From an uncultured Alphaproteobacteria bacterium (lineage in GTDB: Bacteria > Pseudomonadota > Alphaproteobacteria > CADEGL01): a DNA stretch of 64,000 nt. Location: contig CADEGL010000008.1 of the NCBI GenBank assembly GCA_902826885.1, forward strand, positions 10,819-74,818, in the 5' to 3' direction. Both the position numbers and the translations under genes were made by a program. The notes under the pieces were generated by a model. The model ran no database searches and was not told where the DNA came from. It saw only the letters and a program-made list of their open reading frames with translations. This document shows, one piece after another, positions 1 to 64,000 of this stretch. Within the stretch, counting starts at the first letter, position 1; each line of letters starts with the position of its first letter.

Positions 1-698
1 CCAGCCAAATGCGCCTAGCCTATGTACGTACGGGCAACGCCGAGGTCGACTACACGAGTCGTACGGGCCTGCAAGGGCTGCGAAAAGCCCTGCAAGATCG
101 CACGTCCGTGGAACTCGGCGACTCCCTGGAAGTCGATATCGCAAGGGACGAACTGGCGTTTTTTCCGATCCTGTACTGGCCCTTGGGCCGCGCGCCCTTG
201 ACCTTAACGCCGGACACGATCTCTCGTGTGTACGCGTACATTCGTAATGGTGGCATGATTCTGTTCGACACGCAAAATCAAGGCGGCATCGGGGCATCCA
301 CCCCAGACGCCAGCGTGCCCGGGCTCCAGCGCTTCCTGAGCCGGCTGAATCTGGCCCCCTTGGTCCCCATACCGGCGGACCATGTGCTGGCCCGCTCCTT
401 CTATCTGCTGTCGGAGTTCCCTGGCCGCTGGAATGCCGGCACGGTCTATGTCGAAGCCAAGGGCGACGGCAAGGATGACGAGGCTGTTTCCTCCATCATT
501 CTGGGTGGCAACGACTGGGCCGCGGCCTGGGCCGTCGGCGACCAGGGCCAGCCGCTGTTCCCCGTGGTGCCCGGCGGCGAGCGGCAGCGCGAGATGGCCT
601 ACCGCTTCGGCGTCAACGTCGTGATGTACGCATTGACCGGCAACTACAAGTCGGACCAAGTCCACCTGCGCTTCATCCTGGAGCGCCTGGGACAATGA
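1..698 (+). CDS. C-terminal part of a DUF4159-like protein from a BatA/MoxR-type ('aerotolerance'-like) operon; the 5' end lies outside the window
   Basis: The frame is open to the window edge. C-terminal motifs include ...GGNDWAAAWAV... and ...ALTGNYKSDQVHL.... The stop overlaps the next start as ATGA (695-698). Confidence 0.55.
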   Translation, partial: SQMRLAYVRTGNAEVDYTSRTGLQGLRKALQDRTSVELGDSLEVDIARDELAFFPILYWPLGRAPLTLTPDTISRVYAYIRNGGMILFDTQNQGGIGASTPDASVPGLQRFLSRLNLAPLVPIPADHVLARSFYLLSEFPGRWNAGTVYVEAKGDGKDDEAVSSIILGGNDWAAAWAVGDQGQPLFPVVPGGERQREMAYRFGVNVVMYALTGNYKSDQVHLRFILERLGQ

Positions 699-2773
699 AC
701 GCCAACGTCGCCAACATCGTCTGGTCGCCATTGGTTCCGTGGGAATTCCTGACCGCGCTCGGCATCCTGGCGGCCTTGATCCTTGTCTACGGCGCGTTTC
801 GGCGGGCGCGGGGTGTGATCTGGCGCGCGCTTTCCATCGCCATTCTTCTAGCGGCGCTGTTCAACCCCTCCCTCGTCTATGAAGAGCGCGAACCGCAGAG
901 CGACATCGCCGTGATCGTGGTGGATGATTCGCCGAGCCAGCAGATCGGCGACCGACGACAGAAGCGGGACGCGGCCCTGGCATCCATCGAACGGCGGCTC
1001 AGGAGCGAGCCGAACCTGGAGATGCGCGTCATTCATGCCGGCGCCGCCGCGCGCGACGGTGCCGATGATCCCGGCACCCGCTTGTTCGAAGCGGTCAGCC
1101 GCGCCTTGGGCGACGTGCCGCGCGAGCGTCTGGCGGGCGTGATTTTGCTGACGGACGGCCAGGTGCACGACGCCGACACGGCGGAATCTCTCGGGCTCAA
1201 GGCGCCCGTCCACGCGCTTCTGACCGGCGCGCGGAATGAAGCGGACCGCCGGCTGGTGGTCCAGGCCGGCTCGCCCTACGCTATCGTCGGCAAACCAATC
1301 GAGATCAAGTTCCGCGTCGAGGACGCGCCCGGCGCCAAGGGTACCGCACGCGTCACCATCCGCCGCGATGGCAACCCCGCGCGGACCGTGACCGTGCCGG
1401 TCAACGGCGAGGGCAAAGCGGAGATCACGCTCAACCGTGCGGGTCCCACGGTCCTCGAGATCGAAGCCGAACCAGGCCCCGACGAATTGACCCTCGACAA
1501 CAACCGCGCCGTCCTCACGCTCAATGGCGTGCGCGACCGCCTCAAGGTTCTCTTGGTTTCGGGCGAGCCCCATCCCGGCGAGCGGACGTGGCGCACCTTT
1601 CTGAAGTCCGACCCCTCGGTCGACCTCGTGCACTTCACTATCCTTCGGCCGCCGGAGAAGCAGGACAACACGCCATTGAACGAGCTGGCGCTGATCACAT
1701 TCCCCGTGCGTGAGCTATTCGAGGTGAAACTGAACCAGTTCGACCTGGTCATCTTCGACCGCTATCGCCGGCGCGGCGTGCTGCCCGTCAGCTACTACGC
1801 CAACATTGCCGAGTATGTGCGCAAGGGCGGTGGATTGCTGCTCGCGGCGGGCCCGCCCGATGCGACGTCGTTGAGCGCGTTCCAAACGCCTCTGGGCGAG
1901 GTATTGCCGGCGCAACCGACTGGACAAGTGATCGAGACCGGCTACCGGCCTGCTTTGACCACGTCGGGCAAACGGCACCCGGTGACCGCCGAATTATCGG
2001 GCGCTCCCGAAGGTGGCGAGAAATGGGGCCGCTGGTTCCGGCAGATCGAGGCCACGGCCAAGGGCGGCACGGTTCTGATGGAAGGGCCCGGCAAGCGCCC
2101 GCTGCTCATCCTGGCACGAGAGGGCGAAGGGCGCGTGGCCGTTCTTTTGTCCGACCAGATCTGGCTATGGGCGCGCGGCTTTGAGGGCGGAGGGCCCGAG
2201 GCCGAATTGTTGCGGCGCATCTCGCATTGGCTGATGAAGGAGCCCGAGCTGGAGGAAAACGATCTGCGCGCCTCGGTGCGGGGCAACCGGCTCGAGGTGG
2301 TGCGGCGGTCCCTTGAGACCGGCAAGAAGAGTGTGACCGTGATTGCGCCCAGCGGAAAGGAAACGACACTGGACCTGACCGAAGAGGCCGCGGGCCGCGC
2401 CATCGGCAGCATGCCGATCGAGGGGCCCGGCCTCTATCGCGTGAAGGACAAGAACAAGATCGCCTTCGCCGCCGCGGGCGCGCCCAATCCCCTGGAAAGT
2501 TCGGACGTGCGGACGACCGACGCGAAACTGGCGCCCATTGCCCAAGCGACGGGCGGTGGCATCTTCTGGTTGGCCGACGGGCAGCCCGAGATCCGCCGCC
2601 AAGCCGCCGGCCGGCCTATGAAAGGTGCGGCAAACGATTCCTGGCTGGGACTTCAAGCCAACGAGAGCTTCGTCGTGATGGGCACACGGCGCGTGCCCCT
2701 CGCGCCCGCTTTCGCAGTCCTGGCCCTGGTGCTCCTCCCCCTGGCCTTCGGCTGGTGGCGCGAAGGCCGCTGA
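695..2773 (+). CDS. Large membrane-anchored protein (N-terminal double TM, C-terminal TM anchor), terminal gene of the BatA/DUF4159-type operon
   Basis: 692 aa. Hydrophobic helices at the N terminus (LVPWEFLTALGILAALILVYGAF) and C terminus (LAPAFAVLALVLLPLAFGWW). Translationally coupled to the upstream gene. Confidence 0.6.
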   Translation: MNANVANIVWSPLVPWEFLTALGILAALILVYGAFRRARGVIWRALSIAILLAALFNPSLVYEEREPQSDIAVIVVDDSPSQQIGDRRQKRDAALASIERRLRSEPNLEMRVIHAGAAARDGADDPGTRLFEAVSRALGDVPRERLAGVILLTDGQVHDADTAESLGLKAPVHALLTGARNEADRRLVVQAGSPYAIVGKPIEIKFRVEDAPGAKGTARVTIRRDGNPARTVTVPVNGEGKAEITLNRAGPTVLEIEAEPGPDELTLDNNRAVLTLNGVRDRLKVLLVSGEPHPGERTWRTFLKSDPSVDLVHFTILRPPEKQDNTPLNELALITFPVRELFEVKLNQFDLVIFDRYRRRGVLPVSYYANIAEYVRKGGGLLLAAGPPDATSLSAFQTPLGEVLPAQPTGQVIETGYRPALTTSGKRHPVTAELSGAPEGGEKWGRWFRQIEATAKGGTVLMEGPGKRPLLILAREGEGRVAVLLSDQIWLWARGFEGGGPEAELLRRISHWLMKEPELEENDLRASVRGNRLEVVRRSLETGKKSVTVIAPSGKETTLDLTEEAAGRAIGSMPIEGPGLYRVKDKNKIAFAAAGAPNPLESSDVRTTDAKLAPIAQATGGGIFWLADGQPEIRRQAAGRPMKGAANDSWLGLQANESFVVMGTRRVPLAPAFAVLALVLLPLAFGWWREGR

Positions 2774-2806
2774 CGCCTGCCAGTGGAAGACATGGACGCT
2801 CGAGTC

Positions 2807-2828
2807 AGCCCGCTCATGAAGAGCGGGT
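2807..2828 (+). terminator. Weak hairpin downstream of the membrane-protein gene
   Basis: agcccgctc-atgaa-gagcgggt gives a 7-8 bp stem. There is no U-run. Confidence 0.25.
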
Positions 2829-3136
2829 GTCGGGTCTATGTGTGAGCGGAAGCTCGCCCTCTACAAACTCAGGGTAGAGAGCCTTCTTAAATCCTCCTGC
2901 CCACCCCTCGTTGGGGACGGGAGTTAACAAAGATACACGCCCTGCCCCTTTTCTTCTTTCCATCCCTCCCCTTGAGGAAGGGGCAGGAAGAGGGTTTTAC
3001 CTCATGCGACGCCACCCCGAGCACCCCGAGGACTTTTGTTTCAAGTGATGAAGCATGAGGCACAAGATCTGGAGGGCCACCGCTCTCCGGCAGATTCGGA
3101 AGTGGATGTCAGCCGCCGCCGCCATCCATGCGCGCA

Positions 3137-3168
3137 AAAGAAAACCGGCCCTCCTTGCGGAGGGCCGG
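3137..3168 (-). terminator. Rho-independent terminator of the porin gene
   Basis: On the minus strand, ccggccctcc-gcaa-ggagggccgg (10-bp GC stem) is followed by TTTTCTTTT, directly downstream of the porin stop (3197). Confidence 0.6.
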
Positions 3169-3196
3169 CTCAGTCTCAAGTCCGTAGATTAGGCTA

Positions 3197-4609
3197 TTAG
3201 AAGTTGTACTGCATGCCGAGCTGCAGACGCTGGGCGGTGCCAGCCGTGTTGCCGCCGGGTGCCAACGCGTTACCCGCGCCGTTCGGCGTGTTGTGCGACG
3301 CCGCAACCTGACGCCAGCCCATCATGTATTCCAACCCGATGGAGACCTTGGAAACCGGGTTCCAGATCAGGTTGATGTGCGTCGTGACGATCTGGTCGGT
3401 CTGACCGTTCGCCGCCGAGCCGAGCAACGCAACCGGGATGTCCATGGTCTGCGCGCCGCCGATGATGTTGGAGCGCAGGTTGTCAGCCCAGTAGTGCGTG
3501 AACGAACCCCAGCCACCGAGCGCCGAGACCGGCGTGATGGTGTTGGCCGTCGCGGTCGGAGCCGCACCGGGGGTCGCACCGGTCACGTAGTAGTCTTCGG
3601 TCGAACCGTTCAGGTAGCGGCCGAGACCCTTACCGTAGTTGACAACGGCACCGATGGTGTCCTTGCCCCACAGCTTGACCGTGACACCGGCGTGACCGCC
3701 GCCGCCCCAGGTGTTGTCGTCGAAGTTGTTACCGCTGTTGTAGTTGAAGTTACGAGCAACGCCGGAGACGTTGATCGCACCCCAAGACGGGCGGTAGCGC
3801 AGAGCCACGACGAAGTCGGGCATCTGGTCGATACCGTTGACGTTCTGGGTCAGAGCGGCGTTCGTACCGGCAGCAACAGCGTTGTTCTGTTCCGGGTTTT
3901 CGATCGCGAAATCGGCCGACAAAGCATCCATGACGGAAGCCGTGTAGCGGATCTGCGTCTGACGGACGAATTCCTGACCGGCGGCGCCGTAGAAGTCCAC
4001 CGTGTCAAAGAACGTGTCCTGGTCCATGAAGGTCGACCAAGTCTGGCCGGCGAGGACCGGGCCCAACTGGCCATACGCATGACGGACGCGGAAGCTGTCC
4101 GAGTTCGACACGCGCTGGTTGCCGGCGGGACCGAAGAAGTCACCTTCAATGCGGGTCCGCAGGGAGCCCCAGTCCGTCGGCGTGCGCGAGTCGAAGCGCA
4201 GGCGAGACTGACGGGAATGCATGCGGAAGTCGCCGCCCTGGCTGTTGGCCGCGCTGCTCTTCAGCGGGATGGCCGTGACAGCGAACGAGTCGCCAATCGC
4301 GGTGCTCGGCGCGTTCATCGTGAAGAACGAGTCGGCCTTCACGTAACCGCTGAAGCTGATCGACGTGTCCGAACCGGGAAGCTTCCACGAGCCCGGGAAC
4401 TCGCCGCCCGTGACGGCCTGCGCGGGAGCCACCTGCTCCTTCTGGGCCTTCGTGGTCGACTGAGTCTCAAGCTGGTTCAGGCGGTTCTGAAGGGCATCGA
4501 TCTGCGCCTTCAGGTCCGCGTTGTCATCCGCAGCGAACGCGGGGCCAGCAAGCAGAGCAACTGCCGCGCCGGAACCGAGCAGTGCGGTCTTAAAAGTGGT
4601 GTTAATCAT
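3197..4609 (-). CDS. Outer-membrane porin with N-terminal signal peptide and coiled-coil segment (alphaproteobacterial porin type)
   Basis: The ATG at 4609 is preceded by the RBS GGAGAGGAGG. Signal peptide ...ALLAGPAFA. Coiled coil LKAQIDALQNRLNQLETQ. A long alternating beta-strand region ends in C-terminal ...QYNF (terminal Phe). Confidence 0.8.
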   Translation of the reverse strand: MINTTFKTALLGSGAAVALLAGPAFAADDNADLKAQIDALQNRLNQLETQSTTKAQKEQVAPAQAVTGGEFPGSWKLPGSDTSISFSGYVKADSFFTMNAPSTAIGDSFAVTAIPLKSSAANSQGGDFRMHSRQSRLRFDSRTPTDWGSLRTRIEGDFFGPAGNQRVSNSDSFRVRHAYGQLGPVLAGQTWSTFMDQDTFFDTVDFYGAAGQEFVRQTQIRYTASVMDALSADFAIENPEQNNAVAAGTNAALTQNVNGIDQMPDFVVALRYRPSWGAINVSGVARNFNYNSGNNFDDNTWGGGGHAGVTVKLWGKDTIGAVVNYGKGLGRYLNGSTEDYYVTGATPGAAPTATANTITPVSALGGWGSFTHYWADNLRSNIIGGAQTMDIPVALLGSAANGQTDQIVTTHINLIWNPVSKVSIGLEYMMGWRQVAASHNTPNGAGNALAPGGNTAGTAQRLQLGMQYNF

Positions 4610-5086
4610 CGAACCTCCTCTCCAAGAACGCATCGAAGTCCCTGACACGGTTAGCAATCGAAGCGTCTCGACGGCACTCGGCCTTTGTTTTTGGTACCGA
4701 GATTGGAGCTTTTTTGAGCCATTGGCGGCCAAACAGCAAGGCCGGAATATGGCGATTGTAACATTCTTTGGATGCCTGTGGCGCTTTCGCCACATGAGCC
4801 TAGGCCGCGTTTAGGGCCGGGCTCGGTCTCGCTGGATTCGCATTTTACAGGATTTCCGCCGGGCGCGAAGGGTTATGAATTTCGCAAAAAATAGTAGTGA
4901 GTCGTTTTGGCAACACAATTTCTAGTGGTTCACTTTGATTCAATGGCGAAACTTGGAACGATGTCGGCTTTCCTGCATGATCCGGCGCGCCGACGTGGCA
5001 GACCTATAATGGATTTTTATTCCTATTTTATCCAAGCCACAGTCGCGCCGTCCCTGACCCAACCGGACAAGACCTATATCTCGACT

Positions 5087-6175
5087 ATGGCCGATCCGCT
5101 TTCGCGAAATTTGACCAATGCCCTGGCCGTGGCGGCCCGCCATCATCACGAGGGGCGGCTGCGCGAGGCAGAGGTTATTTATAAAGACATTCTCCGAGAG
5201 ACTCCTGACCATGGCGAGGCGCTCCATCTTCTTGGCTTGGTCGCCTATCAAAGCGGGCGCCCCGACCAGGCCATCGCGCTGATCGGGAAGGCGCTTCTCG
5301 CGGACGACACCAACGCGGCCTATCACGACAATATCGGACTGGCCTACCGGGCGACGGGCAAGATCGAAGACGCCGTGAAGCACGCGCGGCGCGCGGCCGC
5401 GCTCGACCGCACCAATCCCGGCACGCAATTCAACTTGGCTTGCGCGCTCGACGCCGCCGGCCGCACCGACGAAGCGGTCAGTGCTTATCAACGCGCCCTC
5501 GCAGTCGTGCCGAACCACGCGGAAGCGCACAATGGCATCGCCAACGCCTTCATGCGCCTGGGGCGGACCGAGCAAGCCATCGGTCATTACAGGCGCGCGC
5601 TTTCCATCCGCGCCGGCTATGGCGAGGCGCATCACAACCTGGCCGGGGCACTCGCCCTACAGGGACGGCTTGACGAAGCCGCCAATCACTACCGCGCCGC
5701 GCTGGCAGCCGACCCGGCCGCCTCCGACACACAAACCGCGCTTGGCGCCATCCTCGTGCGTCTCGGCAAGATCGACGACGCGATCGCCGTTCTGGAGAAA
5801 GCCCATGCGGCCACGCCGGCCGACGCCGATGCCTTGTTTTTCCTGTCCGACGCGCTGCGCCGGAGCGGCCGCGCCGCGGAGGCGGTGATCCATTACCGCA
5901 AGCTGGCATCACTGCGCCCCGATCTGGTCGAGGCGCGCTGCAACCTGGGTAATCTTTTGTTGGAGACCGGCGAGATCGCGGAAGCGCGCGCCGCCTATGA
6001 CGCGGCGCTCGCGCGCCGGCCCTCGTTGGCCAATGCATTGGTGGGCATCGGCCGTTGCGAGGAGGCCGAGGGCCGCGGGGAATCAGCCGCCGATTGGTAC
6101 CGCAAGGCCCTCGAAGCGGCGCCCGGACACAAGCTGGCCAGCCAGTTGTTGACCGCCCTGGCCCCTCGCCATTAA
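5087..6175 (+). CDS. Tetratricopeptide-repeat (TPR) protein
   Basis: About 9 TPR units (e.g. AEAHNGIANAFMRLGRTEQAIGHYRRAL). The ORF-track start at 4907 is TTG and runs through an AT-rich stretch (ttttattcctatttta), so the ATG at 5087, in the same frame, is preferred. Confidence 0.65.
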   Translation: MADPLSRNLTNALAVAARHHHEGRLREAEVIYKDILRETPDHGEALHLLGLVAYQSGRPDQAIALIGKALLADDTNAAYHDNIGLAYRATGKIEDAVKHARRAAALDRTNPGTQFNLACALDAAGRTDEAVSAYQRALAVVPNHAEAHNGIANAFMRLGRTEQAIGHYRRALSIRAGYGEAHHNLAGALALQGRLDEAANHYRAALAADPAASDTQTALGAILVRLGKIDDAIAVLEKAHAATPADADALFFLSDALRRSGRAAEAVIHYRKLASLRPDLVEARCNLGNLLLETGEIAEARAAYDAALARRPSLANALVGIGRCEEAEGRGESAADWYRKALEAAPGHKLASQLLTALAPRH

Positions 6176-6223
6176 CTCCGCGCGCACCATGTTAGGCTGC
6201 GACCGACGGAAGGCGGGCAACCC

Positions 6224-8419
6224 GTGAACACGACTCCAAGCGCGACCGGAGCGGATGCCGACGCGATTTTCTCGGACGCGCTGGCGCACCATCAAGCCGG
6301 CCGGTTGCGTGAGGCCCAGGCGGGTTACCGCTCGGCGCTGCAAGCCAAGGCTGATCATGCGCCATCGCTTCACTATCTCGGCCTTCTGGCCCATCAAGTG
6401 GGCCAGAACGACCTGGCCGTCTCCCTGATCAGCCGTGCCGTGGCCGCCGATCGGGGCAACGCGCTTTACGCCTACAATCTGGGCGAAGCTTACCGGGCAC
6501 TGGAGAAATTCGAACAAGCCGTTGCGAACTATCGCCAGGCGCTGGCGCTCGATCCTGAACTGGCGGACGCTCATTTCGCGCTCGGCAACGCGCTGTACGA
6601 ACAGAAGCGGGTCGAGGAAGCCATCGCCGCCTACCGGCGCGCGGTCGAACTGACGCCCGACGACCCCGAGGCCTGGAGCAATCTCGGCAATGCTTTGATG
6701 GACCGGAAGGCCCAGGACGAGGCCGGCGAGTGCTACCGCCGCGCGATCAAGGCCGATCCGTCCTATCTGCCGGCCTACATCAACCTGGGCACTGTTTTGA
6801 TCGGCGCCAAGCGGCACGACGAGGCCGTCGCGCTGTTCCGCGGCGTACTCGCGCGCGACGAGCAAGTGCCGGAAGGTCATTACAACCTTGGCAATGCGCT
6901 GTTCGCCCTGCACAAGATCGACGAAGCCGTCGCCAGCTATCAGCGCGCGCTGAGTCTTCGTCCGGGCTTTGCCGAAGCTCATAACGCATTGGGCTTGGCG
7001 TTGCAGAAGCGCAACGATCCCTCTTCGGCAACCGAATCCTTCCTCAAGGCAATCGCGCTCAAGAAAGACTATGTCGAGGCGCACACCAACTTGGGTAGCG
7101 CTCTGGTCGACCTGCGCCGGTTCGACGACGCATTGGGTGCTTTGAACGAAGCGCTGCGTATCAACCCGAGCCACGCCGAGGCGCACAACCAGATCGCTAG
7201 TACCCTGTCCCTTATCGGTCGGATCGACGAGGCCATCGCCAGTGCCCGGCGCGCGCTCGACGCCAAACCAGACTTCGCGGAAGCGCACTACATGATGGGC
7301 GTCCTGGTCGAACAGCAGGGAAAGTTCGACGAGGCCGTGGAATGGCAGCGCAAGGCGCTGGCCCTGGATCCGACGCTGTCGGAAGCCCATTACCATATGA
7401 CATTGAGCGGCCGCGCGACGAAGGAAGGTACTGGCACGGCCGAAATGGAGCGATTGCTCGAAACGGGAAACCTGGACGGCCGCCAGCGCGCGAATTTGCA
7501 TTTCGCGCTGGGGAACGCGGCCGACCATGCGAGCGACTATGAGCGGGCGTTCGAACATTTCCGCGCGGCGAACGATCTTAAGAAAGCCGAAGCGTCGTTC
7601 GACGAAGGCGGCGTGGCTCCCTATGTCGATGCGTTGATCGACGCCTTCGATGCCGACTATTTCGCCGCGCGCCAGAATATCGGCAGCCACTCCGAGCTGC
7701 CCGTCTTCGTGCTGGGCATGCCGCGCTCGGGCACCACGCTGGCCGAGCAGATCATCGCCAGCCATCCGCGCGCGTTCGGCGCCGGCGAGCTGGAGCATAT
7801 GGGCCAACTCACCTCGAGCCTGCCCGAGTTGCTACAGACGCCGGTGCCCTATCCCAAGGCCGCCGAACTGATCGACGCCACCAACGCCAAACGCGTCGCG
7901 GACCATTATCTGACCGCCCTGCGCGAGCGGGCACCCAAGGCCGACCGCATCGTCGACAAGATGCCGCTCAATTTCCTGCGCGTGGGCCTGATCGCGGCGC
8001 TCCTGCCCAATGCCCGCATCATCCACACGCGCCGCGACCCCATGGACACTTGCGTGTCTTGTTACTTTCAGCATTTCGCGCGCGGCTTCCACTTTTCGTA
8101 CGACCTGGCCAATCTCGGCCTCTACTACCGCGAGTACGAGCGCCTAATGGCGCATTGGCACAAGGTTCTGCCCGGCCGCATCCTCGACGTGCAGTACGAA
8201 ACGCTGATTGCGGATCAAGAGGCCGGCATCCGCGAGATTATCGGCTTCTGCGGATTGGACTGGGATTCGCGCTGTCTCGCGTTTCACGAAACCGACCGGC
8301 AGGTACGGACGGCCAGCTTCTGGCAGGTGCGCCAACCGCTTTACGCCTCTTCGGTCGGCCGTTGGCGTCACTACGAAAAACATCTGGGACCGCTGAAGGC
8401 GGCGTTGGGCCGGACATGA
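6224..8419 (+). CDS. TPR-repeat protein fused to a C-terminal sulfotransferase-family domain
   Basis: The N-terminal ~400 aa are TPR units. The C-terminal region has a P-loop-like PAPS-binding 5'-PSB motif (VFVLGMPRSGTT) and IIHTRRDPMDTCVSCYF (3'-PB-like). GTG start. Confidence 0.85.
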   Translation: MNTTPSATGADADAIFSDALAHHQAGRLREAQAGYRSALQAKADHAPSLHYLGLLAHQVGQNDLAVSLISRAVAADRGNALYAYNLGEAYRALEKFEQAVANYRQALALDPELADAHFALGNALYEQKRVEEAIAAYRRAVELTPDDPEAWSNLGNALMDRKAQDEAGECYRRAIKADPSYLPAYINLGTVLIGAKRHDEAVALFRGVLARDEQVPEGHYNLGNALFALHKIDEAVASYQRALSLRPGFAEAHNALGLALQKRNDPSSATESFLKAIALKKDYVEAHTNLGSALVDLRRFDDALGALNEALRINPSHAEAHNQIASTLSLIGRIDEAIASARRALDAKPDFAEAHYMMGVLVEQQGKFDEAVEWQRKALALDPTLSEAHYHMTLSGRATKEGTGTAEMERLLETGNLDGRQRANLHFALGNAADHASDYERAFEHFRAANDLKKAEASFDEGGVAPYVDALIDAFDADYFAARQNIGSHSELPVFVLGMPRSGTTLAEQIIASHPRAFGAGELEHMGQLTSSLPELLQTPVPYPKAAELIDATNAKRVADHYLTALRERAPKADRIVDKMPLNFLRVGLIAALLPNARIIHTRRDPMDTCVSCYFQHFARGFHFSYDLANLGLYYREYERLMAHWHKVLPGRILDVQYETLIADQEAGIREIIGFCGLDWDSRCLAFHETDRQVRTASFWQVRQPLYASSVGRWRHYEKHLGPLKAALGRT

Positions 8420-9189
8420 TCGCGCGCGCCGCCACCATTTTTCTGGCCGCCCTCGCGCTTGCCGCCTGCGCGGGCGACGGAAAGCCGAAAAGCGATCCGC
8501 CCATGACGTTGAGCTACCGCTCGAACGCCGCGGCGGGAGCAGCGGGCACTTTCGAGAACTACCAGCAGGTGGTGCAGAAAACCGCCCCGTCCTATGTGCG
8601 CGTCAAGATCACGGACCCGAACGCCGGCAAGGACGCCTCGACGGATACCGTCAATGGTGCCAGCGGCGTGATCGTCGATCCGTCGGGCCTGGTGGTGACC
8701 GCCGCGCATATCGCGCTCGATACGAAGCTGGCCGTCCAGGTTGTGACGTTTGATGGCCAGTATCATAAAGGGACCATCCTGCGGGTGGATCGCAACCGCG
8801 AGTTGGCGTTGATCCGCATCGCGCCCTTTCTCGGCATCCAGGCGGCGCCGCTCGCGGATTCCGCCAAGCTGACCGTGGGCGAACCGGTGTTCGCCATCGG
8901 CACGCCCGACAACAAGCCCGGCGTCGTCTCGCTCGGCCAAGTGGTCGAGACCAAGCGCACGGAACGGCTGGAATATAACGGCTTCGGCTTCAACGACGCG
9001 GTCAAGCTGCGGATCGAGGTCGACCCCGGCAACTCCGGAGGTCCTGTGTATGACAGGCAGGGCCGCCTGATCGGCATCATCGCGGCCTTCGTGCTGGGCG
9101 ACACGGACTCGGCGAAGAACTACAAGCTCTCTTACTTGGCCTATGCGGTGCCGTCGAACGCCATCCGCGCCTACATGGGCAACCGCTGA
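8416..9189 (+). CDS. Trypsin-like (S1-type) serine protease domain lipoprotein
   Basis: The ATG overlaps the upstream stop (ATGA). Lipobox LAACAG. Catalytic-triad contexts VVTAAHIA (His) and DPGNSGGPVYD (Ser). Confidence 0.8.
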   Translation: MIARAATIFLAALALAACAGDGKPKSDPPMTLSYRSNAAAGAAGTFENYQQVVQKTAPSYVRVKITDPNAGKDASTDTVNGASGVIVDPSGLVVTAAHIALDTKLAVQVVTFDGQYHKGTILRVDRNRELALIRIAPFLGIQAAPLADSAKLTVGEPVFAIGTPDNKPGVVSLGQVVETKRTERLEYNGFGFNDAVKLRIEVDPGNSGGPVYDRQGRLIGIIAAFVLGDTDSAKNYKLSYLAYAVPSNAIRAYMGNR

Positions 9190-9195
9190 CACCGC

Positions 9196-10701
9196 TCAGA
9201 ACGCGTAGACCAGCCGGATCTCGGTCAGATACCAGGCGCGGTTGAACGTCGTCGCCGGATTCGGGAAATTCGACACCGCGGTTTGAAGAAATTGACGTGC
9301 GCCCCTGCCGGCCCATGCCACGCTTTGCGCACCGGACAAAGAAATCTTTTCGGTAATCGCCCATTGGGCGACGAAATCGAATTCGTTCAGGGCATGACTC
9401 GCGGTGCCGCCGAACTGCCCCGGCTCATCGTAGAAGATGCTGTAGAACAGCGCGCTGAGCGTCAGATCGCGCCTGGGATTGGCCGACACACCGATCTGGT
9501 GTGCGTTCTCGTTGCTGTTGAACAGAAAAGCCTGGCCGGCGATCTGGCCGAGGAACCACGAGCCGTAACCGCGCCCGAACGAATAGAACAGCGGGTCGAA
9601 TGACTGCTTCACGCCGTCGTTCGGGTTGCTGTCGCCGCTGAAATGGCTGTAGCGGTAGAAGACATGCGGCGCCCAGGGCGCGGCGGAAAACGTCCAACCG
9701 GGTTCGGCATACCAGCCATCGGCGCGCACCTTGTCGCCGGTGTGGTTGTTGTATTGATAAGCATACTCCCCGTAGAGGGAGAAGTCGGGCAGCGACGGAA
9801 TCATGCTGCCGCCGATGCGGGCCGACAGCACGCCCAGTCCATTTCGGTCGGAGCTGGAACTGATCTGCGAGGGACCTCCCGGGCAATTGCGGGTGGAAAA
9901 ACACCCCTCGCTTTCGCCGTCATAGACATACATCGCCATCAAGCCCGCATAGCGCGCGCGGTCGGCATAAGCGAAGCGCCCTTCGCCGTCGGCTTTCGAT
10001 TCGAACCACTCCACATTCCCACCGACGAAATCCGTGCGCGGAAAGTCGAGCCCGTTCATGAGAGTCTGATCCGTGACCGAGCGCAGGAGGAACAGATCGC
10101 CGCGCACGGGCTCCGTGTTGAACTTCACCACGCCCAACCCGTCGAACGCCGAACGGGGCGCCATGAAGTTTGCGCCGCGAGCACCCGCGTTATAAGTGCC
10201 GTCTCCGATCAGGAACGCGTCCCCGACCTGGAACGACTGCCGCCCCGCGCGGATGTCGAGGGCGTTGCCGCCGAGCCCGCCCAGCAGATCGCCCGAACGC
10301 CAGCCGACGAAGGCGTCTTCGAGCGCGATATGGCTGGGATTACCCCACGTGCTACTGACCAAGCCGGCATCGCCGTCGCCGCGCGTCGTGGCGCCTACCG
10401 CGCTGACGCCACCATAGAATTCGCCCGCGCTCGACGAAACGAGGGATGCCTTCAACGCCGGGATGATGAAGCCTTCGAACCAGAGCGGGTCCTTCGAGAT
10501 GGGTTCGTGACTGCCGGGCTGGTAGGTGCCCGCGCCGAACTGCGCGCCCGGGCTGGCGAAGAACCCCATGCCGCCCGCGAAAGCGGCATCTAATGCGAAA
10601 CCTTGCCCTTCATAGAAACGCCAATCGGCGCGCGCTTCACGTTCCGTGACGGCGGCGCAGAGAACGGCAAGGACGGAAAGCAGGCGAAGAAAGCGGCGCA
10701 T
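9196..10701 (-). CDS. Outer-membrane beta-barrel protein, paralog 1 (porin/alginate-export-like, family uncertain)
   Basis: Signal peptide MRRFLRLLSVLAVLCAAVTEREARA. Mature N-terminus DWRFYEGQGFALDAAF... C-terminal ...VYAF. About 50% identical to the neighbouring gene. Confidence 0.75.
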   Translation of the reverse strand: MRRFLRLLSVLAVLCAAVTEREARADWRFYEGQGFALDAAFAGGMGFFASPGAQFGAGTYQPGSHEPISKDPLWFEGFIIPALKASLVSSSAGEFYGGVSAVGATTRGDGDAGLVSSTWGNPSHIALEDAFVGWRSGDLLGGLGGNALDIRAGRQSFQVGDAFLIGDGTYNAGARGANFMAPRSAFDGLGVVKFNTEPVRGDLFLLRSVTDQTLMNGLDFPRTDFVGGNVEWFESKADGEGRFAYADRARYAGLMAMYVYDGESEGCFSTRNCPGGPSQISSSSDRNGLGVLSARIGGSMIPSLPDFSLYGEYAYQYNNHTGDKVRADGWYAEPGWTFSAAPWAPHVFYRYSHFSGDSNPNDGVKQSFDPLFYSFGRGYGSWFLGQIAGQAFLFNSNENAHQIGVSANPRRDLTLSALFYSIFYDEPGQFGGTASHALNEFDFVAQWAITEKISLSGAQSVAWAGRGARQFLQTAVSNFPNPATTFNRAWYLTEIRLVYAF

Positions 10702-10891
10702 GAAAGCGAGCGAAGGACCCTGCGTTGAAGACCACGATCGCGCGTAGGCATCTCGGTAGGAAGGCTTCAACAGAGCATAGGAAGGCCACCGGAAGACGAA
10801 GCGGGCATCTAACGCGTTCGATCATCTCACGGAAACAGCTATTTACAGGGATCGAGCACGCCCCGCCCTTACCAGCCTTTCCTAGATCCGT

Positions 10892-12403
10892 TCAGAACGT
10901 ATAGGTCAGCGTGATCTCGGTGACCGTCCACGGGCGGTCGAAGGCCGTGGGCGGATTGGAGAAACCCGATGTTGCGCCCTGGAGGAACTGGCGGGCGCCC
11001 TTGCCCGACCAGGCGATGCCCACCGCGCCCGTGAGCGACAGGCTTTTCGTGACCGCCCATTGGGCAATGAAATCCAACTCATCCATCATATGGCTAGCCG
11101 TGCCGCCGAACTGGCCCGGCTGGGCATAGAAGAAACTGTAGAACAGCGCGTTCAGCGTAACCGATTCGACGGGATTGGCCGTGATGCCGAGTTGGTGCGC
11201 GTTCTGGTTGCTGTTGAAGGTGAAGTACTGGCCCGCGATCTCGCCCATCTGCCAGGTGCCGTACCCGCGTCCGGTCGTAAAGAAAAGCGGATCGAACGAT
11301 TGCTTGGTGTCGTCGTTCGGATTGGGGTCGCCGCTGAAATGGCTATAGCGGTAGAAAACGCGCGGTGTCCACGGCGCCGCCGAGAAACTCCAACCAGGCT
11401 CGACATACCAAGCGTTCGCGCGCACGTGATTGCCGTCCCGGCCATTATATTCGTAGGCGTATTCGCCATACAGCGAGAGGTCGGGCAGCGCGGGGATCAT
11501 GGCGCCGCCCATGCGCGCCGCGATCACCGCCAGCCCCTTGCGGTCCGAACTGGAAGAGATTTCGGCCGGCCCCGCGGCGCAGGAAACGGTCGAAAAGCAT
11601 CCCGCGCTATCCGCATCGTAAGCGAACAGGCCCATGAGGCCCGCATAGCGCGCGCGGTCCGTGTAGGCAAAGCGGCCTTCTCCGTCCGGCTTCGATTCGA
11701 ACCATTCGACGTTCAGCCCGGCGAAGTCCGTACGCGGCTGATCAAGCCCGTCCAACAGCGTCTGATTGGTCGTGGAGCGAAGCAGGAACAGATCGCCGCG
11801 CACGGGATCGGTATTGATACTGGCCACGCCCAGCCCATCGAAGGCGACGCGCGGGCTCAGGTAATAGGCCGCGCGCGCGCCCCCGTCGAATGTGCCGTCG
11901 CCCACGAGAAACGCGTCACCCACCTGGAACGGCTGACGCCCCGCACGCAGATCCAGCGCGCTGTTGGGCAGGCCGCCGATCACCGCGCCCGACTTCCAGC
12001 CGACATAAGCGTTCTCGACCGCGATGTGCTCCGGATTGCCGAAGGTAAGACTGTTGAGGTTCGCATCGCCGTCGCCGCGCGTCATGGCGCCCACCGCGCT
12101 GACCGCGCCATAGAATTCGCCGGCATTGGCCGAGACGAACGATGCTTTCAATGCCGGTGTAATGAAGCCTTCGAACCAGACCGGATTGTTGGCGATCGGC
12201 CGGTCGTTGTTTTGCGTATAGGTGCCCGCGCCGAACTGCGCGTTGGGGCTGGCGAAGAAACCGGTGCCCGCCGCGATCCCCGCGTCCAGCGCGAAGCCGC
12301 CCTGCTCATAGAAGCGCCAGTCGGCCCGCGCCGTTTCGGACGCGGCGGTCAGGATGGCGGCGAGGGTGAACGCCGCGGCAAGCGGAGAGAGGCGAAGACG
12401 CAT
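10892..12403 (-). CDS. Outer-membrane beta-barrel protein, paralog 2
   Basis: Signal peptide ...TAASETARA. Mature N-terminus DWRFYEQGGFALDAGI... C-terminal ...TYTF. Collinear with paralog 1. Confidence 0.8.
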   Translation of the reverse strand: MRLRLSPLAAAFTLAAILTAASETARADWRFYEQGGFALDAGIAAGTGFFASPNAQFGAGTYTQNNDRPIANNPVWFEGFITPALKASFVSANAGEFYGAVSAVGAMTRGDGDANLNSLTFGNPEHIAVENAYVGWKSGAVIGGLPNSALDLRAGRQPFQVGDAFLVGDGTFDGGARAAYYLSPRVAFDGLGVASINTDPVRGDLFLLRSTTNQTLLDGLDQPRTDFAGLNVEWFESKPDGEGRFAYTDRARYAGLMGLFAYDADSAGCFSTVSCAAGPAEISSSSDRKGLAVIAARMGGAMIPALPDLSLYGEYAYEYNGRDGNHVRANAWYVEPGWSFSAAPWTPRVFYRYSHFSGDPNPNDDTKQSFDPLFFTTGRGYGTWQMGEIAGQYFTFNSNQNAHQLGITANPVESVTLNALFYSFFYAQPGQFGGTASHMMDELDFIAQWAVTKSLSLTGAVGIAWSGKGARQFLQGATSGFSNPPTAFDRPWTVTEITLTYTF

Positions 12404-12421
12404 GACGCGCGGCTTCTCGCC

Positions 12422-13357
12422 CTAGACCGGCGACTTGGCCGGCGCGTCCCAATAGGGGCTGGGCCCGAACCGGTCGGCCAGAAAATCCACGAACACGCGC
12501 ACCTTGGCCGTCAGGTGCCGGCTATGCGGATAGACGGCGTAAACCGATGCGCGGTTGGGCAGATAGTCGCGCAGCACCTCCTTCAGCCGTCCGGCCTGCA
12601 CGTCGGGACCGACGATGAAGGACGGCAGCACCGCGACACCCAATCCGGCCAAGAGCGCCTGGCGGATCGCATCGCCGTTGTTCGCACGCAGATTACCGTG
12701 CACCGAAACCGAGCGCGTGCCTTCGCCGTCGATGAACTGCCATTGGTCGGTGTCGGACACATACGCGTAGCTGAGGCAGTTGTGCGCGGCCAAGTCGTCA
12801 GGCGTGCGCGGCTCGCCATGCTTGGCGAAATAAGCCGGCGCGCCACAAAGTATGCGCCGGTCGGGCGCCAAGCGCCGCGCGATCAGGCTGGAATCGGTCA
12901 GCCGCGCGATACGGATCGCGACATCGAAACCCTCATCGATCAAGTCCACGAAACGGTCGTTCATGGTCATATCCACGCGCACCTCGGGATGGCGTGCGAG
13001 GAAATCGGGGATCGCCGGCGCGATATGCAGATGGCCGAAGGTCATCGGCGCGTTGACCCGCAAGGTGCCGCGCGGTTCGGACTGCAGGTGCGTGACCGCC
13101 AGCTCCGCCTCCTGCGCCTCGGCCACCACGCGCGCGCAGCGGTCATAGAAGGCGGCGCCCGTTTCCGTGAGGCTCAGGCGGCGGGTGGTCCGATTCAAAA
13201 GCCGCGCGCCCAGCCGATCCTCCAGGCGCGTGATCTGCTTCGAAACGGCGGATTTCGACATGCCCAGTTCGGCCGCGGCGGCCGTGAAACTGCGCGCCTC
13301 CACCACTTTGGCAAACACCGCCATGCCGGCCAGGCTGTCCAACGGCGCCAAGGTCAT
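12422..13357 (-). CDS. LysR-family transcriptional regulator
   Basis: N-terminal HTH (FAKVVEARSFTAAAAELGMSKSAVSKQITRLE) with a LysR substrate-binding fold. Divergent from wrbA. Confidence 0.9.
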   Translation of the reverse strand: MTLAPLDSLAGMAVFAKVVEARSFTAAAAELGMSKSAVSKQITRLEDRLGARLLNRTTRRLSLTETGAAFYDRCARVVAEAQEAELAVTHLQSEPRGTLRVNAPMTFGHLHIAPAIPDFLARHPEVRVDMTMNDRFVDLIDEGFDVAIRIARLTDSSLIARRLAPDRRILCGAPAYFAKHGEPRTPDDLAAHNCLSYAYVSDTDQWQFIDGEGTRSVSVHGNLRANNGDAIRQALLAGLGVAVLPSFIVGPDVQAGRLKEVLRDYLPNRASVYAVYPHSRHLTAKVRVFVDFLADRFGPSPYWDAPAKSPV

Positions 13358-13487
13358 TAGCTATCCTTTGGAAACAATACTTCTCCATCTAACGCATTTT
13401 TTCGCCAAACGGGAACACCTATCTATCCGGTGAATACGAACCGCCGCGGCGGATTCCCCACAGCCCAGTCCATTCAAGGAGACGGTC

Positions 13488-14090
13488 ATGGCCAAGATTC
13501 TGGTCCTTTACTACAGCATGTACGGTCATATCGAGGCGATGGCGGAGGCCGTAGCCGAGGGCGCCAAAGGCGTGGCTGGCGTCGAAGTCACCGTAAAACG
13601 CGTGCCCGAATTGGTGCCCACCGAGGTGCTGGAAAAAGCCGGCGCGAAGGCGGATCAGAAAGCCCCGCTGGCCACGGTGGCGGAATTGGCGGAATACGAT
13701 GCCATCATTTTCGGCACGCCGACCCGTTTCGGAAACATGGCCGCGCAGATGCGCAACTTCCTCGACCAGACCGGCGGCTTGTGGGCCAAGGGTGCCCTGA
13801 TCGGCAAGGTCGGCAGCGTCTTTGCCTCGACAGCAACCCAGCATGGCGGACAGGAAACGACGATCACGTCGTTCCACAGCACGCTGCTGCATCACGGCAT
13901 GGTCATCGTGGGCGTGCCTTACAATTGCGCGGGGTTGACCAAAATGGATGAGGTCACGGGCGGCAGCCCTTACGGCGCGACCACGCTGGCAGGCCCCGAT
14001 GGCAAGCGCCTGCCCAGCGAGAACGAGCTGGAGATCGCGCGCTTCCAAGGCAAACACGTGGCCGAACTGGCCAAGAAGCTGACGGCATGA
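13488..14090 (+). CDS. wrbA: NAD(P)H:quinone oxidoreductase WrbA (flavodoxin-like)
   Basis: [26 protein letters not shown]..., [18 protein letters not shown], and a strong RBS AAGGAGA. Confidence 0.92.
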
Positions 14091-14268
14091 TGGGCCTAGT
14101 GTCGGTTCTGGCTATCTCATGCTTTCGAGAGGCTCGGTACCGGGCGAAGGTTTAAGTGCCAAGGATGGTCGGAGCTTCCTCATCCACGTGGCGGGCGGCG
14201 GCGGAAAGCCGCAAGATGGTGTCGCCGCCCACGCACCCGGCGGCTCATGAAGAATGGGAGAGAACGAT

Positions 14269-14739
14269 ATGACCGAAAAGGTCGACCGCTCCAAATTGAT
14301 CATTCCCGCCGTAGCGCCCCTCTACGAAGGGCTTAGCTGCATCGCCTACCCGTTGATGCGCGTCGTCGTCGGCGGCTTCCTCGTTCCGCATGGCATGCAA
14401 AAGCTGTTCGGCGCGTTCGGCGGTGGCGGCATCGAAGGCACCACGGCCGGCTTCGCCAAGATGGGGCTGGAACCCGCGCCGCTCTTAGCCGTTCTAGCAG
14501 GCGGCACGGAATTTTTCGGCGGTATCCTGATCCTGCTGGGGCTGTTCACGCGCGTGGCCGCGGCAGGCGCCGTGATCCTACTGCTCGTCGCCGCGATCCA
14601 TGTTCACTACGCCAACGGCTTTTTCGCCGGCAAGGGCGGCTACGAGTTCGCGCTCCTGTGGGCGGTGATGGCGTTCTACGTCTTCGTGCGCGGCGGCGGG
14701 CACTGCTCGATCGACCGTAAGATCGGCAAGGAGTTCTGA
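14269..14739 (+). CDS. DoxX-family membrane protein
   Basis: RBS GGGAGAG 6 nt upstream. Four TM helices. DoxX-like GGFLVPHGMQKLFG. Confidence 0.8.
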   Translation: MTEKVDRSKLIIPAVAPLYEGLSCIAYPLMRVVVGGFLVPHGMQKLFGAFGGGGIEGTTAGFAKMGLEPAPLLAVLAGGTEFFGGILILLGLFTRVAAAGAVILLLVAAIHVHYANGFFAGKGGYEFALLWAVMAFYVFVRGGGHCSIDRKIGKEF

Positions 14740-14771
14740 ATGGCGTCGCGGCGGCGCGTGAGAATCATGGC

Positions 14772-15554
14772 ATGACCAAGTGGCCCAGCATTTTCGTCGG
14801 CCACGGCAGTCCGGGCATGATCCTGGAGCGCGCCGCCGCGCGCGATTTTCTGAGCAGCCTCGGCAACCAACTCGGCAAGCCCAAGGCCATTCTGGTCGCG
14901 ACCGCCCATTGGGAGACCGGCGCACCCGCCATAGGCGCCGCCGATAAGCCGGAGACGATCCACGATTTCTTCGGCTTCCCGCAGGAACTCTACCGCATCG
15001 TGTACGCGGCATCCGGGGCGCCCGAAATTGCCACGCGCGCGCAGGCGCTTCTGAACGGCGCGGGCTTCGACGCGACGCTCGACCACGCACGCGGGCTCGA
15101 CCATGGCGCCTGGTCGCCGCTTTATCTCATGTATCCCGGCGCGGATGTGCCGGTGTTGCAAATATCGCTGCAATCCCATCGCGGGACCGGTTATCACCTC
15201 TCCATCGGCCGCGCGCTCGAACCCCTGCGCGAGGAAGGCGTGCTGGTGATGGGCAGCGGCGCCATCACGCACAATCTGCGCGACTTCGGACGATATGATC
15301 TCAACGACCCGCCCGTCACCTATGCCGCCGAGTTCGATTCGTGGGTGCGCGACGCTGTCACGCGCGGCGATGCCGATGCCGTGGTGGATTATCGCCAGCG
15401 CGCGCCCCATGCCACGCGCAACCAGCCCAGCGAAGAGCATTTCCTGCCCTTGCTGGTCGCCATGGGGGCCGGCGGCGAAGGTGCGAAGGCACGCACGCTG
15501 CACGCGGGCTTTACCTATGGATTCCTGTCCATGGCGTCCTACGCGTTCGACTAG
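14772..15554 (+). CDS. Class III extradiol ring-cleavage dioxygenase (LigB/YgiD/DODA type)
   Basis: SIFVGHGSPGMILE, HWETGAP, VLVMGSGAITHNLRDF. Confidence 0.85.
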   Translation: MTKWPSIFVGHGSPGMILERAAARDFLSSLGNQLGKPKAILVATAHWETGAPAIGAADKPETIHDFFGFPQELYRIVYAASGAPEIATRAQALLNGAGFDATLDHARGLDHGAWSPLYLMYPGADVPVLQISLQSHRGTGYHLSIGRALEPLREEGVLVMGSGAITHNLRDFGRYDLNDPPVTYAAEFDSWVRDAVTRGDADAVVDYRQRAPHATRNQPSEEHFLPLLVAMGAGGEGAKARTLHAGFTYGFLSMASYAFD

Positions 15555-15648
15555 TTTCGGCTTCGGCCGATAGCCCTGCGAAAACCGCATACCCCGACCC
15601 GCCGCGGCACGCCTTGCGCGCGAAGGAGCGCGCGCGTGTAATCCGGCG

Positions 15649-17172
15649 GTGACCGCCACCGCCCCTTCCCTGGCCCAGGAGTCCGCCGCGCCAACGGGCA
15701 TCGCGAAGGCTCTTCAGGTCACCACCGGCGTTTTCTGCACGCATCTCTATCTACTGGCCATGTCGGGCGCGAGCATGGCGCTGCCTCACATGCAGGGTGC
15801 GTTTTCCGCCGGGCCCGACCAGATCGCCTGGGTCGTAACGGCCTTCATCGTCACGGTCGCCATGACGAACGCCTGCGCCGGCTGGCTGACCGACCATCTG
15901 GGCCGCCGCAGACTGCTGTTGATCTGCGTCGTCGGCTTCACCCTGTCCTCGGTCCTGGTCGGCCTGACCGAAAGCCTCGAGGCCGCGGTGCTGGCGCGCG
16001 TGCTGCAAGGCATGTTCTGCGCGCCCTTGGCGCCGCTCGGCCAAGCCATCGCGGTGGACGCGTGGCCACGCAACCGGCAGGCCATGGCCACCTCGGTCTG
16101 GAGCATGGGTGCCTTGTGGGGCTCCTTCATCGCGCCGCTCGCGGGCGGCTATCTGGCCGAGAATCTGAGCTGGCAGTGGGTTTTCTACATGCCCGTGCCG
16201 ATCGGAATCCTCACCTTCGTCACCGGTTGGCTGTCCGTGCATGACAGGACCGAGCGCGGCCACAGCTATCTGGACTGGCTCGGCTTCTCCACCCTCGTGC
16301 TGTCGATCGGCTCATTGATGTATGGGCTCTCGCGCGGCGAGCGGCTGGACTGGTTCGCATCCGGCGAGATCATCGCCGCCGCCTGCATCGCGGTCTTGGC
16401 CTCCTATGTCTTCGTCGCCCGCATGATGATGGCGCGGCGTCCCTTCATTCCCATGAGCCTGTTCAAGGACCGGAACTATACGGTCGCACTGCTCTTCATC
16501 TTCATCTACGGCAACTACAACTATCTGCCGATCTTCGTGCTGCCCATCATTCTGACCAGCGTGATGGGGCTGACGCTGCCCGTGGTCGGTGCGCTGATCG
16601 CCGTACGCAGCTTCGGCTCCTTCGCCAGCATGCTGATCGTGGCACCGCTCTCGGACCGGGTGAACATGCGCGTCTGGCTGATCGCCGGCTTCCTCGCCTT
16701 GATGGTGCCGTTCTGGATGATGGCGCGCTGGGGCATCGATCCGTCGTGGAGCGCGATCGTCATCGCCATGTTCCTGCACGGCTTCGGTTCCAGCATGCCT
16801 TATATCGGCATCAGCGCGGCGGCGTTCTCGACCTTGCCGGTCGAACTTCGCAGCCAGGGCATGAGCCTGTTGCATCTGACCAACAACATGGGCGTCGCCA
16901 TCGGCACCACGGCCATATTCGCGCTTCTGGCGCGCGAAATGCAGACCAGCTATTCCGCGCTGGCGCAGTTCGTGAGCCCCTACAACGAGGCTATGCAGGC
17001 CGGAAGTGCGCGCGGCACGGTCCACTTGCACGATGCCCACGGCCTGGCTTCGCTCGGCGCCGAGGTGAGCCGTCAGGCCACCATGGTGGCTTTCAACTCG
17101 ACGCTTCAGATCGCTGCGTATCTCGGACTTATCATCCTGCCGCTTCTATTTTTTGCCCGCGTGCGGCATTAA
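15649..17172 (+). CDS. MFS transporter, DHA2 (EmrB/QacA-like, 14-TMS) family
   Basis: About 14 predicted TM helices. MFS motif region TDHLGRRRLLLICVVGF. GTG start. Confidence 0.8.
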   Translation: MTATAPSLAQESAAPTGIAKALQVTTGVFCTHLYLLAMSGASMALPHMQGAFSAGPDQIAWVVTAFIVTVAMTNACAGWLTDHLGRRRLLLICVVGFTLSSVLVGLTESLEAAVLARVLQGMFCAPLAPLGQAIAVDAWPRNRQAMATSVWSMGALWGSFIAPLAGGYLAENLSWQWVFYMPVPIGILTFVTGWLSVHDRTERGHSYLDWLGFSTLVLSIGSLMYGLSRGERLDWFASGEIIAAACIAVLASYVFVARMMMARRPFIPMSLFKDRNYTVALLFIFIYGNYNYLPIFVLPIILTSVMGLTLPVVGALIAVRSFGSFASMLIVAPLSDRVNMRVWLIAGFLALMVPFWMMARWGIDPSWSAIVIAMFLHGFGSSMPYIGISAAAFSTLPVELRSQGMSLLHLTNNMGVAIGTTAIFALLAREMQTSYSALAQFVSPYNEAMQAGSARGTVHLHDAHGLASLGAEVSRQATMVAFNSTLQIAAYLGLIILPLLFFARVRH

Positions 17173-17182
17173 CGCGGCCGCC

Positions 17183-18142
17183 TCAGCCCTTCACCCAGTC
17201 CTTGTTCGCGCGCAGCGCCTTGATGATGGCGACCAGATTCTTGTCCCGTGCGCGCGACAGCTCCGTATAGGACTTGCCTTCGGCCATCCGCTCGCACGCC
17301 TCGATCACCTTCGTCTTCATTTCCGGCGTCAGCTTGGGCGAAAGCAATTTGCTCCACACGCTGGCCTTCTCCATGTCGAAATGCTGGAAGAAGCCGCGCA
17401 TGCCACCTTCGCCGCCCGCCATGTGCATGTGGACGAACGACCCCATCATGGCCCAGCGCAGGCCGGGCCCCTGGCGGATCGCCGCATTGATCTGCTCGGG
17501 TGTCGCGATGCCGTCCTGCACCATATGCAGCGCCTCGTGCCACATGGCCTGTTGCAGCCGGTTGGCGATATGGCCCGGCGCCTCCTTGAGCATCTTGATC
17601 GCGTAGTGGCCGTTGCGGTTGTAGAAGTCGCAGGCCCAATCGACCGCCCACTCCGCCGTATTCTTGCCGCCGCACACCTCGACCAAGGGCACGATGTGGG
17701 GCGGATTGAACGGATGGCCGATCACCGTGCGCTCCGGATGGATGCTCTCCTTCTGGATATCGCTCATGATGAAGCCGGAGGTCGAGGACGAGATCACGAT
17801 GTCCTTCGGCGCGGCTTCTTCGATTTGCGGTAAGAGCTTGACCTTGATCTCCAGCTTCTCGGGCGCGCTTTCCTGGATGAAGTCGGCGTCCTTCACCGCG
17901 TCGCCGATCGAGGTGCCGAATTTAAGGCGCGCGCGAGACGCGCCAGGTGCCAAGCCCAGTTCCTCCAGGAACGGCCACGCCTGGTCTAAAAGCCGGTGCA
18001 GCTTGGCCTCGGCCTTGGGGTCGGGGTCCTGGACCGAGACGTCGAAGCCCTTAGCCAGGAAATGCGCGGCCCAGCCGCCGCCCATCAGTCCCGTGCCCAC
18101 GCAGGCCACGCGGCGCACTTTGTCGGGTGTCGGTCGAGCCAT
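17183..18142 (-). CDS. L-carnitine dehydrogenase family protein (3-hydroxyacyl-CoA dehydrogenase fold)
   Basis: VACVGTGLMGGGWA (Rossmann fold), DADFIQESAPE, HPERTVIGHPFNPPHIVPLVEV, GPGLRW. Confidence 0.85.
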   Translation of the reverse strand: MARPTPDKVRRVACVGTGLMGGGWAAHFLAKGFDVSVQDPDPKAEAKLHRLLDQAWPFLEELGLAPGASRARLKFGTSIGDAVKDADFIQESAPEKLEIKVKLLPQIEEAAPKDIVISSSTSGFIMSDIQKESIHPERTVIGHPFNPPHIVPLVEVCGGKNTAEWAVDWACDFYNRNGHYAIKMLKEAPGHIANRLQQAMWHEALHMVQDGIATPEQINAAIRQGPGLRWAMMGSFVHMHMAGGEGGMRGFFQHFDMEKASVWSKLLSPKLTPEMKTKVIEACERMAEGKSYTELSRARDKNLVAIIKALRANKDWVKG

Positions 18143-18159
18143 CGTTCGTTCCCTTTCTT

Positions 18160-19311
18160 TCAGCCCGTCTTCAGATCCGGCGGCGGGGTGCGGGCAACCG
18201 CGTCGCGGTGGGCCTCGTCGGCCAAGGCGTCGATATTCTCCTGACGCTGGGCGGCGGCGGCCTCGTCATAGAGGAACGGCAGGAAGCAGAAGCGCCGCCC
18301 GCGCGTGATCGGCCACACTTCGTGCAGGACCGAGCAGGAGAACACCACGGCGCCGCCCGTGGTCGCGCGATACATGCGCGTGTCGTACTCGGGAAAGCGC
18401 AAGTCGCCGCCCTCGTATTCCTCGGCGTTCAGATTGATGGTGACGGCGAAGCGGCGGTGCGCTGTGCCCTTGGTCGTATCGTCGCGGTGGGCGCGGAAAT
18501 AGCCGCCGGTCCGCGAGTCGTAGCAGGCCACGATGTGCCGCTCGATGCGCGTCGCGGCGAACTGGAACACCTTGCGCACCTCGGGCACCAGGCGGCGCGC
18601 GATCTTGGCGTTGATGGTTTCCTGCAACGCCATGTCGCGGATGGGGCAGTCGGCTCGGCGCTTGAAGCCGTGGTCGATGGTCGAGACGGTCTTACCGCTG
18701 GCGGGGTCCGTGCGCATGAAGCCGCTGTCCTCGCCGCCCTCCTTCTCGTACAGGGCGATCAGCTCGCGGCAGAACTCTTTTTCGAACACGTTGGGCACGG
18801 CCAGGACCGGCGCGCCCGGGCCGGCCATGGAGCGATCGTCGGACGCCGGTTGCGCGTCGACAACGGCCAGAAGCTCCGCCGCATGGCGCTCCGGCTCGCC
18901 GATCTTCAGCATGGCCAACACGCGCAAGGTGCGGTCCAACACCAGCGAGAACGGACGATAGGCACCCGCCTTTTCGCAGGCGCCATAGAGCATGCTGAGC
19001 TGCCTCCGGTAGTCCAGGAACAGCCGTGCGCCCGGTCTGCGCTCGGCCAGACGGCCGTCCTTCACATCGGCGGGATCGCAGGTGACGACGAACAGCGAGG
19101 CACGGACGTCATTGTACGCGCGCTCGCAGGAAATCATCTCGGCCGCCATGGCGCGCAGCCGATCGTCCTTGGCCGAGCCCAGGAAGGTCAGAACGACGTA
19201 ACGGCCGCCCGCGATGTTGAAATGGAAATCCTGCCGCTCGGCCGTCGGCGCGACGAACCACGGCACCGGATCGCCGGGGCTGAAGGTCCGGGGCTTCTTC
19301 TGCTGCGCCAT
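18160..19311 (-). CDS. Fe(II)/2-oxoglutarate-dependent oxygenase (prolyl-4-hydroxylase-like) with N-terminal Cys-less redoxin-like domain
   Basis: C-terminal AHRDDTTKG...NLNAEEYEGGDLRFPE...VLHEVWPITRGRR (HxD...H...R). The N-terminal PVPWFVAPTAERQDFHFNIAGGRYVVLTFLGS resembles a peroxiredoxin/thioredoxin fold without the catalytic Cys. Confidence 0.7.
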   Translation of the reverse strand: MAQQKKPRTFSPGDPVPWFVAPTAERQDFHFNIAGGRYVVLTFLGSAKDDRLRAMAAEMISCERAYNDVRASLFVVTCDPADVKDGRLAERRPGARLFLDYRRQLSMLYGACEKAGAYRPFSLVLDRTLRVLAMLKIGEPERHAAELLAVVDAQPASDDRSMAGPGAPVLAVPNVFEKEFCRELIALYEKEGGEDSGFMRTDPASGKTVSTIDHGFKRRADCPIRDMALQETINAKIARRLVPEVRKVFQFAATRIERHIVACYDSRTGGYFRAHRDDTTKGTAHRRFAVTINLNAEEYEGGDLRFPEYDTRMYRATTGGAVVFSCSVLHEVWPITRGRRFCFLPFLYDEAAAAQRQENIDALADEAHRDAVARTPPPDLKTG

Positions 19312-19360
19312 GCTCTGTTCGCGGCCGCGCGCGGATGCCGGTCCACGCGCGGCGCGCCGC

Positions 19361-20296
19361 CTAGAACGAGACCTTGTCGCCGCCCTTCAAGCCCAGCATC
19401 TGCCGTGCTTCGTCCGGCGTCGCGACCGAGAGCGACAAATCCTCGATGATGCGGCGGATCTTGGCGACCTGGGCCGCGTTCGATTCCGTCATCTGGCCCT
19501 TGCCCAGATACAGGCTATCTTCCATGCCCACGCGCACGCTGCCGCCCATGATCGCGTTCATGGTGCAGAAGGCCATCTGGTGACGCCCCGCCGCGAGGAC
19601 GGAGAAGTAGAAATCCTCGCCGAACAAGCGGTCGGCCGTGCGCCGCATGAAGACCAGATTGTCGTAATCCGGGCCGATGCCGCCCAGGATGCCAAAGATG
19701 CCCTGGATCAGGAACGGCGGCTTCACGAACCCGCGGTCGACCAGATAGGCCAGGCTGTAAAGATGGCCGACGTCGTAGCACTCGAACTCGAACTTGGTGC
19801 CGTGGCCGTCGCCCAGTTCCTTACAAATGCGTTCCATGTCGTGGAACGTGTTCTTGACCACGAAGTCCTTCGTGCTCTCGAGATACTTCTTCTCCCAGTC
19901 GTGCTTCCAATCCTTGAAGCGGTCGGCCGCTTGGAACAGGCCGAAATTCATCGAGCCCATGTTGAACGAAGTCATCTCGGGCGAGGCCGCCTTGGGTGCG
20001 GCCAGGCGTTCGTCGAGCGTCATGCCCATGCCGCCGCCCGTGGTGATGTTCACCACCGCGTTGCAGTTCTGCTTGATGCGCGGCAGGAACTCCATGAACA
20101 CGCCCGGGTCCGGCGTCGGCTTGCCGTTCTTGGGATCGCGCGCGTGCAGATGGATGATGGCTGCGCCCGCTTCCGCCGCCGCGATGGACGCCTCGGCTAC
20201 CTCGGTCGGGGTGATCGGCAGGTGCTTCGACATGGTCGGCGTGTGCACGGAGCCCGTGACCGCGCAGGTGATGATGACTTTATCGGTTTTCTTCAC
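19361..20296 (-). CDS. BKACE-family beta-keto acid cleavage enzyme (DUF849; 3-keto-5-aminohexanoate / dehydrocarnitine cleavage enzyme type)
   Basis: VIITCAVTGSVHTPTMSKHLPITPTEVAEASIAAAEAGAAIIHLHARD, and the TIM-barrel BKACE signature. Confidence 0.88.
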   Translation of the reverse strand: MKKTDKVIITCAVTGSVHTPTMSKHLPITPTEVAEASIAAAEAGAAIIHLHARDPKNGKPTPDPGVFMEFLPRIKQNCNAVVNITTGGGMGMTLDERLAAPKAASPEMTSFNMGSMNFGLFQAADRFKDWKHDWEKKYLESTKDFVVKNTFHDMERICKELGDGHGTKFEFECYDVGHLYSLAYLVDRGFVKPPFLIQGIFGILGGIGPDYDNLVFMRRTADRLFGEDFYFSVLAAGRHQMAFCTMNAIMGGSVRVGMEDSLYLGKGQMTESNAAQVAKIRRIIEDLSLSVATPDEARQMLGLKGGDKVSF

Positions 20297-20386
20297 GAAC
20301 CCCTCCCAGATTGATCCCCGAGGCCGTTCGAGCCGGCCGTTCGCGCGGAGTATGGCGCGCTGGGAAGGGGGTGGTCCAGGGGCGCG

Positions 20387-20614
20387 CTAGCCCCTGCTAT
20401 CCTTGATGCATTGGGCGACGTATTTTTCCCACTCGAAGCTCTTCAGCCCCTTGTCCGTCGCCGCGTCCTCGCAATCCGCGACGGTCCGGTCGCTGACCGT
20501 GACCGCCTGTGGATCGGCCTGCCATGGCGCGGCGTGGGATAAGGCCGTGAGCGCCAGGATCGCGCCTGATACCAAGGCCGTGCCAAGGACAGTGGATCGA
20601 ATCGGAGTTCTCAT
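20387..20614 (-). CDS. PsiF-repeat small secreted protein
   Basis: Signal peptide ...ALTALSHA. Motif C-x(5)-A-x(3)-LK-x-FE-x-EKY-x(3)-C-IK matches the PsiF repeat. Confidence 0.65.
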   Translation of the reverse strand: MRTPIRSTVLGTALVSGAILALTALSHAAPWQADPQAVTVSDRTVADCEDAATDKGLKSFEWEKYVAQCIKDSRG

Positions 20615-20821
20615 TTAATTGCTGCCCTTCGCGCAAGATTTGATGAACTTCTCGCGCTCGAAACCTTTGAGTTTCTTCGCATCCGCCGTGTCGGTGCATT
20701 CTTGAATGCGGCGGTCGCTGACCGACGTCGCGTACGGGTCCACGTGCCATGGCATGGCCTGCGCAGCCGTGGCCAGGGTCAGGCCCGGAACGATGGCAGC
20801 GAAAAACAGGGCCAGCTTCAT
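20615..20821 (-). CDS. PsiF-repeat small secreted protein (tandem paralog)
   Basis: Signal peptide MKLALFFAAIVPGLTLATAAQA. ...CTDTADAKKLKGFEREKFIKSCAK. The TAA stop abuts the ATG of the downstream paralog. Confidence 0.6.
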   Translation of the reverse strand: MKLALFFAAIVPGLTLATAAQAMPWHVDPYATSVSDRRIQECTDTADAKKLKGFEREKFIKSCAKGSN

Positions 20822-20952
20822 GACCATCCGCTCACACGCGTTATGACCCGCCGATTCTCGCAAGCGCCCCTTGGTATCGCAAGGCCCGCGAACCTAGGCA
20901 AATCCCCGCATGGGCGCTGGAGCGGCACGGCGCATTCCGCCATCATGCGGCC

Positions 20953-22635
20953 ATGATCGAATATGATTTCCTCGTCATCGGCGGCGGATCGGCGGGCGCC
21001 ACCATGGCTGGCCGTCTGTCCGAATCGGGCAGCAGCACCGTCCTCCTGGTCGAAGCAGGACCGGACACGCCGCCGGGCGGAGAGCCCAAGAGCGTCTTGG
21101 ATTCCTATCCCGGCGTGGCCTACTTCGACCCGCGCTATCACTGGTCGAAGCTGCGCGTGTTCCTGGAGCAGGGCAGCGCCATCCCGCGCCGCTTCGAGCA
21201 AGCCAAGATCATGGGTGGCGGCTCCAGCATCAACGGCACCTTCGCCATCCGCGGCCTGCCCGCCGATTACGACACATGGGCGGCGCTGGGCGCGAGCGGC
21301 TGGTCCTTCGCCGACTGCCTACCCTTCTTCAAGAAACTGGAACGCGATCTCGATTTCGACGGACCCGTGCACGGCAAGGGTGGGCCGATTCCCATCCGGC
21401 GCGTGAAGTTCGAGGACTGGCCCGGCTTTTCGCGCGCGGTCGGTGACGGGCTGAGCGGGCGCGGCGTGCCCTTCCGCCCCGATCACAACGGCACGGCGGA
21501 GGACGGATGGTTCTCCATGCCGATCAACAACGAGAACGACCATCGCGTCTCGACGGCGATGGCCTATCTGGATGCGACGGCGCGCAAGCGCCCCAATCTG
21601 CGAATCTTCGCCGAGACCATGCTGGAGCAGCTCACCTTCGACGGGAAACGCTGCACGGGCGCCGTCCTGATCCGCCCCAACGGACGCGAGACAGTGGCCG
21701 CGCGCCGGGTCATCATCTGCGCGGGCGCGCTCCATTCACCCGCCATCCTCCTGCGCGCGGGCATCGGGCCCGCTGCGGAAATCCATCAGCACGGCATTTC
21801 CGTACTGCACGAACTGCCGGGCGTCGGACGCAATCTGATGGAGCATCCGACCGTGGCCTTGGGGGCGCATTTGCGCCGCGCGGCGCGTCAGCCGCGCGGT
21901 ATGGGCCGCCACATCATGCTGGGCTGGCGCTATTCCTCCGGCCTCGAGGGCTGCACGCCCGGCGACATGCACGTCCTGGCCATCAACCGCGCGGGCTGGC
22001 ATCCGCTGGGCCGACGCCTGGGCTCTCTGATCTGCGCGTGCAACATCTCCTACTCGCGCGGCTCGGTGAGCTTGCGCTCCCGCGCGGCGGAGGACGAGCC
22101 TGCCGTTCATTTCAACTTCTTCTCCGACCGCCGCGACTTGGCGCGGCTGGTTCAGGGGATGAAGCGGATGTACACCGTGATGACCACACCGCAGGTGCAG
22201 GCTTCGGTCACCGAAATCTTCCCCACCAGCTATACCGAGAGAGCGCGCGACATCGCCATCGTCTCCGCGGGCAACTGGCTGCGCACGGCCATGGGCGCGG
22301 CACTGATCGATTCAGGCGACGCGGGACGCCGTTATATGGTTCACCGCAAGATCAGCCCGGACATCGACATCCACGCGTTAGTGCGCAACGACAAGGCATT
22401 GGAGCAATGGGTGCGCGAAAAAGCCTATGGCGGCTGGCATGCCAGCGGCACCTGCCGCATGGGCGCCGACGGCGACCCCATGGCCGTGCTGGACTCGTCG
22501 TGCCGGGTCCGCGGAATCGAGAATCTGCGCGTGGTCGACGCCTCCGCCATGCCGTCCATCCCGGCCGCCAATACCAACATCACCACCATCATGATGGCCG
22601 AGAAAGTGGCCACCATGATCCGCGCGGGCGAATGA
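20953..22635 (+). CDS. GMC-family FAD-dependent oxidoreductase (choline dehydrogenase-like)
   Basis: YDFLVIGGGSAGATMAGRLSE (FAD-binding GxGxxG), and a C-terminal GMC catalytic region ...GTCRMG... Confidence 0.9.
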   Translation: MIEYDFLVIGGGSAGATMAGRLSESGSSTVLLVEAGPDTPPGGEPKSVLDSYPGVAYFDPRYHWSKLRVFLEQGSAIPRRFEQAKIMGGGSSINGTFAIRGLPADYDTWAALGASGWSFADCLPFFKKLERDLDFDGPVHGKGGPIPIRRVKFEDWPGFSRAVGDGLSGRGVPFRPDHNGTAEDGWFSMPINNENDHRVSTAMAYLDATARKRPNLRIFAETMLEQLTFDGKRCTGAVLIRPNGRETVAARRVIICAGALHSPAILLRAGIGPAAEIHQHGISVLHELPGVGRNLMEHPTVALGAHLRRAARQPRGMGRHIMLGWRYSSGLEGCTPGDMHVLAINRAGWHPLGRRLGSLICACNISYSRGSVSLRSRAAEDEPAVHFNFFSDRRDLARLVQGMKRMYTVMTTPQVQASVTEIFPTSYTERARDIAIVSAGNWLRTAMGAALIDSGDAGRRYMVHRKISPDIDIHALVRNDKALEQWVREKAYGGWHASGTCRMGADGDPMAVLDSSCRVRGIENLRVVDASAMPSIPAANTNITTIMMAEKVATMIRAGE

Positions 22636-22639
22636 TCCC

Positions 22640-23650
22640 ATGAGGCGCCGCACCTTCCTGGCCGTCATCGCCGTGGCGCTAATGGCGGCCACCGCGATCG
22701 CGCTGGCGCCCGACTGGCGGAAAACCTTCGATCCGCTTCCGTCCTGGAACGAAGGAACCGCGAAGCACGGCATCATCAATTTCGTGCGGCGCGCCGTGAC
22801 CGAGGGTGGGCCAGACTACATCCCGCCCGACAAGCGCATCGCCACCTTCGACAACGACGGCACGCTGTGGGTAGAGCAGCCGGTCTATCCCGAGGCCGTG
22901 TTCGTCTTCGACCGCATGAAGGCGCTGGCGCCGCAACACCCGGAATGGGCAGATGTCGAGCCCTTCAAATCGGCGCTCGCGGGCGATTATGACGCCGTCG
23001 CCCGGCAAGGCGACGCGGCCTTCCAGACGCTGGCCGTCGCCGTCGGATCTGGCCTGAGCGACGCCGCCTTTGAGCAGACGATCGTCCAGTGGCTCGAGAC
23101 CGCCCGTCATCCGCGCTTCGACCGGCCCTACACGGAGCTGGCCTACCAGCCCATGCTGGAGCTCTTGTCCTATCTACGCGACAACGGCTTCAAGACCTTC
23201 ATCGTCTCCGGCGGCGGCATCGAATTCCTGCGCGCCTTCGCCGAGAAGACATACGGCATTCCGCCCGAGCAGGTGATCGGCTCGACCGTCGCCCTGTCGT
23301 TCCGGATGGACGGCGGCGTGCCGGCTCTCCTGCGTCTCGATCGCGCGACCGCGATGGACGTGGGACCAGTAAAGGCCCAGCGCATCGGAATCGTGATCGG
23401 CCGCCGCCCGGTCTTCGCGGCGGGCAACTCGGACGGCGACCTCGAGATGCTGCAATGGACGACCATGACCAGCGGCCCGCGCTTCGGCATGCTGGTGCAT
23501 CACACCGACGCCGACCGCGAATATGCCTATGACCGCGCCTCCGCCATCGGCCATCTGGCGGAGGCGCTGGATCAGGCGCCGGAGCGCGGCTGGATCGTGG
23601 TCGACATGAAACGCGACTGGCGCACGGTCTTCGGGTTCGAGAACAACTAG
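22640..23650 (+). CDS. Secreted HAD-superfamily hydrolase (phosphatase-like)
   Basis: Signal peptide. HAD motif I FDNDGTLW. ...GNSDGDLEML (motif IV). Confidence 0.75.
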   Translation: MRRRTFLAVIAVALMAATAIALAPDWRKTFDPLPSWNEGTAKHGIINFVRRAVTEGGPDYIPPDKRIATFDNDGTLWVEQPVYPEAVFVFDRMKALAPQHPEWADVEPFKSALAGDYDAVARQGDAAFQTLAVAVGSGLSDAAFEQTIVQWLETARHPRFDRPYTELAYQPMLELLSYLRDNGFKTFIVSGGGIEFLRAFAEKTYGIPPEQVIGSTVALSFRMDGGVPALLRLDRATAMDVGPVKAQRIGIVIGRRPVFAAGNSDGDLEMLQWTTMTSGPRFGMLVHHTDADREYAYDRASAIGHLAEALDQAPERGWIVVDMKRDWRTVFGFENN

Positions 23651-24420
23651 GGCTTCTTGGCCATCCGCGCCTCGGCGGGGCAGCCGGGCGAGCGCTTACG
23701 TGCGATGTATTCGTCGATGATCTCGGTATAGCGGTCGCGGCCGAAGCTGGCGTAATGCCCGCCATGAACTGCGGTCACGGGTACCTTTCGCAGCCGCTCG
23801 ACGCTGATCAGGAACTGGTCTTCGACCGTGTGATAGAGGATCAGCTTGCCGATGCCGTTGGCGCCGTTATGGACGACGTCGCCCGAAAATAGGATGCCGG
23901 TCTTTTCTTCATAGAGCGCGATCGAGCCCGGCGAATGGCCGGGGATGTGCAGCACCTCGAAGGCGCGGTCGCCGAGATCGACCACGTCGCCTTCGATCAG
24001 CGTGCGCGTCGCGGGCGCGGCCTTCACCTCGTAGTCGGCGGCCGAAAAGCCGACCGGCTTTTCGCCCTCGAACATCTCGTCGACGACATACGGATCGGCC
24101 ACGGTGTTGAGGCGCGTCGGGCGGGCCATGATTTCGGCCTCGGCGGCGTGGATATGGCGGTGACCGAATTCGAAATGGCCGCCCACATGGTCGCAATGGC
24201 TGTGGCTGCCCACGGCCAGGACGGTGCGCTCATTCAGTTCGGGGATGGAATCGAGAAGACTGACCAGGCCAAAGCCCGTGTCCACCAGCATGTCGCGGTC
24301 GCGCCCGCGCACATGCCAGATGTTGCAGCGGTAATCGGGCTTGATTCGCGCTTCCCAGAATAGGGTGACGCCATCGCCCACCGATCGGGATTGGAACCAG
24401 CCGTCCGCGTAAGAGCCCAT
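23647..24420 (-). CDS. MBL-fold metallo-hydrolase
   Basis: HSHCDHVGGH metal-binding motif. Confidence 0.85.
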   Translation of the reverse strand: MGSYADGWFQSRSVGDGVTLFWEARIKPDYRCNIWHVRGRDRDMLVDTGFGLVSLLDSIPELNERTVLAVGSHSHCDHVGGHFEFGHRHIHAAEAEIMARPTRLNTVADPYVVDEMFEGEKPVGFSAADYEVKAAPATRTLIEGDVVDLGDRAFEVLHIPGHSPGSIALYEEKTGILFSGDVVHNGANGIGKLILYHTVEDQFLISVERLRKVPVTAVHGGHYASFGRDRYTEIIDEYIARKRSPGCPAEARMAKKP

Positions 24421-24471
24421 CGCTGCCCTCCGTTTTACCGGAGGGCAGGATAGGGCGTCAGGACGCTGCGG

Positions 24472-25293
24472 TCACTCGCCCTTGAAGTTGGGCACGCGGT
24501 CGTCGAACCAGGCGTTGGTGCCCTCGATCGAGTCCTTGGAGAACGAGGCCTTGAGGTAATACTCGCTCTCGAACATCAGCACCTCGTCCAAGGGCGCTTC
24601 GGTTGCTTTGTCGATCATCTCCTTGTGGAAGCGGACGGAGATGGGCGCGCGGCTGGCGATGACGTCGGCCATTTTCTTAGCTTCCTCGCGCTCCTTGCCA
24701 ACCGGCGTCACGCGATTCACGAGGCCGATGCGGTGCGCTTCGACCGCCGGCCACCATTCGCCGAGATAGGCGATCTCACGCGCGCGCGCGATACCCACCT
24801 TCTGGGCCAGCATCTTGGTCGTGCCGTTCGTCATGGTGATGCTGAGCGTCACCTCGGGGCAGCCGAACTGCGCGTTCATCGACGCCACGACGAGATCGCA
24901 GCCGATGCAGATCTCCGTACCGCCGCCGACGCACCAGCCCTGCACAGCCGCGATCACCGGGAACGGCACCTGGCGGATCAGGCGCGTCACGCGCTGGGCC
25001 ACCTGCTGCCAAGCAAAGAGCTGCTCCTTCGAGACCGAACCGTCGGCGATGCCCTGCGAATGCTCGCGAATCTCTGTCACATCATGGCCGGCCAGGAACG
25101 ACGAGCCGTTGGCGGCAATGATCAGGCAGCGGATGTTCTTGTCCTTGCCCAGCGCCTCGATGGCGTCGCCGGCCTCTTCCCACATCACCATGGTGAAGGC
25201 GTTGGACTTCTTGGGCCGGTTGAAGATCACCCAGGCCACATGGCCTTCCTTCTTGGTGATGATCAGGCCGCTCTTGGAGGCTGTCTCGCTCAT
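24472..25293 (-). CDS. Enoyl-CoA hydratase/isomerase (crotonase) family protein
   Basis: VAWVIFNRPKKSNAF, IIAANGSSFLAGHDV, ...AAVQGWCVGGG... Confidence 0.9.
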   Translation of the reverse strand: MSETASKSGLIITKKEGHVAWVIFNRPKKSNAFTMVMWEEAGDAIEALGKDKNIRCLIIAANGSSFLAGHDVTEIREHSQGIADGSVSKEQLFAWQQVAQRVTRLIRQVPFPVIAAVQGWCVGGGTEICIGCDLVVASMNAQFGCPEVTLSITMTNGTTKMLAQKVGIARAREIAYLGEWWPAVEAHRIGLVNRVTPVGKEREEAKKMADVIASRAPISVRFHKEMIDKATEAPLDEVLMFESEYYLKASFSKDSIEGTNAWFDDRVPNFKGE

Positions 25294-25321
25294 GGCACTC
25301 TCGTTGTTCGGGTGAAAACCG

Positions 25322-26941
25322 TCATCGCTTCAGCTTGACGCCCGCCTTCTCACGGTCCCAGGTCGTGGGCGTGAGGCCGCGTTCGCGCAGCGGGAACTTC
25401 TGGATCTTGCCGGTCGGCGTCTTGGGCAGGGCGTCGATCATGTCGACGTAGCGCGGGATCATGAAATAGGCCATGCGCGGCTCGAGGAAGCGGATCAGCT
25501 CCACCGGGTCGACCGTCATGCCCTGCTTGGGCACGATCACGGCCATGACCTCCTGCTCGGTATGCACGGATTCCGCCGGGATCACCGCGCATTCCAGAAT
25601 GGCCGGATGCTTGACGATCTCCTGCTCCACCTCCATCGACGAGATGTTTTCGCCGCGGCGGCGGATGGCGTCCTTGGTGCGGTCGACGAAGTAGTAATTC
25701 CCATCCTCGTCGCGCATCAGCATGTCGCCCGTGTGATACCAGAGGTTCCGCCACGACTTGACCGTCCAGTCGGGGTGGTTCCAGTAGCCGAGCGTCATGT
25801 CCCACGGGTTCTTGGTGCGCACGCACATCTCGCCCGGCATGTTGGGCGGAACCTCCTCGTCGTTCTCGTCGACGAGGCGGACCTCGTAGCGGTCGAGGAG
25901 CGGGCGTCCGCAGGTGCGGTTGTTGACCAAATCGAAGCCCGAGCGCATGGGACAATTCTGCTCGGTGCCGCCATAGGTGGTCGAGACGCGCACGCCGAAG
26001 CGCGTCTTGAAATCCTCGACCTCGGGCAACAGCGGCACGACGATGATGCGGTCCATCGTATTGTCCGCGTCGTTCGGCAGCGGCGCCTGGCGGTAGAGGA
26101 AATTGGCCATGGCACCCAAGAGGAACGAGATCGTGGCCTTGTATTTGCGCACGTCGTTCCAGAATTCGGTCAGCGAGAAGGTGCCGGTCAAGACCGCCGT
26201 GCATTCGGCGATCATGCAGGCATAGACCACGGCCCACTGACCCGCGATGTGGAACATGGGCAAGGGCGCGTAATAGATGTCGTCCGGCTCCATCTCCAGA
26301 AGCTCGACCGCCACCACCGCGTACTCATACGCATGGGCGTGGCAGTTCATGGAGCCCTTGGACGGTCCAGTCGTGCCCGAGGTGTACATGACGCCCATGA
26401 TGTCGCGGTAAGTCGGGCCGGGTTCTTTCAGCGCCGATTCGTCTGCGTCGAACAGTTTCTCGAAGCGCAGCTCTTCCAGGCGGCCGGAAAGGCTCGCGGG
26501 TAGGCCCGGCTCCTTACCGCTGGTATCTTTGCTGTAGAGGACGAGGCGCTTCAGGTCCTTCAGGTCGCCCTGCACGAATTCGATGCGGTCGAGATACTGC
26601 CGGTCCACGATCATCGTGCGGGCCAGCGAGTCGTTCACGATGTGAGCGAAGACCGTGCCCTTGGCGTGATTGTTCACCGGCACCTCGATGGCGCCGATCT
26701 TGGCCAGCGCGCACCAGGCCAGGATGTAGTCGATCGTGTCGGGCAGCATGATCAGCACGGTGTCGCCGTGCTTGATGCCTTGCTTGAGGAAGCCGCGCGC
26801 CAGCGCGTTCGAGCGCTCGTCCATCTCGCGGTAGGAATAGGCCCGCTCCGCCGTGACGATCCACGGCTTGTCGCCAAGCTTGTCGGCGCGCCGTTTCAGC
26901 ACCTCCTTCAAGGTGCGTTCTTTCCGCGGCTCCAGGGCCAT
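25322..26941 (-). CDS. AMP-dependent synthetase/ligase (acyl-CoA ligase)
   Basis: YTSGTTGPSKG (AMP-binding motif), ...PKTPTGKIQKF. Confidence 0.9.
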   Translation of the reverse strand: MALEPRKERTLKEVLKRRADKLGDKPWIVTAERAYSYREMDERSNALARGFLKQGIKHGDTVLIMLPDTIDYILAWCALAKIGAIEVPVNNHAKGTVFAHIVNDSLARTMIVDRQYLDRIEFVQGDLKDLKRLVLYSKDTSGKEPGLPASLSGRLEELRFEKLFDADESALKEPGPTYRDIMGVMYTSGTTGPSKGSMNCHAHAYEYAVVAVELLEMEPDDIYYAPLPMFHIAGQWAVVYACMIAECTAVLTGTFSLTEFWNDVRKYKATISFLLGAMANFLYRQAPLPNDADNTMDRIIVVPLLPEVEDFKTRFGVRVSTTYGGTEQNCPMRSGFDLVNNRTCGRPLLDRYEVRLVDENDEEVPPNMPGEMCVRTKNPWDMTLGYWNHPDWTVKSWRNLWYHTGDMLMRDEDGNYYFVDRTKDAIRRRGENISSMEVEQEIVKHPAILECAVIPAESVHTEQEVMAVIVPKQGMTVDPVELIRFLEPRMAYFMIPRYVDMIDALPKTPTGKIQKFPLRERGLTPTTWDREKAGVKLKR

Positions 26942-27066
26942 CGATTCCTCCCAACCCCCGGGTCGAGAAACCGACCGGTGAGTCCGTTCCGATGTTATGG
27001 GCGAGATTTTAGCCGATCAAGTGCCCTCGGCGAACGCCGCCCAATCGCTTGGCGGGCGCCTGAGCC

Positions 27067-28341
27067 TCAGGCCAGCTTGGCCGGTTTCGGCCCGCCGGTG
27101 GCCCAGTCCAGGAGTTCGACCGTGTGAACTACGGGCAAATCCAAACCGCCCGCGATCTGGACCATGCAGCCGATATTGCCCGCGGCCACGACGCCGGCAC
27201 CCGTGCGCGTCAGATTGGCGGTCTTTCGGGCACGGAGCCGCTCGGCGATCTCGGGCTGGAGCAGGTTGTAGGTCCCGGCCGAACCGCAGCAGAGATGGGC
27301 TTCCGCCGGCTCGCGCACCTCGAACCCCGCCTCTTTCAACAACCGCTTGGGCTCATCCTTGATCCGCTGGCCGTGCTGCAGCGAGCAAGCCGAATGATAG
27401 GCCACCGTCAGCGCTTCCGGTGCCTTCGCGCCCGCCAGGCCCAACGCGGCCATCACCTCGGTCACGTCCTTGGCCAGCGAGGACACGGCACCCGCTTTGC
27501 CGGCCCAGGCCGGGTCGGCGCGCAGAAGATAACCATAGTCCTTCACCATCGTGCCGCAGCCCGAGGCGTTGACGACGATGGCATCGAGGCCGCCCCGTTC
27601 TTTCTCCGCCATCCAGGCCGTGACATTGGCCTTGATGGAGGTATCGGCGTCCTTGCCCAGATGATGGGCCAGCGCGCCGCAGCATCCCGCGCCGGACGCT
27701 ACCACCACCTCGCAGCCGTGGCGTGTGAGAAGCCGGATCGTCGCCGCGTTGATCTCGGGCGCCAGCGGCTGCTGCACGCAGCCGGCCAGCAACGCCACGC
27801 GCATGCGACGTTTACCTTGTGCCGGATAGACCTGGGGCGAAAGCGGTGCGGCCAGCGGACGCTCGGGCAAAAGCTTTTCCATGGCGCCCAACTTGCCCGG
27901 CAGCAGCTTGGCCAAGGGCCGCACGAGCAGGCCAAGCCGCGCGACCGCCGCGAAGCGCGCCGGATAAGGCAGCACCGCCGCCAGCAGCGCACGCAGCGTC
28001 CGCTCGATAAACGGACGGCGATAGGTCTTCTCGATATGGACGCGCGCCTGATCGACCAGGTGCATGTAGTTCACGCCCGACGGACAGGTAGTCATGCAGG
28101 AGAGGCACGACAGGCAGCGGTCGACATGGCGCACCACACGCTCGGTCGCTTGCTTGCCGCCCTCCAGCATGTCCTTGATCAGGTAGATGCGCCCGCGCGG
28201 GCTGTCCAACTCGTCGCCCAGCAGCACATAGGTCGGGCAGGTCGCCGTGCAGAAGCCGCAATGGACGCATTTACGCAGAATCGTGTTGGCTTCGGCCAGA
28301 TCCGGATCGCGCAGTTGCTCGGCGGTGAAGGACGTTTGCAT
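27067..28341 (-). CDS. glcF: Glycolate oxidase iron-sulfur subunit GlcF
   Basis: Two CxxCxxCxxxCP ferredoxin motifs (CVHCGFCTATCP, CLSCLSCMTTCP) and CCG domains (HLCCGSAG). The ATG lies 3 nt from the glcE stop. Confidence 0.9.
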   Translation of the reverse strand: MQTSFTAEQLRDPDLAEANTILRKCVHCGFCTATCPTYVLLGDELDSPRGRIYLIKDMLEGGKQATERVVRHVDRCLSCLSCMTTCPSGVNYMHLVDQARVHIEKTYRRPFIERTLRALLAAVLPYPARFAAVARLGLLVRPLAKLLPGKLGAMEKLLPERPLAAPLSPQVYPAQGKRRMRVALLAGCVQQPLAPEINAATIRLLTRHGCEVVVASGAGCCGALAHHLGKDADTSIKANVTAWMAEKERGGLDAIVVNASGCGTMVKDYGYLLRADPAWAGKAGAVSSLAKDVTEVMAALGLAGAKAPEALTVAYHSACSLQHGQRIKDEPKRLLKEAGFEVREPAEAHLCCGSAGTYNLLQPEIAERLRARKTANLTRTGAGVVAAGNIGCMVQIAGGLDLPVVHTVELLDWATGGPKPAKLA

Positions 28342-28343
28342 CG

Positions 28344-29561
28344 CTACACGCCCTCGTACATGCGGCCGGGATTGAACAGGCCGAGCGGATCGAAGCCGGC
28401 CTTCACGCGCTTGGACAAGGCGAACAGGCCGGGCGCACCCGGATCGAAGGGTGCCACGGTCCGCCGCGTTTCTTCCGATGCGCGCACCAGGACCGCATGG
28501 CCGCCGGCTTTGGCCGTCGCCGCGCGCACGATGGCGGCGCCCGCGCCGGAAGGCGCGCCGTTCAGTTCTAACCAGATACGCCCGCCGCCCCAGTCGAAGA
28601 AATAGGAACCGCCGAGGCCATCGGTGATCGCGCGCGCGGTGGCCGCCCCCGCCGTGGGCGGCACGGACAGCCGCCAGAGCGGATGTTCCAGATCGTGGGT
28701 GAACGGCTCGGCGTTCGCGAGCGCGCGCCAGGCCAGTTTCGAATCGGGCGGTGACAAACGCTCTGCCGCGCCGTGAGGCCGCAGCAGCGCGCGTAAGCCT
28801 TCGACCCTCGCTTCGACGGAAGGCTGCGGCCCCTCCAGCCGCAGCAGCGTGGCCGCGCCGTCCGACTGATAGACGACACTGGCTGCGATCCCGTCCGGCA
28901 GATGCGCGGCAGCCGAAACCTCGAAGGCGCTGCCCATCGCATCCGCCATGGCGCGCATCGCGGCCTCGTCGGACAGGCGCGAGAGGGCCAGCGTGGCCTC
29001 CGTCTCCGCCACCGGCAGGACCTTGACCGTCATCTCGGTGAGGAGCGCGAGCGTGCCGTAGGAGCCTGCCAGCAGCTTGCATAGATCGTAGCCGGTCACG
29101 TTCTTGACCACCTGGCCGCCGGCCTTGAAGGTTTCGCCGCGCCCGTTGACCGCGCGGAAGCCGAGAAAATGATCGCGCGCCGCCCCTGCCGAGATGCGGC
29201 GCGAACCCGCGAGATTGGTCGCGACCACGCCTGCGAGCGTCTGCCGCCCAGCCGCACCGCCATAGAGAGGCGCATAATCGGGCGGCTCGAAGGCCAGGCG
29301 TTGGCCCTTCTGCGCCACCAGCCGCTCGATCTCGGCCAAGGGCGTCGCGGCGCCAGCCGTCAATACCAGCTCTTCCGGCTCGTATGTCTTCACGCCTGCA
29401 AGACGCGAAAGGTCGAGCGGCGCATCGGCCGCAACAGGACGCCCCAGGCCGCGCTTGGTGCCCGCGCCGCGCACCTCGAGCGTCTGCTTCTCCGCAATGG
29501 CGGCGCGGACGATTTCGCGGAGTTCGTTTTCATCCGCCGGACGGAGCGCGTTGCCGGACAT
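28344..29561 (-). CDS. glcE: Glycolate oxidase FAD-binding subunit GlcE
   Basis: FAD_binding_4-type N-terminal domain. Operon position between glcD and glcF. The stop abuts the glcF start. Confidence 0.85.
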   Translation of the reverse strand: MSGNALRPADENELREIVRAAIAEKQTLEVRGAGTKRGLGRPVAADAPLDLSRLAGVKTYEPEELVLTAGAATPLAEIERLVAQKGQRLAFEPPDYAPLYGGAAGRQTLAGVVATNLAGSRRISAGAARDHFLGFRAVNGRGETFKAGGQVVKNVTGYDLCKLLAGSYGTLALLTEMTVKVLPVAETEATLALSRLSDEAAMRAMADAMGSAFEVSAAAHLPDGIAASVVYQSDGAATLLRLEGPQPSVEARVEGLRALLRPHGAAERLSPPDSKLAWRALANAEPFTHDLEHPLWRLSVPPTAGAATARAITDGLGGSYFFDWGGGRIWLELNGAPSGAGAAIVRAATAKAGGHAVLVRASEETRRTVAPFDPGAPGLFALSKRVKAGFDPLGLFNPGRMYEGV

Positions 29562-31049
29562 TCAGAAGCGCGGCAAATGCGAGAAGCGTAACTGCCCGGC
29601 ATGGACATGCATCTTGCCGAGCTCCGCGCAGCGGTGAAGCTGGGGGAAAACCTTGCCGGGATTGAGCAGCCCTTCCGGATCGAAGGCGCATTTCACGCGC
29701 TGCTGCTGCTTGAGATCGTCCTCGTCGAACATCGTGCCCATCAGATCGCGCTTCTCGACGCCCACGCCATGCTCGCCGGTCAGCACCCCGCCGACCTCGA
29801 CGCACAGTTTCAGGATATCACCGCCGAACGCCTCGGCTTTCTCCAGCTCGCCCGGCGTGTTGGCGTCGAACAGGATCAAGGGATGCAGATTGCCGTCGCC
29901 CGCGTGGAAGACATTGGCCACGCGCAAACCATATTGGCGCGATAGCTCCGTCATGCGGGTCAGCACCTCCGGCAGGCGCTTCCGGGGAATCGTGCCGTCC
30001 ATGCAGATATAGTCGGGCGAGATGCGTCCCACCGCCGGGAACGCGGCCTTGCGCCCGGCCCAGAAGCGCAGCCGCTCTTCCTCGCTGGTGCTCACACGCA
30101 CCTCGACCGCGCCGCAATCGCGCGCGATGGCTTCCACCCGCTCGACCAGGTAATCGACCTCGGCCTCGGGCCCGTCCAACTCAACAATCAGGATGGCTTC
30201 GACGTCCAAGGGATAGCCGGCGTGGACGAAATCCTCGGTCGCCTTGATCGCAGGGCGGTCCATCATTTCCATGCCGCCCGGGATGACGCCGGCCGCGATC
30301 ACCGCAGCCACGCAATCGCCACCCGCTTCGCTCGACGAGAAGCCCAGCAGCAGGGCGCGCGCCACGGGCGGCTTTTGCAGGATGCGCACCGTCACCTCGG
30401 TGATGACGCCGAGAAGGCCTTCGGAGCCGGTCATGATGCCGAGCAGGTCGTAGCCGTCGGCGTCCAGATGCTTGCCGCCGATACGCAGGATTTCGCCGTC
30501 GAGCGTGACGAATTCGAGCCCCAGCAGATTGTTGGTGGTGACGCCGTACTTCAAGCAATGCACGCCGCCCGAATTCTCCGCCACGTTGCCGCCGATGGTG
30601 CAGGCGATCTGGCTCGACGGATCGGGCGCGTAATAGAAGCCCGCATGTTCGACGGCCTGGGTGATGGCCAGGTTGGTGACGCCCGGCTGCACCACGGTGC
30701 AGCGGTTGGCAAAGTCGATATCGAGAATTTTCTTGAACTTGCCGAGGCCGAGGATGACGCCGTCCTCGATCGGCAAGGCACCGCCGGAAAGCCCGGTGCC
30801 CGCGCCGCGCGGCACGACCTTCACCCCAAGTTCCTTGCAGATCTTGAGAACCGCGGCGACCTGCGCCGTATCCTCGGGCAAAACCACGGCCAAAGGCAGG
30901 GCCTTATAGGCCGTCAGCCCGTCGCAATCGTAGGTGCGGATCGCGTCCAGGTCGGCGATCACCCCCTCGCCCGGCACGGCGTCGCGCAGCCGCGCCACCA
31001 GCGCCGCTTTACGCGCCATCACGGCTTGATCGGGAGGGGGCATCAGCAT
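29562..31049 (-). CDS. glcD: Glycolate oxidase subunit GlcD (FAD-linked oxidase)
   Basis: VVPRGAGTGLSGGALP, plus an FAD-oxidase C-terminal domain. Confidence 0.9.
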   Translation of the reverse strand: MLMPPPDQAVMARKAALVARLRDAVPGEGVIADLDAIRTYDCDGLTAYKALPLAVVLPEDTAQVAAVLKICKELGVKVVPRGAGTGLSGGALPIEDGVILGLGKFKKILDIDFANRCTVVQPGVTNLAITQAVEHAGFYYAPDPSSQIACTIGGNVAENSGGVHCLKYGVTTNNLLGLEFVTLDGEILRIGGKHLDADGYDLLGIMTGSEGLLGVITEVTVRILQKPPVARALLLGFSSSEAGGDCVAAVIAAGVIPGGMEMMDRPAIKATEDFVHAGYPLDVEAILIVELDGPEAEVDYLVERVEAIARDCGAVEVRVSTSEEERLRFWAGRKAAFPAVGRISPDYICMDGTIPRKRLPEVLTRMTELSRQYGLRVANVFHAGDGNLHPLILFDANTPGELEKAEAFGGDILKLCVEVGGVLTGEHGVGVEKRDLMGTMFDEDDLKQQQRVKCAFDPEGLLNPGKVFPQLHRCAELGKMHVHAGQLRFSHLPRF

Positions 31050-31112
31050 GGCGGGATTGTCCGGCCCGTCGCGCGTTCCGTCAATCGAGGCCTGAGCAAC
31101 GCATGGACGGAG

Positions 31113-32051
31113 CTAGTCAATCTGTTTGTGGCTGACGATGTGTTTCAGGCTCGCGATGAAGTTCTCGATCACGGCCGAATGGTCTTTTGCGCGCCAGATC
31201 ATGGCCAAGTTCGTGGCGGTCGAACGTTGCGTCAACTCGACATACGCCACCCCCGGAACGTGCTTAGGGATAGACGCAACGCTCACCAGGCTGACGCCGG
31301 CGCCTTCAGCGACGAGATTGGCGATCAACGTGACGTCCAAAACATCCATTGCGACAAACGGCGCGAACTTGGCTTCTTCAAAGAGGCGGGCAAGCTGCCG
31401 ATGGAAGCCGCTCCAAACGATCAAAGGGGGTAGGATGAAACGCTCCCCTTTCAGCAAAGACAGATCGATCCGGCGCCGGCGTGCCAATCTGTGACCGGCG
31501 GGCAGCAAGGCGACGAGCCGTTTTGACGGCAATTCAAGCTGTCGCAACTCCCGCGTCTCCCGCTCCAAGGGCGCGCTTACAAAAGCCACGTCCAAGGTGT
31601 GATCGATCACGGCGCGGACGAGCTCGGCCGACAGTTCCAGCCGGAGATCGACGGCGACATCGGGGTTCCGGCGCGTGAAATCCGCCACCACGCGCGGCAA
31701 TAGACCGTGATGATAGTCGTAGCTGAAACCGACCGTGATGCGTCCAGCGCTTCCGACAGCGGCTTCTTTGGCGCGCATCGCGCCCAGTTCGAGATGATAA
31801 AGAGCGATCCTAGCCTCCCGAAGGAAGGCCCGCCCCGCGGGCGTGAGTTCGGAGCGACGCTTGCCACGCGAGACAAGTTCCGTACCGAGTTCGCTTTCCA
31901 ATCCTTTGATCTGGAGAGTGAGAGCCGGCTGACTGAGGTTCAGCCGTTGCGCGGCGCGTCCAAAGTGCAGCTCCTCCGAAAGCGCGATAAACGACCGCAG
32001 GCGATCGAGCCGCGCCTGGCGAAGGGGTTTGCTCGCCTTCGTGCCAATCAT
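31113..32051 (-). CDS. LysR-family transcriptional regulator (upstream of glcDEF, divergent from TauD-like gene)
   Basis: HTH FIALSEELHFGRAAQRLNLSQPALTLQIKGLE. Confidence 0.9.
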   Translation of the reverse strand: MIGTKASKPLRQARLDRLRSFIALSEELHFGRAAQRLNLSQPALTLQIKGLESELGTELVSRGKRRSELTPAGRAFLREARIALYHLELGAMRAKEAAVGSAGRITVGFSYDYHHGLLPRVVADFTRRNPDVAVDLRLELSAELVRAVIDHTLDVAFVSAPLERETRELRQLELPSKRLVALLPAGHRLARRRRIDLSLLKGERFILPPLIVWSGFHRQLARLFEEAKFAPFVAMDVLDVTLIANLVAEGAGVSLVSVASIPKHVPGVAYVELTQRSTATNLAMIWRAKDHSAVIENFIASLKHIVSHKQID

Positions 32052-32166
32052 AACAATAATAAATCATAATGATTTTAAGGTTAAAATAGACAATCGTTCC
32101 AGCGCGACCTCACTCTAGGGCCATATTGGGGCGATGCCCTCCGAACATGCACTTCCGGAGACGACC

Positions 32167-33207
32167 ATGCAGAAGACCGACTTGTTCGACCTTTCGCCCG
32201 TGCCGGGCGCCACCTTTGGCGGCGTAGTGCGGTTCAAGGGAGGCGTGGGCGCGCGCGCGGCGACCGAGGCTCTGGAGAAGAACCCGCAGTCTTTGCTCGA
32301 CGCGATCTACGCCTCGGGCGGTTTTCTTCTCATCCCCGGCATGGACGAGATCCTCGACGACCCCAAGCTGATGGTGCGCTTGTCGCAACTGTTCGGGCGA
32401 GAGGTCGAGAACAACCTGACGACCTATTCGGCCGAGAACCGCACGCTCTTCAACGTTCATGAAGAGGTGCCGGAGATCATCATCGTCACCAACGCGCCGC
32501 CCATCAACGATCAGCCGATGACGCGGCCCGAGCCGCCGCTGACCGCGGACGGCAAGTTCCCGACGCGCTTTCCCCATCGCCGCGGCTGGCACACGGACCA
32601 GAGCTTCCGCCGCCCGCCGCCGGATTTCTCCCTGTTCATCGCGGTGCAGCCCACGCCCAAGGGCCAGGGCCAGACGCTTTACGCCGATGCGACCGCCGCC
32701 TACGAGACGTTGCCCGACCATTTGAAGAAGAAGATCGAAGGCTTGGAAGGGCTGCACGCCCTGCCCGGTAACGGCCGCGGCGAGAAGGCCGTGCTGGCGG
32801 GTCAGGCGCCAAAGCCCCTTCTGCCTCACCAGCATTCGCAGAAGCATCCGATCGTGCGTACCCATCCCGTCACCGGAAAGCGCATGCTCTATATCTGCGA
32901 AAGCGGCCAAATGGATTGGGTGGACGGACCCATCGTCGGCATGGAGCCGGGGCCGGGCGGCGAAGGCGGAAAGCTGATCTATGAGCTGATGACCCACATC
33001 ACCCAGGATCGCTACACCTATGTCAGCGACTGGACCAAGGGCGAACTCGTGATCTACGACAACCGCAGCGTCCTGCACGCACCGAGCTGGTACGAGGCAC
33101 ACAAGTATATCCGCATCATGTGGCGCACGACGGTGATGGGAAATCCCGGTCCGGAATACGCGGGCGAGCAGCCGAGCTGGATTCCCCGCACGGCGGCGGC
33201 TGAGTAG
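32167..33207 (+). CDS. TauD/TfdA-family Fe(II)/2OG-dependent dioxygenase
   Basis: RBS GGAGA. WHTDQSF (HxD) motif. ...HAPSWYEAHKYIRIMWRTTV... Confidence 0.85.
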   Translation: MQKTDLFDLSPVPGATFGGVVRFKGGVGARAATEALEKNPQSLLDAIYASGGFLLIPGMDEILDDPKLMVRLSQLFGREVENNLTTYSAENRTLFNVHEEVPEIIIVTNAPPINDQPMTRPEPPLTADGKFPTRFPHRRGWHTDQSFRRPPPDFSLFIAVQPTPKGQGQTLYADATAAYETLPDHLKKKIEGLEGLHALPGNGRGEKAVLAGQAPKPLLPHQHSQKHPIVRTHPVTGKRMLYICESGQMDWVDGPIVGMEPGPGGEGGKLIYELMTHITQDRYTYVSDWTKGELVIYDNRSVLHAPSWYEAHKYIRIMWRTTVMGNPGPEYAGEQPSWIPRTAAAE

Positions 33208-33210
33208 ACC

Positions 33211-34029
33211 TCAGCCGGGCGACGGCGCGCTCAACTCCGCGCTATCGCTCTTGCAGACGCCGACCGAGCGCTGCCAGCAGCGCCGGCCGTCGGTCCATGT
33301 CGCGCCCACCAACACCGCGCCCTCCAGATTGGCGCCATCCAACTTCGCCCCTTTCAGGTTGGCGTTAACCAGATCGGCCTTGCGTAAATCGGCGCCGCTC
33401 AAATCCGCGCCCGACAAGTCGGCATTCACCAGCTTCGCGTCCTGAAGCACGGCATCATTCAGCTTGGCGCCCTGCAGCTGCGCGTCGTTCAAGTTCGCCG
33501 CCGTCAGATCGGCCTTCACGAAATTCGCACCCTTCAGCCGCGCACGCTCTAAGATGGCGCTGGCCAGATCCGCGCCCATAAAGGACGCACCCTCAAAATT
33601 CGAATCATCGAAATGGGAATTTCGAAGCTGCGCGCTGTCCAGGTTCGCGCCCGCGGCGTTGGTGCGCAGGAACACCGCACGCGATAGGTCGGCGCGGGCG
33701 AACCGGGCACCGGTCATCGTGGCGTCGGATGCCGAGATGTGCATGGCCTTGGCATCCTCCGCGCGGACGCCGCTCAAATCCGCGTAGAAGAAGGTCGCCG
33801 CGTAAAGCTTGGCCCCGGTCAGATCGGCCTTCGCCGCGCGGGTCCGGATCAGCATGGCCTCGCGCAAGTCGGCGCCGCTCAATCTGGCGCCGGATAGATC
33901 GGCGTCGCTCTTGTCGCATTTACGCCAATCGACCTTAGGCGCCGCCGCGTCGCCGCACGCCGCGTGCGCGGGCACGGCTGGACAGATGGCCAACCAAAGC
34001 ACGACCCCTGCGGATATCCGAGGGCGCAT
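33211..34029 (-). CDS. Secreted pentapeptide-repeat protein
   Basis: Signal peptide MRPRISAGVVLWLAICPAVPAHA, then about 40 tandem pentapeptide units (ADLSG/ANLKG/AKLDG...). Confidence 0.8.
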   Translation of the reverse strand: MRPRISAGVVLWLAICPAVPAHAACGDAAAPKVDWRKCDKSDADLSGARLSGADLREAMLIRTRAAKADLTGAKLYAATFFYADLSGVRAEDAKAMHISASDATMTGARFARADLSRAVFLRTNAAGANLDSAQLRNSHFDDSNFEGASFMGADLASAILERARLKGANFVKADLTAANLNDAQLQGAKLNDAVLQDAKLVNADLSGADLSGADLRKADLVNANLKGAKLDGANLEGAVLVGATWTDGRRCWQRSVGVCKSDSAELSAPSPG

Positions 34030-34174
34030 GCGAGGATGATACGTTCGCTCTGGGGCTTTTTCCAATCGCGGCCGAATTTGCCGTTGTCGGATTCCCGAGA
34101 TTGGGCTGAAATCCGTACGGTCGAACAGATATCGAGAGGATGAGATCGAGATGACTGCGCCACGAGGATCGAAG

Positions 34175-34651
34175 ATGGTAGCCGGCGCGCTCGCGCTCCT
34201 TCTTACCCTTTCATTACTGCCAGGTTGCGACTCGGTCGAGAAGGAAACCGGCCTCAGCAAAGACACTCAGATCGGCGGCATCAGCGGAGCGGCCGTGGGC
34301 GGCGTGATCGCGGGTCTGGCGGGCGCCAGCCCGGCCTGGATCGCGGGCAGCATCATCCTGGGCGGTATCACCGGCGGCGTGATCGGCGACTATCTGGGCA
34401 AGGAAGACGCCGAGAAGCACGCCAAGACCAATCTGGAGGCGCTCGACAAGCTGGGCCCGGGCAAGACCGCGAGCTGGAAGGACAGCAGTTCGGGCAATTA
34501 CGGCAGTACGACCGTCAACAGCGAGACCAAGAACGCCGACGGCTCGACCTGCAAGACCTTCACGGAAACCATTCATGCTGGCGGTAAGACCACAACCGAG
34601 CATGGCAAGGCCTGCAAGGCTCCCGGCGGCTCGTGGAACGTCGAGCGGTGA
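34175..34651 (+). CDS. Glycine-zipper lipoprotein (17-kDa surface-antigen / SlyB-like)
   Basis: RBS GAGGA. Lipobox LLPGC. Glycine zipper GGISGAAVGGVIAGLAGASPAWIAGSIILGGITGGVIG. Confidence 0.7.
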   Translation: MVAGALALLLTLSLLPGCDSVEKETGLSKDTQIGGISGAAVGGVIAGLAGASPAWIAGSIILGGITGGVIGDYLGKEDAEKHAKTNLEALDKLGPGKTASWKDSSSGNYGSTTVNSETKNADGSTCKTFTETIHAGGKTTTEHGKACKAPGGSWNVER

Positions 34652-34691
34652 TCGCGCCCACGGCCTCGGACGGAGCGGCGGCGCGCCATTC

Positions 34692-35906
34692 TCAGCCTCC
34701 CGCGGCCGGCCGCGCGCCGAACAGGACCGGCGCGTAAAGGATCGCAAACAGCGCGAAGCCGCCAGCCCACAGGACGCCCGCGGCCGACACCGCGAGAACG
34801 TAATCCAGGCCGAGATAGGGCGCCGCGACGCGCAGCGCCGCGCCCGTCCAGATCAGGACATAGATAGATGCCGTTCCCGCGCCCGCGATCAGTTCCCGCC
34901 CGCTATGTCCCAAGCTCGCACGCGTCATCACCGCCATCGTGAGCAGGCCGATCGCGCCCGCCGTCAAGGCATGCAGGGCGGTGGTCGGATCGGCCCATGC
35001 CGGCGCCAACGCCGCGAGCCCCATCAGTAGGAACGCCACGGGCAGCCAAAGATAGGCGACATGCAGGACGACCAGCAGCGGCTCGGCTAACGTCGCCCAG
35101 CCGCGCCAGCGGGCCAGCCGGATGGCGTGCAAGACACCCGCCGCGGCGAACGCCGATCCTGTGACGACGCCATCGGGGACGAAGATCCATGCCAGGACCG
35201 TCAACCCCGTCCACGCCAGCACGGCCTTGTCATACCGGCCGAACGGCGCGGGCAGACGCTCCGCGTGCCGCTTCTTCAGCCAGTTGACGGTGAAAGAAGG
35301 GATGATCCGGCCGCCCACCAAGGCCATCAGCATGACCGCCACGCCAAGGCCCAGGCGCAGGCCAACCCCGGATAGGGACGGCAGGACGGCCTCGGCATGC
35401 CACAGGACGTTGCCGGCCGCGAACAGACTGACAAGCACGCAGACCGGAAGGTTCCGCCAGTTCTTGCCCGTCAGCACTTCGCGCCAGACGAAAGCGGCCA
35501 ATACGATCAGGAACAAGGCATCCGCCGCGGGGGGCCATGCGGAATCCGGATCGTATTGGCCGCCGCACAGCATGGCGACGCGTCCGGCCAGCCATAGGGC
35601 CACGAAAAAGACCAATGGCCGCCCCGCGATGGGCAACCGGCCGGTCCAGTTGGGGATCGCCGTCATCAAGAAGCCGGCGAGAACGGCGCTCAGATAGCCG
35701 TACAGCATCTCATGCGCGTGCCAGCCGAGCGGGTTTCCCGCATGACCGAGCGAAACGCCGTACCCGAACGCCGCGATCCAAGCAGGAACCGCGCCCGCCG
35801 CGAACAACGCCGCGAGGAAAAAGAATGGCCGGTACCCGTGGCTGAGCACCGCCAGGCGTGCGCCGTTTCGCGATCTCTTGCCATCCGGGCTCATCGCACC
35901 GGCCAT
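34692..35906 (-). CDS. nnrS: NnrS-family membrane protein (NO-response, heme/copper)
   Basis: LSHGYRPFFFLAALFA, multi-pass membrane protein of about 400 aa. Adjacent to nsrR. Confidence 0.88.
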   Translation of the reverse strand: MAGAMSPDGKRSRNGARLAVLSHGYRPFFFLAALFAAGAVPAWIAAFGYGVSLGHAGNPLGWHAHEMLYGYLSAVLAGFLMTAIPNWTGRLPIAGRPLVFFVALWLAGRVAMLCGGQYDPDSAWPPAADALFLIVLAAFVWREVLTGKNWRNLPVCVLVSLFAAGNVLWHAEAVLPSLSGVGLRLGLGVAVMLMALVGGRIIPSFTVNWLKKRHAERLPAPFGRYDKAVLAWTGLTVLAWIFVPDGVVTGSAFAAAGVLHAIRLARWRGWATLAEPLLVVLHVAYLWLPVAFLLMGLAALAPAWADPTTALHALTAGAIGLLTMAVMTRASLGHSGRELIAGAGTASIYVLIWTGAALRVAAPYLGLDYVLAVSAAGVLWAGGFALFAILYAPVLFGARPAAGG

Positions 35907-35957
35907 CCTTCCTCGGCGGAGCGCGCACGCCGCTCCGCCGGACTCTTTACCGCGAAA

Positions 35958-36395
35958 CTAACGCGCGGCCGCCACGATGATGCCTATCGCCATCGTGCCC
36001 AAGGCGATGGCGATCGGTAAGACGGCCACCTGCGCCAGCGCGTCCTTGCCGCCCATGTGGCCGGTATAGGTGTCGATTTCGCCGCGCAGGAATTCCGTGA
36101 ACGTCGACTTCTCAACCCAGGACGGCATCCGGCACAGGCGCATGAGCACAAGCGGCAAGGCGAAATACACCGCGAAGAAGACCGTGGCGACGGCGAGAAC
36201 CAACGCCCCCTCCAGATGGAGGCCGAAGACAAGCCAATAGGTCAGCATGAAAACGAACCAGCCCGACATGCTCACGACGAAGACTCCGGGATGCAGATGC
36301 CGGAAGACGGGCAAATTATGCCCAGCCCCGCCAGAGAGGCGATTCATGGCGTTCCGGGCGGCCGTCGATGTCGTGGCGGTCATCGCATCTTCCAT
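35958..36395 (-). CDS. Small integral membrane protein (3-4 TM), hypothetical; start may be at an internal Met (36383 or 36347)
   Basis: Hydrophobic helices. Lies between nnrS and the NsrR operators. The first ATG abuts operator 1. Confidence 0.55.
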   Translation of the reverse strand: MEDAMTATTSTAARNAMNRLSGGAGHNLPVFRHLHPGVFVVSMSGWFVFMLTYWLVFGLHLEGALVLAVATVFFAVYFALPLVLMRLCRMPSWVEKSTFTEFLRGEIDTYTGHMGGKDALAQVAVLPIAIALGTMAIGIIVAAAR

Positions 36396-36418
36396 AAGTG
36401 GTATTTAAAATACCAATT
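36396..36418. promoter_or_regulatory. NsrR-type operator 1 (11-1-11 palindrome)
   Basis: AAGTGGTATTT-A-AAATACCAATT, 10/11 symmetric. Core ATTTnAAAT as in the NsrR consensus AAGATGCATTTnAAATGCATCTT. Confidence 0.5.
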
Positions 36419-36444
36419 ATGACGGTATTGCCCCGGCGCGAAAA

Positions 36445-36467
36445 AAGCAATATTCAAAATACATCTT
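36445..36467. promoter_or_regulatory. NsrR-type operator 2
   Basis: AAGCAATATTC-A-AAATACATCTT. The right half matches the NsrR half-site at 10/11. It sits 12 nt upstream of the nsrR start codon. Confidence 0.5.
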
Positions 36468-36479
36468 TTTGAGGATTTC

Positions 36480-36950
36480 ATGCAGCTCACCTACCATACG
36501 GATTACGCGCTTCGCCTGTTGATGTATCTCGCGCTCGCGGGTAACCGGCGCGCGACGGTGGAGGATGTCGCTACGTCGTTCGGCATCTCCCGGAACCATA
36601 TGATGAAGGTGGCGCATCGGCTGGGGCGGGCCGGCTATGTCGAGACGATCCGGGGGCGAAGTGGCGGCCTTCGCCTAAAGCGCGACGCGGGGAACATCCG
36701 TGTCGGCGCCGTCGTGCGCGACATGGAGGAAGGCTGGCAGATCGTGGAATGTTTCGATTCCGCGCGGAACACATGCGTGATCGCGGGACCCTGCCGGTTG
36801 AAGGGCGTCTTCAAGGAAGCCCTGGCCGCCTATCTGGCGGTGCTCGACCGCTATACGCTCGCCGACCTCATGGCCAATACCGGCCAACTCGGCCGGCGGC
36901 TCGGGCTCGGTTCCGCGCCCGTCCCAAAGGCCGCCGCGCCGGCATTCTGA
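36480..36950 (+). CDS. nsrR: Rrf2-family NO-sensing repressor NsrR
   Basis: MQLTYHTDYALRLLMYLA..., and three cluster-ligand Cys in ECFDSARNTCVIAGPC. RBS GAGGA. Confidence 0.88.
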   Translation: MQLTYHTDYALRLLMYLALAGNRRATVEDVATSFGISRNHMMKVAHRLGRAGYVETIRGRSGGLRLKRDAGNIRVGAVVRDMEEGWQIVECFDSARNTCVIAGPCRLKGVFKEALAAYLAVLDRYTLADLMANTGQLGRRLGLGSAPVPKAAAPAF

Positions 36951-36980
36951 TCGGGGCGCGCAACGGCCACGATCTTCGCC

Positions 36981-37325
36981 TTACTGCCGGTTCGGCAATT
37001 GCCGGTAGGTGCCCGACGCCTTGACGCCGTCGGCACCCTGCACGGTCACGTCGATGCGCTTGGCCTTGAGGTCGGTGCAGCTTCCCGCTTGGCGGATATC
37101 CGCCTCGCGTGCCTTGTCGGTGTCGGTGACGTAGCGGATTTTGATCGGCGCGCCCTCGCCGTGGCAGACGCGATAGAACAACGGTGGAAATCCGTCGCCC
37201 AAGAGAATGGCCGGATTGTTCGGCGTGGCGACCCAAGTGCCGGTTTGCGAATCGGCGGCTTGCGCGGCCGCGTGGCCCCAAGCCAGCGCGAGACCCAAGG
37301 CAAGAAACACGGACCGGTGGATCAT
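36981..37325 (-). CDS. Small secreted hypothetical protein
   Basis: RBS GGGGAGA. Signal peptide MIHRSVFLALGLALAWGHAAAQA. Two Cys. Confidence 0.55.
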   Translation of the reverse strand: MIHRSVFLALGLALAWGHAAAQAADSQTGTWVATPNNPAILLGDGFPPLFYRVCHGEGAPIKIRYVTDTDKAREADIRQAGSCTDLKAKRIDVTVQGADGVKASGTYRQLPNRQ

Positions 37326-37383
37326 GCGGCATCTCCCCGAGGCGAAGCCGCGATTGTGCGAACCGCCCCACGCCGTGGGCAAC

Positions 37384-37414
37384 AAAAAAAGCCGCGCCCC
37401 GGATGGGGCGCGGC
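37384..37414 (-). terminator. Rho-independent terminator downstream of rpmJ
   Basis: On the minus strand, gccgcgcccc-atcc-ggggcgcggc (10-bp stem) is followed by TTTTTTT. Confidence 0.65.
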
Positions 37415-37457
37415 CTCTATTCCATTCGAACGCGGCGCGAAGGCCGCGGCGGCGGCT

Positions 37458-37583
37458 TCAGCCCTGGCGGGCCTTGAAGCGCGGGTTCTTCTTGTTGATG
37501 ACGTAGACGCGGCCGTGGCGGCGCACCACCCGGCAGTTCTTGTCGCGCTTCTTCATCGTCTTCAACGAATTCAGGACCTTCAT
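37458..37583 (-). CDS. rpmJ: 50S ribosomal protein L36 (Cys-less alphaproteobacterial type)
   Basis: Translated by hand: [41 protein letters not shown] (41 aa). RBS GAGGA. It is below the ORF-track size cutoff. Confidence 0.85.
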
Positions 37584-37760
37584 GGCGCAATCCTCGTTCC
37601 CGGCCCGACCGTTTCGGGCCCGCGCGTCAAAAACGCGATCATCGGAAGGCGCGGACCATAGGGGCGGCCCGAAAGCTTGTCAACCGCGGAGCGGCCAGGT
37701 CCGATAAACATAACCTATTGATCTATAAAATATATTTCCCGATTAACGCAACCGGCCGGA

Positions 37761-38378
37761 TCAGAAATGGTAACGGTAACCAAGGGTCAGGAAGTTCGAG
37801 CCGTCCCCCGCCCCATCGATCAGCCCGAAAATACCGCTGCGGTGCTCCAGCCGAAAGAAGACCTGGTTCCATGGGTTGCTGGGCAGGGCGAAGGTGAACT
37901 CCAGGTCAGCCTGGTTCAGCACCTTGGTGGTGATGCCTTTGTCGGCTTCGATCGGCGGAATGATGTTCGTGTAGCTGGGCCCAAGGCCGAAGGCGAAGGT
38001 GGTTACGATCCACTTGTTCCAAGGGAAGTCATGCCAGCGCGCGACGGCCGCGAGCGACCATTCGTTGTAATCCTCCTGCCCCCAGTGAAACGCGTATTGG
38101 CCTTCGATCTCGAAGCCCAGCGCGCCATGGCCGATGCGGCCAAGTTCCCGATCGATGGTGAGGGCCACCATGCGGTCGCCCGAATCGCGCGTGTTCCACG
38201 GCGAGGTGATGATGCGGCTGACATATTGTTCGGTGCCGAAGCCGCCGGACAAAGCAACGGCGTTGGGGCGGTCATGGGCCGTCGACCATCTCCACGTCAG
38301 CCAGTCGCCCTCTTCCGGTTCTTCCGCCGCGAGCGGCACGGGGCATGCGAGCGAAACGGCGAGCGCCGCCACCGCCAT
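37761..38378 (-). CDS. Small outer-membrane beta-barrel protein (PagL/OmpW-like; possible lipid A deacylase)
   Basis: Signal peptide MAVAALAVSLACPVPLAA. Alternating amphipathic strands. HRSGIFG (HxS-like). Ends ...GYRYHF. Confidence 0.5.
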   Translation of the reverse strand: MAVAALAVSLACPVPLAAEEPEEGDWLTWRWSTAHDRPNAVALSGGFGTEQYVSRIITSPWNTRDSGDRMVALTIDRELGRIGHGALGFEIEGQYAFHWGQEDYNEWSLAAVARWHDFPWNKWIVTTFAFGLGPSYTNIIPPIEADKGITTKVLNQADLEFTFALPSNPWNQVFFRLEHRSGIFGLIDGAGDGSNFLTLGYRYHF

Positions 38379-38498
38379 GCGGACCGAGCGCCGCGAAGAT
38401 CCGTTTTCCGATCGTCCCCGATTCATACAATCCCCGCTCCGGACACGCCGGAGTAAGCCACTTAACGGGGCGCCGGGATCAAAGTTCCCGGATGTCCG

Positions 38499-38882
38499 CT
38501 ATCCCCGCTTGATTTTCTCGACCGTCCGCAACGCCCCCAGGCCGAGCATTCCCGCCATGAGCTCCCAGAGTCCCGAGTCCAAGGACGGCGGCGGAGGCAC
38601 GGAAATTCCGTTCCAGGCCGCGATCCAAGTGCCGAGCGGTACCAGAAGATACTGATAGGCGAGCGCCGCCGCGCAGCACCAACCGATGGCGGGGCGCCAG
38701 CCGGCGACGAAGAGCGAGGCGTTCTTGGCCTCCTCGGCGTTCACCTCCATCTGCTTCAGATCGGCCGCGGCCAGTTGCGCCAGCGTTTCGCGCAGGGCGC
38801 GCTCGCGTGTGGCGGGGTCGGGCAACACGGCACCCAATACGCGGTCGAGGATGGGCACCAGGGCGGCGATCAGCGCGGGCAT
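38499..38882 (-). CDS. Phage holin (3-TM, GTA-release-type family)
   Basis: The N-terminus MPALIAALVPILDRV... and FVAGWRPAIGWCCAAALAYQYLLVPL resemble the Holin_3TM family. The ATG directly follows the endolysin TAG stop. Confidence 0.65.
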   Translation of the reverse strand: MPALIAALVPILDRVLGAVLPDPATRERALRETLAQLAAADLKQMEVNAEEAKNASLFVAGWRPAIGWCCAAALAYQYLLVPLGTWIAAWNGISVPPPPSLDSGLWELMAGMLGLGALRTVEKIKRG

Positions 38883-39359
38883 CTAGGTCTCCTTATAAGC
38901 GGACAAGAATTTCTCGACCGTGCCCTTGCCACCCGCGTTGTAATGGCGGACCCAATAGGCGGCGAGGCCGGACGCATCGTCCGCGCGCGGCAAGGGCAAC
39001 GGGCACATCCAGTATTTGAGCCGCGCGATGGCGCAGCCGAGGCGGTCATTATCGTAAAGCTGCTCGCCGGGCGTACGGTTGGGCAGCAACAAGCCGTTCA
39101 CGCGGCCGAGCAGCCCTGTGCGCCGCGGCAGATAGCGTCGATAGACGTCGTGGAACGTCGCGGGTTCGATCTGGAACAGCCCGCGCGCGGGACCGCCGCC
39201 GATTTGCCGCCGGTGGACCAGCCTGCTTTCGACCAGCGCCGTGCCGAGCATGAGGTTGGACGCCGCGCGCGAATAGAGGTCGAGCAGGCGCAGGACGGGG
39301 TCGATGACCTCCGCCCGGAAATCGTCGGGATTCATGGTTTGGAAATCGTCTCCAGACAC
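38883..39359 (-). CDS. Phage endolysin (lytic-transglycosylase-like)
   Basis: LGTALVESRL...GLFQIEPATF resembles the SLT catalytic E-S...GLMQ motif. GTG start. Adjacent to the holin. Confidence 0.6.
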   Translation of the reverse strand: MSGDDFQTMNPDDFRAEVIDPVLRLLDLYSRAASNLMLGTALVESRLVHRRQIGGGPARGLFQIEPATFHDVYRRYLPRRTGLLGRVNGLLLPNRTPGEQLYDNDRLGCAIARLKYWMCPLPLPRADDASGLAAYWVRHYNAGGKGTVEKFLSAYKET

Positions 39360-39605
39360 GCGGTCTTGCCGCGCAAATAGCGTTCGAGGATCTCGGCAGC
39401 CTTCACCACGCGCTCGGGCGCAGCACCGCGCGGCGCCATTTCGACGGCGCGCTCGAGCGCGAAGGCGCGGCGGCCTTCCGCCACCGCCTCCTTGGTGAGG
39501 CAGTCCAGGTATTCGCTCATGATGCGAGGAGCTTTCGTCTAAAGAGAGTATCGGTGCGCGACTCTCAAAATTTCCCCTCCCTCGTCGGGGAAGGGTGAAG
39601 TCGGG

Positions 39606-39863
39606 CTACGAGCCGGCCTTGAAGCGCAGCGCGGCGCGCAGGCCTTCCCACAGGAGATAGGCCAAGCCGGACAGCGCCATGCCCATGGCGGCCAGGCGCG
39701 TCTTGCGCGCCAGTTCCTCGCCGCCCATGCGCGTACGGCGCAGGAAGGCGAAGTCGCGCTGAAGGTCGAGGACGGAATCCGGCGCGTTCGCATCGAGTCC
39801 GAGCGTGGTCAGGGTCTCGCGCACCGTCTCGCGCACGATGCGGCGGATGTCGGCTTCGGTCAT
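39606..39863 (-). CDS. Small phage-associated protein with C-terminal TM helix (lysis-accessory or spanin-like)
   Basis: MTEADIRRIVRETV...LAAMGMALSGLAYLLW. It sits between the tail fiber and lysis genes. Confidence 0.4.
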   Translation of the reverse strand: MTEADIRRIVRETVRETLTTLGLDANAPDSVLDLQRDFAFLRRTRMGGEELARKTRLAAMGMALSGLAYLLWEGLRAALRFKAGS

Positions 39864-39873
39864 GACAAAGCTT

Positions 39874-41322
39874 TCAGGCGTCGCGGCCGCGCGGATCGCG
39901 CCAGCCCAGCGTCGCGATGCGGCATGCCACGTCGGCGCCGGAGCGCCGGCGGATCTGCGCGCTGGTATTGGTCCAGATGGCGGCGTTGCCGTGACAGGCG
40001 GTGGCCGTGCCGCCGGTCGATTCGCCGATCTGCGCCAGGGGCCCGGCCGTGCTGCTGGGCGCCTCGTCGTTGATGTCGGGATCGCTGAGATAAAGCCCCG
40101 TGTCGCCGACATAGGCCGACACCATGGCCTTCACCCGCAGGCCCGTGGGCACGGTCATCGTCGCCAGCACGGCGCTGGAACCGGAATTGTTGGTGTCGAC
40201 GTCAAGCGGCGGGTCCTTCCACCAGAACTCGTCGCCGCGCTGGACGAACGTCAACAGATTGCCCGAACCGTCGTTACGCACGGCGCCCAGGCGGCGCTTC
40301 TGCGTATAACCGGACGGCATCGTCGGCGCGGTGGCGCTGGCCGAGAACAGCACATCGACGACCTGCGTCGTCGGATTTCGGATGGCGTAGAGGTGATACC
40401 AGGTGGCGTTGGCCTCCGAGCCCGTGTCGAGTCCGCCCTGGTTGGTACCCGCGGCCCAGGCGGCATCCAGCCGTTTGGTGAGCGAAGCAGCGAGCACGAT
40501 GTTGGCCGCGTTGCCGTCGTCGCGGCAAGCGCCCGCCGCCACGTCGATATCGTTGTTGGCGTCCGAGCCGTTGTTGGACAGCATGAACCCGTCGATCTGC
40601 CCGCGCGGCAGAGGAATCTCCGCCCAGCCGGGATCAGTGCCGTCTGACAGCAGCACCCGTCCCACCGCGCCGACCGCCAGGCGCTGCGGCGCGCTGATAC
40701 CGCGTAGCACCAGGTCGCCGCGCGTGGTCAACACGTTCTTGAGCGCGCCGAGCGTGGCCAGCGCCGTGTCGGCATCCACATCGTCCAGCAGCGTGTTGAT
40801 GAAGGACGAGACAGGCCCCAGATCGGCGCTGGTGCCCGCAGCCGCAATGGCGCGGCCATTGGCGTCGAAGGCCAGGAACTTGGAGGCGCGCTCGACCGAG
40901 GACGGCAGATCGGCACTGAGAGATGTCGCATCGGTGGTCGGGAACTTGACGCTGCGCGCCAGCACTTCCTCGACCTCCTGCACCAGCATCACGGCGCGGT
41001 CGTGCGCCTCCTCGACCGAACCCGATGGGAACGGATCGTTGGGCGTCAGATCCACGCCTTGGGTGCGCGGCAGCACCCGGCGAATCGTCCACTGGACCGA
41101 CGCGGTGGGCGCCACCAGCGCCGTGACCGTGCCGGTTCCCCCGCCGCCGCCCGCGACCGTGTAGTGCGTTTCCAGCACCTTCGGCGTTTCCACGCCGGTC
41201 GCGACCGCGCGCTCGATCACCTGCAGGTCGGCGGCTTCGAAGAAGTTGAACGGCACGGCGAAGGACACGGTGGCGCCGTTGCCGGCATAGGTTGTCTTGC
41301 TGGTCGTGGAAGAGACAGTCAT
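39874..41322 (-). CDS. Phage tail fiber/host-recognition protein
   Basis: RBS GAGGAA. 482 aa rich in Gly/Thr/Ser/Asn. Low-complexity runs (GGGGGTGTVT) and a beta-rich C-terminus. It occupies the position of T7 gp17. Confidence 0.55.
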   Translation of the reverse strand: MTVSSTTSKTTYAGNGATVSFAVPFNFFEAADLQVIERAVATGVETPKVLETHYTVAGGGGGTGTVTALVAPTASVQWTIRRVLPRTQGVDLTPNDPFPSGSVEEAHDRAVMLVQEVEEVLARSVKFPTTDATSLSADLPSSVERASKFLAFDANGRAIAAAGTSADLGPVSSFINTLLDDVDADTALATLGALKNVLTTRGDLVLRGISAPQRLAVGAVGRVLLSDGTDPGWAEIPLPRGQIDGFMLSNNGSDANNDIDVAAGACRDDGNAANIVLAASLTKRLDAAWAAGTNQGGLDTGSEANATWYHLYAIRNPTTQVVDVLFSASATAPTMPSGYTQKRRLGAVRNDGSGNLLTFVQRGDEFWWKDPPLDVDTNNSGSSAVLATMTVPTGLRVKAMVSAYVGDTGLYLSDPDINDEAPSSTAGPLAQIGESTGGTATACHGNAAIWTNTSAQIRRRSGADVACRIATLGWRDPRGRDA

Positions 41323-41352
41323 GGGTTCCTCGTCGAATGGGGGCGCGTTTAA

Positions 41353-41805
41353 CTATTTTTTCCAATGAGCGGCTGCTCTTGACGCGCCGCCCAGAAGCGT
41401 GGAGCCCGCTTCCATGAAGCTCGACTGCATCGCCGCGCGGCCGCGCGTGCGCTGGCCGCCCGCGTCAGCCAAGCGGCCCCAGGATTCGAGCTCACCCCGG
41501 CGGCGCAGCGAGAGCGCGTCCATCTCGGCATCCGAAGCCGTGTCGCCCAGGACGTCGATGGGCGTGCCCTCCAAGGTCACGCCGGCATTGGCGTAACCGG
41601 CGCGCCGGGCGCCCAACGCGCGTTGTGCCTGCTCCCGCGACCGCGCCTCGTCGAAGGCGGCCTGGTCGCGCGCGGCCGCGGCATAGCCCTCGGAAATCGA
41701 GGCGTTGTACTTCGCCATCTTATTGGCCGAGACGCCCTGGGAGATTTGGTTCGCCGCGGTCAGCGCCGTACCCGCGATCATCGCGGCGATTTCGATTCCA
41801 CTCAT
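41353..41805 (-). CDS. T7 gp14-like internal virion protein B homolog
   Basis: The N-terminus MSGIEIAAMIAGTALTAANQISQGVSANKMAKYNAS parallels T7 gp14 (...AAAIPIAISGAQAISGQNAQAKMIAAQTAAG). The ATG overlaps the upstream stop (ATGA). Confidence 0.5.
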   Translation of the reverse strand: MSGIEIAAMIAGTALTAANQISQGVSANKMAKYNASISEGYAAAARDQAAFDEARSREQAQRALGARRAGYANAGVTLEGTPIDVLGDTASDAEMDALSLRRRGELESWGRLADAGGQRTRGRAAMQSSFMEAGSTLLGGASRAAAHWKK

Positions 41806-42245
41806 CTTGTCCTCGCATACAGCCAATAATCTCCTCCGCCGTGCAGCCCATAACGGCGCATCAGCCCTTCGCGCTCGAAACCCAGCGCGCGCAGGAATCG
41901 CGCGCCCGCATCATGGTCCGCGTGACAGCTGGCCTGGATACGGCGCAGGCCTTGCGCGCTCTCCAAATCGGCCAAGCCCCGCATGGCGGCGCGAAACAGA
42001 GCGATGGGGCGGTCCAGCGCCTCGAGCGAGAACACGGCCCAGGCCTCGCCCACGCCCGGCCATAGCGGCCGCACGCCCGCGCAGCCCGCGACGCGCCCGT
42101 CGATCAGGCCGGTGAAGGCACAACCGCGCACGGCATAAGGGTCCAATCGGTCGGCCAGCCAATCGCGGTAAAGCGCCAGCTCCGCCTGCGCCGGCTGCGG
42201 CGCGACACGGCGCAGATGGCGCGGTTCGAACGGAACGATTCGCAT
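41802..42245 (-). CDS. GNAT-fold-like protein in phage structural module (gp13 position)
   Basis: ...GLIDGRVAGCAGV...RFLRALGFEREGLMRRYG... has GNAT-like C-terminal motifs. The start is 1 nt after the gp12-like stop. Confidence 0.45.
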   Translation of the reverse strand: MRIVPFEPRHLRRVAPQPAQAELALYRDWLADRLDPYAVRGCAFTGLIDGRVAGCAGVRPLWPGVGEAWAVFSLEALDRPIALFRAAMRGLADLESAQGLRRIQASCHADHDAGARFLRALGFEREGLMRRYGLHGGGDYWLYARTR

Positions 42246-42246
42246 C

Positions 42247-44277
42247 TCAGCGCTCGTAGGTCGCAAGGCGCGGCATCACGGCCAGAAGCGTGAGCGGCAG
42301 CGGCTGGCTCTGGCGGATGATAATGGTGGCGTCCGCGCCATAGCCGCCGTCGAAGGCCACATACTTGTCACCCGTGAACAAGGGTGGCGCCCGGTCCATG
42401 GCATCTCCGCCGGCGCGGAACAGGATTTCGTCGAGATGCGCTTCGTCCGGGCCGATGCGGCCGCCCAGCGTATCCATGAAACGCAGCGTTACGCCCGCGA
42501 TGCGCTTGACCTGCCCTTGCGCCGTGCCGGCCATCGCGCCCGCTTCGGGGCGCAGGGTCTCGATATCCGTCGGATAGCCGAGCCCCACATGGACTTTGGA
42601 GGCGGGCCGTTGCAGCGCGATGGCGCCGCCCGTCACCACGGCATCCGGATGGGCCGCGCCGTCGGCCAGGACGGAGACGGTCTCGCCTTCCAGATGGCCA
42701 AGGCCGGACACACTTTCCACCGGCGCGCCGTCATAGGTCAGGCCGCAATCGACGAAGAAGGCGTCTGCCTGCACATGATCGCGGGAAAACACTTCTTCCA
42801 TGAACTCGATCGTGCGATGGGTTGCGCCCGCGACGGTGCGCTTCACCGAAAGCCAGAGCTGGTCGTGCCCGCCATCAGGCGACGGGATGACGGAAAGCGA
42901 TTCGACAACCGCCGGCCCGCCCGCGAACGATCCGCCCAGCATATGCCGGTGCCAGCCGATGACCTCCTGCTCGCGCTCGTAGGTCATGCCGAGCAAGACA
43001 CCGTCTTCGCGCACGCACCACAGCACCGGGTCGGGCTCCTGCGCATATTCGACCGCGACAATGCCGGGCCGCGCGATATGCTCGGCCAGAAGGGTCAGAT
43101 CGGGCGCCACGTATTTGTCGCGCTCGAAGGAATAGGCCAGCTCGCGCACCTGGCGGCCTGAGCGGGTGACGAACAGCGTGGCGTCGCCCGCCTCGCGCGG
43201 CGCGAGATCCGCGCAGCCATGGGCGCGATGCCGCCGCGTTTGGACCGTGGTGGGGGTGAGCGGCTGATCCAGCGTGGTCGCGCGTAAGATCCACAAGCCG
43301 CCGACCGTACCGATCTGCAGCACCTGGCCGGGGTTGAGCCAGCGGATGACGTTGACCTGGTTGGCGGCCAGCGTGAAGGCGATGCCGCTGTCGTCCGCCA
43401 CGACGCCGTCCGCGCCGCTCGGCGCCATGGTTTCGAAATCGCCCGATTTGGACGACCACACGGTCTGCGGCTGATGCGTCGAACCGGCCCACCAGAGACG
43501 TTCCTCGAAGAACGTCACCGCGGCGGGATAACCTGTGGTTACGGACCACGCACCCAATCGCCAAACGGCGACAGCGGAGGTGCTGCCGAAGGCCGACTTC
43601 ACATCGGCCGTCACCTGCGTTCCCGAGGTGTAGGCCGTGATCTTGGCGTTGCCCCAGGTCGAGCCGTGCTTGATGCGCACCAAGCGCCCCACGTCCGAGG
43701 CCGCGAACGGACTGTGGCCCGAGGCCGTGATCGTGATGCCAGCGCCTGTGGTGGCCGAGGGCGCCAGCGTTTTTCCTGCGTCCGTGTTCTCGTCGAGATA
43801 CGGCCCATCGAGAAAGTCGATGAGAGACAGGGACCACGACGTATGCGAGCTGCGCGTCAGCTTGCGCGGCGCATGGGACGGGTGGGCAATGTAGAGCGTA
43901 TCGGCCGACTGCGCGAATTTCAGTGCTGGCAGGTCGGCTTCGAGATACGGCGTCGCGATCTCGACCGCCGTGCCCGGTGGCGATTCGATTCGCCCCTCTT
44001 CCATGTAGAACCGGACATACTGATCGCCGAACTCCAGCACATAGGCCTGGGTAGTCGAGAACTCGAACGGCGCCAGGCGCACCGCTTTGGCATCGGTTTT
44101 GACCGGCGCGACAAATCTTGTGCCCGAGCGGCGCGCGATCGGCCCCTGCAAACGGACGATGCCGTTCAGAATCGTCTTGGCCGCGACCGCGTAAGGGCCT
44201 AGATCGACGCGCCCCTGCAGCAAGGGCGAAATCTCGCCGCGCGCGAAAGACGCCTGGATGGGATTGGCCTTGGGCAT
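42247..44277 (-). CDS. T7 gp12-like tail tubular protein B homolog (or other large tail/baseplate protein)
   Basis: RBS AGGAA. The N-terminus PKANPIQASFARGEISPLLQGRVDL resembles gp12 (ALISQSIKNLKGGISQQPDILRYPDQ). 676 aa. It is in a cluster containing a gp11-like gene. Confidence 0.5.
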   Translation of the reverse strand: MPKANPIQASFARGEISPLLQGRVDLGPYAVAAKTILNGIVRLQGPIARRSGTRFVAPVKTDAKAVRLAPFEFSTTQAYVLEFGDQYVRFYMEEGRIESPPGTAVEIATPYLEADLPALKFAQSADTLYIAHPSHAPRKLTRSSHTSWSLSLIDFLDGPYLDENTDAGKTLAPSATTGAGITITASGHSPFAASDVGRLVRIKHGSTWGNAKITAYTSGTQVTADVKSAFGSTSAVAVWRLGAWSVTTGYPAAVTFFEERLWWAGSTHQPQTVWSSKSGDFETMAPSGADGVVADDSGIAFTLAANQVNVIRWLNPGQVLQIGTVGGLWILRATTLDQPLTPTTVQTRRHRAHGCADLAPREAGDATLFVTRSGRQVRELAYSFERDKYVAPDLTLLAEHIARPGIVAVEYAQEPDPVLWCVREDGVLLGMTYEREQEVIGWHRHMLGGSFAGGPAVVESLSVIPSPDGGHDQLWLSVKRTVAGATHRTIEFMEEVFSRDHVQADAFFVDCGLTYDGAPVESVSGLGHLEGETVSVLADGAAHPDAVVTGGAIALQRPASKVHVGLGYPTDIETLRPEAGAMAGTAQGQVKRIAGVTLRFMDTLGGRIGPDEAHLDEILFRAGGDAMDRAPPLFTGDKYVAFDGGYGADATIIIRQSQPLPLTLLAVMPRLATYER

Positions 44278-44342
44278 GGGAGTTTCCTACAAAAGCACAT
44301 GAAAAAGCCGCGCGGGCTTATGCGGCGCGGCGGGAGGAGCGG

Positions 44343-44753
44343 ATGGATATTCGGAATTACGAAAGTCGGGACAGGACCGCCGTGATCGCCCTATGGCAGG
44401 CGTGCGGCCTGGTTGTGCCGGGCAAGAACGACCCCGAAGCCGATATCGACTTCGCGGTTGCCAGCCAGGATGCGGAAGTTCTCGTCGGCGTGGTCGACGG
44501 CAAAATCGCCGCGACCGCGATGGTTGGCCACGACGGGCACCGGGGCTGGCTCTACTACGTCGCCGTCGCGCCCTCGCGCCAGAAATCCGGCTTGGGCCGG
44601 GAGATGGTCGAGGCCGCCGAAGAATGGCTGCGCCAACGCGGCGCGCCCAAGGCCCAGCTCATGATCCGCGAAACGAATACGCAAGTGGAGGCGTTCTACG
44701 CGAGGCTGGGCTACGCGACGATACCGCGCATCGTGATGCAGAAGGCGCTATAG
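44343..44753 (+). CDS. GNAT-family N-acetyltransferase
   Basis: RBS GGGAGGAG. Acetyl-CoA motif VAVAPSRQKSGLGREMVEAAEEW. It lies opposite to the flanking phage genes. Confidence 0.85.
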   Translation: MDIRNYESRDRTAVIALWQACGLVVPGKNDPEADIDFAVASQDAEVLVGVVDGKIAATAMVGHDGHRGWLYYVAVAPSRQKSGLGREMVEAAEEWLRQRGAPKAQLMIRETNTQVEAFYARLGYATIPRIVMQKAL

Positions 44754-44769
44754 GCACTATAATACCGCC

Positions 44770-45198
44770 ATGCGAAAGCCGGACCCTCTATGGCAGAGAA
44801 TCGCATTCGTCGTCGGGATCGGGCTGTTTGCCGGTGTGATGAAGTTCATAGCCCGGGATGCATCCGATTGGATTGCTTTCGGTGCACCGGCCTGGGACGC
44901 CGCGCTCGCGATATTCCTGTTCTGGATGCAGCTGGCGCCGGTCGTCGCGGCCGGCATTTGGATCAACGAGCGGCTTAAGTCGGGCCAAACGACCCAGAAG
45001 CAGGTGGACCGATTCTGCAGAATTCTTTTGCCCGCCGTATTAGTCCCCCTCGCTTATGACTTCTTCCACTCCTTCAAGATGTCCGCCGACATGCAGGCAA
45101 TATTTTTAGCCGCGATCTGCGTGTGGGCGTTGTTTGCGTTGTGGGTGACGGGTCAGTTCACCGCGAAAAGCCCTGCTCCGCCCGGCGCGGAAAGGTAG
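44770..45198 (+). CDS. Hypothetical 4-TM membrane protein (lower-GC, likely horizontally acquired)
   Basis: Four hydrophobic helices. Local GC about 55-57% with A/T-rich codons (ttt, tta, ata), atypical for the window. Confidence 0.45.
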   Translation: MRKPDPLWQRIAFVVGIGLFAGVMKFIARDASDWIAFGAPAWDAALAIFLFWMQLAPVVAAGIWINERLKSGQTTQKQVDRFCRILLPAVLVPLAYDFFHSFKMSADMQAIFLAAICVWALFALWVTGQFTAKSPAPPGAER

Positions 45199-45205
45199 AG
45201 CACAC

Positions 45206-46288
45206 TCACTTTCCGGACCGTACCTTCTCGACCTCGTCGCGAGCGCTTTGGTAAGCCTCGATCGCGTCGTGAATATTTACGCCCTTCCACGCCAGCTTCA
45301 GGGCAGGCGGTGCGAGCGCAACCAACTTATCGATGCCAAACGCCTTGTCCTCAGCTGAATCTAGAAGCACGTCTCCTATCACTTTCTTTATGACGTACAG
45401 GCTCAGTTCCCGATCAGCCTGCGCCAGCTGTTCTTGCGACTTAACATCATTCGGATCGACATCGAGCGCCTTCTTGGCGGCCCAGTAATCCTTTCCGATG
45501 TTTTCCGGTGTCCTCGCCTCTCGTGGTTCGCCAACGTTCTGAACGTCCTTGTACCGATCACGATCGGCCGCGATGACTGCGGCATCCGGAAAGCCGAACG
45601 CTTGGCCCGCGCGTTTGATGTCCAGCGCGGACTGCGCGCGCACCCTGGGGGCGGGTTTTGGGCCGGCCTCATGGCGCCAGCCTTCACGCGCGCGTTGTTC
45701 GAATGCCTCGCGATCCGCCGGCACGCCATCGGGCGCTCCGAAGCCGTTCCCCATGGGCATTTTCGGCATGATCTCGACCGTAAATCGATCCATCGCCGCG
45801 GCCGGATCGGCTTCCAGGCCGAAGGCGTGGGCGCGATGCGCCTCCAGCGCGGCTTGCCGTAGGATTTCGTTTCGCGGGTGGCCGTCGCTGGCGCGGGCCA
45901 ATCGGCCAAGCTCCTCTATGCGCGCCTGATAGGCTTCCTGAAGCGCCGCACGCTCGCGTACATCATTCTCCCGCTCGAAGGCGGCGGCATGGGTGTCGGC
46001 GAGAGACGTGAAATCACGCAGGAACAACGCGCGGCCGGTTCGGTCGTCGGCCAACCCGTCGGCGAGTTGCCGGCCGATGGCTTCGACCTCGTCGCGGAAC
46101 CGGCCGGGCGCCGCGGCCCAATCCGTGGCTTGGCCGAAACGTGCCTGCAAATTGCCGAGCGTCCGCGCGGCGCTTGCCGAGGTTTGCAGCAGGCGTCCGT
46201 ACCGGCGCCGCGCTTCCGTGTCGTCGAGCAAAGCCGGCGCGCTGGGTGCGGCTTGCACGATATCCTCGGGCACAATGATGGTGGACAT
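45206..46288 (-). CDS. Phage hypothetical protein (scaffold/internal-protein-like, helical, charged)
   Basis: Strong RBS GAGGAGAAAAG. It follows the gp11-like gene. The 3' third has lower GC. Confidence 0.5.
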   Translation of the reverse strand: MSTIIVPEDIVQAAPSAPALLDDTEARRRYGRLLQTSASAARTLGNLQARFGQATDWAAAPGRFRDEVEAIGRQLADGLADDRTGRALFLRDFTSLADTHAAAFERENDVRERAALQEAYQARIEELGRLARASDGHPRNEILRQAALEAHRAHAFGLEADPAAAMDRFTVEIMPKMPMGNGFGAPDGVPADREAFEQRAREGWRHEAGPKPAPRVRAQSALDIKRAGQAFGFPDAAVIAADRDRYKDVQNVGEPREARTPENIGKDYWAAKKALDVDPNDVKSQEQLAQADRELSLYVIKKVIGDVLLDSAEDKAFGIDKLVALAPPALKLAWKGVNIHDAIEAYQSARDEVEKVRSGK

Positions 46289-46297
46289 CTTTTCTCC

Positions 46298-46867
46298 TCA
46301 CAACCGCGCCAGCAGCCATTCCTCGGCGGTCAGCACATCCGGCGTTCCTTCCTGCGCGTCCGCCGTCCGCGCCTCCGCGAGCTTGCGTTCATAGAGGAGC
46401 CGCATGGCTTCCCCCATGGACGAACTTTGCTTCAGCGGCTCGGCCAGCTCCGCCGCGAGCCGCGCGGCAAGCGCTTCGCGAAACAGGGCCGGGAATTCGT
46501 TGGGGTCGGTGACACGCCGCAGATAGAGCACGCGCAGGGGCGCGCCGGCGTCGGTCAGGATGCGGCGGCCCTCGACCTTCCATTCAGCTTCCGTGTCCTC
46601 GAGACGCAGAACACGCAGGCAATAGTCGGGCGACGTCGGCAGCGGATAGGCGTTGGCGTAGCCCCAGACGGGCGAGGCCGCGTCGGCCGCGAGTTCGGCG
46701 CGCGCCAGCGCGAAGTTCCAGGGATGCGCCTGGATCACCGAATCGCGCAGCTCGTCGAAGACGGCGTGGGCCAGGCGCGCGGGCTTGGCGCCCTCGGATA
46801 AAGACGTGATGGTCGCCTCGCCGAGCTTGATCAGCGCGGCGTTGACGATGCCGACGGTGGAGGCCAT
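46298..46867 (-). CDS. T7 gp11-like tail tubular protein A homolog
   Basis: RBS AGGAG. The N-terminus VNAALIKLGEATITSLSEGAKPARLAHAVFDELRDSVIQAHPWNF parallels T7 gp11 ([46 protein letters not shown]). Confidence 0.7.
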   Translation of the reverse strand: MASTVGIVNAALIKLGEATITSLSEGAKPARLAHAVFDELRDSVIQAHPWNFALARAELAADAASPVWGYANAYPLPTSPDYCLRVLRLEDTEAEWKVEGRRILTDAGAPLRVLYLRRVTDPNEFPALFREALAARLAAELAEPLKQSSSMGEAMRLLYERKLAEARTADAQEGTPDVLTAEEWLLARL

Positions 46868-46929
46868 CGGTCGCTCCTATGGTTTTTGGGAATAAAAGAC
46901 GTGCGGAGGCGGTAAAGGCGCGGGCGCGG

Positions 46930-47160
46930 TCAGACGCGCTCGCGGCAATAGGCCTGGATTTCTTCGGCCGAGAACGCGAGGCCGTCCGGCCCCTCGACGC
47001 GCAGCACCGTGCCGCCGCGCGCAAGCGTACGGCAGGCGAAGAACAATGCACCGTCGAGATTCGGAAAACGAACCGTCTCGGCCCCGGCGTTGCCCAACCG
47101 CGCGAATTGCTCCGGCGCGGCGCCGGAATATTGGACGAAGAAACGCCAGGCTTCGGTCAC
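46930..47160 (-). CDS. Small hypothetical protein in phage module
   Basis: 76-aa ORF collinear with flanking phage genes. No recognisable motif. Confidence 0.3.
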   Translation of the reverse strand: MTEAWRFFVQYSGAAPEQFARLGNAGAETVRFPNLDGALFFACRTLARGGTVLRVEGPDGLAFSAEEIQAYCRERV

Positions 47161-47360
47161 ACCCTGCTCACCCCGCGGTTGAAATCCGCATGTGCCGTGC
47201 CTGAGCGACGGAGCGCATCGGTGGGGCTTGCCGGCTGGACGCCGGTTTGGTTGGCCGTCTTAGTGGCAAACTTATCCGCAAAATCCGGGCCACGTGCCGG
47301 GCGGATTCCCAGAGAAAAGCGCGGAAATCCGCCCGACATCAAGGGAACGGGACGGCGCGC

Positions 47361-47867
47361 CTAGTTCCCGGGCATCACCACCTCGATGTCGAGGCTGATG
47401 GTGCCGCCGGTGGAACCGACCGTGTTGCCGGTCAGCGCCAGGTCGTACCAAAGGTTCGGATCGGACGAGAGGCCGGCATCCTGCCAGACCTTCTTCTCGA
47501 CGTTGGCGACGTCGCGGGCCTCGAAGCCGATCTGCACACCGGCCGTATCGGCCGAGGCCAGCGAGACAGCGGAGGCATAGGCGTCGGCGTCCACCACGGC
47601 GCCGCCGTCCACAGCCGTGCGGTAAAGGCCGAGATCGTAGCTGGTACCGCCGGTGACCGCGTCGTGAAACTTGCGCACGCCTTTCACCAGCCAGGACGAA
47701 TGAACCCGTGCCATGCGGTAGACCGACCCGTCATTGTCCGAGGCACCCTGCTCCACCGTCGCGCGCAGGCATTTCACCTTGCCGCCCGCGATCTGGAGGT
47801 CGTTGAGCACCTGGGGGCTCGCGTCGGCGTTGGCGACCGACGCGCTTTTCGTATTGACCACTGCCAT
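47361..47867 (-). CDS. Phage structural protein (possible decoration/minor capsid protein)
   Basis: RBS GGGAG. 168 aa, beta-rich. Immediately downstream of the capsid-like gene. Confidence 0.45.
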   Translation of the reverse strand: MAVVNTKSASVANADASPQVLNDLQIAGGKVKCLRATVEQGASDNDGSVYRMARVHSSWLVKGVRKFHDAVTGGTSYDLGLYRTAVDGGAVVDADAYASAVSLASADTAGVQIGFEARDVANVEKKVWQDAGLSSDPNLWYDLALTGNTVGSTGGTISLDIEVVMPGN

Positions 47868-47973
47868 TGGAAAAACTCCCGATGAGGATGAAGGAAATCC
47901 GGCGCGGCGGAGCCGTGGCGGCGGGTGGTCCCGCCTTCGTCCACCGACGATGCGGCGGCCGCGCCGGAAAGGG

Positions 47974-48837
47974 TCAGGCTTCGGTGCAGAGGATCTCGAC
48001 CACGGATTTTTCCTGCATCCGGACGGCCCCGATCGACATGCTGAAATAGACCTGCATGGCGTAGGACTTGTCCGGCCGGTCGGAGATGTTGGCCTTCACG
48101 TCCTTGCCGATGGCAAGCAGCAGGCCCGATTTGCGCCAGGCGATGCAGCGCCGGTTGCCCGACGAAGTGCCGAGACGCTGGGTGCGGACGAACTTGAAGC
48201 CCAGGAACGTATCGATCTCGCCCCGCGCCAAGGCCTTGACCGTGTTGTAGTCGGCGCTCTTGACCTCCGTCGTGTTCAACAGATTGGTCACCTGTTTGGC
48301 CGAACAGGCCACATAGCGCGGCTCGTCCGGGTCGTTCTCCTCGGCATCGAGCAGCTCCTTGGCCGAGAGAAGCTTGGCCAAGGTCATGCCCGAGGCGGAC
48401 GCGCCCACCTGCATGCCGGAATCGAACGGCGTCGCGACTGAGCCTGTCTCTCCGGTGTAGGCGGTGGCAAAGGACGCAGCGATCAAAACATCGTCGATCG
48501 CCCGGCCCATGGCCGCGGCCGCGCCCTCCTGATAGGGCGAGGTGAACTCGTTCAAGGTGCGGACCTTGTCCTGGTCGTCGACCAGGTCGGCCCATTCGTA
48601 GTCGACCAAGGTGACGCGGCGCCGCGCGTGCGGCGTGTCGATCTGCGGCGTGTCCGCGTGGCGCACGAGGCGCGGCACGGCGGCGGTGATGCCGATCTGG
48701 TCGAAATAGGCGTTCTTGGCGTGGACGCCCGTCTCCACCCGCACCGCATCGCGCAGCCGGCTACCCTTCTGTTGGACGAGCAGCTCGACGCCCGAGCGGT
48801 ACTGCTGGACGAACGAAGTCGTGATTTGGGTGCTCAT
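47974..48837 (-). CDS. Putative phage major capsid protein (HK97-fold-like)
   Basis: RBS GGAGGG. 287 aa. First gene of the collinear structural block. The call rests on position and composition only. Confidence 0.45.
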   Translation of the reverse strand: MSTQITTSFVQQYRSGVELLVQQKGSRLRDAVRVETGVHAKNAYFDQIGITAAVPRLVRHADTPQIDTPHARRRVTLVDYEWADLVDDQDKVRTLNEFTSPYQEGAAAAMGRAIDDVLIAASFATAYTGETGSVATPFDSGMQVGASASGMTLAKLLSAKELLDAEENDPDEPRYVACSAKQVTNLLNTTEVKSADYNTVKALARGEIDTFLGFKFVRTQRLGTSSGNRRCIAWRKSGLLLAIGKDVKANISDRPDKSYAMQVYFSMSIGAVRMQEKSVVEILCTEA

Positions 48838-49141
48838 GTGAGCCCTCCGTCAGTTGCCGTTGGTTTTTCGGACTGGCGAAGAGGTTGCCCGCACATAAAA
48901 TTCGCGGACCTTTTCTTGCGCGCTGACGCGGCGCCGCTCGCGGCCTGCTTTCAGGCGGTCACCAGGGCCTCACGGTTGTCCCAGGGAAACTCGTCAGTGT
49001 TTCGGATCTTTGCGGACGTAGAAGCGGACTCTTTTTCCACCTCACCCGCTCGCACCCTCCCCTTCGGCGGAGAGAGTCGGGGCGAAATGGTCTATCCACG
49101 CGCACGCGACTCGCGCGGGGTGAACAGCGTAAGATGATGGC

Positions 49142-49966
49142 ATGGACACCGAGAAAAAGGTCGCCGCGCACTACACGCACGGCGCATTGGAACAGACCAT
49201 CCTCGACACGCTGCGCGCGGCGGGGAAGGACGTGGATCGGCTCACCGCCACCGACCTGTCTTCGGTGGACGAGTTCCATCTGGGCTGGCGCGACGCCACC
49301 ATCGCCTTCGCCAAGGACCTACGGCTCGCGACGGGTGCGCGCGTGCTCGATATCGGTTCGGGTGTCGGCGGGCCCGCGCGTTATTTCGCGGAGGCGCGCG
49401 GCTGTCGCGTCACCGGCATCGACCTGACGCCTGAGTTCGTCCAAGTCGCCAATGCGCTGACGCGCCGCTGCGGCCTGGCCGACAAGGCCGAGTTCCGCGA
49501 GGCCAACGCAGCCGGCCTGATGTTCGAGGACGCCGTATTCGACACCACGACCATGATCCATGTCGGCATGAACATCCCCGATAAGGCCGCCGTGTTCACC
49601 GAGGTGCGCCGCGTGCTGAAACCGGGCGGTAAGTTCGGCGTCTACGACGTCATGCGCGCGAAGGACGGCGAGGTTCCCTACCCGATGCCCTGGGCACGCA
49701 CGACGGAAACCAGCTTCCTGGAAACGCCCGCCGCCTATCAGCGGCTTCTGGCCCATGCCGGCTTCGAGATCGAATCCGAAACCGATCGCAGTGCTTTCGT
49801 GAAAGACCTGGCGCAAAAGCGCCGCGCGGAGGCCGCCAAGTCCGGCGCGCCCGCGCTGGGCCTCCATATCCTTGGGGCGGATATGAAGGAGCGGCTGGCC
49901 AACGTGACGGGCGCGCTAGAGAGCGGCCTGATCGCGCCGATCCAGATGATCGCGCGGGCAATTTGA
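49142..49966 (+). CDS. Class I SAM-dependent methyltransferase
   Basis: VLDIGSGVGGPARYFA (motif I), ...LKPGGKFGVYD... Confidence 0.85.
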   Translation: MDTEKKVAAHYTHGALEQTILDTLRAAGKDVDRLTATDLSSVDEFHLGWRDATIAFAKDLRLATGARVLDIGSGVGGPARYFAEARGCRVTGIDLTPEFVQVANALTRRCGLADKAEFREANAAGLMFEDAVFDTTTMIHVGMNIPDKAAVFTEVRRVLKPGGKFGVYDVMRAKDGEVPYPMPWARTTETSFLETPAAYQRLLAHAGFEIESETDRSAFVKDLAQKRRAEAAKSGAPALGLHILGADMKERLANVTGALESGLIAPIQMIARAI

Positions 49967-50032
49967 TCCGACGCAAGACTTGCGGCCTCGCCCATCGCTA
50001 AGCTCTCCTCCCACAAGAACGGGAGACGCGAC

Positions 50033-50665
50033 ATGGCGAATGAAAATGATCCGCAAAGCGGCACGGTGCGCGTGTGGGACCGCTTCGTGCGTGTGTTCCA
50101 CTGGGCCCTCGTCGCCGCCTTCATCGCGGCTTATTTTTTGAGCGAGGACGAGACACTGACGCTTCACACCTGGGCGGGCTACACGGTGGCGACGCTCGTC
50201 CTGGCGCGCATCGTCTGGGGCCTGATCGGCCCGCGCTATGCGCGCTTCACGGATTTCGTCTACCGCCCTTCCGAGGCGCTGACCTACCTGAAGAACCTTT
50301 TCTTATTTCGCGCGGACCGCTATCTGGGGCACAGCCCGGCTGGCGGGCTGATGGTGGTCGCCCTTCTGGTCAGCCTCCTGCTAACCACGTTCTCCGGCAT
50401 GGCGTATTACGGCACGCGCAGCGAGACGGACGGGATCGCCACTTTCGTCTCGCGCGACGTGATCGGCTTAGAGCCGGTGCCGCCTGCCCTCTACAAAGGC
50501 GAGATGCGCGACCGGGGCAACCACGACGTGAAGGAGCTGCACGAAACCTTCGTCAACATCACGATCATCCTGATCTTCGCCCATATCGCGGGTGTCGTGC
50601 TGGCCAGCCTCGCGCACCGCGAAAACCTGGTTCGGTCGATGATCACGGGCGGTAAGCGACGTTAG
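50033..50665 (+). CDS. Cytochrome b561-family (prokaryotic b-type cytochrome) membrane protein
   Basis: RVFHWALVAAFIAAYF (His ligand context). Four TM helices. ...LIFAHIAGVVLASLAH. Confidence 0.8.
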   Translation: MANENDPQSGTVRVWDRFVRVFHWALVAAFIAAYFLSEDETLTLHTWAGYTVATLVLARIVWGLIGPRYARFTDFVYRPSEALTYLKNLFLFRADRYLGHSPAGGLMVVALLVSLLLTTFSGMAYYGTRSETDGIATFVSRDVIGLEPVPPALYKGEMRDRGNHDVKELHETFVNITIILIFAHIAGVVLASLAHRENLVRSMITGGKRR

Positions 50666-51459
50666 ACGGCCGGCCGGCCCGCGGGCGGCGTATGGGCCTT
50701 GAGACCGCGCTGAACCAGCTTGTTCCAGGCATCCTCGGCATCGTCGGCGAAGGTGAACAGATCGAGGTCCGCGCGCTCGATCATCCCTTCCTCGATCAGC
50801 GTCTCGAAATTGACCACGCGGGTCCAATAGCGGCGGTCAAACAGCACCACCGGCAAGGACTCTTCGATCTTGCCGGTCTGGCGGAGCGTCATCAGCTCGA
50901 ACAGCTCGTCCAATGTGCCAAAGCCGCCCGGAAAGACGACCAGCGCGTTGGCGCGCATCGCCAGGTGCATCTTGCGCATGGCGAAATAGTGGAAGTTGAA
51001 GGTCAGGTCCGGCGTCTGGAACGCGTTGGGCTCCTGCTCGCGCGGCAGGCGGATGTTGAAACCGATTGACGGCGCGCCGGCATCGGACGCGCCGCGGTTG
51101 GCGGCCTCCATGATGCCGCCGCCCCCACCCGTGGCGATCACGTTGTCGCGCACGCCATGCTCCGTCGCGTGCAAGGCGCCGCCGCGCTCCGACGCGATCC
51201 GGCCGAAACGGCGCGCCTCGTCGTACCAGCGCGCCCAATTGACATGGGCCGCTTGCTTTCCCTCTTCCGCTGGCCGGGCGCGGGCGCTGCCGAACACCAC
51301 GATGGTCGAACGCACACCCCAAGCGCGCAGGTGCTCCTCCGCCTTGGCGTATTCCAGGAGGAAGCGCACGCCGCGCATGCTGTCGCCTAGGAGAAAATCT
51401 TGATCGAGCGCAGCCAGGCGATAGGCCGCGGCGTCGCGCTGGCGACGGTTGTCGGTCAT
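50662..51459 (-). CDS. LOG-family protein (cytokinin riboside 5'-monophosphate phosphoribohydrolase-like, Rossmann fold)
   Basis: VVFGSARA..., GGGGGIMEAANRGA, VVFPGGFGTLDELFE (PGGxGTxxE). Confidence 0.85.
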   Translation of the reverse strand: MTDNRRQRDAAAYRLAALDQDFLLGDSMRGVRFLLEYAKAEEHLRAWGVRSTIVVFGSARARPAEEGKQAAHVNWARWYDEARRFGRIASERGGALHATEHGVRDNVIATGGGGGIMEAANRGASDAGAPSIGFNIRLPREQEPNAFQTPDLTFNFHYFAMRKMHLAMRANALVVFPGGFGTLDELFELMTLRQTGKIEESLPVVLFDRRYWTRVVNFETLIEEGMIERADLDLFTFADDAEDAWNKLVQRGLKAHTPPAGRPAV

Positions 51460-51472
51460 GTGCGCGGCGGAG

Positions 51473-52048
51473 TCAGCGCGGCTCGGTCCAACTTTCCGCG
51501 AAGGCCAGGGCGCAGGTACTGAACGGCCGCCCATCGCGCTCCCGCTTCCAGGCGTGGCCCGAGGCCGAGACGCCATTATGCGTAAGCGTCGCGCGCGCGG
51601 CCGGGATCAGCACGGTCGAAAGCCCATAAGCACGGCCACCGGCGCCGGGCTGGGTATGGATCAAGAGGGGATCGCCCATTTGATGCCAGGCCAGCGCGAT
51701 CTGCTCGCCGTCGGCGGACACGGTTTCGGTCCAGGTTTCGTTCGGGTCACCCACTTTGCCGAAGTTTGCCTCGACCACCGCAATCGTCTCGTCCTTCAGC
51801 TCCGCATTGAGCATGCCCTGGACGGTCCGCTGCAGCCAGCGCGTGAGCTTCAGGTTGTCGGAGTAGATGCGCCAGCCTTTACCGGTCAGCTCGCTTTTGA
51901 GGTAGAGCACATGGCCCGGACCGGCCGGCGACAGGAAAACGCGCCAGTAGCTGGCTTCCGTCGTGTTTGGGCCGCCGTCCGTCTCGCTCAAGCGGATGAA
52001 CGGATTCTCGCCGGTGACGACGACGCGGTTGGGATCGACCGTACTCAT
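51473..52048 (-). CDS. Hypothetical protein (operon partner of sensor kinase and LOG)
   Basis: 191 aa with no recognisable motif. Spacers of 13 and 39 nt to its neighbours on the same strand. Confidence 0.5.
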   Translation of the reverse strand: MSTVDPNRVVVTGENPFIRLSETDGGPNTTEASYWRVFLSPAGPGHVLYLKSELTGKGWRIYSDNLKLTRWLQRTVQGMLNAELKDETIAVVEANFGKVGDPNETWTETVSADGEQIALAWHQMGDPLLIHTQPGAGGRAYGLSTVLIPAARATLTHNGVSASGHAWKRERDGRPFSTCALAFAESWTEPR

Positions 52049-52087
52049 GGGAAACCTCGATTTCGGTGGGCGCGACGGAACGCCAGC

Positions 52088-54223
52088 TTACGCCGGGGCC
52101 GAGCGCTTGCCCACCACCTCAGCCACGCGTTCCTTCGGCAAGCGCACGGTCACCGTGGTACCCCGGCCGACCGCGCTTTCCACCTGCATCGAGCCGCCAT
52201 GCAATGCGATCAAGTGCTTGCTGATCGACAGGCCGAGGCCCGTGCCGCCATATTTGCGCGCATGGCTGGGATCGGCCTGCCAGAACGGCTCGGCCACGCG
52301 GCCGAGATCCTCGGCGGCGATGCCTACGCCCGTATCCGCCACGCGCAACGCCATTGTCCCATCCGGCTCCGGCGCGGCCGACAGGGTCACGCGCCCGCCC
52401 GCGGGCGTGAACTTCACCGCATTGGACAAGAGGTTCAGCAGAACCTGCTTGAGAGCGCGCGCATCCGCCTTCACGGGCGGCAGCGTGGCGGCCACCTGGT
52501 CGCTGAGGTGCACGCCGGCCATGTTCGCGCGCGTCGAGGTGATGGTGAGGCACGACTGCGCCAGCTCGGATAGGACCACCGGCTCTTCGACCAGCTCGTA
52601 ACGGCCGGCCTCGATCTTCGACATGTCGAGGATGTCGTTGATGAGATTGAGCAGATGCTGGCCGCTGTCGTGGATCATCTTGCCATACTCGGGCACCGGT
52701 GCCTCGAGATCGGGCTGATCGCGAATGATCTCCGACAGGCCCAGAATGGCATGCAGCGGCGTGCGCAACTCGTGGCTCATATTGGCCAGGAACAGCGACT
52801 TGGTGCGATTGGAAGCCTCCGCCGCGTCCCGCGCCTCCGAGAGCATTTCCTGTTGCCGCTTGAGCTCGGTGATATCCGTGGCGACGCGAATGAGGCCGCC
52901 GTCCGGTGTCCGCCGCTCCGAGATCTGCATCCACCGGTCGCCGATCTGCTGCATGTCCACCGGCTCGCCCGGATGGCGGAACTGCCGCAAGCGGGTTTGA
53001 ATAAACGTCTCGGGGTCGAGACCGGGCGGCAGGCGGATCTGTCCGGTCTCCGTCCACGCCCGCAGGATCTTTTCGTACGGCACGCCCGGCTGATTCAGAC
53101 TCGACGTCTCTGGATAAATCTCGCGGTGGCTCGTGTTGCACATGACGAAGCGTTCGTCCGCGTCGTAAAGCACGATCGCTTCCGACATGCCTTCGATGGC
53201 TTCGTAAAGCCGCGCCTGCGAATCCTGCGCGCGCTGCGCCACCGACAGGTTTCGAATCAGCACGTAGACCAGCGCCGTCACGAGCGCCAGGATCGCCGTG
53301 ATAACCATGGCGCGATAGCCCGTGTCCCGCCGCCAGTTGGTCAGCGCCACGTCGAGGCGGATGCCGATGGCGACCACGATGGGCACGTCCGGCACGCTGC
53401 GATAGGACATGATCCGGTCGACCCCGTCGACGGGGGAGGGCGCGATGAATGTCCCCGCCGGCGTGTTGTCCAGCGCCTCGCCGATGGTTTTCGCCTTGTA
53501 GCCCTGGGCGTACAGCTCCGGCAGCGCGGGCTCGCGCACCAAAAGCTGGCGCTCCCCGTTGAAGATCCACACCGTGCCGCCCTCGCCGATGTCGAGCGAT
53601 TTGTAGAATTCGCTGAAATAGGCCGGGTCGACGATCGCCACCGCGACGCCGCCGAACGAGCCGTCCGGACGGTCTATGCGGCGGCTGACGGGGATGATCC
53701 AGTTTCCGGTCCGGACGCTTTGCACCGGCACGCCGATATGGAGATCCTTGGAGGGATTATCCCGATGGAAGGTGAAATAAGGCCGGTCGGAAAAGTTGCT
53801 CCGCCCGTCGGTTGGACTGATCGATTCCGCAAGAAGATTACCGTTCGAATCGATCAGGGCGATGTTGCGCACCTGGGGCAGCAATTCGTCCTTCGCCACC
53901 AGCGTGCGGCGCCACGCCGCGCCGTGCGCGGTTTGCGCGGGCCCCAAGGTTTCCGCGTCAAACACCATGTCCGCCAATGCCATATCGACGGCCTGGAACG
54001 CGCCGCCGGCATGTTCCTGCAGCGCGCTGACCAAGTTCTGGGCGTTCCGCTCGGCCTGATCGATGGCGCGCTTGTGGGTGCGCATGACCGTCGCCGCGCT
54101 ACCGACCACCACGATCGCGATAAAGACCGCGCCCAGGATGATGATGTTGCGGCGCAGCCGGCCCAGGGCGGTGGCCGACCTAACCGGTGACTGGCGCACG
54201 CTCTTTCCCGGACGAATCCGCAT
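52088..54223 (-). CDS. Sensor histidine kinase with periplasmic dCache-type sensor, PAS, HisKA and HATPase domains
   Basis: N-terminal TM helix followed by a periplasmic region of about 280 aa, then a second TM. PAS (LYEAIEGMSEAIVLYD...). H-box FLANMSHELRTPLHAI. G-boxes VADTGVGI and GGTGLGLSI. Confidence 0.88.
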   Translation of the reverse strand: MRIRPGKSVRQSPVRSATALGRLRRNIIILGAVFIAIVVVGSAATVMRTHKRAIDQAERNAQNLVSALQEHAGGAFQAVDMALADMVFDAETLGPAQTAHGAAWRRTLVAKDELLPQVRNIALIDSNGNLLAESISPTDGRSNFSDRPYFTFHRDNPSKDLHIGVPVQSVRTGNWIIPVSRRIDRPDGSFGGVAVAIVDPAYFSEFYKSLDIGEGGTVWIFNGERQLLVREPALPELYAQGYKAKTIGEALDNTPAGTFIAPSPVDGVDRIMSYRSVPDVPIVVAIGIRLDVALTNWRRDTGYRAMVITAILALVTALVYVLIRNLSVAQRAQDSQARLYEAIEGMSEAIVLYDADERFVMCNTSHREIYPETSSLNQPGVPYEKILRAWTETGQIRLPPGLDPETFIQTRLRQFRHPGEPVDMQQIGDRWMQISERRTPDGGLIRVATDITELKRQQEMLSEARDAAEASNRTKSLFLANMSHELRTPLHAILGLSEIIRDQPDLEAPVPEYGKMIHDSGQHLLNLINDILDMSKIEAGRYELVEEPVVLSELAQSCLTITSTRANMAGVHLSDQVAATLPPVKADARALKQVLLNLLSNAVKFTPAGGRVTLSAAPEPDGTMALRVADTGVGIAAEDLGRVAEPFWQADPSHARKYGGTGLGLSISKHLIALHGGSMQVESAVGRGTTVTVRLPKERVAEVVGKRSAPA

Positions 54224-54283
54224 AGTGGGATAATGTTAGAGGAGAAGGGTTTGCCGCGCCAGGAACGCCACGCCCAACCCGCC

Positions 54284-56047
54284 TTAGGCACCAGGAGGCA
54301 CGTCCAACGGTGCCGTCTCCGGCGGCTTTTCGGCCAGAACCGGTTCGTCGGTCGCGCGCGGCAGGGGCATTTGGACCGAAATATAGTCCCGGCCATAGAA
54401 CTGCCGGTGCTCGACATGCAAGGCCAACCCCCGGATCGCTTCCAAATGCTCGTCCGCGCTGGTGTCGGTCAGAAGATTCTGCGCCAGGTTCGGGCCGACG
54501 AACTCGGCCTCCGCGAGGCCGCTTGCCCGCTTGAGGACCAGACGCACGGCGTGCCCCGGCCCGGTCTGCCCGGCGATATAGGCAAAGGTTTCATCCGTCG
54601 CGATGGCCAGGCGGCCGGTCGCGATTTTGCTCCACCCCGCCCGCGCACAGAAGGCGAGGACGGCGGCGCGCAGTTTTTCGACACCCGCCTTGTCCGTGGA
54701 CAAGTCGATCTTGACCGCGCGCCCCTTGCCCGCCTGCAGCAAACCCATCAGCACGATGGCGACGATGCCGCCGGAGGTGGTGCCGCTGCCGAACATGGTG
54801 GTGAACCAGGCCGGCATCTCGGCGTTGAACAGCCACTTGTTCTGCATCGCCACGCCGATCCAGAAGCTGATCGTGACGACAAAGCCGGTCGCGAAATCGG
54901 GCCGCCCCTCGTTCACGAGACGCAGGCCATGGCTGAACAAAAGGGCCAAGAGCACCGCGATATAGGCGCCGACCACGGGGTTCGGAATCGCCATCAGGAC
55001 GGCGGCCAGCTTGGGCGAGAAGGCGATCAGGATCAGAAACGCGCCGCCGAAATAGGCGACCTGCCGGGCCGCGATGCCGGTGATTTCAGCCACCGCCACG
55101 CTGGTCGAATAGACGGTGTTCGGCACCGTGCCGGCCATGCCGGACAGAAGATTGCCCACGCTGTCTGCGTTGATGGAGCCTTGCACGGCGCGGAAATCGA
55201 TCGGCTTCTGCTTGCGCAACGCGACGCGCTGGACGGCGGTCGCGTCGGCATAGGTCTCGATACCGCCCACGAGCGTCACGATGGCGAAGGCCGGCAAGAG
55301 CGTCCAGAAATCGGTGCCGAAACTCAAATCCAGGCCCGGCCACGCGGCGCTCGGCAGGCCGACCCACGGCGCGGCCGCGATGGCCTGGAGTGAGATCAAC
55401 CCCTCGGCATAGGCGACTGCGCAACCGAGGCCGACGCCGATCAGGGGCGCCCACAGCCGCAAGCGGGGGCCCGCGAAGATGATGATGACGATGATCGAGA
55501 CGAAGGTCGCCGCCGCCGAGGATTGATGCGGTGTGGTCGAGTTCACGCTGGCCGGCAGCTTCGCGATCAGGTCGATCGCGATCGGCATGATGCTGACCGC
55601 GATCAGCATGACCACCGTGCCTCCCACGGCGGGGGTGATGATTTGGCGCAGCCGTCCGAGGCTCATGGAGAAGGCGAATTGCACGAAGCCGGACACCGCC
55701 ACGAGCGTGGCCATCAGCGCCAGGCCGCCCGCCGCGATCGCGTCCAGCGACACCGGCACATAGGCGCTGTTCGAGCCCATGAACAGCACGAAGCCACAGC
55801 CGAAAATCCCGACGCGCGAGGCCTGGAGGAGCGTGACGAGGCCGCACACGATCAGCGCTGCGAAGATGAGCCAGCTGGCCTCGCTTTCCAGGCCCGCCGC
55901 GCGCGTGATGACAAGGGGCGCCAGCACGATGCCGGCGAGGATGAGGGCGACGATCTGGCCGCCGACCAACGCCGCGACCGGCAAGGGCGCCTTTTCGGTC
56001 GCGTCATAGCGCAGATTGACGACGCTGGATTCGGCCTCTGCGCTCAT
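54284..56047 (-). CDS. NCS2/xanthine-uracil-permease-like (or SulP-like) transporter with ~130-aa C-terminal cytoplasmic extension
   Basis: About 12-14 TM helices (GGQIVALILAGIVLAPLV...). The C-terminal soluble domain (KIDLSTDKAGVEKLRAAVLAFCARAGW...) is possibly STAS- or GHKL-like. Confidence 0.6.
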   Translation of the reverse strand: MSAEAESSVVNLRYDATEKAPLPVAALVGGQIVALILAGIVLAPLVITRAAGLESEASWLIFAALIVCGLVTLLQASRVGIFGCGFVLFMGSNSAYVPVSLDAIAAGGLALMATLVAVSGFVQFAFSMSLGRLRQIITPAVGGTVVMLIAVSIMPIAIDLIAKLPASVNSTTPHQSSAAATFVSIIVIIIFAGPRLRLWAPLIGVGLGCAVAYAEGLISLQAIAAAPWVGLPSAAWPGLDLSFGTDFWTLLPAFAIVTLVGGIETYADATAVQRVALRKQKPIDFRAVQGSINADSVGNLLSGMAGTVPNTVYSTSVAVAEITGIAARQVAYFGGAFLILIAFSPKLAAVLMAIPNPVVGAYIAVLLALLFSHGLRLVNEGRPDFATGFVVTISFWIGVAMQNKWLFNAEMPAWFTTMFGSGTTSGGIVAIVLMGLLQAGKGRAVKIDLSTDKAGVEKLRAAVLAFCARAGWSKIATGRLAIATDETFAYIAGQTGPGHAVRLVLKRASGLAEAEFVGPNLAQNLLTDTSADEHLEAIRGLALHVEHRQFYGRDYISVQMPLPRATDEPVLAEKPPETAPLDVPPGA

Positions 56048-56105
56048 GGTGGTCTCGAAAGGGCTTGCGGAAAAATATCGGGCGGGCCGACCTTGTAGCG
56101 CGGTT

Positions 56106-57131
56106 TCAGCCCGTTGCCCAGATGCGCCCGAGGACGCGCACCAGATTCTCCCCCAGCACGGCGCGGATATCCGCCTCGTGCCAGCCGCGCGCGACCAGCG
56201 CCCGTGTCAGGTTGACCAGCTCGGCCGGCGAGCCGCAGTCGGACAGATAGCGCGTCTTCACGTCGTTGCCGAAGGCGGCGGCATACGTGTTCACGTTGCC
56301 GGCATAGCGCTTCATGGTGCGCTCGATGATGTGGTTCACCTTGGCCAGGTCGCTCACGATCGGAAAGTCGGTGCCCAGCGACGCATGCGCGATGCCCACC
56401 AGCCCCACGATATGCTCCAGGTGCCGGATGAAATCCGACAGGTTGGGCCGGCGCGACGCATCGCCGTTCCAGCACATGGGGCCATAAACGCTGGCGCCGA
56501 TCAGTCCGCCCGTCCCCGCCACCGCCTTGATGACGGCATCGCTCTTGTTGCGCGGCACGTCGCGCACGGCTTTGGCGTTGGCGTGGGTGATCAAGACCGG
56601 CTTGTCGGATGCCGCCACGGCATCGAGACAGGTGCGCTCGGCCACGTGGCTCAGATCGACGGCGATGCCCAGGCGATTCATCTCGCGGACGGCCTGCCTG
56701 CCGAACGCGCTCAGGCCGTTGTCCAAGGGTTCCAAGCATCCACTGCCGATGAAGTTGCGCTCATTATATGTGAGCTGCATCACCCGCACGCCGAGCCGCC
56801 GGAACAGAGTCAGCCGCTCCAGCCGGTCGGCGATGGGCCGCATGTTCTGCCAGCCCATGATCAGGCCGACCTTGCCCTGCGCCTTGGCCGCCGCGATGTC
56901 CTTGGTCTCCAGGACCAGGCGCCACGGGCTATCCCGCTCGTCGAGCCGCGCGCACCAAGTTGCCATGTTGTCGCAGCAGAGTTCGAAATCGCCGGTCACG
57001 TCCGCGACCGTGATGTTGATGGCCGCCACGTTGCCCGCGATCAGGTTACCGGCATAGCCGTCGGAGCCGAAGCCGAGCCCGTCGACGATCAAGGCGTCGC
57101 GGTGGATCTCCTCGGGCGTCCGCGCCGCCAT
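56106..57131 (-). CDS. Membrane dipeptidase (peptidase family M19)
   Basis: ALIVDGLGFGSDG..., DLSHVAERT..., HANAKAV. The ATG overlaps the upstream stop (ATGA). Confidence 0.85.
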   Translation of the reverse strand: MAARTPEEIHRDALIVDGLGFGSDGYAGNLIAGNVAAINITVADVTGDFELCCDNMATWCARLDERDSPWRLVLETKDIAAAKAQGKVGLIMGWQNMRPIADRLERLTLFRRLGVRVMQLTYNERNFIGSGCLEPLDNGLSAFGRQAVREMNRLGIAVDLSHVAERTCLDAVAASDKPVLITHANAKAVRDVPRNKSDAVIKAVAGTGGLIGASVYGPMCWNGDASRRPNLSDFIRHLEHIVGLVGIAHASLGTDFPIVSDLAKVNHIIERTMKRYAGNVNTYAAAFGNDVKTRYLSDCGSPAELVNLTRALVARGWHEADIRAVLGENLVRVLGRIWATG

Positions 57132-58141
57132 CAGGCGAAGTGGGGCATGACGCGGGTGGCGAATAGTTCGAGCGAACGCATCACGTCGCGGTGCGAGGCA
57201 CCGAAATTCATGTTGAGCATCAAATTGTCGATGCCCAGCGTCTCGTACCGCTCCAGCATCTCGATACAGCGGTCGGGCGTGCCGATGATGATGTTGTTGG
57301 CGATCTCCTCCTCCGTCACCGGAATATCGAGGAGCTTGATCTTGCCGCGATGGACTTCGCCGGGCGTGTTGAAGACGTTGGCGAACTGACGCTGCTTGGT
57401 CAGGCCAAAACCCACCTTCTCCTTCACGTCGGCCTCGCTCGCACCGACATAGGCGTTGCGCAGCATGGACATGCGCACGGGTTTCGCCGGATTCTTGGCC
57501 TTGGCCGCCGTGAAGGCGTCGGCCTGCATCTTGGCCGCGGCAAAGGGATCGCGCAGCGGCGTGGTCATCACCGGATAGCCGTTCTCGACCGCCCAGGAGA
57601 TGCTGGCCTCGTGCATGGCCGCGATCCAGATGGGCGGACACGGCTTCTGCACCGGCCGCGGCGTGATCGTGAGCGATTCGAACTTGTAGAACTTGCTGTC
57701 CCAGGAGACCTCTTCCTCGGTCAAGAGCTTGATCAGAAGCCGCAGGGAATCGTCGAAACGCTCGCGCGCCTCTTCCATGGGCACGCCGAAACGGTCGAAC
57801 TCGTAGCGGAAGGCGCCGCGCCCGACGCCGACCTGGATGCGCCCATCGGTCAGGCAGTCGGTCTGGGTGATCTCGCCCGCCAGCATCCGCATGTCGTGGA
57901 GCGGCAGGACCATCACCGCCGTGATGATCGGGATGCGCTTGGTGACCGAGGCCACCCGTACCGCCGTCAGCAGCGGATTAGGATGGACCAGCGTATTAAG
58001 AAAGTGATGCTCGGGAATGGCGAAGGCGGTGAAGCCCAGCTCCTCCGCGAACTTGGCCTCCTCCAGCATCTCCTGGTACAGGCGCTGGACCGGATAGCTC
58101 GTATCCGGCCAATAGCACGGAAGATAGAAACCGAAATCCAT
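57131..58141 (-). CDS. LLM-class flavin-dependent oxidoreductase (luciferase-like monooxygenase)
   Basis: MDFGFYLP..., AFAIPEHHF, a TIM-barrel LLM signature. Confidence 0.88.
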   Translation of the reverse strand: MDFGFYLPCYWPDTSYPVQRLYQEMLEEAKFAEELGFTAFAIPEHHFLNTLVHPNPLLTAVRVASVTKRIPIITAVMVLPLHDMRMLAGEITQTDCLTDGRIQVGVGRGAFRYEFDRFGVPMEEARERFDDSLRLLIKLLTEEEVSWDSKFYKFESLTITPRPVQKPCPPIWIAAMHEASISWAVENGYPVMTTPLRDPFAAAKMQADAFTAAKAKNPAKPVRMSMLRNAYVGASEADVKEKVGFGLTKQRQFANVFNTPGEVHRGKIKLLDIPVTEEEIANNIIIGTPDRCIEMLERYETLGIDNLMLNMNFGASHRDVMRSLELFATRVMPHFA

Positions 58142-58232
58142 CGCATTCCCCCTTCGCGAGGGCGCCAGCGTTGCACCGCGCGCGTTAGGATGTCTAATAT
58201 AAATAACGCGCCTTATTATTAATGATATTGAT

Positions 58233-59147
58233 ATGAATCAAAACTTCGACTGCAGCACACGCGACCTGCGCGCTTTCCTGGCCGTGGCGGAGGAGTTGCA
58301 TTTCGGCATGGCGGCGCGACGCATGGGAATCGCGCAGCCGCCCTTGAGCCAGCTCATCAAGCGCCTGGAGGAGAAGGTCGGCTGTCCGCTTTTCGTGCGG
58401 GACACGCGGAAGGTTCAATTGACGGAAGCGGGACGCGTCATGCTAGCCGGCGTCAAACACGCGCTCGACGGCATCGGCAAGACCGCGAGCGACGCCCACC
58501 GCGCGAGCCGCGGCGAGATGGGCACGTTGAGCGTGGGATTTCCCACGATCCTAGCCGTCACCCTGCTTCCGCAGATCGTGCGGGATTTCCGCAAAGCGAA
58601 CCCAGGGATCACGCTTCAACTGCTGGAGCTATCCAGCGTGGATCAGGTGGGGCGCCTGCGCGCCGGTTTTCTCGATCTGGCCTTCGTCAACGAACCGCCT
58701 AGCGATCCTGACCTCGAGACGGTTCCCGTCCTGGTCGAACCGTTCGTTTTGATTCTGCCCGCTGGCCACCGGCTGGCGCGCAGCAAGGAACCGGTCTCGA
58801 TCAAATCTGTCGCCGACGAGCCGTTCATCTTCTTCTCGCGGCCATCCGGCATCGCGATCCACGACCGCTTCATGGCCCTGTGCAAGACCGCCAGCTTCAC
58901 GCCTCACGTCGTACAGGAAAGCCATACGTGGAGCACGATCGTCGGCCTCGTCAGCTCGGGCCTGGGCGTTTCGGTCGCGCCCCTGTGCGTCAGCCAGTTG
59001 AGTCTCCGCGGCGTCGTCTATCGGCCGATCCGCCCGGCATCCTTCACGACCGTTACCGCCATGATGTGGCGGAAGAATGATCGCCGCCCGGCGCTGCAAC
59101 GATTCGCCGAGGCCGTGGCCCGGCGTAGGGTGCCGGCTCGCGCCTGA
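58233..59147 (+). CDS. LysR-family transcriptional regulator
   Basis: HTH FLAVAEELHFGMAARRMGIAQPPLSQLIKRLE. Divergent from the LLM/dipeptidase operon. Confidence 0.9.
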   Translation: MNQNFDCSTRDLRAFLAVAEELHFGMAARRMGIAQPPLSQLIKRLEEKVGCPLFVRDTRKVQLTEAGRVMLAGVKHALDGIGKTASDAHRASRGEMGTLSVGFPTILAVTLLPQIVRDFRKANPGITLQLLELSSVDQVGRLRAGFLDLAFVNEPPSDPDLETVPVLVEPFVLILPAGHRLARSKEPVSIKSVADEPFIFFSRPSGIAIHDRFMALCKTASFTPHVVQESHTWSTIVGLVSSGLGVSVAPLCVSQLSLRGVVYRPIRPASFTTVTAMMWRKNDRRPALQRFAEAVARRRVPARA

Positions 59148-59154
59148 AAGGCTC

Positions 59155-60102
59155 TTACAGGCTCGTCACCCCGCCGCCCACTCCGTGCCGCTTAAACACC
59201 TGCAACAGGTCGGCCAAGAGCGCGTCGCGCTTTTCCTGGATCTCCGCCATGCCGCGCCCACCCATCTGGCCTTCGCACTCCGCGATCAGCCGCATGCCCA
59301 GCTCCTCCGGCGACGTCCCTTCCGCCGCATCGGCAATGGCCTTGGGGAAATGCTTCACGAAGCCGCGCATGCCGGTCGGCCCGCCTGCCAGGTGATAGGT
59401 CATGAAGGTGCCCATGAAGGCCCAGCGCATACCGATGGAATGGACCAGCGCGTCGTCGATCTCCTTGGTGCCGGCGACACCCGTGGCGAAGCAATGCACG
59501 GCCTCCTTCCACAAGGCGGCCTGAAGCCGGTTGCCGATGAAGCCTTCGATCTCGCGCTCCAGCTTCAAGGGCTGCATGGAGATGGCGCGGTAGAACGCCA
59601 TGGTCGCGTCGACCGTCTGCGCCGTCGTGTTGGGCCCCGCCACCACTTCGACCAGCGGCATCAGATAGACCGGATGGAACGGATGCCCGACCAGGAACCG
59701 CTCCGGAATTTTGCATTTGGTTTGAAGCAGCGAGGGCACGAAGCGCGAGGTGGAGGACGAGATGATCGCGGTCTTGTGGACGATCGCGCCCAACGCGCCG
59801 AACAGGTCGATCTTCAGATCTTCGCGCTCGGGCGCGCATTCCTGGATGAAGTCGGCATCGGCAAGGGCGCCGAGATCAGTCGCGAAGCGCAATGCGCCCG
59901 GCTTCTTCGCGGCGTCGCCATAGGCCTTCGCCAGCAGAGGCCGCGCCCGCTCGACCGCGGCGCGCAAGCCGGCCTCGGCCGCCGGGTTCGAGTCTTGCGC
60001 GATGACATCGTAGCCATGGGCCAAACAACGCGCGGCCCAGCCGGAGCCGATCAGCCCCGCGCCGATGATCCCGATGGTTTTGATGGTTCCGGACACTGAC
60101 AT
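59155..60102 (-). CDS. L-carnitine dehydrogenase family protein (paralog of 17183-18142)
   Basis: IGIIGAGLIGSGWA, DADFIQECAPE, HPERFLVGHPFHPVYLMPLVEV, GMRWAFMG. Confidence 0.85.
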   Translation of the reverse strand: MSVSGTIKTIGIIGAGLIGSGWAARCLAHGYDVIAQDSNPAAEAGLRAAVERARPLLAKAYGDAAKKPGALRFATDLGALADADFIQECAPEREDLKIDLFGALGAIVHKTAIISSSTSRFVPSLLQTKCKIPERFLVGHPFHPVYLMPLVEVVAGPNTTAQTVDATMAFYRAISMQPLKLEREIEGFIGNRLQAALWKEAVHCFATGVAGTKEIDDALVHSIGMRWAFMGTFMTYHLAGGPTGMRGFVKHFPKAIADAAEGTSPEELGMRLIAECEGQMGGRGMAEIQEKRDALLADLLQVFKRHGVGGGVTSL

Positions 60103-60229
60103 CCCCCGCTCTGGATGAAATCCAAGGGGGAAAGCTTAGCGTCGATACGTGGCAGCCCCTAGCGCGGTTGACGGATGGCCTCCGAGGCCCGATATCTCGG
60201 GAACGCCCGACCCAAGGACACACTTATAT

Positions 60230-60910
60230 ATGAGCGAAGACCAGACCATGCCGCTTCAGGCGGTCGTCATTCCCGTGACACCGCTGCAGCAGAATTGCTC
60301 CCTCTTCTGGTGCACCAAGACCATGAAGGGCGCCTTCGTCGATCCGGGCGGGGAGATGGACAAGCTCCTGGCCGCGGCGAAGGACGAGAACGTTACGATC
60401 GAGCGCATCCTGGTGACGCACGGCCATTCCGACCATGCCGGCAACGTGGCCGCCATCGCGCGCGATTTGGGCGTGCCGGTGGAAGGACCGCACGAGGACG
60501 ATCTGTTCTGGATCGAGCGCATCCCGGATTCGGGTAAGCGCTATGGCATCGACCGGGCGGAGTCGTTCATTCCCGACCGCTGGCTGAAGAACGGCGATAC
60601 GGTGACGGTCGGCGCGCTGACGCTCGGCGTCCACCACTGCCCCGGCCACACGCCGGGCCATGTCGTGTTCCACCATCCGGAATCGAAGCTGGCTTTCGTC
60701 GGCGACGTGCTGTTCCAAGGCTCGATCGGCCGCTGCGACCTGCCGCGCGGCAATCAGCGCGACCTGCTGGTCTCGATCCGCGACCGGCTGTGGCCGCTCG
60801 GCTCCGACGTCACCTTCGTACCCGGCCACGGCCCGCTGTCCACCTTCGGCCACGAGCGGCGCAACAATCCGTTCGTCGCCGACCAAGTGCTGGCGCGGAT
60901 GGCGCTTTAA
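60230..60910 (+). CDS. MBL-fold hydrolase (hydroxyacylglutathione hydrolase GloB-like)
   Basis: THGHSDHAGN, HCPGHTPGH, ...VPGHGP... Confidence 0.85.
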   Translation: MSEDQTMPLQAVVIPVTPLQQNCSLFWCTKTMKGAFVDPGGEMDKLLAAAKDENVTIERILVTHGHSDHAGNVAAIARDLGVPVEGPHEDDLFWIERIPDSGKRYGIDRAESFIPDRWLKNGDTVTVGALTLGVHHCPGHTPGHVVFHHPESKLAFVGDVLFQGSIGRCDLPRGNQRDLLVSIRDRLWPLGSDVTFVPGHGPLSTFGHERRNNPFVADQVLARMAL

Positions 60911-60920
60911 CCGCGCAGGG

Positions 60921-62006
60921 CTATTTCACGTCGTGAAGCGGCGTGCCCAGGATAGGCAGTATTTCCAGGTTAGCGCCGTAGATTCGCCCTTGCGCCGCGG
61001 TCAAGGGACAGGCCGCCTTTGAAAAGCGCCGAGCCTTCTCCAGCAGCGGAAGGAAATTGCGCTCGACCTTGGACACGAACGCGTCGTATTCGTCCGCTTC
61101 GATAACTCGGTCCTTGCGCCAACCGGGCCAATCCGCGCCCCGTTGACGCGCCTTCGCGAACGCAGCCTTCATCTCCGTGACGGCCGCGTCGACCTCGCCG
61201 ATCTGAGCCGCATTCCAGGCCCAACCCAAGCGTGGCGCCAGGAATGCCAAGGGCTCCTTCTCGATGAAATCGTCGGTGTAAGCCTCGCGCCACCCTTCCA
61301 TGTGCATCCGAAAGTAGTCGGGATGGTCTCGGCAAGCGGGGGCGTAACCGCCGTCGCGCCAAACGAGGAATGTCTTGGGCGTGACGAAACACGCGCCGCA
61401 CTCTCCATAGTTGTAGAGATTGCCCATATCGGCGGCGAGCAGGAACAAAACCTTGTCGCTACCTGGCACGAAGCCAGCATTCGTGATGTTGCCGTAGCGC
61501 TTCGGCGTGATGTCCTTAGGTTTGTCGCCCAAGCGGATAATTCGCACGCCGTCGGCAACGATCAACGAGCCACCAGCCGCCACATCGATAAAAAGCGTCG
61601 CCACGCCGTCGCCGAAAACATCGTGCCCCGTCGGGACGATGAAGCTGATTCCACCGACGGAGAGCCCATAGACGAACACCGCGGCGGGGTCGGCGCTTTC
61701 ACGGTTTTGGATATGGTGAATCTCCAGAAAACTCGTGCCCGTTTCCGCCGCGCCCCAGGTGGTTACGAGATACGTCGGGCCGCTGGCGTTCCGAAAGAGG
61801 AGGTATTCCTTCAAGAAGCGCGGCGCCCGCGGTGCATAGAGCTTATTCAGCATTCGCGGCAGCCAATCCGGCTCCTTGCCGGCCGGATAGACCATAGGGC
61901 CGGGGGCCTTGTCATAGGCCCGGTTTCGAAACGGGTTTTCGTCGTCGGCAACGGCCGGCGTCGCCGCTGCCACAAGCAAGGCGAAGACCCAAACCAACGC
62001 TCTCAT
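60921..62006 (-). CDS. Secreted hypothetical protein with conserved Cys pairs (paralog A)
   Basis: Signal peptide MRALVWVFALLVAAATPAVA. CGACF, APACRD, CPLT. About 45% identical to 62149-63228. Confidence 0.6.
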   Translation of the reverse strand: MRALVWVFALLVAAATPAVADDENPFRNRAYDKAPGPMVYPAGKEPDWLPRMLNKLYAPRAPRFLKEYLLFRNASGPTYLVTTWGAAETGTSFLEIHHIQNRESADPAAVFVYGLSVGGISFIVPTGHDVFGDGVATLFIDVAAGGSLIVADGVRIIRLGDKPKDITPKRYGNITNAGFVPGSDKVLFLLAADMGNLYNYGECGACFVTPKTFLVWRDGGYAPACRDHPDYFRMHMEGWREAYTDDFIEKEPLAFLAPRLGWAWNAAQIGEVDAAVTEMKAAFAKARQRGADWPGWRKDRVIEADEYDAFVSKVERNFLPLLEKARRFSKAACPLTAAQGRIYGANLEILPILGTPLHDVK

Positions 62007-62028
62007 CGAAATCCCCGGTTTGGCGTGG

Positions 62029-62144
62029 TTGCTCAGTTCCGACGTCACCTTCGTGCGTGGCCATGGTCCGCCATCCACCTTCGGGCACGAGCGGTGCAGC
62101 AACCCATTCGTGGCCGGCGCGGTACTGGCGCGCATAGCGCTCTA
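62029..62144 (+). pseudogene. Relic of the 3' end of the MBL hydrolase gene, duplicated together with the paralog gene
   Basis: Aligned by eye, about 80% nucleotide identity to 60796-60910. It translates to ...SDVTFVRGHGPPSTFGHERCSNPFVAGAVLARIAL*, versus ...SDVTFVPGHGPLSTFGHERRNNPFVADQVLARMAL*. Confidence 0.6.
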
Positions 62145-62148
62145 GGCA

Positions 62149-63228
62149 TTAAGGCACATCGCGAGACGGCGACGGCGGTATCATCTGGAAAGGCTTTGAA
62201 GACCCCGAGAGCGCGCGCCCCGTCGTCAGCGGACATTGCGATTTTGCGTGACGCTGCGCTTCCTGCAGCAGGGGAAGAAACTCTTTTTCGTAGTTTGCAA
62301 GTTCTGCTTTGTATTCAGCGGAAGTCGGGGGAATCCGACCCTCCCAGATCGGCCAATTCGTTCTGCGCCGCCGCGCCTCGGCGATCGTGTCACGATAGAC
62401 CCGCATCGCCGTGGGAATGTCGCCGGCTTGGATCGCGTCCCAGATTCCACCCATCCGCCTAACCATAAAATTTTGAAGGCTGTAAGGCTCCTCGCCATCG
62501 CTTCGTTGCCAAAAGGATTTCATGGAGGCCCGATAGAACTCGGCATTGTCGCGGCAGGCCGGCGCGTAATGGCCATTACGCCATGCCAAGAGCATCTCTG
62601 GCATGATGTAACAGACCCCGCACGTGTCGTATGAAAACTTCTTATCAAGATCCTTGGTCAGCAAGATGAGCGTCTTGCCGTCGTTCGGAAAGGCGACTCG
62701 CGCCACATTGCCGAACTGCCCGGGCGTAATGTTCTTCGGCACATCGCCCAAGCGGATGATGAGAACGGTTTGATCGTCATCCGAAGAGCCACCGGGTGAG
62801 GCCAGCACGAACAGCACTGGGACCCCATCGCCAAAGATGTCATGCCCGGTCGGGACGACAACCCACACGATGTCGCCCCCATATCCCTCCAAATACTTCG
62901 CGCTCGGATTGCCGACTTTATTCTTCTCGATGCGGTGAATTTCTATGACGCTGTCGAAGTCATCTCCGTACCATTTCGTCACCAAATAGCTCGGGCCGCT
63001 ATCACCACGGAAAAGATAGTGCCGGTATAAACTGCGAGACATCCTTGCAGACTGAAGCTTATCCAGCATTGCTGGAAGCCATGCTGGCTCCTCTTCCGCG
63101 CGATACACCATGGGGCCGGGCAGTTCTTCGTATTCCCGGTTCCAATTGTTGTAATCGGTAAGATCGAAGGCAGCCGCGGGCGCCACCATGGCGGCCAGGA
63201 AGGCGAAAACCAGAAATACCGCTCTCAT
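62149..63228 (-). CDS. Secreted hypothetical protein with conserved Cys pairs (paralog B, lower GC)
   Basis: Signal peptide MRAVFLVFAFLAAMVAPAAA. CGVCY, APACRD, CPLT. The 5' leader ccggggatttccATG is duplicated from paralog A. Confidence 0.6.
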   Translation of the reverse strand: MRAVFLVFAFLAAMVAPAAAFDLTDYNNWNREYEELPGPMVYRAEEEPAWLPAMLDKLQSARMSRSLYRHYLFRGDSGPSYLVTKWYGDDFDSVIEIHRIEKNKVGNPSAKYLEGYGGDIVWVVVPTGHDIFGDGVPVLFVLASPGGSSDDDQTVLIIRLGDVPKNITPGQFGNVARVAFPNDGKTLILLTKDLDKKFSYDTCGVCYIMPEMLLAWRNGHYAPACRDNAEFYRASMKSFWQRSDGEEPYSLQNFMVRRMGGIWDAIQAGDIPTAMRVYRDTIAEARRRRTNWPIWEGRIPPTSAEYKAELANYEKEFLPLLQEAQRHAKSQCPLTTGRALSGSSKPFQMIPPSPSRDVP

Positions 63229-63351
63229 GGAAATCCCCGGACGCCATGTTCGGCCTTAACGTCCGAAGATTTTGGGGCGAGCCCAAGGCCCGCGACAATG
63301 GCGGGACAAAAAAAATTCCTTCCATGATTTCGCCACGATCCTGAGTTGGAC

Positions 63352-64000
63352 CTACCGGAACGCCTCGATGTGCTCCTTCTCATTTCCGTATGGCCCTTTG
63401 ATCCTCGCTTGGATCAGGGCATCCCGAAGCATCGCGCCATATCCCGCACGTTCGAGAGCTCGGATCGCGGCGATGGATTGAGGTCCGACGATCTGTCCCG
63501 CTTGATAGGTCTGCAACCCCAGCCGGGCCGCCTCGCCGTCTTTGCCGAGTTCCGTGATGACAGCACCGAGCGCCTTGCCGACCCTCTGCGCGCCGCCGGT
63601 TCGCCCTTCACGGAAGAGAACGTCCGCGACGGCCGCCGCGGTGTTCCAATCGCCAATCTCGTTCAGAGCCTCCATCCCTCCGGCCTCCTTCAGCGCGCCA
63701 TTGAGATAGCTGCGATACACGGCAGCCACCTGCGCATGGCCGAGGTCTTTTGGATCGTTCGGCAAGCCGGCTAACGCGCGATCCTCTTTTTTCAGATCGC
63801 GAAGCGTGCTCGACATAATACCCGCGAAAGCGCTGCTATCCGGGTTCTTCTTCATACCGCCCTCGGCCGCGAAGATACGGCCATAAACGTGGCGTTCGGT
63901 GTCCGTCACGCCAGGCAGGCGTGCAACAACATCGTTGAATCGTACCCAATGATCTCGTACGCCCGGTACATCCTTCTTTCCGGCAGGCGGCTCCGAAACC
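63352..64000 (-). CDS. Hypothetical protein, 5'-truncated by window end (weak resemblance to GH108/peptidoglycan-binding N-terminal motif)
   Basis: The frame stays open to position 64000, so the GTG at 63909 is not necessarily the start. ...EGGMKKNPDSSAFAGI... is loosely similar to EGGYVNDPDDPGGxTxxGI. Confidence 0.4.
   Translation of the reverse strand, partial: VSEPPAGKKDVPGVRDHWVRFNDVVARLPGVTDTERHVYGRIFAAEGGMKKNPDSSAFAGIMSSTLRDLKKEDRALAGLPNDPKDLGHAQVAAVYRSYLNGALKEAGGMEALNEIGDWNTAAAVADVLFREGRTGGAQRVGKALGAVITELGKDGEAARLGLQTYQAGQIVGPQSIAAIRALERAGYGAMLRDALIQARIKGPYGNEKEHIEAFR

Follow-up and report, generated by a model that had tools for sequence, protein, structure and literature searches.

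A P4H-type oxygenase gene with a peroxiredoxin-fold domain lies between BKACE and dehydrogenase genes in a narrow group of uncultured Alphaproteobacteria

[quoted passage not shown] GC3 of the three genes was 0.87–0.89 and dN/dS across their orthologues was 0.04–0.21, indicating that all three are real genes. The coordinates, strand and 17–49 nt spacers given in an initial annotation were reproduced by the ORF check, and Pfam and NCBIfam agreed with its domain calls, namely a BKACE, a 2OG oxygenase of P4H type that carries a non-catalytic thioredoxin-fold domain, and an LcdH-family DH. Terminator prediction gave no call within the operon on the minus strand, which together with the short spacers implies co-expression. 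Folding of a 76-nt segment covering the longer spacer (19300–19375, minus strand) gave an MFE of −41 kcal/mol (z = −2.0), and the stem is kept, with a variable loop, in loci L001, L002, L006, L089 and L090. No clear Shine-Dalgarno sequence was found ahead of the oxygenase ATG. Tight spacing of this kind, with the co-expression that it implies, is a classic hint of shared function and speaks against the oxygenase being a mere hitch-hiker.

Table 1. Position and character of the features at the BKACE–oxygenase–DH locus
Feature	Position in window	Strand	Description
DHA2/EmrB-type MFS transporter	15649..17172	+	convergent; TIGR00711 282 bits vs cut-off 230
LcdH-like NAD-dependent 3-hydroxyacid dehydrogenase (DH)	17183..18142	-	319 aa, unfused
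Oxygenase, whole gene	18160..19311	-	383 aa; between BKACE and DH
Oxygenase catalytic domain, ~residues 168-360	18232..18810	-	P4H-type double-stranded beta-helix; H275-x-D277...H330, R340
Oxygenase N-terminal domain, ~residues 10-155	18847..19284	-	BCP/peroxiredoxin fold without peroxidatic Cys
BKACE-oxygenase spacer	19312..19360	-	49 nt; GC-rich stem-loop without U-tract
BKACE (beta-keto acid cleavage enzyme)	19361..20296	-	311 aa; GTG start; GGGAGGG before start
Two tandem small secreted PsiF-like ORFs	20387..20863	-	90 nt upstream of BKACE

Up to about 7 kb away, the annotated neighbours are a DHA2 efflux MFS transporter, LigB, DoxX, a WrbA-like protein, LysR, PsiF-like proteins, a GMC-family protein, HAD, MBL, ECH and an acyl-CoA ligase. 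The MFS gene was also present in L001, L002, L006, L089 and L090 and was absent from L083 and L084, where LigB comes directly after DH. One of the two PsiF-like ORFs (20615–20863) matched PsiF_repeat with 21.7 bits and the other had no Pfam match; both may be co-transcribed with BKACE.

The BKACE matched Pfam PF05853 over its full length (343.6 bits against a cut-off of 24.8, profile positions 1–274) and contains an HxH motif (H49, H51) and E259 within GMEDS. By analogy to Kce (Bellinzoni 2011), these three residues are candidate Zn ligands. The protein also passed the NCBIfam equivalog NF053538 (3,5-dioxohexanoate:acetyl-CoA acetone transferase) with 520.8 bits against a cut-off of 430, and its relatives scored 518–547. 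The closest solved relatives, both matching over the full length, are 3E02 (461 bits), which comes from structural genomics and bears only the name 'uncharacterized protein DUF849', and BKACE15 (8RIO/8RIP/9HNF; 358 bits), an engineered enzyme that has a Zn site in a TIM barrel; such substrates as are known for these proteins are non-native, and neither is reported to be linked in a genome to an oxygenase of the P4H type. At 55–70% identity, members of the NF053538 subfamily lie in contexts as different as Bdh with SBP, acyl-CoA synthetase, sugar ABC transporter, and VOC with cyclase, suggesting that the NF053538 label is unlikely to fix the physiological substrate.

The DH matched 3HCDH_N (138 bits) and 3HCDH (49 bits), with a Rossmann motif at G16–G23 and candidate catalytic residues H143, E155 and N194. 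Its best NCBIfam match was L-carnitine dehydrogenase NF005471 (327.4 bits, E = 8e-98), below the cut-off of 414, and all paralogues in the locus family likewise scored about 300–327; NF005716 gave 300 bits against a cut-off of 592. The NCBIfam models ranked LcdH (327), PRK06129 (222), FHMPC-DH (160) and Hbd (126), and the top PDB matches were free-acid dehydrogenases (4OM8 and the lambda-crystallins 3ADO/3F3S), with Hbd/HADH entries ranking lower. Judged by sequence, the DH is a member of the free-acid 3HCDH superfamily (LcdH/lambda-crystallin/FHMPC-DH clade) and not of the acyl-CoA type. The second LcdH-like gene expected at 59155 was also found, at 59155–60102.

The oxygenase matched PF13640 (2OG-FeII_Oxy_3) over residues 261–344 with 42.9 bits against a cut-off of 27; together with this score, the HxD...H triad, the basic 2OG-binding residue and the DSBH fold identify it as P4H-like and Fe(II)/2OG-dependent. 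Known gamma-butyrobetaine hydroxylases are TauD-type. No TauD-family Pfam match was obtained for the oxygenase at E ≤ 0.001; besides PF13640, only AhpC-TSA was matched, over residues 12–128 and below threshold (21 bits vs 26). The peroxidatic P-x-x-x-T/S-x-x-C motif was absent from the N-terminal domain and from every family member examined, and this lack of a peroxidatic Cys, together with a Pfam score under the gathering threshold, implies that the domain is not a peroxidase. The domain had been described as a 'Cys-less' thioredoxin fold, which is right for the missing T/S-x-x-C motif and wrong for cysteine as such, since C62, C78 and C112 are present. BCP-type peroxiredoxins (5ENU, 5EPF, 3DRN) serve as the comparison for the fold, the oxygenase family differing from them in having no peroxidatic Cys.

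The closest structural relatives of the oxygenase were mostly protein hydroxylases. Among the P4H-class relatives are PiuC/YbiX (9QN0, 3DKQ), the Pseudomonas EF-Tu prolyl hydroxylase (4IW3), a viral collagen P4H (5C5T) and the mimivirus and human lysyl hydroxylases; identity to these is only 15–24%, and none of them has an N-terminal peroxiredoxin-fold domain. Assignment as a PiuC/YbiX PKHD-type hydroxylase was rejected, as the NCBIfam score was 41.9 bits against a cut-off of 143 and the PDB sequence E-value was only 3.6e-4. The family itself is very large (more than 7,500 matches), strongly conserved, and ranges from Alphaproteobacteria to Cyanobacteria and Planctomycetes.

With dN/dS of 0.07–0.21, the oxygenase evolves under purifying selection. 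It retains all family-invariant residues; L10F is the sole clade-specific change at conserved columns, and none falls in the active site. Its identity to outgroup members was 52–53%, compared with 52.4% for the stand-alone member P0008, so that it has not evolved faster than members that stand alone. In these sequence comparisons, the oxygenase shows no sign of neofunctionalisation. Its dN/dS was 2–4 times that of its neighbours (in L089, 0.20 vs 0.05–0.09), an observation compatible with some adaptation and, to that extent, at odds with simple hitch-hiking.

In a comparison of gene order across genomes, the complete BKACE–oxygenase–DH order was seen only in the window, L001, L002, L006 and L089. 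Incomplete loci consistent with it are L090, which has a partial BKACE, and L080–L082, whose contigs are identical to the window and hold oxygenase and DH only. The order is confined to loci whose oxygenase is at least 78% identical to that of the window (range 78–94%). In L003, the oxygenase falls inside this close clade (85%) and is followed by an alpha/beta hydrolase instead of DH. BKACE and DH are directly adjacent, with no oxygenase, in L083, L084 and L100. Relatives with a BKACE 84–88% identical show adjacent BKACE and DH genes followed by LigB-DoxX-Pirin-LysR; a contig with a DH 81% identical to that of the window reads [BKACE?]-DHa-DHb-LigB and has no oxygenase, nor was one found on the P0242 contig. 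The window shares the flanks of these relatives (LigB, DoxX, LysR; AMP-ligase, ECH, MBL) and has the oxygenase and MFS genes in addition. Because BKACE and DH are adjacent in the nearest oxygenase-free relatives, the oxygenase and MFS genes are considered lineage-specific insertions, and the description of the oxygenase as 'interposed' holds in the sense that it was inserted into an older BKACE–DH pair. That the order survived divergence of the oxygenase down to 78% identity (L089, L090) speaks against a hitch-hiking gene.

Outside the close clade, none of about 70 oxygenase loci (36–56% identity) had a BKACE or DH within 6 kb, and none of 80 metagenome loci with a BKACE at 65–85% identity had the oxygenase. 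The three-gene co-conservation whose lack had been named in the initial annotation as grounds for refutation is thus lacking. Moreover, no neighbouring gene was common to more than 6 of the 72 oxygenase loci. By this result, no receptor gene is a conserved partner of the oxygenase; the test for PiuC/YbiX is linkage to one of the TonB-dependent type. The redoxin-fold/P4H-type oxygenases are an uncharacterised family with no conserved neighbours.

A free-acid 3HCDH-type DH combined with a BKACE is an established module, as in the caiX-cdhCAB carnitine operon (PMC5806209). Like the window, the Pseudomonas aeruginosa caiX-cdhCAB-hocS and Agrobacterium pAt carnitine loci place a free-acid 3HCDH-family DH beside a BKACE yielding acetoacetate and acyl-CoA, with BKACE first and DH downstream on one strand. 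In Clostridium scatologenes, TfD (3HCDH family) and TAL (BKACE) catalyse the last two steps of anaerobic phloroglucinol degradation (PMC10470551); they belong to the same two protein families and follow the same two-step logic, and 3,5-dioxohexanoate, the substrate in the TAL reaction, gives the NCBIfam model of the window BKACE its name. The proposal that DH and BKACE work like the carnitine LcdH and dehydrocarnitine-cleavage pair is therefore sound as regards the two-enzyme logic, which is common to carnitine and phloroglucinol catabolism.

The carnitine assignment itself fared differently. The reference was the BKACE of the Agrobacterium pAt locus, a locus recognised by gene context (GlxA regulator, BKACE, SBP, carnitine 3-dehydrogenase and ABC permeases). 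The window BKACE is only 31% identical to it and belongs to another NCBIfam equivalog, the Agrobacterium protein scoring 220 bits on NF053538; the two are thus placed in different subfamilies. In the test for L-carnitine dehydrogenase, the Agrobacterium carnitine 3-dehydrogenase scored 822 bits; it is 39% identical to the window DH, which remains under the cut-off. The annotated neighbourhood contained no thioesterase (separate or fused to DH), no CaiX/ABC or BCCT betaine transporter, no betaine/carnitine binding protein and no GlxA/CdhR-type regulator. Nor does the oxygenase occupy the place of a thioesterase, as had been supposed, since in cdhCAB the thioesterase-like gene comes after the dehydrogenase and not between BKACE and DH (PMC5806209). 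A carnitine or quaternary-amine operon, in which the oxygenase would be a non-canonical gamma-butyrobetaine-type hydroxylase acting upstream of carnitine dehydrogenation and dehydrocarnitine cleavage, could draw on the best NCBIfam match of the DH, on the JGI label 'carnitine 3-dehydrogenase' of its homologues and on two nearby genes. One is the expected GMC choline-dehydrogenase-like gene, present at 20953–22635; the other is an acyl-CoA ligase 5 kb upstream (25322–26941) weakly similar to crotonobetaine/carnitine-CoA ligase (278 bits vs a cut-off of 651). However, the GMC gene scored 307.8 bits on the BetA model, under the cut-off of 732, and is missing in the oxygenase-free relative L083. 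Given also the BKACE subfamily, the DH score, the missing thioesterase, transporter and regulator, the lack of a TauD match and the lack of co-conservation, the variant quaternary-amine pathway suggested initially, with the oxygenase feeding DH and BKACE, is not supported, and a carnitine operon is very improbable.

In the explanation we favour, and consider reasonably probable, two catabolic enzymes form an older module, and the oxygenase gene, which normally stands alone, became inserted between their genes in a single narrow lineage within the uncultured Alphaproteobacteria. By family chemistry, the LcdH-like DH would oxidise a free (S)-3-hydroxy carboxylic acid with NAD+ to a 3-keto acid, and the Zn-dependent BKACE would convert this and acetyl-CoA to acetoacetate and a shortened acyl-CoA. 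The substrate would not be carnitine; going by the BKACE subfamily, more likely candidates are neutral acids or oxo-acids akin to 3,5-dioxohexanoate. In structural terms the oxygenase belongs with the prolyl/lysyl hydroxylases, and it is predicted to be an intact Fe(II)/2-oxoglutarate-dependent hydroxylase; its peroxiredoxin-fold domain, predicted to be unable to act as a peroxidase, probably serves substrate binding or oligomerisation. The job of the oxygenase is most likely that of the thousands of stand-alone family members, and although probably transcribed together with BKACE and DH, it would not be a step in their pathway.

Alternatively, the oxygenase might have been recruited to hydroxylate a precursor acid (e.g., at C3) for DH and BKACE, or to act first on a side group, creating a new three-step route confined to this lineage. 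The same-strand packing with no internal terminator, the purifying selection on the oxygenase, the arrangement kept across six loci including the window, and the co-occurrence of the MFS gene with the insertion are consistent with recruitment; nevertheless, it is unlikely, as co-conservation is lacking outside one close clade, the oxygenase–DH link is broken in L003, the clade shows neither active-site changes nor rate acceleration, the nearest structural relatives mostly act on proteins, and the transporter is of an efflux and not an uptake type. Less likely still is capture of the oxygenase by the BKACE–DH operon specifically as a small-molecule hydroxylase making a 3-hydroxy acid (or 3-hydroxy betaine) for the other two enzymes, to which we give little credence. 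A rather doubtful possibility, though one ahead of such capture, leaves the oxygenase irrelevant and has the DH–BKACE pair convert 3-hydroxy-5-oxohexanoate to triacetate (3,5-dioxohexanoate) and then to acetoacetyl-CoA and acetoacetate. Exactly this chemistry is performed by TfD and TAL (PMC10470551), and the NF053538 equivalog was passed. However, the window differs from that system in lacking PGR and DPGC partners, with no phloroglucinol reductase or cyclase-family ring-opening enzyme in the annotated neighbourhood (10.9–27 kb), in coming from an aerobic-type alphaproteobacterium and in having an oxygenase gene between the two; in addition, the subfamily contexts are very diverse, and an adjacent DH is absent in most close BKACE relatives.

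As nothing ties the genes to carnitine and the oxygenase is normally stand-alone, the cluster is a curiosity of modest weight and does not amount to evidence for a new pathway. If insertion into an older module is the right explanation, it carries a caution: tight operon-like packing in one lineage should not be taken to mean that genes share a pathway when co-conservation is lacking, and neither should a 'carnitine dehydrogenase-like + BKACE' pair be read as a sign of carnitine catabolism. If capture as a small-molecule hydroxylase were true, it would offer a first lead to the function of a family with thousands of members and reveal carboxylic-acid beta-hydroxylation by an enzyme not of the TauD type. 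The lineage with the oxygenase inside a catabolic operon offers the sole genomic-context clue for this family, and a weak one; the redoxin-fold/P4H-type oxygenases look like an overlooked family of housekeeping hydroxylases that is worth biochemical attention.

[quoted passage not shown] The GC3 of the three ORFs was 0.87-0.89, compared with a window GC of ~0.65, and a scan for terminators gave no call on the minus strand within the cluster. The coordinates, spacers and Pfam families agree with the three packed genes described in the initial annotation, whose family-level naming was correct for all three. Two small PsiF-like secreted ORFs with signal-peptide-like N-termini (the PsiF-repeat match is to the second) precede BKACE in the same orientation, and a divergent GMC oxidoreductase, which scored below the BetA and MftG cut-offs, lies beyond them. 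Elsewhere in the window, the minus strand at 38499-48837 holds the remnant of a podovirus-like prophage, with genes for a major head protein (47974-48837; phrog_3437, 3.5e-83), a tail protein (42247-44277; phrog_376, 7.6e-221), an internal virion protein (41353-41826), the N-terminus of a tail fibre (39874-41322) and a holin (38499-38882).

Coordinates of the cluster, its surroundings and features of related loci
Feature	Sequence	Position	Strand	Details
LigB-type extradiol dioxygenase, DoxX, WrbA-like flavodoxin, LysR	window	12422-15554		
DHA2/EmrB-type MFS gene	window	15649-17172		convergent, at downstream end of cluster
DH ORF	window	17183-18142	minus	319 aa; Pfam 3HCDH_N + 3HCDH
Oxygenase ORF	window	18160-19311	minus	383 aa
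BKACE-oxygenase spacer	window	19312-19360	minus	GC-rich hairpin
BKACE ORF	window	19361-20296	minus	311 aa
PsiF-like pair	window	20387-20863	minus	tandem, abutting; 75 + 82 aa; 90 nt upstream of BKACE
GMC oxidoreductase, HAD-family protein	window	20953-23650	plus	signal-like N-terminus on HAD protein
Acyl-CoA ligase, enoyl-CoA hydratase, MBL-fold hydrolase	window	23647-26941	minus	upstream of BKACE
Second LcdH-like gene with flanks	window	58233-60910		convergent LysR and metallo-beta-lactamase (MBL)-fold gene
Second LcdH-like paralogue	window	59155-60102		
Acyl-CoA ligase, enoyl-CoA hydratase, MBL upstream of BKACE	L083	1-5454		
BKACE with VOC, FAD oxidoreductase and cyclase-family genes	L094	2811-7949		Burkholderia gladioli plasmid pls1
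Two tandem LcdH-like paralogues	P0242	1030-3035		JGI 3300071358; downstream of probable BKACE

The window BKACE scored 520.8 bits (cut-off 430) on the NCBIfam equivalog model NF053538, '3,5-dioxohexanoate:acetyl-CoA acetone transferase'. Assignment as a lysine-fermentation Kce was ruled out (NF052387, 227 bits against a cut-off of 382). The carnitine-type comparator, identified from gene context, was the Agrobacterium fabrum pAt locus, where a carnitine 3-dehydrogenase (822 bits; cut-off 592) and a BKACE share their neighbourhood with a GlxA-family regulator, a solute-binding protein and ABC permeases. This locus differs from the window in its BKACE subfamily: its BKACE is 31% identical to that of the window, with a long indel, and reached 220 bits on NF053538, indicating that the window BKACE lies outside the carnitine-locus subfamily. 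Plasmid-borne members of the window's own subfamily (55-70% identity) are found in very different contexts, namely DH-BKACE-3-hydroxybutyrate dehydrogenase in Azospirillum, BKACE-acyl-CoA synthetase in Sphingobium, VOC-FAD oxidoreductase-BKACE ... cyclase in B. gladioli and a sugar ABC transporter in Mesorhizobium, which cautions against equating the substrate named by NCBIfam with the physiological one. In the B. gladioli cluster (L094), the BKACE is 62% identical to the window's and the 'cyclase family' protein belongs to the family of the ring-opening enzyme of phloroglucinol degradation; this cluster could represent an aerobic triacetate-type pathway. The acyl-CoA ligase upstream of the window BKACE is PRK06155-like (519.6 bits, below the 722 cut-off), and BKACE likewise has a ligase in its vicinity in five further relative loci (L085, L103, L118, L121 and L125) and on the Sphingobium plasmid. 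BKACE may have its true pathway partner in the upstream ligase, hydratase and MBL group.

The top NCBIfam model for the DH was L-carnitine dehydrogenase, at 327 bits short of the 414 cut-off, and the DH is 39% identical to the Agrobacterium carnitine 3-dehydrogenase. Its nearest solved relatives are the free-acid enzymes FHMPC dehydrogenase and lambda-crystallin, ahead of acyl-CoA dehydrogenases. The sub-cut-off score and the free-acid structures suggest that the DH is an LcdH-family free-acid 3-hydroxyacid dehydrogenase rather than an LcdH equivalog. The second LcdH-like paralogue of the window scored 299 bits on the same model (cut-off 414), and no BKACE lies near it within its tabulated neighbourhood. 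The pairing of a 3HCDH-type free-acid dehydrogenase and a BKACE recurs as a module: carnitine catabolism uses this pair, in the operon caiX-cdhCAB (PMC5806209), and TfD and TAL form the same pair in the last steps of phloroglucinol degradation (PMC10470551).

The oxygenase had >7,500 matches among the 5.8 billion proteins searched, with a handful at 78-92% identity, one at 62% and then a broad plateau at 50-56% that includes Alphaproteobacteria, Cyanobacteria, Planctomycetota, Verrucomicrobiota and others; across the many phyla represented, the catalytic domain is ~62% identical. No characterised member of this peroxiredoxin-fold/P4H-type family was found. Among 79 fetched oxygenase loci (L001-L079), BKACE and DH flank the gene only in L001, L002 and L006, from uncultured alphaproteobacterial MAGs, whose oxygenases are 91-94% identical to the window's. 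Neither a BKACE nor an LcdH-like gene occurred within 6 kb of the oxygenase in any of ~70 loci at 36-56% identity, and conversely none of 80 metagenome loci with a BKACE at 65-85% identity carried the oxygenase, only ~11 of them having an adjacent 3HCDH-type gene. Co-conservation of the three genes, on which the initial annotation had made its proposal depend, is thus lacking. When every ORF lying up to 6 kb to either side of the oxygenase in 72 loci was clustered, no conserved neighbour emerged, the commonest cluster (a CysK/CBS-like gene) being present in 6/72, which indicates that the family behaves as a stand-alone gene. On the contig of the stand-alone family member P0008, a GMC gene adjoins the oxygenase; a GMC-oxygenase link was dropped because no homologue of the window GMC was found in the other oxygenase loci.

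BKACE homologue identities fall smoothly (98, 88, 84, 77, 76 ... 70%). In L083 and L084 (BKACE 88% and 84%), BKACE and DH are directly adjacent, with 3- and 87-nt gaps, and are followed by convergent LigB, Pirin and LysR genes, with DoxX after LigB in L084 only and the ligase, hydratase and MBL genes upstream in L083. In L085-L088 (72-76%), BKACE stands alone beside LigB-DoxX-LysR, and P0242 reads probable BKACE-DHa-DHb-LigB-DoxX-Pirin-LysR without an oxygenase. The window has the same frame, ligase/hydratase/MBL ... BKACE ... DH ... LigB-DoxX-(WrbA)-LysR; in addition, the oxygenase separates BKACE from DH, and the MFS gene separates DH from LigB. The oxygenase-free relatives with the same flanks imply that the oxygenase is a lineage-specific insertion. 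The BKACE-oxygenase-DH order was found in the window, L001, L002, L006 and L089, in L090 with a partial BKACE, and probably in P0006; in these loci the oxygenase is 78-94% and BKACE and DH are 92-97% identical to those of the window. The GMC and HAD genes are kept in the oxygenase-bearing L001, L002, L006 and L089 and missing in L083 and L084, indicating a further lineage-specific insertion. The BKACE-adjacent DHs of L083 and L084 are merely 56-58% identical to the window DH, and are therefore a different paralogue; the tandem paralogues of P0242, which share 81% and 64% identity with the DH of the window, suggest that the window and L083/L084 lineages each retained a different one of two tandem DHs. 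The LigB-to-LysR block, seen also in L100 and with Pirin in place of WrbA in relatives, adjoins BKACE in every examined relative at 72-88% BKACE identity, with or without DH or oxygenase. The cause may be either a gene order inherited from a common ancestor or a functional association.

The oxygenase matched Pfam 2OG-FeII_Oxy_3 (PF13640) at residues 261-344 (42.9 bits; cut-off 27), and AhpC-TSA below threshold at residues 12-128 (21 bits; cut-off 26). The residues H275-x-D277, H330 and R340 are invariant over the family alignment, and every aligned member reads F-(F/L)-G-S-A where peroxiredoxins have T/S-x-x-C, indicating that loss of the peroxidatic cysteine is a trait of the whole family and not peculiar to the window copy. 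These results bear out the earlier description of a P4H-type enzyme with a non-catalytic thioredoxin-fold domain; the three cysteines in that domain of the window protein are non-conserved or non-catalytic. An active peroxiredoxin was ruled out by the missing peroxidatic cysteine, and membership of PiuC/YbiX by the score (41.9 bits against 143) and the lack of a conserved TonB-receptor neighbour.

Pairwise dN/dS between the window and five orthologous loci was 0.07-0.21 for the whole oxygenase gene (N-domain, 0.07-0.28; catalytic domain, 0.05-0.13), 0.04-0.07 for BKACE and 0.04-0.11 for DH; the oxygenase is under purifying selection, yet constraint on it is weaker than on the other two genes. 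The mean identity of the inserted oxygenases to 16 distant family members was 52-53%, on a par with the stand-alone P0008 protein (52.4%) and the family internal mean (54.5%), and a single clade-specific substitution (L10F) fell on an otherwise conserved column. Both checks, of relative rate and of clade-specific substitution, were negative for neofunctionalisation, and there is thus no sequence sign of a newly acquired activity.

The hairpin in the BKACE-oxygenase spacer has a minimum free energy of -41 kcal/mol (z = -2.0) in a 76-nt segment spanning the spacer, and across five related loci its stem is conserved and its loop variable. No clear Shine-Dalgarno sequence precedes the oxygenase start. 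A terminator role was ruled out, as the hairpin has no U-tract and no terminator was called on this strand within the cluster. The insertion event may have left the hairpin behind, or the structure may tune expression or the stability of the mRNA at this junction.

Taken together, the data favour, with moderate confidence, a generic DH-BKACE module into which a local rearrangement brought an oxygenase that keeps its stand-alone family role. Judging from family chemistry, DH and BKACE would convert a free 3-hydroxy acid, other than carnitine, to acetoacetate and an acyl-CoA, and the oxygenase would be a Fe(II)/2OG hydroxylase that is still intact and does the same job as its stand-alone relatives, probably co-transcribed in the operon that it entered. 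Recruitment of the oxygenase into the DH-BKACE pathway would account for the tight packing and its persistence over moderate divergence, but gene order is the sole support for it, and L003 speaks against it: the oxygenase there nests in the window clade (85% identity over residues 120-366), yet the next gene encodes an alpha/beta hydrolase instead of the DH. We regard recruitment as unlikely.

The variant quaternary-amine pathway proposed in the initial annotation found no support, given a BKACE outside the carnitine-locus subfamily and a DH below the LcdH cut-off; with accessory genes also missing, a carnitine operon was rejected, and a true carnitine or quaternary-amine pathway is very improbable. 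Whether the substrate is 3-hydroxy-5-oxohexanoate/triacetate is a question separate from the role of the oxygenase; the NCBIfam name suggests it, and we consider it doubtful.

The generic module with an inserted oxygenase makes the operon itself a module of a familiar kind, of low novelty, whose arrangement is specific to one lineage. The stand-alone oxygenase family probably has a general function and, being large and well conserved, may be worth investigating in its own right.

Follow-up and report, generated by a model that had tools for sequence, protein, structure and literature searches.

NsrR operators of E. coli and Salmonella (ytfE, hmp, ygbA, hcp) are 11-1-11 inverted repeats of the type AAGATGCATTT-n-AAATGCATCTT, and this 23 bp geometry is shared by the two boxes that are the subject of this work. 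NsrR of S. coelicolor (structures 5N07 and 7B0C) serves a small dedicated regulon consisting of hmpA1, hmpA2 and nsrR. Its own gene is autoregulated through a full 11-1-11 site (PMC4432287), and its operators display graded affinity and NO sensitivity (PMC9338935). In the structure of the S. coelicolor protein (ScNsrR) a [4Fe-4S] cluster is held by three cysteines and by Asp8, which is the fourth ligand of the NsrR cluster (PMC5411485). The nnrS gene is a recurrent member of NsrR regulons and is sometimes clustered with nsrR, a linkage that was predicted in beta- and gamma-proteobacteria (Rodionov et al. 2005, PMC1274295). In the same study essentially no NsrR orthologues were found in the alphaproteobacterial genomes available at that time, and nnrS was assigned to NnrR (PMC1274295). 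RirA, another Rrf2 protein, has a fragile iron-sensing cluster and an IRO-box operator (PMC10510648, PMC5863699), and carries a conserved Asn8, without a fourth protein ligand (PMC10510648). A paper on Magnetospirillum NsrR (PMC11014258) offers only highly degenerate 19 bp motifs, which are unhelpful for comparison.

Here we describe a locus in a 64,000-nucleotide stretch of alphaproteobacterial DNA, referred to as the window, that probably constitutes a compact NO-stress module, in which NsrR would repress two divergent transcription units via two operators until NO acts. No prior description of this two-box layout in alphaproteobacteria was found in a partial survey of the literature, with RegPrecise outside its scope.

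Genes of the locus

The features of the locus are listed in Table 1. The control region between nsrR and the divergent small-gene/nnrS operon is 96 bp long (36384-36479) and has a GC content of 35%, as compared with 65% for the window. Both 23 bp boxes were found in this region, between the Rrf2 gene on the plus strand and the small gene and nnrS on the minus strand, exactly with the sequences, the 11-1-11 arrangement and the positions given in the initial annotation.

Table 1. Features of the nsrR locus (positions in the window)
Feature	Position	Strand	Description
nnrS	34692-35906	-	404 aa haem-copper membrane protein; Pfam NnrS (PF05940)
Small gene	35958-36383	-	141 aa membrane protein, three predicted helices; start ATG at 36383 (ORF finder: 36395)
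Small-gene Shine-Dalgarno sequence, GGAAGA	36388-36393	-	4 nt upstream of the ATG at 36383; read directly from the sequence
Site 1, putative small-gene-proximal operator, AAGTGGTATTT-A-AAATACCAATT	36396-36418		10 of 11 arm positions complementary
TATTGC element	36426-36431		Conserved; candidate -35 (TTGCCC) of the nsrR promoter
Site 2, putative nsrR-proximal operator, AAGCAATATTC-A-AAATACATCTT	36445-36467		7 of 11 arm positions complementary
nsrR Shine-Dalgarno sequence, GAGGA	36471-36475	+	4 nt before the ATG; read directly from the sequence
nsrR	36480-36950	+	156 aa Rrf2-family protein; NsrR-type putative [Fe-S] NO-sensing repressor

The product of nnrS, the distal gene of the presumed operon, matches the Pfam model over its full length (2.3e-107; residues 20-399, model positions 2-371 of 371). 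The small gene and nnrS are separated by 51 bp, in which a scan with a position weight matrix (PWM) detected no NsrR-type box. The same gene order, the small gene followed by nnrS, is present in the relative loci L001, L020 and L021, and the two genes are probably co-transcribed. No RNA family of Rfam was matched anywhere in the window, which excludes a known riboswitch or leader as explanation.

The initial annotation noticed that site 1 abuts the first ATG of the divergent gene, and suggested that the true start is downstream. Comparison with relatives supports this suggestion. Homologues of the small protein are 139-141 aa long and align from the methionine at 36383. The upstream ATG (at 36395) is missing from L001, and that of L022 is in another frame, with a stop. 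The Shine-Dalgarno sequence of the small gene overlaps this non-conserved ATG (36393-36395), and GGAG or GGAGG occupies the equivalent position in L001, L027 and L022. Most likely the gene starts at 36383 and encodes 141 amino acids; with this start, the ribosome-binding site of the small gene lies directly next to site 1.

The small protein had no Pfam or NCBIfam match, and no Pfam domain was found in remote members of its family, which numbers 757 cluster representatives and lacks a Pfam model. An AF2 model consists of three long helices, but its low pLDDT (60) makes it too poor for a fold search. Relatives of the small protein adjoin ferritin-like or DUF305 genes, and in other contexts the family is associated with DUF488, DUF305 and ferritin-like domains. 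As the small gene also occurs elsewhere without NsrR boxes, its link to NO would be lineage-specific.

The regulator

Membership of the regulator in the Rrf2 family is clear from the Pfam match (PF02082, 3e-35, residues 4-133) and from a TIGR00738 score of 117 bits, well over the cut-off of 73. Its top NCBIfam family is NsrR (NF008240), although the score, 135.6 bits, falls under the equivalog cut-off of 182, which is a gamma-proteobacterial one. Because of this sub-cut-off score the tree, residue 8 and the operator motif had to be considered as well. The best PDB match was ScNsrR (5N07, 1.2e-20, as against approximately 1e-6 for IscR), and at the sequence level the cluster ligands are all in place: D8, C91, C99 and C105 of the window protein align with D8, C93, C99 and C105 of ScNsrR. 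All 50 relatives examined, like the window protein, have Asp at residue 8, and none has the Asn of RirA. The recognition helix, SRNHMMKVAH, is close to that of E. coli NsrR (SRNHMVKIIN). Taken together, these comparisons support the assignment of the protein as an NsrR-type regulator, as proposed in the initial annotation.

Alternatively, the protein might not sense NO but respond to iron or redox status, as a RirA-like or some other Fe-S regulator, with the two boxes as its operators. The RirA model (NF008886) is the second-best family with 125.5 bits, only 10 bits under NsrR and, like NsrR, below its cut-off (193). The cysteine spacing, C-x7-C-x5-C, is unlike the C-x4-C-x5-C of E. coli NsrR, and the ferritin-like and DUF305 neighbours of the small-protein relatives would also suit an iron-related function. 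However, the presence of Asp8 speaks against this reading, since replacement of Asn8 of RirA by Asp abolishes iron sensing (PMC10510648). Moreover, the boxes fit the NsrR motif, as the clade-derived PWM also detects the operators of ytfE and hmp in E. coli (see below), and not the RirA IRO box, TGA-N9-TCA, which is absent from both. The neighbouring targets are genes for NnrS and truncated haemoglobin, not iron-uptake genes. A RirA-like or other iron- or redox-responsive regulator is, on balance, very unlikely.

Putative operator boxes

A search with the E. coli consensus allowing at most three mismatches found no match, and for this reason a PWM derived from the clade was used. It was built from the equivalent (distal) boxes of 13 distant relatives, with the window's own subclade left out. 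In the 64 kb window this relatives-only PWM ranked site 2 first (29.5 bits) and site 1 second (16.0 bits), followed by a next match of 7.7 bits; this ranking is one of the features that set the boxes apart from chance. The highest scores in 200 shuffles averaged 6.0 bits (sd 3.6), with a largest value of 16.4, so that site 1 lies at the extreme of the shuffle null, not far past it. A PWM made for the proximal box gave 40.5 bits for site 2, again the top match in the window. When applied to E. coli, the relatives-only PWM identified the ytfE operator (34.7 bits) as sole top match in 40 kb and the hmp operator (18.7 bits) as sole top match in 30 kb.

Compared directly with the E. coli consensus, the boxes have 7 and 6 mismatches in 22 positions, which is moderate similarity only, and they rank first and third in the window. 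The likeness to the NsrR consensus claimed in the initial annotation is weaker than was implied, especially for site 1. The right arm of site 2 (with ATACATCTT) is canonical and is the only perfect AAATRCATCTT half-site in the 64 kb; its left arm (AAAAGCAAT) is non-canonical and invariant. Site 1 departs from the canonical AAGATGYAT at two positions in both arms (AAGTGGTAT). Both boxes have the features expected of an NsrR operator, namely 23 bp in 11-1-11 arrangement, a sequence of the AAGATGyAT-N5-ATrCATCTT type and a location beside target genes. These observations support the view that they are NsrR-type boxes equivalent to the E. coli NsrR motif, and putative operators.

Palindromy itself was dropped as evidence. 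In composition-preserving shuffles of the window 1.25 palindromes with at least 10 of 11 complementary positions are expected per shuffle, and 70% of the shuffles contained at least one. The case for the boxes rests instead on motif identity, position and conservation.

Conservation in relatives

The two-box layout recurs in relatives whose regulators are 47-82% identical to that of the window, and these include unclassified alphaproteobacterial MAGs, Fodinicurvata, Pseudolabrys, Robiginitomaculum and soil metagenomes. Genes adjoining the boxes in relatives encode truncated haemoglobin, NnrS and TehB-like proteins; together with nnrS of the window, they point to an NO-detoxification regulon.

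An orthologous box at the position of site 1 was identified in L001, L027, L022, L003-L007, L010 and L028-L056. Some box is always present at this position, and in most relatives it is canonical. In all four members of the window's subclade site 1 retains palindromy of at least 8 of 11 positions despite diverged sequences. In 20 loci the proximal, site 2-type box precedes the nsrR start by 12-28 nt, and such a box stands before every nsrR examined in the clade, including that of L002, which has no divergent gene. This supports autoregulation through site 2, which the initial annotation had proposed. Sites 1 and 2 have pairwise identities of 0.75 and 0.83 among members of the close subclade, as compared with 0.60 for the spacer and 0.59-0.71 for third codon positions of nsrR.

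Could the palindromes have arisen by chance in a divergent promoter region rich in AT, without operator function? About one 10/11 palindrome is expected per 64 kb, and the low GC content (35%) of the intergenic region favours matches to an AT-rich motif. Nevertheless, when the intergenic region alone was shuffled, the 99.9th percentile was 15.9 bits, as against the observed 29.5 and 16.0. Furthermore, the positions of the boxes are the same across orders of Alphaproteobacteria, whereas the spacer between them is not conserved. Chance origin appears highly improbable and is effectively refuted by the comparative data.

According to another alternative only site 2 is functional, and site 1, with its symmetrical GG arms, is weakly bound, is read by a second NsrR-like paralogue, or is mainly a promoter or leader element. 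The score of site 1 at the upper edge of the shuffles is compatible with this idea. So is the relative locus L022, in which two NsrR-like paralogues lie 1.5 kb apart, and the distal box of the second (AATAGGTAT, 16.9 bits) has arms that those of site 1 (nGGyAT) resemble. On the other hand, the experimentally established hmp operator of E. coli scores about alike, and the position of site 1 is boxed in all relatives. The changes in site 1 affect both arms symmetrically with palindromy preserved, as expected of a site read by a dimer, and a second Rrf2 gene did not stand out among those ORFs of the window that were looked at in passing. This alternative seems unlikely, and both sites are regarded here as putative operators.

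Possible promoter elements

The TATTGC element and GCAATA (36447-36452) are inverted repeats of each other, separated by a spacing of N15 that is the same in the window, L001, L027 and L022, and the TATTG block is invariant in an alignment (A3) of the relatives. An NnrR/FNR-type site was rejected for TTGC...GCAA, as the spacing is N15, not N4. A strict sigma-70 scan of 35800-37100 returned no promoter, which makes the following -35/-10 assignments hypotheses only, and the geometry of repression a conjecture. The TATTGC element may have a promoter role, and AAGCAA in the left arm of site 2 could double as the -35 of the divergent promoter (TTGCTT, minus strand). The hypothetical promoters would be TTGCCC-N17-TATTCA and TTGCTT-N17-TACCGT.

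A bolder reading, which we consider possible but doubtful, is that AAAAGCAAT and the TATTGC element at a fixed distance encode two fully overlapping back-to-back promoters. One NsrR dimer at site 2 would then shut both, with site 1 as a second lock, and the 141 aa three-helix protein, from a Pfam-less family of approximately 750 clusters, would be a membrane partner of NnrS in NO or metal stress that has so far gone unrecognised.

Proposed mechanism

In the NsrR module proposed here, NsrR would bind as a [4Fe-4S] dimer to both 23 bp operators of the 96 bp region. Site 2, 12 nt upstream of the nsrR start codon, would be located over or beside the nsrR promoter and mediate negative autoregulation. 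Site 1, being next to the ribosome-binding site of the small gene, would cover the start of transcription or the early leader of the divergent operon, where bound NsrR would block RNA polymerase. NO would nitrosylate or destroy the cluster, NsrR would leave the DNA, and both transcription units would be derepressed, leading to production of NnrS and its presumed membrane partner.

Comparison with known systems

The generic annotation as Rrf2 family regulator can be replaced by NsrR for the whole alphaproteobacterial clade. The operator model, a distal canonical box plus a proximal AAGCAAT-N9-ATrCATCTT box, is portable and can serve to predict regulons in alphaproteobacterial MAGs from soil and marine sources. 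An uncharacterised three-helix membrane family and a conserved 58 aa peptide of Pseudolabrys are placed in a putative NO-responsive regulon, which provides a first functional handle on them.

By HMM score RirA is the nearest Rrf2 paralogue in alphaproteobacteria. It also has three cysteines, but the window protein is set apart from it by Asp8 and by NsrR-type boxes. With E. coli NsrR it shares the family, Asp8, the three cysteines, a nearly identical start of the recognition helix and NO-stress targets. In E. coli, by contrast, nsrR has neither a divergent target gene nor a proximal box of this kind, since a second high-scoring match was not seen near it (L058). Site 1 differs from the E. coli operators by T5 to G in both arms. 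The graded operators of ScNsrR are a plausible parallel to a strong site 2 and a weaker site 1, but the S. coelicolor system has another operator sequence, targets flavohaemoglobin genes rather than nnrS, and lacks a single divergent region with two operators. Relative to the survey of Rodionov et al. (2005), the present locus represents an alphaproteobacterial clade with predicted NsrR control, a divergent layout and an additional small membrane-protein gene. It is a well-supported yet ordinary case of a known regulatory design, which adds to a known kind of system and leaves the accepted picture of NsrR action unchanged.

NsrR-type regulator and its two boxes

The two boxes, proposed in the initial annotation to be NsrR-type operator palindromes and recovered here with exactly the same sequences and coordinates, lie in the sole AT-rich stretch of the neighbourhood (36396-36479, 35% GC compared with 64.6% for the window). 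The plus-strand ORF on their right encodes an Rrf2-family regulator (Pfam 3e-35), and the outer of the two ORFs on their left encodes full-length NnrS (Pfam 2.3e-107). Among NCBIfam models NsrR gave the best score with the regulator (135.6 bits) and RirA was a close second (125.5 bits), each under its own equivalog cut-off; among solved structures Streptomyces coelicolor NsrR (ScNsrR) was best by far (1.2e-20), with IscR at approximately 1e-6. Asp8 and three cysteines of the regulator line up with the cluster ligands of ScNsrR. Asp8 is the fourth [4Fe-4S] ligand of NsrR (PMC5411485); in RirA Asn8 is conserved, and its replacement by Asp leads to NsrR-like behaviour with loss of iron sensing (PMC10510648). 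The three cysteines, and (T/S)-D-(Y/F) at positions 7-9, recur in each of the 50 related Rrf2 proteins extracted. The recognition helix of the regulator starts with SRNHMMKVAH, near to SRNHMVKIIN of E. coli NsrR (checked in the MG1655 record). Ligands, structure match and recognition helix together argue that the regulator is of NsrR type, even though its score falls short of the equivalog cut-off.

Coordinates of features in the window and in related loci (L numbers)
Feature	Position	Strand	Remark
Site 1	36396-36418		AAGTGGTATTTAAAATACCAATT; 11-1-11 register, 10/11 arm positions complementary
Site 2	36445-36467		AAGCAATATTCAAAATACATCTT; 11-1-11 register, 7/11 arm positions complementary
nnrS ORF	34692-35906	minus	left of boxes
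Small-gene ORF	35958-36395	minus	left of boxes
Small gene, predicted extent	35958-36383	minus	141 aa
First ATG of small-gene ORF	36393-36395		
Shine-Dalgarno GGAAGA	36388-36393		4 nt ahead of ATG 36383
nsrR ORF	36480-36950	plus	right of boxes
134-aa ORF	36981-37385	minus	between nsrR and L36 gene
Ribosomal protein L36 paralogue	37458-37583	minus	just downstream of nsrR
Phage- or GTA-like cluster	38499-48837	minus	begins 1.5 kb downstream of nsrR
GTA_holin_3TM	38499-38882	minus	Pfam 1.3e-17
Phage_capsid_2	47974-48837	minus	Pfam 7e-89
57-58 aa peptide gene, L004	3727-3900	minus	
57-58 aa peptide gene, L005	3731-3904	minus	
57-58 aa peptide gene, L007	3722-3895	minus	
57-58 aa peptide gene, L029, L033, L034, L036		minus	
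First paralogue region, L022	1380-2372		own box pair
Second paralogue region, L022	3430-4426		own box pair
Third NsrR-type box, L003	6548-6570		AAGATGGATGCGGTATGCATCTA; 18.5 bits

In block shuffles of the window that preserved local composition, palindromes of at least 10/11 occurred 1.25 ± 1.2 times per shuffled window and at least one was present in 70% of the shuffles; palindromy by itself is not significant. The claimed likeness to the NsrR consensus held in part: relative to the E. coli consensus AAGATGCATTTnAAATGCATCTT, site 2 (6 mismatches) and site 1 (7) rank first and third in the window, and the right arm of site 2 is the sole perfect AAATRCATCTT half-site of the 64 kb, but the window contains no match with 3 or fewer mismatches. 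A symmetrised PWM was derived from the gene-distal boxes of 13 distant relatives, with the window and the three relatives closest to it excluded. By this PWM the sites were the top two in the window (site 2, 29.5 bits; site 1, 16.0 bits; third, 7.7 bits). The PWM maximum in whole-window shuffles (n=200) averaged 6.0 (sd 3.6, largest 16.4), and the 99.9th percentile in shuffles of the intergenic region alone was 15.9. The score of site 2 is far beyond chance level; that of site 1 alone is marginal, and for this box position and conservation carry the case.

The same PWM, built without any E. coli information, was scanned over 40 kb + 30 kb of E. coli K-12. One match stood out in each stretch: AAGATGTATTTTAAATGCATCTT scored 34.7 bits (next 4.6) and lies 27 nt upstream of ytfE, and AAGATGCATTTGAGATACATCAA, located upstream of hmp, scored 18.7 bits (next 5.3). 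These are the classical NsrR operators. Their recovery argues that the boxes of the clade are NsrR boxes. Site 1 is about level with the functional hmp operator on this scale.

Conservation of the two-box plan

The regulator, used as query against collections of genomes and metagenomes, retrieved 50 loci. Both boxes and the same divergent small gene are present in L001 (identical to L020 and L021), L022 and L027, whose regulators are 82, 76 and 73% identical, respectively; L002 (63%) has no divergent gene and has kept only the proximal box, i.e. that just before nsrR. Conservation in relatives, on which the initial proposal had also been staked, extends at nsrR loci down to 47% regulator identity, the two-box plan being common to the more distant relatives (47-58%), namely Fodinicurvata (L003), Pseudolabrys MAGs (L004-L007), Robiginitomaculum (L010) and soil metagenome contigs (L028, L029, L031, L033-L038, L051, L056). 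In this group the distal box, which corresponds to site 1, is near-canonical (e.g. AAGATGTATAGTCCATACATCTT or AAGATATATTTAATATACATCTT), and the proximal box is AAAAGCAATAT-N5-ATACATCTT, 12-28 nt ahead of the nsrR start. A six-way alignment showed invariant boxes and an invariant TATTG block, with no conservation of the GC-rich spacer; pairwise identity in the close subclade was 0.75 for site 1, 0.83 for site 2, 0.60 for the spacer and 0.59-0.71 for nsrR third codon positions. The layout is missing from many of the remaining Rrf2 loci, which sit on separate branches of a neighbour-joining tree, and some of these have a single NsrR-like box placed elsewhere.

The genes adjoining the boxes in relatives are of NO-detoxification type. 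In L003 truncated haemoglobin is divergent and an NnrS gene follows nsrR, and in L010 it is truncated haemoglobin that lies downstream of nsrR; nnrS recurs among the members predicted for NsrR regulons of beta- and gamma-proteobacteria (PMC1274295). In Pseudolabrys-type loci a conserved gene for a 57-58 aa membrane peptide (MSGSTSLGATLARTFLYPGD...KRELVRMLVNSLVWIV...) abuts the distal box and is followed by truncated haemoglobin; its shortness makes it easy for annotation to miss. Metagenomic L022 has two NsrR-like paralogues (141 and 156 aa, 44% mutual identity) 1.5 kb apart, with globin and TehB-like genes divergent from the second. The third box in Fodinicurvata fenggangensis (L003) lies between two divergent ORFs, ~2 kb downstream of nsrR-nnrS.

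The small gene

Homologues of the small protein have 139-141 aa and their alignment begins at the second Met. The first ATG has no Shine-Dalgarno (SD) sequence, is part of a conserved TCCAT|AAG junction between SD and box, is missing in L001, and in L022 is out of frame with a stop. Together with the SD preceding the second ATG, these features point to the shorter gene in the table. Since site 1 directly abuts this SD, the promoter should be located rightward of site 1, which by its position would cover the transcription start or early leader. A downstream true start and repression by occlusion, offered initially as alternatives, thus both appear to hold.

The small protein matched neither Pfam nor NCBIfam, and its low-confidence model (pLDDT 60) has three long helices. 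It carries a conserved motif, F-x2-F-L-R-G-E-I-D-T-x-T-G. An exhaustive profile search yielded 757 cluster representatives (E <= 1e-3); no Pfam domain was found in the members scanned. In contexts drawn from family members P0017-P0165 and loci L023-L026 and L060-L063, the gene follows DUF488 without NsrR boxes (L023-L026, L062) and with DUF6306 encoded divergently upstream, or it precedes DUF305; in one member, P0138, a ferritin-like domain is fused to the protein. These differences between lineages argue that NsrR control of the small gene is lineage-specific, and the DUF488, DUF305 and ferritin-like contexts hint at a metal-related role.

Possible promoters and mode of regulation

Throughout the clade the proximal box has an invariant but non-canonical left arm, AAGCAAT(A): the outer AAG and inner TAT are kept, and ATG is replaced by CAA. 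With TATTGC this arm forms an inverted repeat of fixed distance (window class, N15; Pseudolabrys class, N6). The TTGC elements could be the -35 boxes of two fully overlapping divergent promoters, TTGCCC-N17-TATTCA for nsrR (plus strand) and TTGCTT-N17-TACCGT for the small gene (minus strand). The arm is changed at one locus only, L002 (AAGCGAT), also the sole locus without a divergent gene, a single case that would agree with a dual constraint. A strict sigma-70 scan found no promoter, and the N6 class would need a poor -10 (TACATC); with L002 as the single case, the overlapping promoters are therefore hypothetical. In the window's subclade both site 1 arms have moved from ATGyAT to (T/A)(G/A)GyAT with palindromy still at least 8/11, possibly because this operator is weaker by design or because a second paralogue contributes input.

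In the proposed mechanism, holo-NsrR dimers on both operators would repress nsrR through site 2 and the small gene-nnrS operon through site 1, possibly with help from site 2; destruction of the cluster by NO would derepress both units. For ScNsrR, both graded operator affinities and negative autoregulation by way of a full inverted repeat are documented (PMC4432287, PMC9338935). The PWM detected no box in the 51-bp small gene-nnrS gap, near which there are only weak terminator-like hairpins, making co-transcription of the two genes likely.

Neighbouring features and comparison with known systems

Several large ORFs between the holin and capsid genes of the phage- or GTA-like cluster had no Pfam match; relative L020 also has a GTA_holin_3TM gene near nsrR. 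The L36 call is based on a Pfam Ribosomal_L36 match at the equivalent position of L020 and on reading of the window ORF. The 134-aa ORF had no family match, and an Rfam scan of window positions 1-64000 at gathering thresholds detected no RNA family.

By its cluster ligands, operators and regulon the window module can be assigned to the NsrR systems, with a regulator score below the gamma-proteobacterial equivalog cut-off. In its working it resembles the autoregulated mini-regulon of ScNsrR and the nsrR-nnrS clusters predicted for beta- and gamma-proteobacteria. New are the alphaproteobacterial NsrR clade, its conserved two-operator design between divergent genes, in which the proximal box is a hybrid, and the extra membrane-protein cargo.

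Follow-up and report, generated by a model that had tools for sequence, protein, structure and literature searches.

A chromosomal array of podovirus-type capsid, packaging, tail and lysis genes as a candidate domesticated, gene-transfer-agent-like element

Gene content of the capsid, tail and lysis block

The window (the whole stretch of 64,000 nucleotides that was analysed) contains a block of capsid, tail and lysis genes set between cellular genes, which make up all of positions 1–37 kb and 49–62 kb. All features are collated in Table 1.

Table 1. Features of the block and of the right edge of the window (window coordinates).
Feature	Position	Strand	Evidence
Structured 5' leader of the capsid gene: three hairpins, then a GGAGG ribosome-binding site	48838..48990	-	conserved sequence and structure
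Major capsid protein, 287 aa	47974..48837	-	PF19821, E 7e-89; phrog_3437, E 4e-83 (profile searches)
Putative virion protein, 168 aa	47361..47867	-	comes after the capsid gene in all relatives
Conserved small ORF, 76 aa	46930..47160	-	present in L003 and L006
Tail tubular protein A / adaptor (gp11 equivalent), 189 aa	46298..46867	-	phrog_394, E 1e-49; Pfam Tube, E 0.006
Paralogue of the N-domain of a lysozyme-bearing internal virion protein, 360 aa	45206..46288	-	sequence comparison
Cargo membrane protein, 142 aa	44770..45198	+	ORF call; no family match
Cargo GNAT acetyltransferase, cellular type	44340..44753	+	PF00583, E 3e-17; common to L003, L006 and L021
Tail tubular protein B / nozzle (gp12 equivalent), 676 aa	42247..44277	-	phrog_376, E 8e-221; PDB 8ck1_A 'Tail Nozzle', E 4e-116
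GNAT-fold virion protein, gp13 position	41802..42266	-	phrog_4177, E 1e-28; phrog_308 'internal virion protein', E 6e-8; PF00583, E 3e-4
gp14-like internal virion protein	41353..41826	-	phrog_418, E 2e-28; PF24072 T7_gp14 weak, E 0.038
Tail fibre, 482 aa, T7-fibre-type N-domain	39874..41322	-	N-domain phrog_1640, E 1e-28
85-aa protein, C-terminal membrane helix	39606..39863	-	conserved 3' of the fibre gene in chromosomal copies
Conserved small ORF, 62 aa	39332..39520	-	57–97% identical in L004, L006 and L008
Lysin, 150 aa from Met9, lysozyme / lytic-transglycosylase-like fold	38883..39335	-	phrog_3108, E 2e-36; AlphaFold model, pLDDT 96
Three-TM holin, type used for RcGTA release	38499..38882	-	PF11351, E 1e-17; phrog_3427, E 7e-22
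3' part of a GH108-like (lysozyme-type) gene, running off the right end of the window	63352..64000	-	frame open to the window end

The identities assigned by the original prediction to the capsid, tube A, tube B, GNAT-fold, gp14-like, fibre and holin genes were borne out by profile searches; NCBIfam provided no name for any protein of the module. The capsid protein is 72% identical to that of the phage-like relative L018 and 55% identical to that of pelagiphage Skadi, and 7280 homologues of tube B were found. The 168-aa protein gave no family match and no PDB match in profile and PDB sequence searches; homologues at the same position are present in L017 (46%) and L018 (35%), and its dN/dS is 0.05. 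The GNAT-fold protein is likely to start at 42245 and the gp14-like protein at 41805, the latter with an ATGA overlap. The fibre gene starts 30 nt past the gp14-like gene; its N-domain is 77% identical to that of the L018 fibre, which is encoded 8.7 kb after the L018 tube B gene.

Direct homologues of the 85-aa protein (dN/dS 0.055) were found in L003 and L006. Genes of similar size with a similar N-terminal sequence, as judged by eye, follow the fibre region in L009 and L010, and 85-aa genes matched by size and position alone occupy the post-fibre position in L012 and L016. The 76-aa ORF is doubled in sibling genomes, two such genes being called in L021.

The lysin had been described as an SLT-like endolysin. 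This description agrees with the fold: the top Foldseek matches to lytic transglycosylases and lysozymes were all SLT-type enzymes, if weak (probability up to 0.98, E 0.07, TM about 0.45), but no named family matched, and the PDB sequence search gave no match. Glu36 is invariant in the alignment, as part of an invariant Glu-Ser.

The genes of the module are closely spaced, with ATGA-type overlaps, in keeping with the translational coupling that had been proposed; the block is, however, interrupted by two plus-strand cellular genes between tube A and tube B, so that not all of it lies on the minus strand as had been stated. PADLOC gave no match for the cargo genes of the window. The 360-aa ORF was missing from the earlier gene list. 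It is 42% identical over 180 aa to the N-terminus of L019 p407 (GH108 + PG_binding) and 35% identical over 91 aa to L018 IVP536; the gene is present in the window and in L003 and missing from L006 and L021.

The 23-nt core of the capsid leader (GGTGACCGYCTGAAAGCAGRCCG) is identical in L004, L006 and L008, the hairpins show compensatory changes, and the phage-like L017 and L018 have the same leader layout. No Rfam family matched the leader; over 36–51 kb of the window the sole Rfam match was a sub-threshold sX6 hit over an L36 gene. A plasmid origin was considered and rejected, only an L36 gene having been matched. With regard to the CtrA-type regulation that had been envisaged, the module showed no meaningful match to CtrA or LexA boxes. 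TTAA-N7-TTAA has no site in the window and GAAC-N7-GAAC has one, inside the fibre gene and at chance level; the scan for sigma-70 promoters and terminators likewise remained at chance level.

The packaging half upstream and the surroundings

Homologues of portal, TerL and scaffold were found neither in 38.5–63 kb nor in 1–38 kb of the window, so that the reported lack of packaging genes holds for the immediate flanks. It does not hold for the array as a whole. In sibling genome GCA_050183015.1 (94% identical), TerL, portal, Bbp19, protease and GH108 protein genes lie at 155–172 kb of one 217-kb contig, and the capsid gene lies at 193.75 kb of the same contig and on the same strand; terminase, portal and scaffold/protease are thus upstream in phage order, with about 21 kb of cellular genes between. 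The sibling TerL is full-length, and TerL and portal are each 67% identical to their L018 counterparts.

A portal 94% identical to that of the sibling is recorded on a 92,366-bp NCBI contig, the same size as the contig of the window. From this record and the sibling we infer that the window's own contig carries the upstream half, portal included. The packaging half of the sibling aligns at its right end with positions 60.1–62.1 kb of the window. The GH108-like gene at the window edge (Pfam GH108 weak, E 0.029) is 30% identical over 215 aa to L008_p371, which lies about 2.8 kb upstream of the L008 capsid gene, ahead of p206, p188, Bbp19 and protease; judged by sequence, the edge gene appears to be the first visible gene of the upstream (head/packaging) half. 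Once the portal had been searched for, the idea of a module truncated at the capsid gene was abandoned. In L004 and L008 the upstream end coincides with the end of the contig, and these two copies therefore carry no information on portal loss.

In the sibling, the array extends over about 53 kb from terS / terminase to holin, most of which is cellular cargo; its islands carry a histidine kinase, permeases, a cyclase and dehydrogenases. In the stretches of the array that were read, genes for replication, integration or lysogeny are absent; the 9.3 kb of the sibling contig outside these stretches match 50.6–60.1 kb of the window, where the genes are cellular. Within the window there is no tRNA, as had been stated, no integrase was found, and no phage RNA polymerase gene is among its genes. 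Replication or integrase genes could lie in another, more distant island.

Selection, recurrence and descent

All ORFs of the module are intact. When compared with L006, which shares the rearrangements, every module gene has a dN/dS of 0.05–0.25, against 0.08–0.20 for the host flanks (the value for nnrS was an alignment artefact and was disregarded). Portal is 94% identical between siblings, the same level as for tube B. Flanks and insertions are common to the siblings, the chromosomal position being fixed among them, and the same derived architecture recurs in independent assemblies and in several chromosomal lineages. Purifying selection and conserved synteny thus agree with the original prediction of a maintained, domesticated module rather than a decaying one, although the selection on the structural genes could serve a function other than the making of particles.

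In a census of related loci, the fibre gene was found within 0.6–1.1 kb after tube B in all ten chromosomal loci (six lineages, at least four chromosomal sites) and in none of the 59 phage, viral or metagenome contigs. A block of 6.5–8 kb encoding ejection proteins is missing from 10/10 chromosomal copies and kept in 59/59 phage-like contigs. Distances from tube A to tube B were unreliable owing to split HSPs and were left out of the census. The two largest ejection proteins are absent from the element, no matches to the large internal proteins of L015, L018 or Skadi having been obtained; the predicted lack of gp15 and gp16 was correct to this extent. Some erosion is continuing, because the protease gene, present in L008, is missing from its close relative L004 and the 360-aa gene occurs in only some siblings.

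In the tree, the chromosomal copies form a group that also takes in the phage-like L017 and L018, so that clear vertical inheritance is confined to two sets, the window with L003 and L006, and L004 with L008. Simple vertical descent of all copies beside ykgO-glcDEF was dropped as an explanation, L012 lying outside a clade that includes L017 and L018.

Interpretation and comparison with known systems

The block is considered, at slightly better than even chances, to be the capsid-tail-lysis part of a chromosomal array that derives from an HTVC010P-type (L018-like) phage and acts as a domesticated, GTA-like particle-making element. The array would comprise, in order and on one strand, a small-terminase-like gene, TerL, portal, Bbp19, scaffold/protease and a short lysozyme-bearing virion protein, followed by capsid, 168-aa protein, adaptor, nozzle, GNAT protein, gp14-like protein, fibre, lysin and holin; islands of cellular genes would have pulled it apart to its present length from terminase to holin. 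It is not a phage genome, because the stretches read contain no replication, integration or lysogeny genes and the two largest ejection proteins are gone, and it is too long for a phage of this capsid type (genomes of phages with homologous capsids: 34–43 kb). Its inferred function would be the host-controlled production of short-tailed, phage-like particles, which would be released by holin-lysin lysis and may carry host DNA. Such a particle would keep the gp14-like outer-membrane protein and a peptidoglycan hydrolase; since the large ejection proteins are missing, it would presumably deliver DNA only to the periplasm, as RcGTA does.

Among phages, the best matches were to pelagiphages of HTVC010P type and to RpY1 rather than to the T7 group. 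With the HTVC010P type (HTVC010P, Skadi, Ralstonia phage RpY1 and the uncultured L017 and L018) the element shares capsid (55–72%), adaptor, nozzle (48–67%), GNAT and gp14-like proteins, the fibre N-domain (L018), TerL and portal (sibling) and the capsid leader, as well as the order terS-terL-portal-protease-capsid-tubeA-tubeB-GNAT-gp14 ... fibre (sibling and window combined), here interrupted by islands. It differs in having neither replication or early genes, in the stretches read, nor the 6.5–8 kb of large internal virion proteins, in being split by cellular islands, and in its fixed chromosomal position common to siblings. The earlier designation "T7-like" is thus apt for the gp11 (adaptor) and gp12 (nozzle) homologues near the capsid gene, which are shared with Autographiviridae, but not for the closest relatives, which are podoviruses of HTVC010P and RpY1 type. 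T7-like phages have gp14, gp15 and gp16 between nozzle and fibre, whereas the element has the gp14-like protein only, and they encode a single-subunit RNA polymerase, which the window does not.

RcGTA is siphovirus-like and has a small head; its genes form a compact cluster of about 15 kb, with further loci apart from it. It is expressed under host regulators such as CtrA/GafA, and it delivers DNA to the periplasm, uptake proceeding via competence proteins of the recipient. Phage structural and packaging genes kept by the host without replication genes are common to RcGTA and the element, as is release by a lysin and a PF11351-type holin, a mode that is proposed for the element. The head and tail families are unrelated, however, only holin family PF11351 being shared, and the element lies outside the RcGTA family. 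GTAs as a functional class package random pieces of host DNA that are shorter than the locus encoding the particle, and transfer them. With this class the element shares phage-derived genes for head, packaging, tail and lysis that sit in the chromosome unaccompanied, in the regions read, by any for replication or integration, and host inheritance with purifying selection among siblings, L017 and L018 nesting in the clade at a deeper level. In BaGTA, terminase, portal, capsid and fibre genes lie dispersed among other genes along 20–25 kb of the chromosome and have diverged together with the host (PMC3610622). Conserved, host-linked phage genes scattered among other chromosomal genes are thus a common feature; compared by description, BaGTA differs in a portal of 620 aa, a presumed capsid gene of about 372 aa and no reported tube A or B, and it is tied to a run-off replication origin.

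It is tentatively suggested, at clearly less than even chances, that the element represents a new, independently evolved GTA family that arose from HTVC010P-type phages and was domesticated repeatedly in Alphaproteobacteria, with the ejection proteins lost each time and DNA delivered to the periplasm only. Scattering of the genes among cellular genes would then follow from joint packaging no longer being needed. To our knowledge, the GTAs of known gene content come from phage lineages that are long-tailed or different in other ways, whereas the tailocins known so far come from long-tailed phages; no description of an element of this kind was found in the literature collection that was searched. 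If the suggestion is correct, a podovirus-derived element kept intact by selection while cellular genes disperse its array would constitute a further independent domestication. The fibre gene directly after the gp14-like gene, with the ejection block lost, provides a genomic signature for finding more such elements, and it becomes a testable idea why particles, once domesticated, dispense with the proteins for DNA passage across the inner membrane.

Among the other explanations, an old, defective prophage without particle production, in which the genes for structure and lysis are kept for some other benefit to the host, is regarded as unlikely but deserves serious consideration. The benefit might, with similarly low probability, be interference with related phages (by poison subunits or triggered lysis) or a recombination reservoir for them. 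Erosion of the left edge differs between close relatives, as seen for the protease gene; the tube A/tube B junction holds defence- or TA-like cargo (RmrA-like in L021, in an island of this sibling; DUF4258 + HTH in L016); the capsid leader is common to real phages, so that an infecting relative could switch the genes on; and the nested position of L017 and L018 would fit gene exchange. Against this, selection acts on the whole particle set, including portal and the sibling's full-length TerL, rather than on one or two genes, and the same subset of genes has been retained in six lineages. We know of no interference system that needs about 15 intact virion genes. An ordinary prophage, which had been expected if portal, terminase and integrase genes lay just outside the window, does not describe an array of such length and largely cellular content, which in the stretches read has no genes for replication, integration or lysogeny and which lacks the large ejection proteins.

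A bacteriocin-like killing particle or 'podo-tailocin', in which the gp14-like pore and the lysozyme-bearing protein would puncture the cell envelope of competitors and DNA transfer would be irrelevant, is improbable. The loss of DNA-conducting ejection proteins, the retention of gp14, GH108 protein, fibre and lysis cassette, and variation of the C-terminal region of the fibre between lineages would suit it. Known tailocins (R- and F-type pyocins) are likewise domesticated phage tail modules with their own lysis cassettes, but they are of long-tailed origin and have shed capsid, portal and terminase, all three of which are retained and conserved here; for this reason the tailocin analogy that had been drawn fails.

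That the array is an active temperate podovirus whose moron islands are unusually large is very improbable: the set of head, packaging, tail and lysis genes is full, and a CI/LexA-like S24 repressor is encoded near the L012 copy, but about 53 kb without a replication module compares poorly with the genomes of this capsid type, the islands hold genes such as those for histidine kinase and permeases, the large ejection proteins are absent, and there is neither integrase nor tRNA. The orphan module originally predicted, a decaying remnant or self-sufficient novel particle with no portal or terminase anywhere, is scarcely credible even though the window itself has no portal, TerL or scaffold homologue, since dN/dS is far below 1, a portal closely matching that of the sibling is recorded on a contig sized as the window's own, and in the sibling portal, TerL and protease lie upstream in the same array, past the cellular islands, on the same contig and strand.

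Gene content and maintenance of the 38499-48837 block

The genes of the block were assigned by profile searches, which bore out the capsid, tube A, tube B, GNAT, gp14-like, fibre and holin calls of the original prediction (see table). They are closely spaced, with ATGA-type overlaps, in a window of 65% G+C that holds no tRNA. The listed phage genes lie on the minus strand, as had been stated of the whole module, but the cellular-type GNAT and membrane-protein genes between tube A and tube B are on the plus strand; the 360-aa ORF and three small ORFs had been overlooked. The lysin received no family name from the profile searches. Its confident structural model (pLDDT 96) matches, weakly, SLT-type lytic transglycosylases alone, and a Glu residue is invariant across 34 homologues, in agreement with the SLT-like endolysin proposed.

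Features of the window and of related stretches (coordinates of each stretch; "block" denotes window 38499-48837)
Feature	Position	Strand	Remarks
Capsid	block	-	PF19821, E 7e-89
Tube A (adaptor)	block	-	phrog_394, E 1e-49
Tube B (nozzle)	block	-	phrog_376, E 8e-221; 8ck1_A "Tail Nozzle" (solved structure), E 4e-116
GNAT-fold virion protein	block	-	phrog_4177, phrog_308
gp14-like protein	block	-	phrog_418
Fibre, T7-type N-domain	block	-	profile search
Holin, three-TM	block	-	PF11351
GNAT, cellular type	44340-44753	+	between tube A and tube B
Membrane protein	44770-45198	+	between tube A and tube B
360-aa ORF	45206-46288		paralogue of internal virion protein N-domain
Small conserved ORFs	block		76, 85, 62 aa
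Capsid leader	48838-48990	-	also L004 2131-2153, L006 1361-1383, L008 3737-3759
Junction cargo, window	44278-46297		GNAT, membrane protein, 360-aa gene
Junction cargo, sibling	L021 12921-18517		RmrA-like HTH + M78 peptidase, ArsA, others
Junction cargo, L012	8167-10000		MFS transporter, DUF2937
Junction cargo, L016	3461-4405		DUF4258/HTH pair
Paralogous proteins, sibling	L019 7415-9344		305 and 311 aa, between TerL and portal
Caspase-like Peptidase_C14, sibling	L019 12153-13655		500 aa, between portal and Bbp19
Secreted protein, 404 aa	60921-62135	-	tandem paralogue of next
Secreted protein, 359 aa	62149-63228	-	
sRNA sX6 match	37370-37568	-	33.5 bits (gathering score 40)
Type B L36 (ykgO-like)	37458-37583	-	
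CI/LexA-like repressor	L012 253-957	-	HTH_3 + Peptidase_S24
Shortened protease-like gene	L012 2109-2849		

Selection was assessed against L006, a related locus of 94% nozzle identity with the flanks and the GNAT insertion in common with the window. dN/dS was 0.05-0.25 for every module gene (dS 0.2-0.56), much like the host genes flanking the module (0.08-0.20), which supports the earlier claim that the ORFs are maintained rather than decaying; against the related locus L003, values of 0.09-0.41 were obtained. The L004/L008 lineage (70% nozzle identity, dS close to saturation) has the same block with all ORFs intact, next to a homologous 134-aa gene and L36; there it directly adjoins glcDEF, whereas glcDE of the window lies ~7.5 kb further away. 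At least five independent assemblies show the same architecture, which is therefore not a mis-assembly. Within the pairs L004/L008, L011/L014 and L009/L010, capsids are 91-97% and nozzles 77-82% identical, a contrast that points either to a more tightly constrained head or to a tail that adapts faster.

A conserved leader of ~150 nt with three hairpins precedes the capsid gene and matches no Rfam family. It is common to L017 and L018 (uncultured phage-like contigs), is recognisable in L011, L014, L016, L015 and Ralstonia phage RpY1, and shows compensatory hairpin changes (e.g., GCCTG/CAGGC vs GTCTG/CAGAC vs GCCCG/CGGGC). Because it is conserved, structured, compensated and common to L017 and L018, expression signals appear to have been kept too. 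The leader may be a stabiliser, a processing signal or a regulatory RNA for phage late mRNA.

Upstream half, nearest phages and distribution

The module had been called an orphan, which the sibling genome (GCA_050183015.1, 94% identical) contradicts: TerL, portal, Bbp19 and scaffold/protease genes lie upstream on the same contig and strand. Two same-strand stretches of this 217-kb contig were fetched (L019, packaging half; L021, capsid and tail), and the description is confined to these. At 155-172 kb, a DUF5681-like gene at the small-terminase position is followed by TerL (67% to L018), a 433-aa phage tail protein (phrog_5939), cargo, portal, further cargo including the caspase-like protein, Bbp19, scaffold/protease, and a 407-aa protein in which an IVP N-domain is joined to GH108 and PG-binding domains. 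After ~21.5 kb of cellular genes comes the capsid (193.75 kb), then a 168-aa gene, two 76-aa genes, tube A, 5.6 kb of cargo and tube B. The span from terminase to holin is ~53 kb.

For the window's own genome, we infer the upstream half from the sibling and from P0158, a portal found with the L018 portal as query (66% identity). The NCBI contig that carries P0158 measures 92,366 bp, precisely the length on record for the contig of four proteins encoded in the window. P0158 is 94% identical to the sibling's portal, the same level as the nozzle, so the packaging half is probably also constrained. Window 60.1-62.1 kb aligns with the sibling where its packaging half ends on the right. A GH108-like gene is cut by the window edge, leaving its 3' part in the final 650 nt; in L008 the homologue precedes the capsid by ~2.8 kb. 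The rest of the window is cellular, as had been said of the flanks, both at 1-37 kb and at 49-62 kb (methyltransferase, cytochrome b, LOG-family protein, histidine kinase, permease, luciferase-like oxidoreductase, LysR regulator, dehydrogenase, metallo-beta-lactamase-fold protein); the edge GH108-like gene is the exception. Portal and terminase genes just outside the window had been named as the mark of an ordinary prophage; in a sense they are present, but the element is still not an ordinary prophage.

The module had been called T7-like; the closest isolates are not T7 but HTVC010P-type pelagiphages (nozzle 48%) and RpY1. In these phages the order is terL, portal, protease, capsid, small proteins, tube A, tube B, acetyltransferase, gp14-like protein, three large internal virion proteins and fibre. 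L017 and L018 have the same order and are closer (capsid 68-72%, nozzle 65-67% identity to the window; fibre N-domain 77% for L018, L017 ending before the fibre). From tube B to the fibre L018 measures 8.7 kb. The fibre N-domain starts 0.6-1.1 kb after tube B in ten of ten chromosomal loci and in none of 59 phage-like, viral or metagenome contigs (54 metagenome/viral contigs in which tube B is followed by 4 kb or more, together with the five reference phages and phage-like contigs). As predicted, gp15/gp16-type ejection proteins are missing: the two largest internal proteins are lost, and the gp14-like and lysozyme-bearing proteins are kept. The portal is upstream in 50 of the 51 metagenome/viral loci with at least 6 kb before the capsid.

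Chromosomal copies with cellular flanks occupy four or more chromosomal sites and represent six lineages: the window group, L004/L008, L012/L013, L009/L010 (Pelagibius, Kiloniellaceae), L011/L014 and L016. The hosts recorded as "Alphaproteobacteria bacterium" are uncultured MAGs; L009 is carried by a cultured relative, Pelagibius sp. Alg239-R121. L011 and L014 are compact: terS, terL, portal, Bbp19, protease and a GH108 protein gene immediately precede the capsid. In simple NJ trees of these few lineages, L017 and L018 are sister to the window and L004/L008 group (bootstrap 198-200 of 200), and L012 falls outside although it shares the ykgO-glcDEF site. Loss of the ejection-protein block thus seems to be a repeated event. 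Phages and resident elements may also have recombined.

Putative function and known systems

The head, packaging, tail and lysis gene set is complete, intact and selected (window and sibling, with the window's upstream half taken from the sibling), and the stretches read hold no replication or integration genes. The host would produce short-tailed particles, fill them with host DNA by headful packaging and release them by holin-lysin lysis. T7 gp15/gp16-type proteins make a channel to the cytoplasm; as these are absent, DNA delivery would stop at the periplasm. RcGTA would be a parallel: there, competence proteins carry out the DNA uptake. The element otherwise has only the holin family in common with RcGTA and stands outside the RcGTA family. 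In BaGTA, conserved phage genes are spread over 20-25 kb (PMC3610622); the scatter is alike, but gene sizes differ. Tailocins are excluded because capsid, portal and terminase are kept. No podovirus-type or HTVC010P-type GTA, nor such an array, was found described in the full-text literature searched. The element is best read as a domesticated, putatively GTA-like phage.

The same genes could have a non-particle role, in phage interference or triggered lysis, or make a bacteriocin-like particle. An active phage with large morons is unlikely; the array (~53 kb) is longer than the genomes of phages that have this capsid type (34-43 kb).

Insertions and neighbouring genes

The tube A/tube B junction is a repeated insertion site for unrelated cargo in different lineages, including toxin-antitoxin- or defence-like genes, and resembles a prophage defence hot spot. 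The 404- and 359-aa secreted proteins, without a family match, separate the GH108-like gene from the cellular island; their stretch has 68% nucleotide identity to the sibling against 94-98% for neighbouring genes, and thus seems locally replaced or fast-evolving. A sub-threshold Rfam match to sX6 overlaps the L36 gene, a marker of the element's conserved right-hand neighbourhood in L004, L008 and L012. The L012 repressor and protease-like gene precede the capsid by ~3-6 kb, and a CitMHS transporter gene separates the protease-like gene from the capsid; the repressor may be a leftover regulator of the L012 element.
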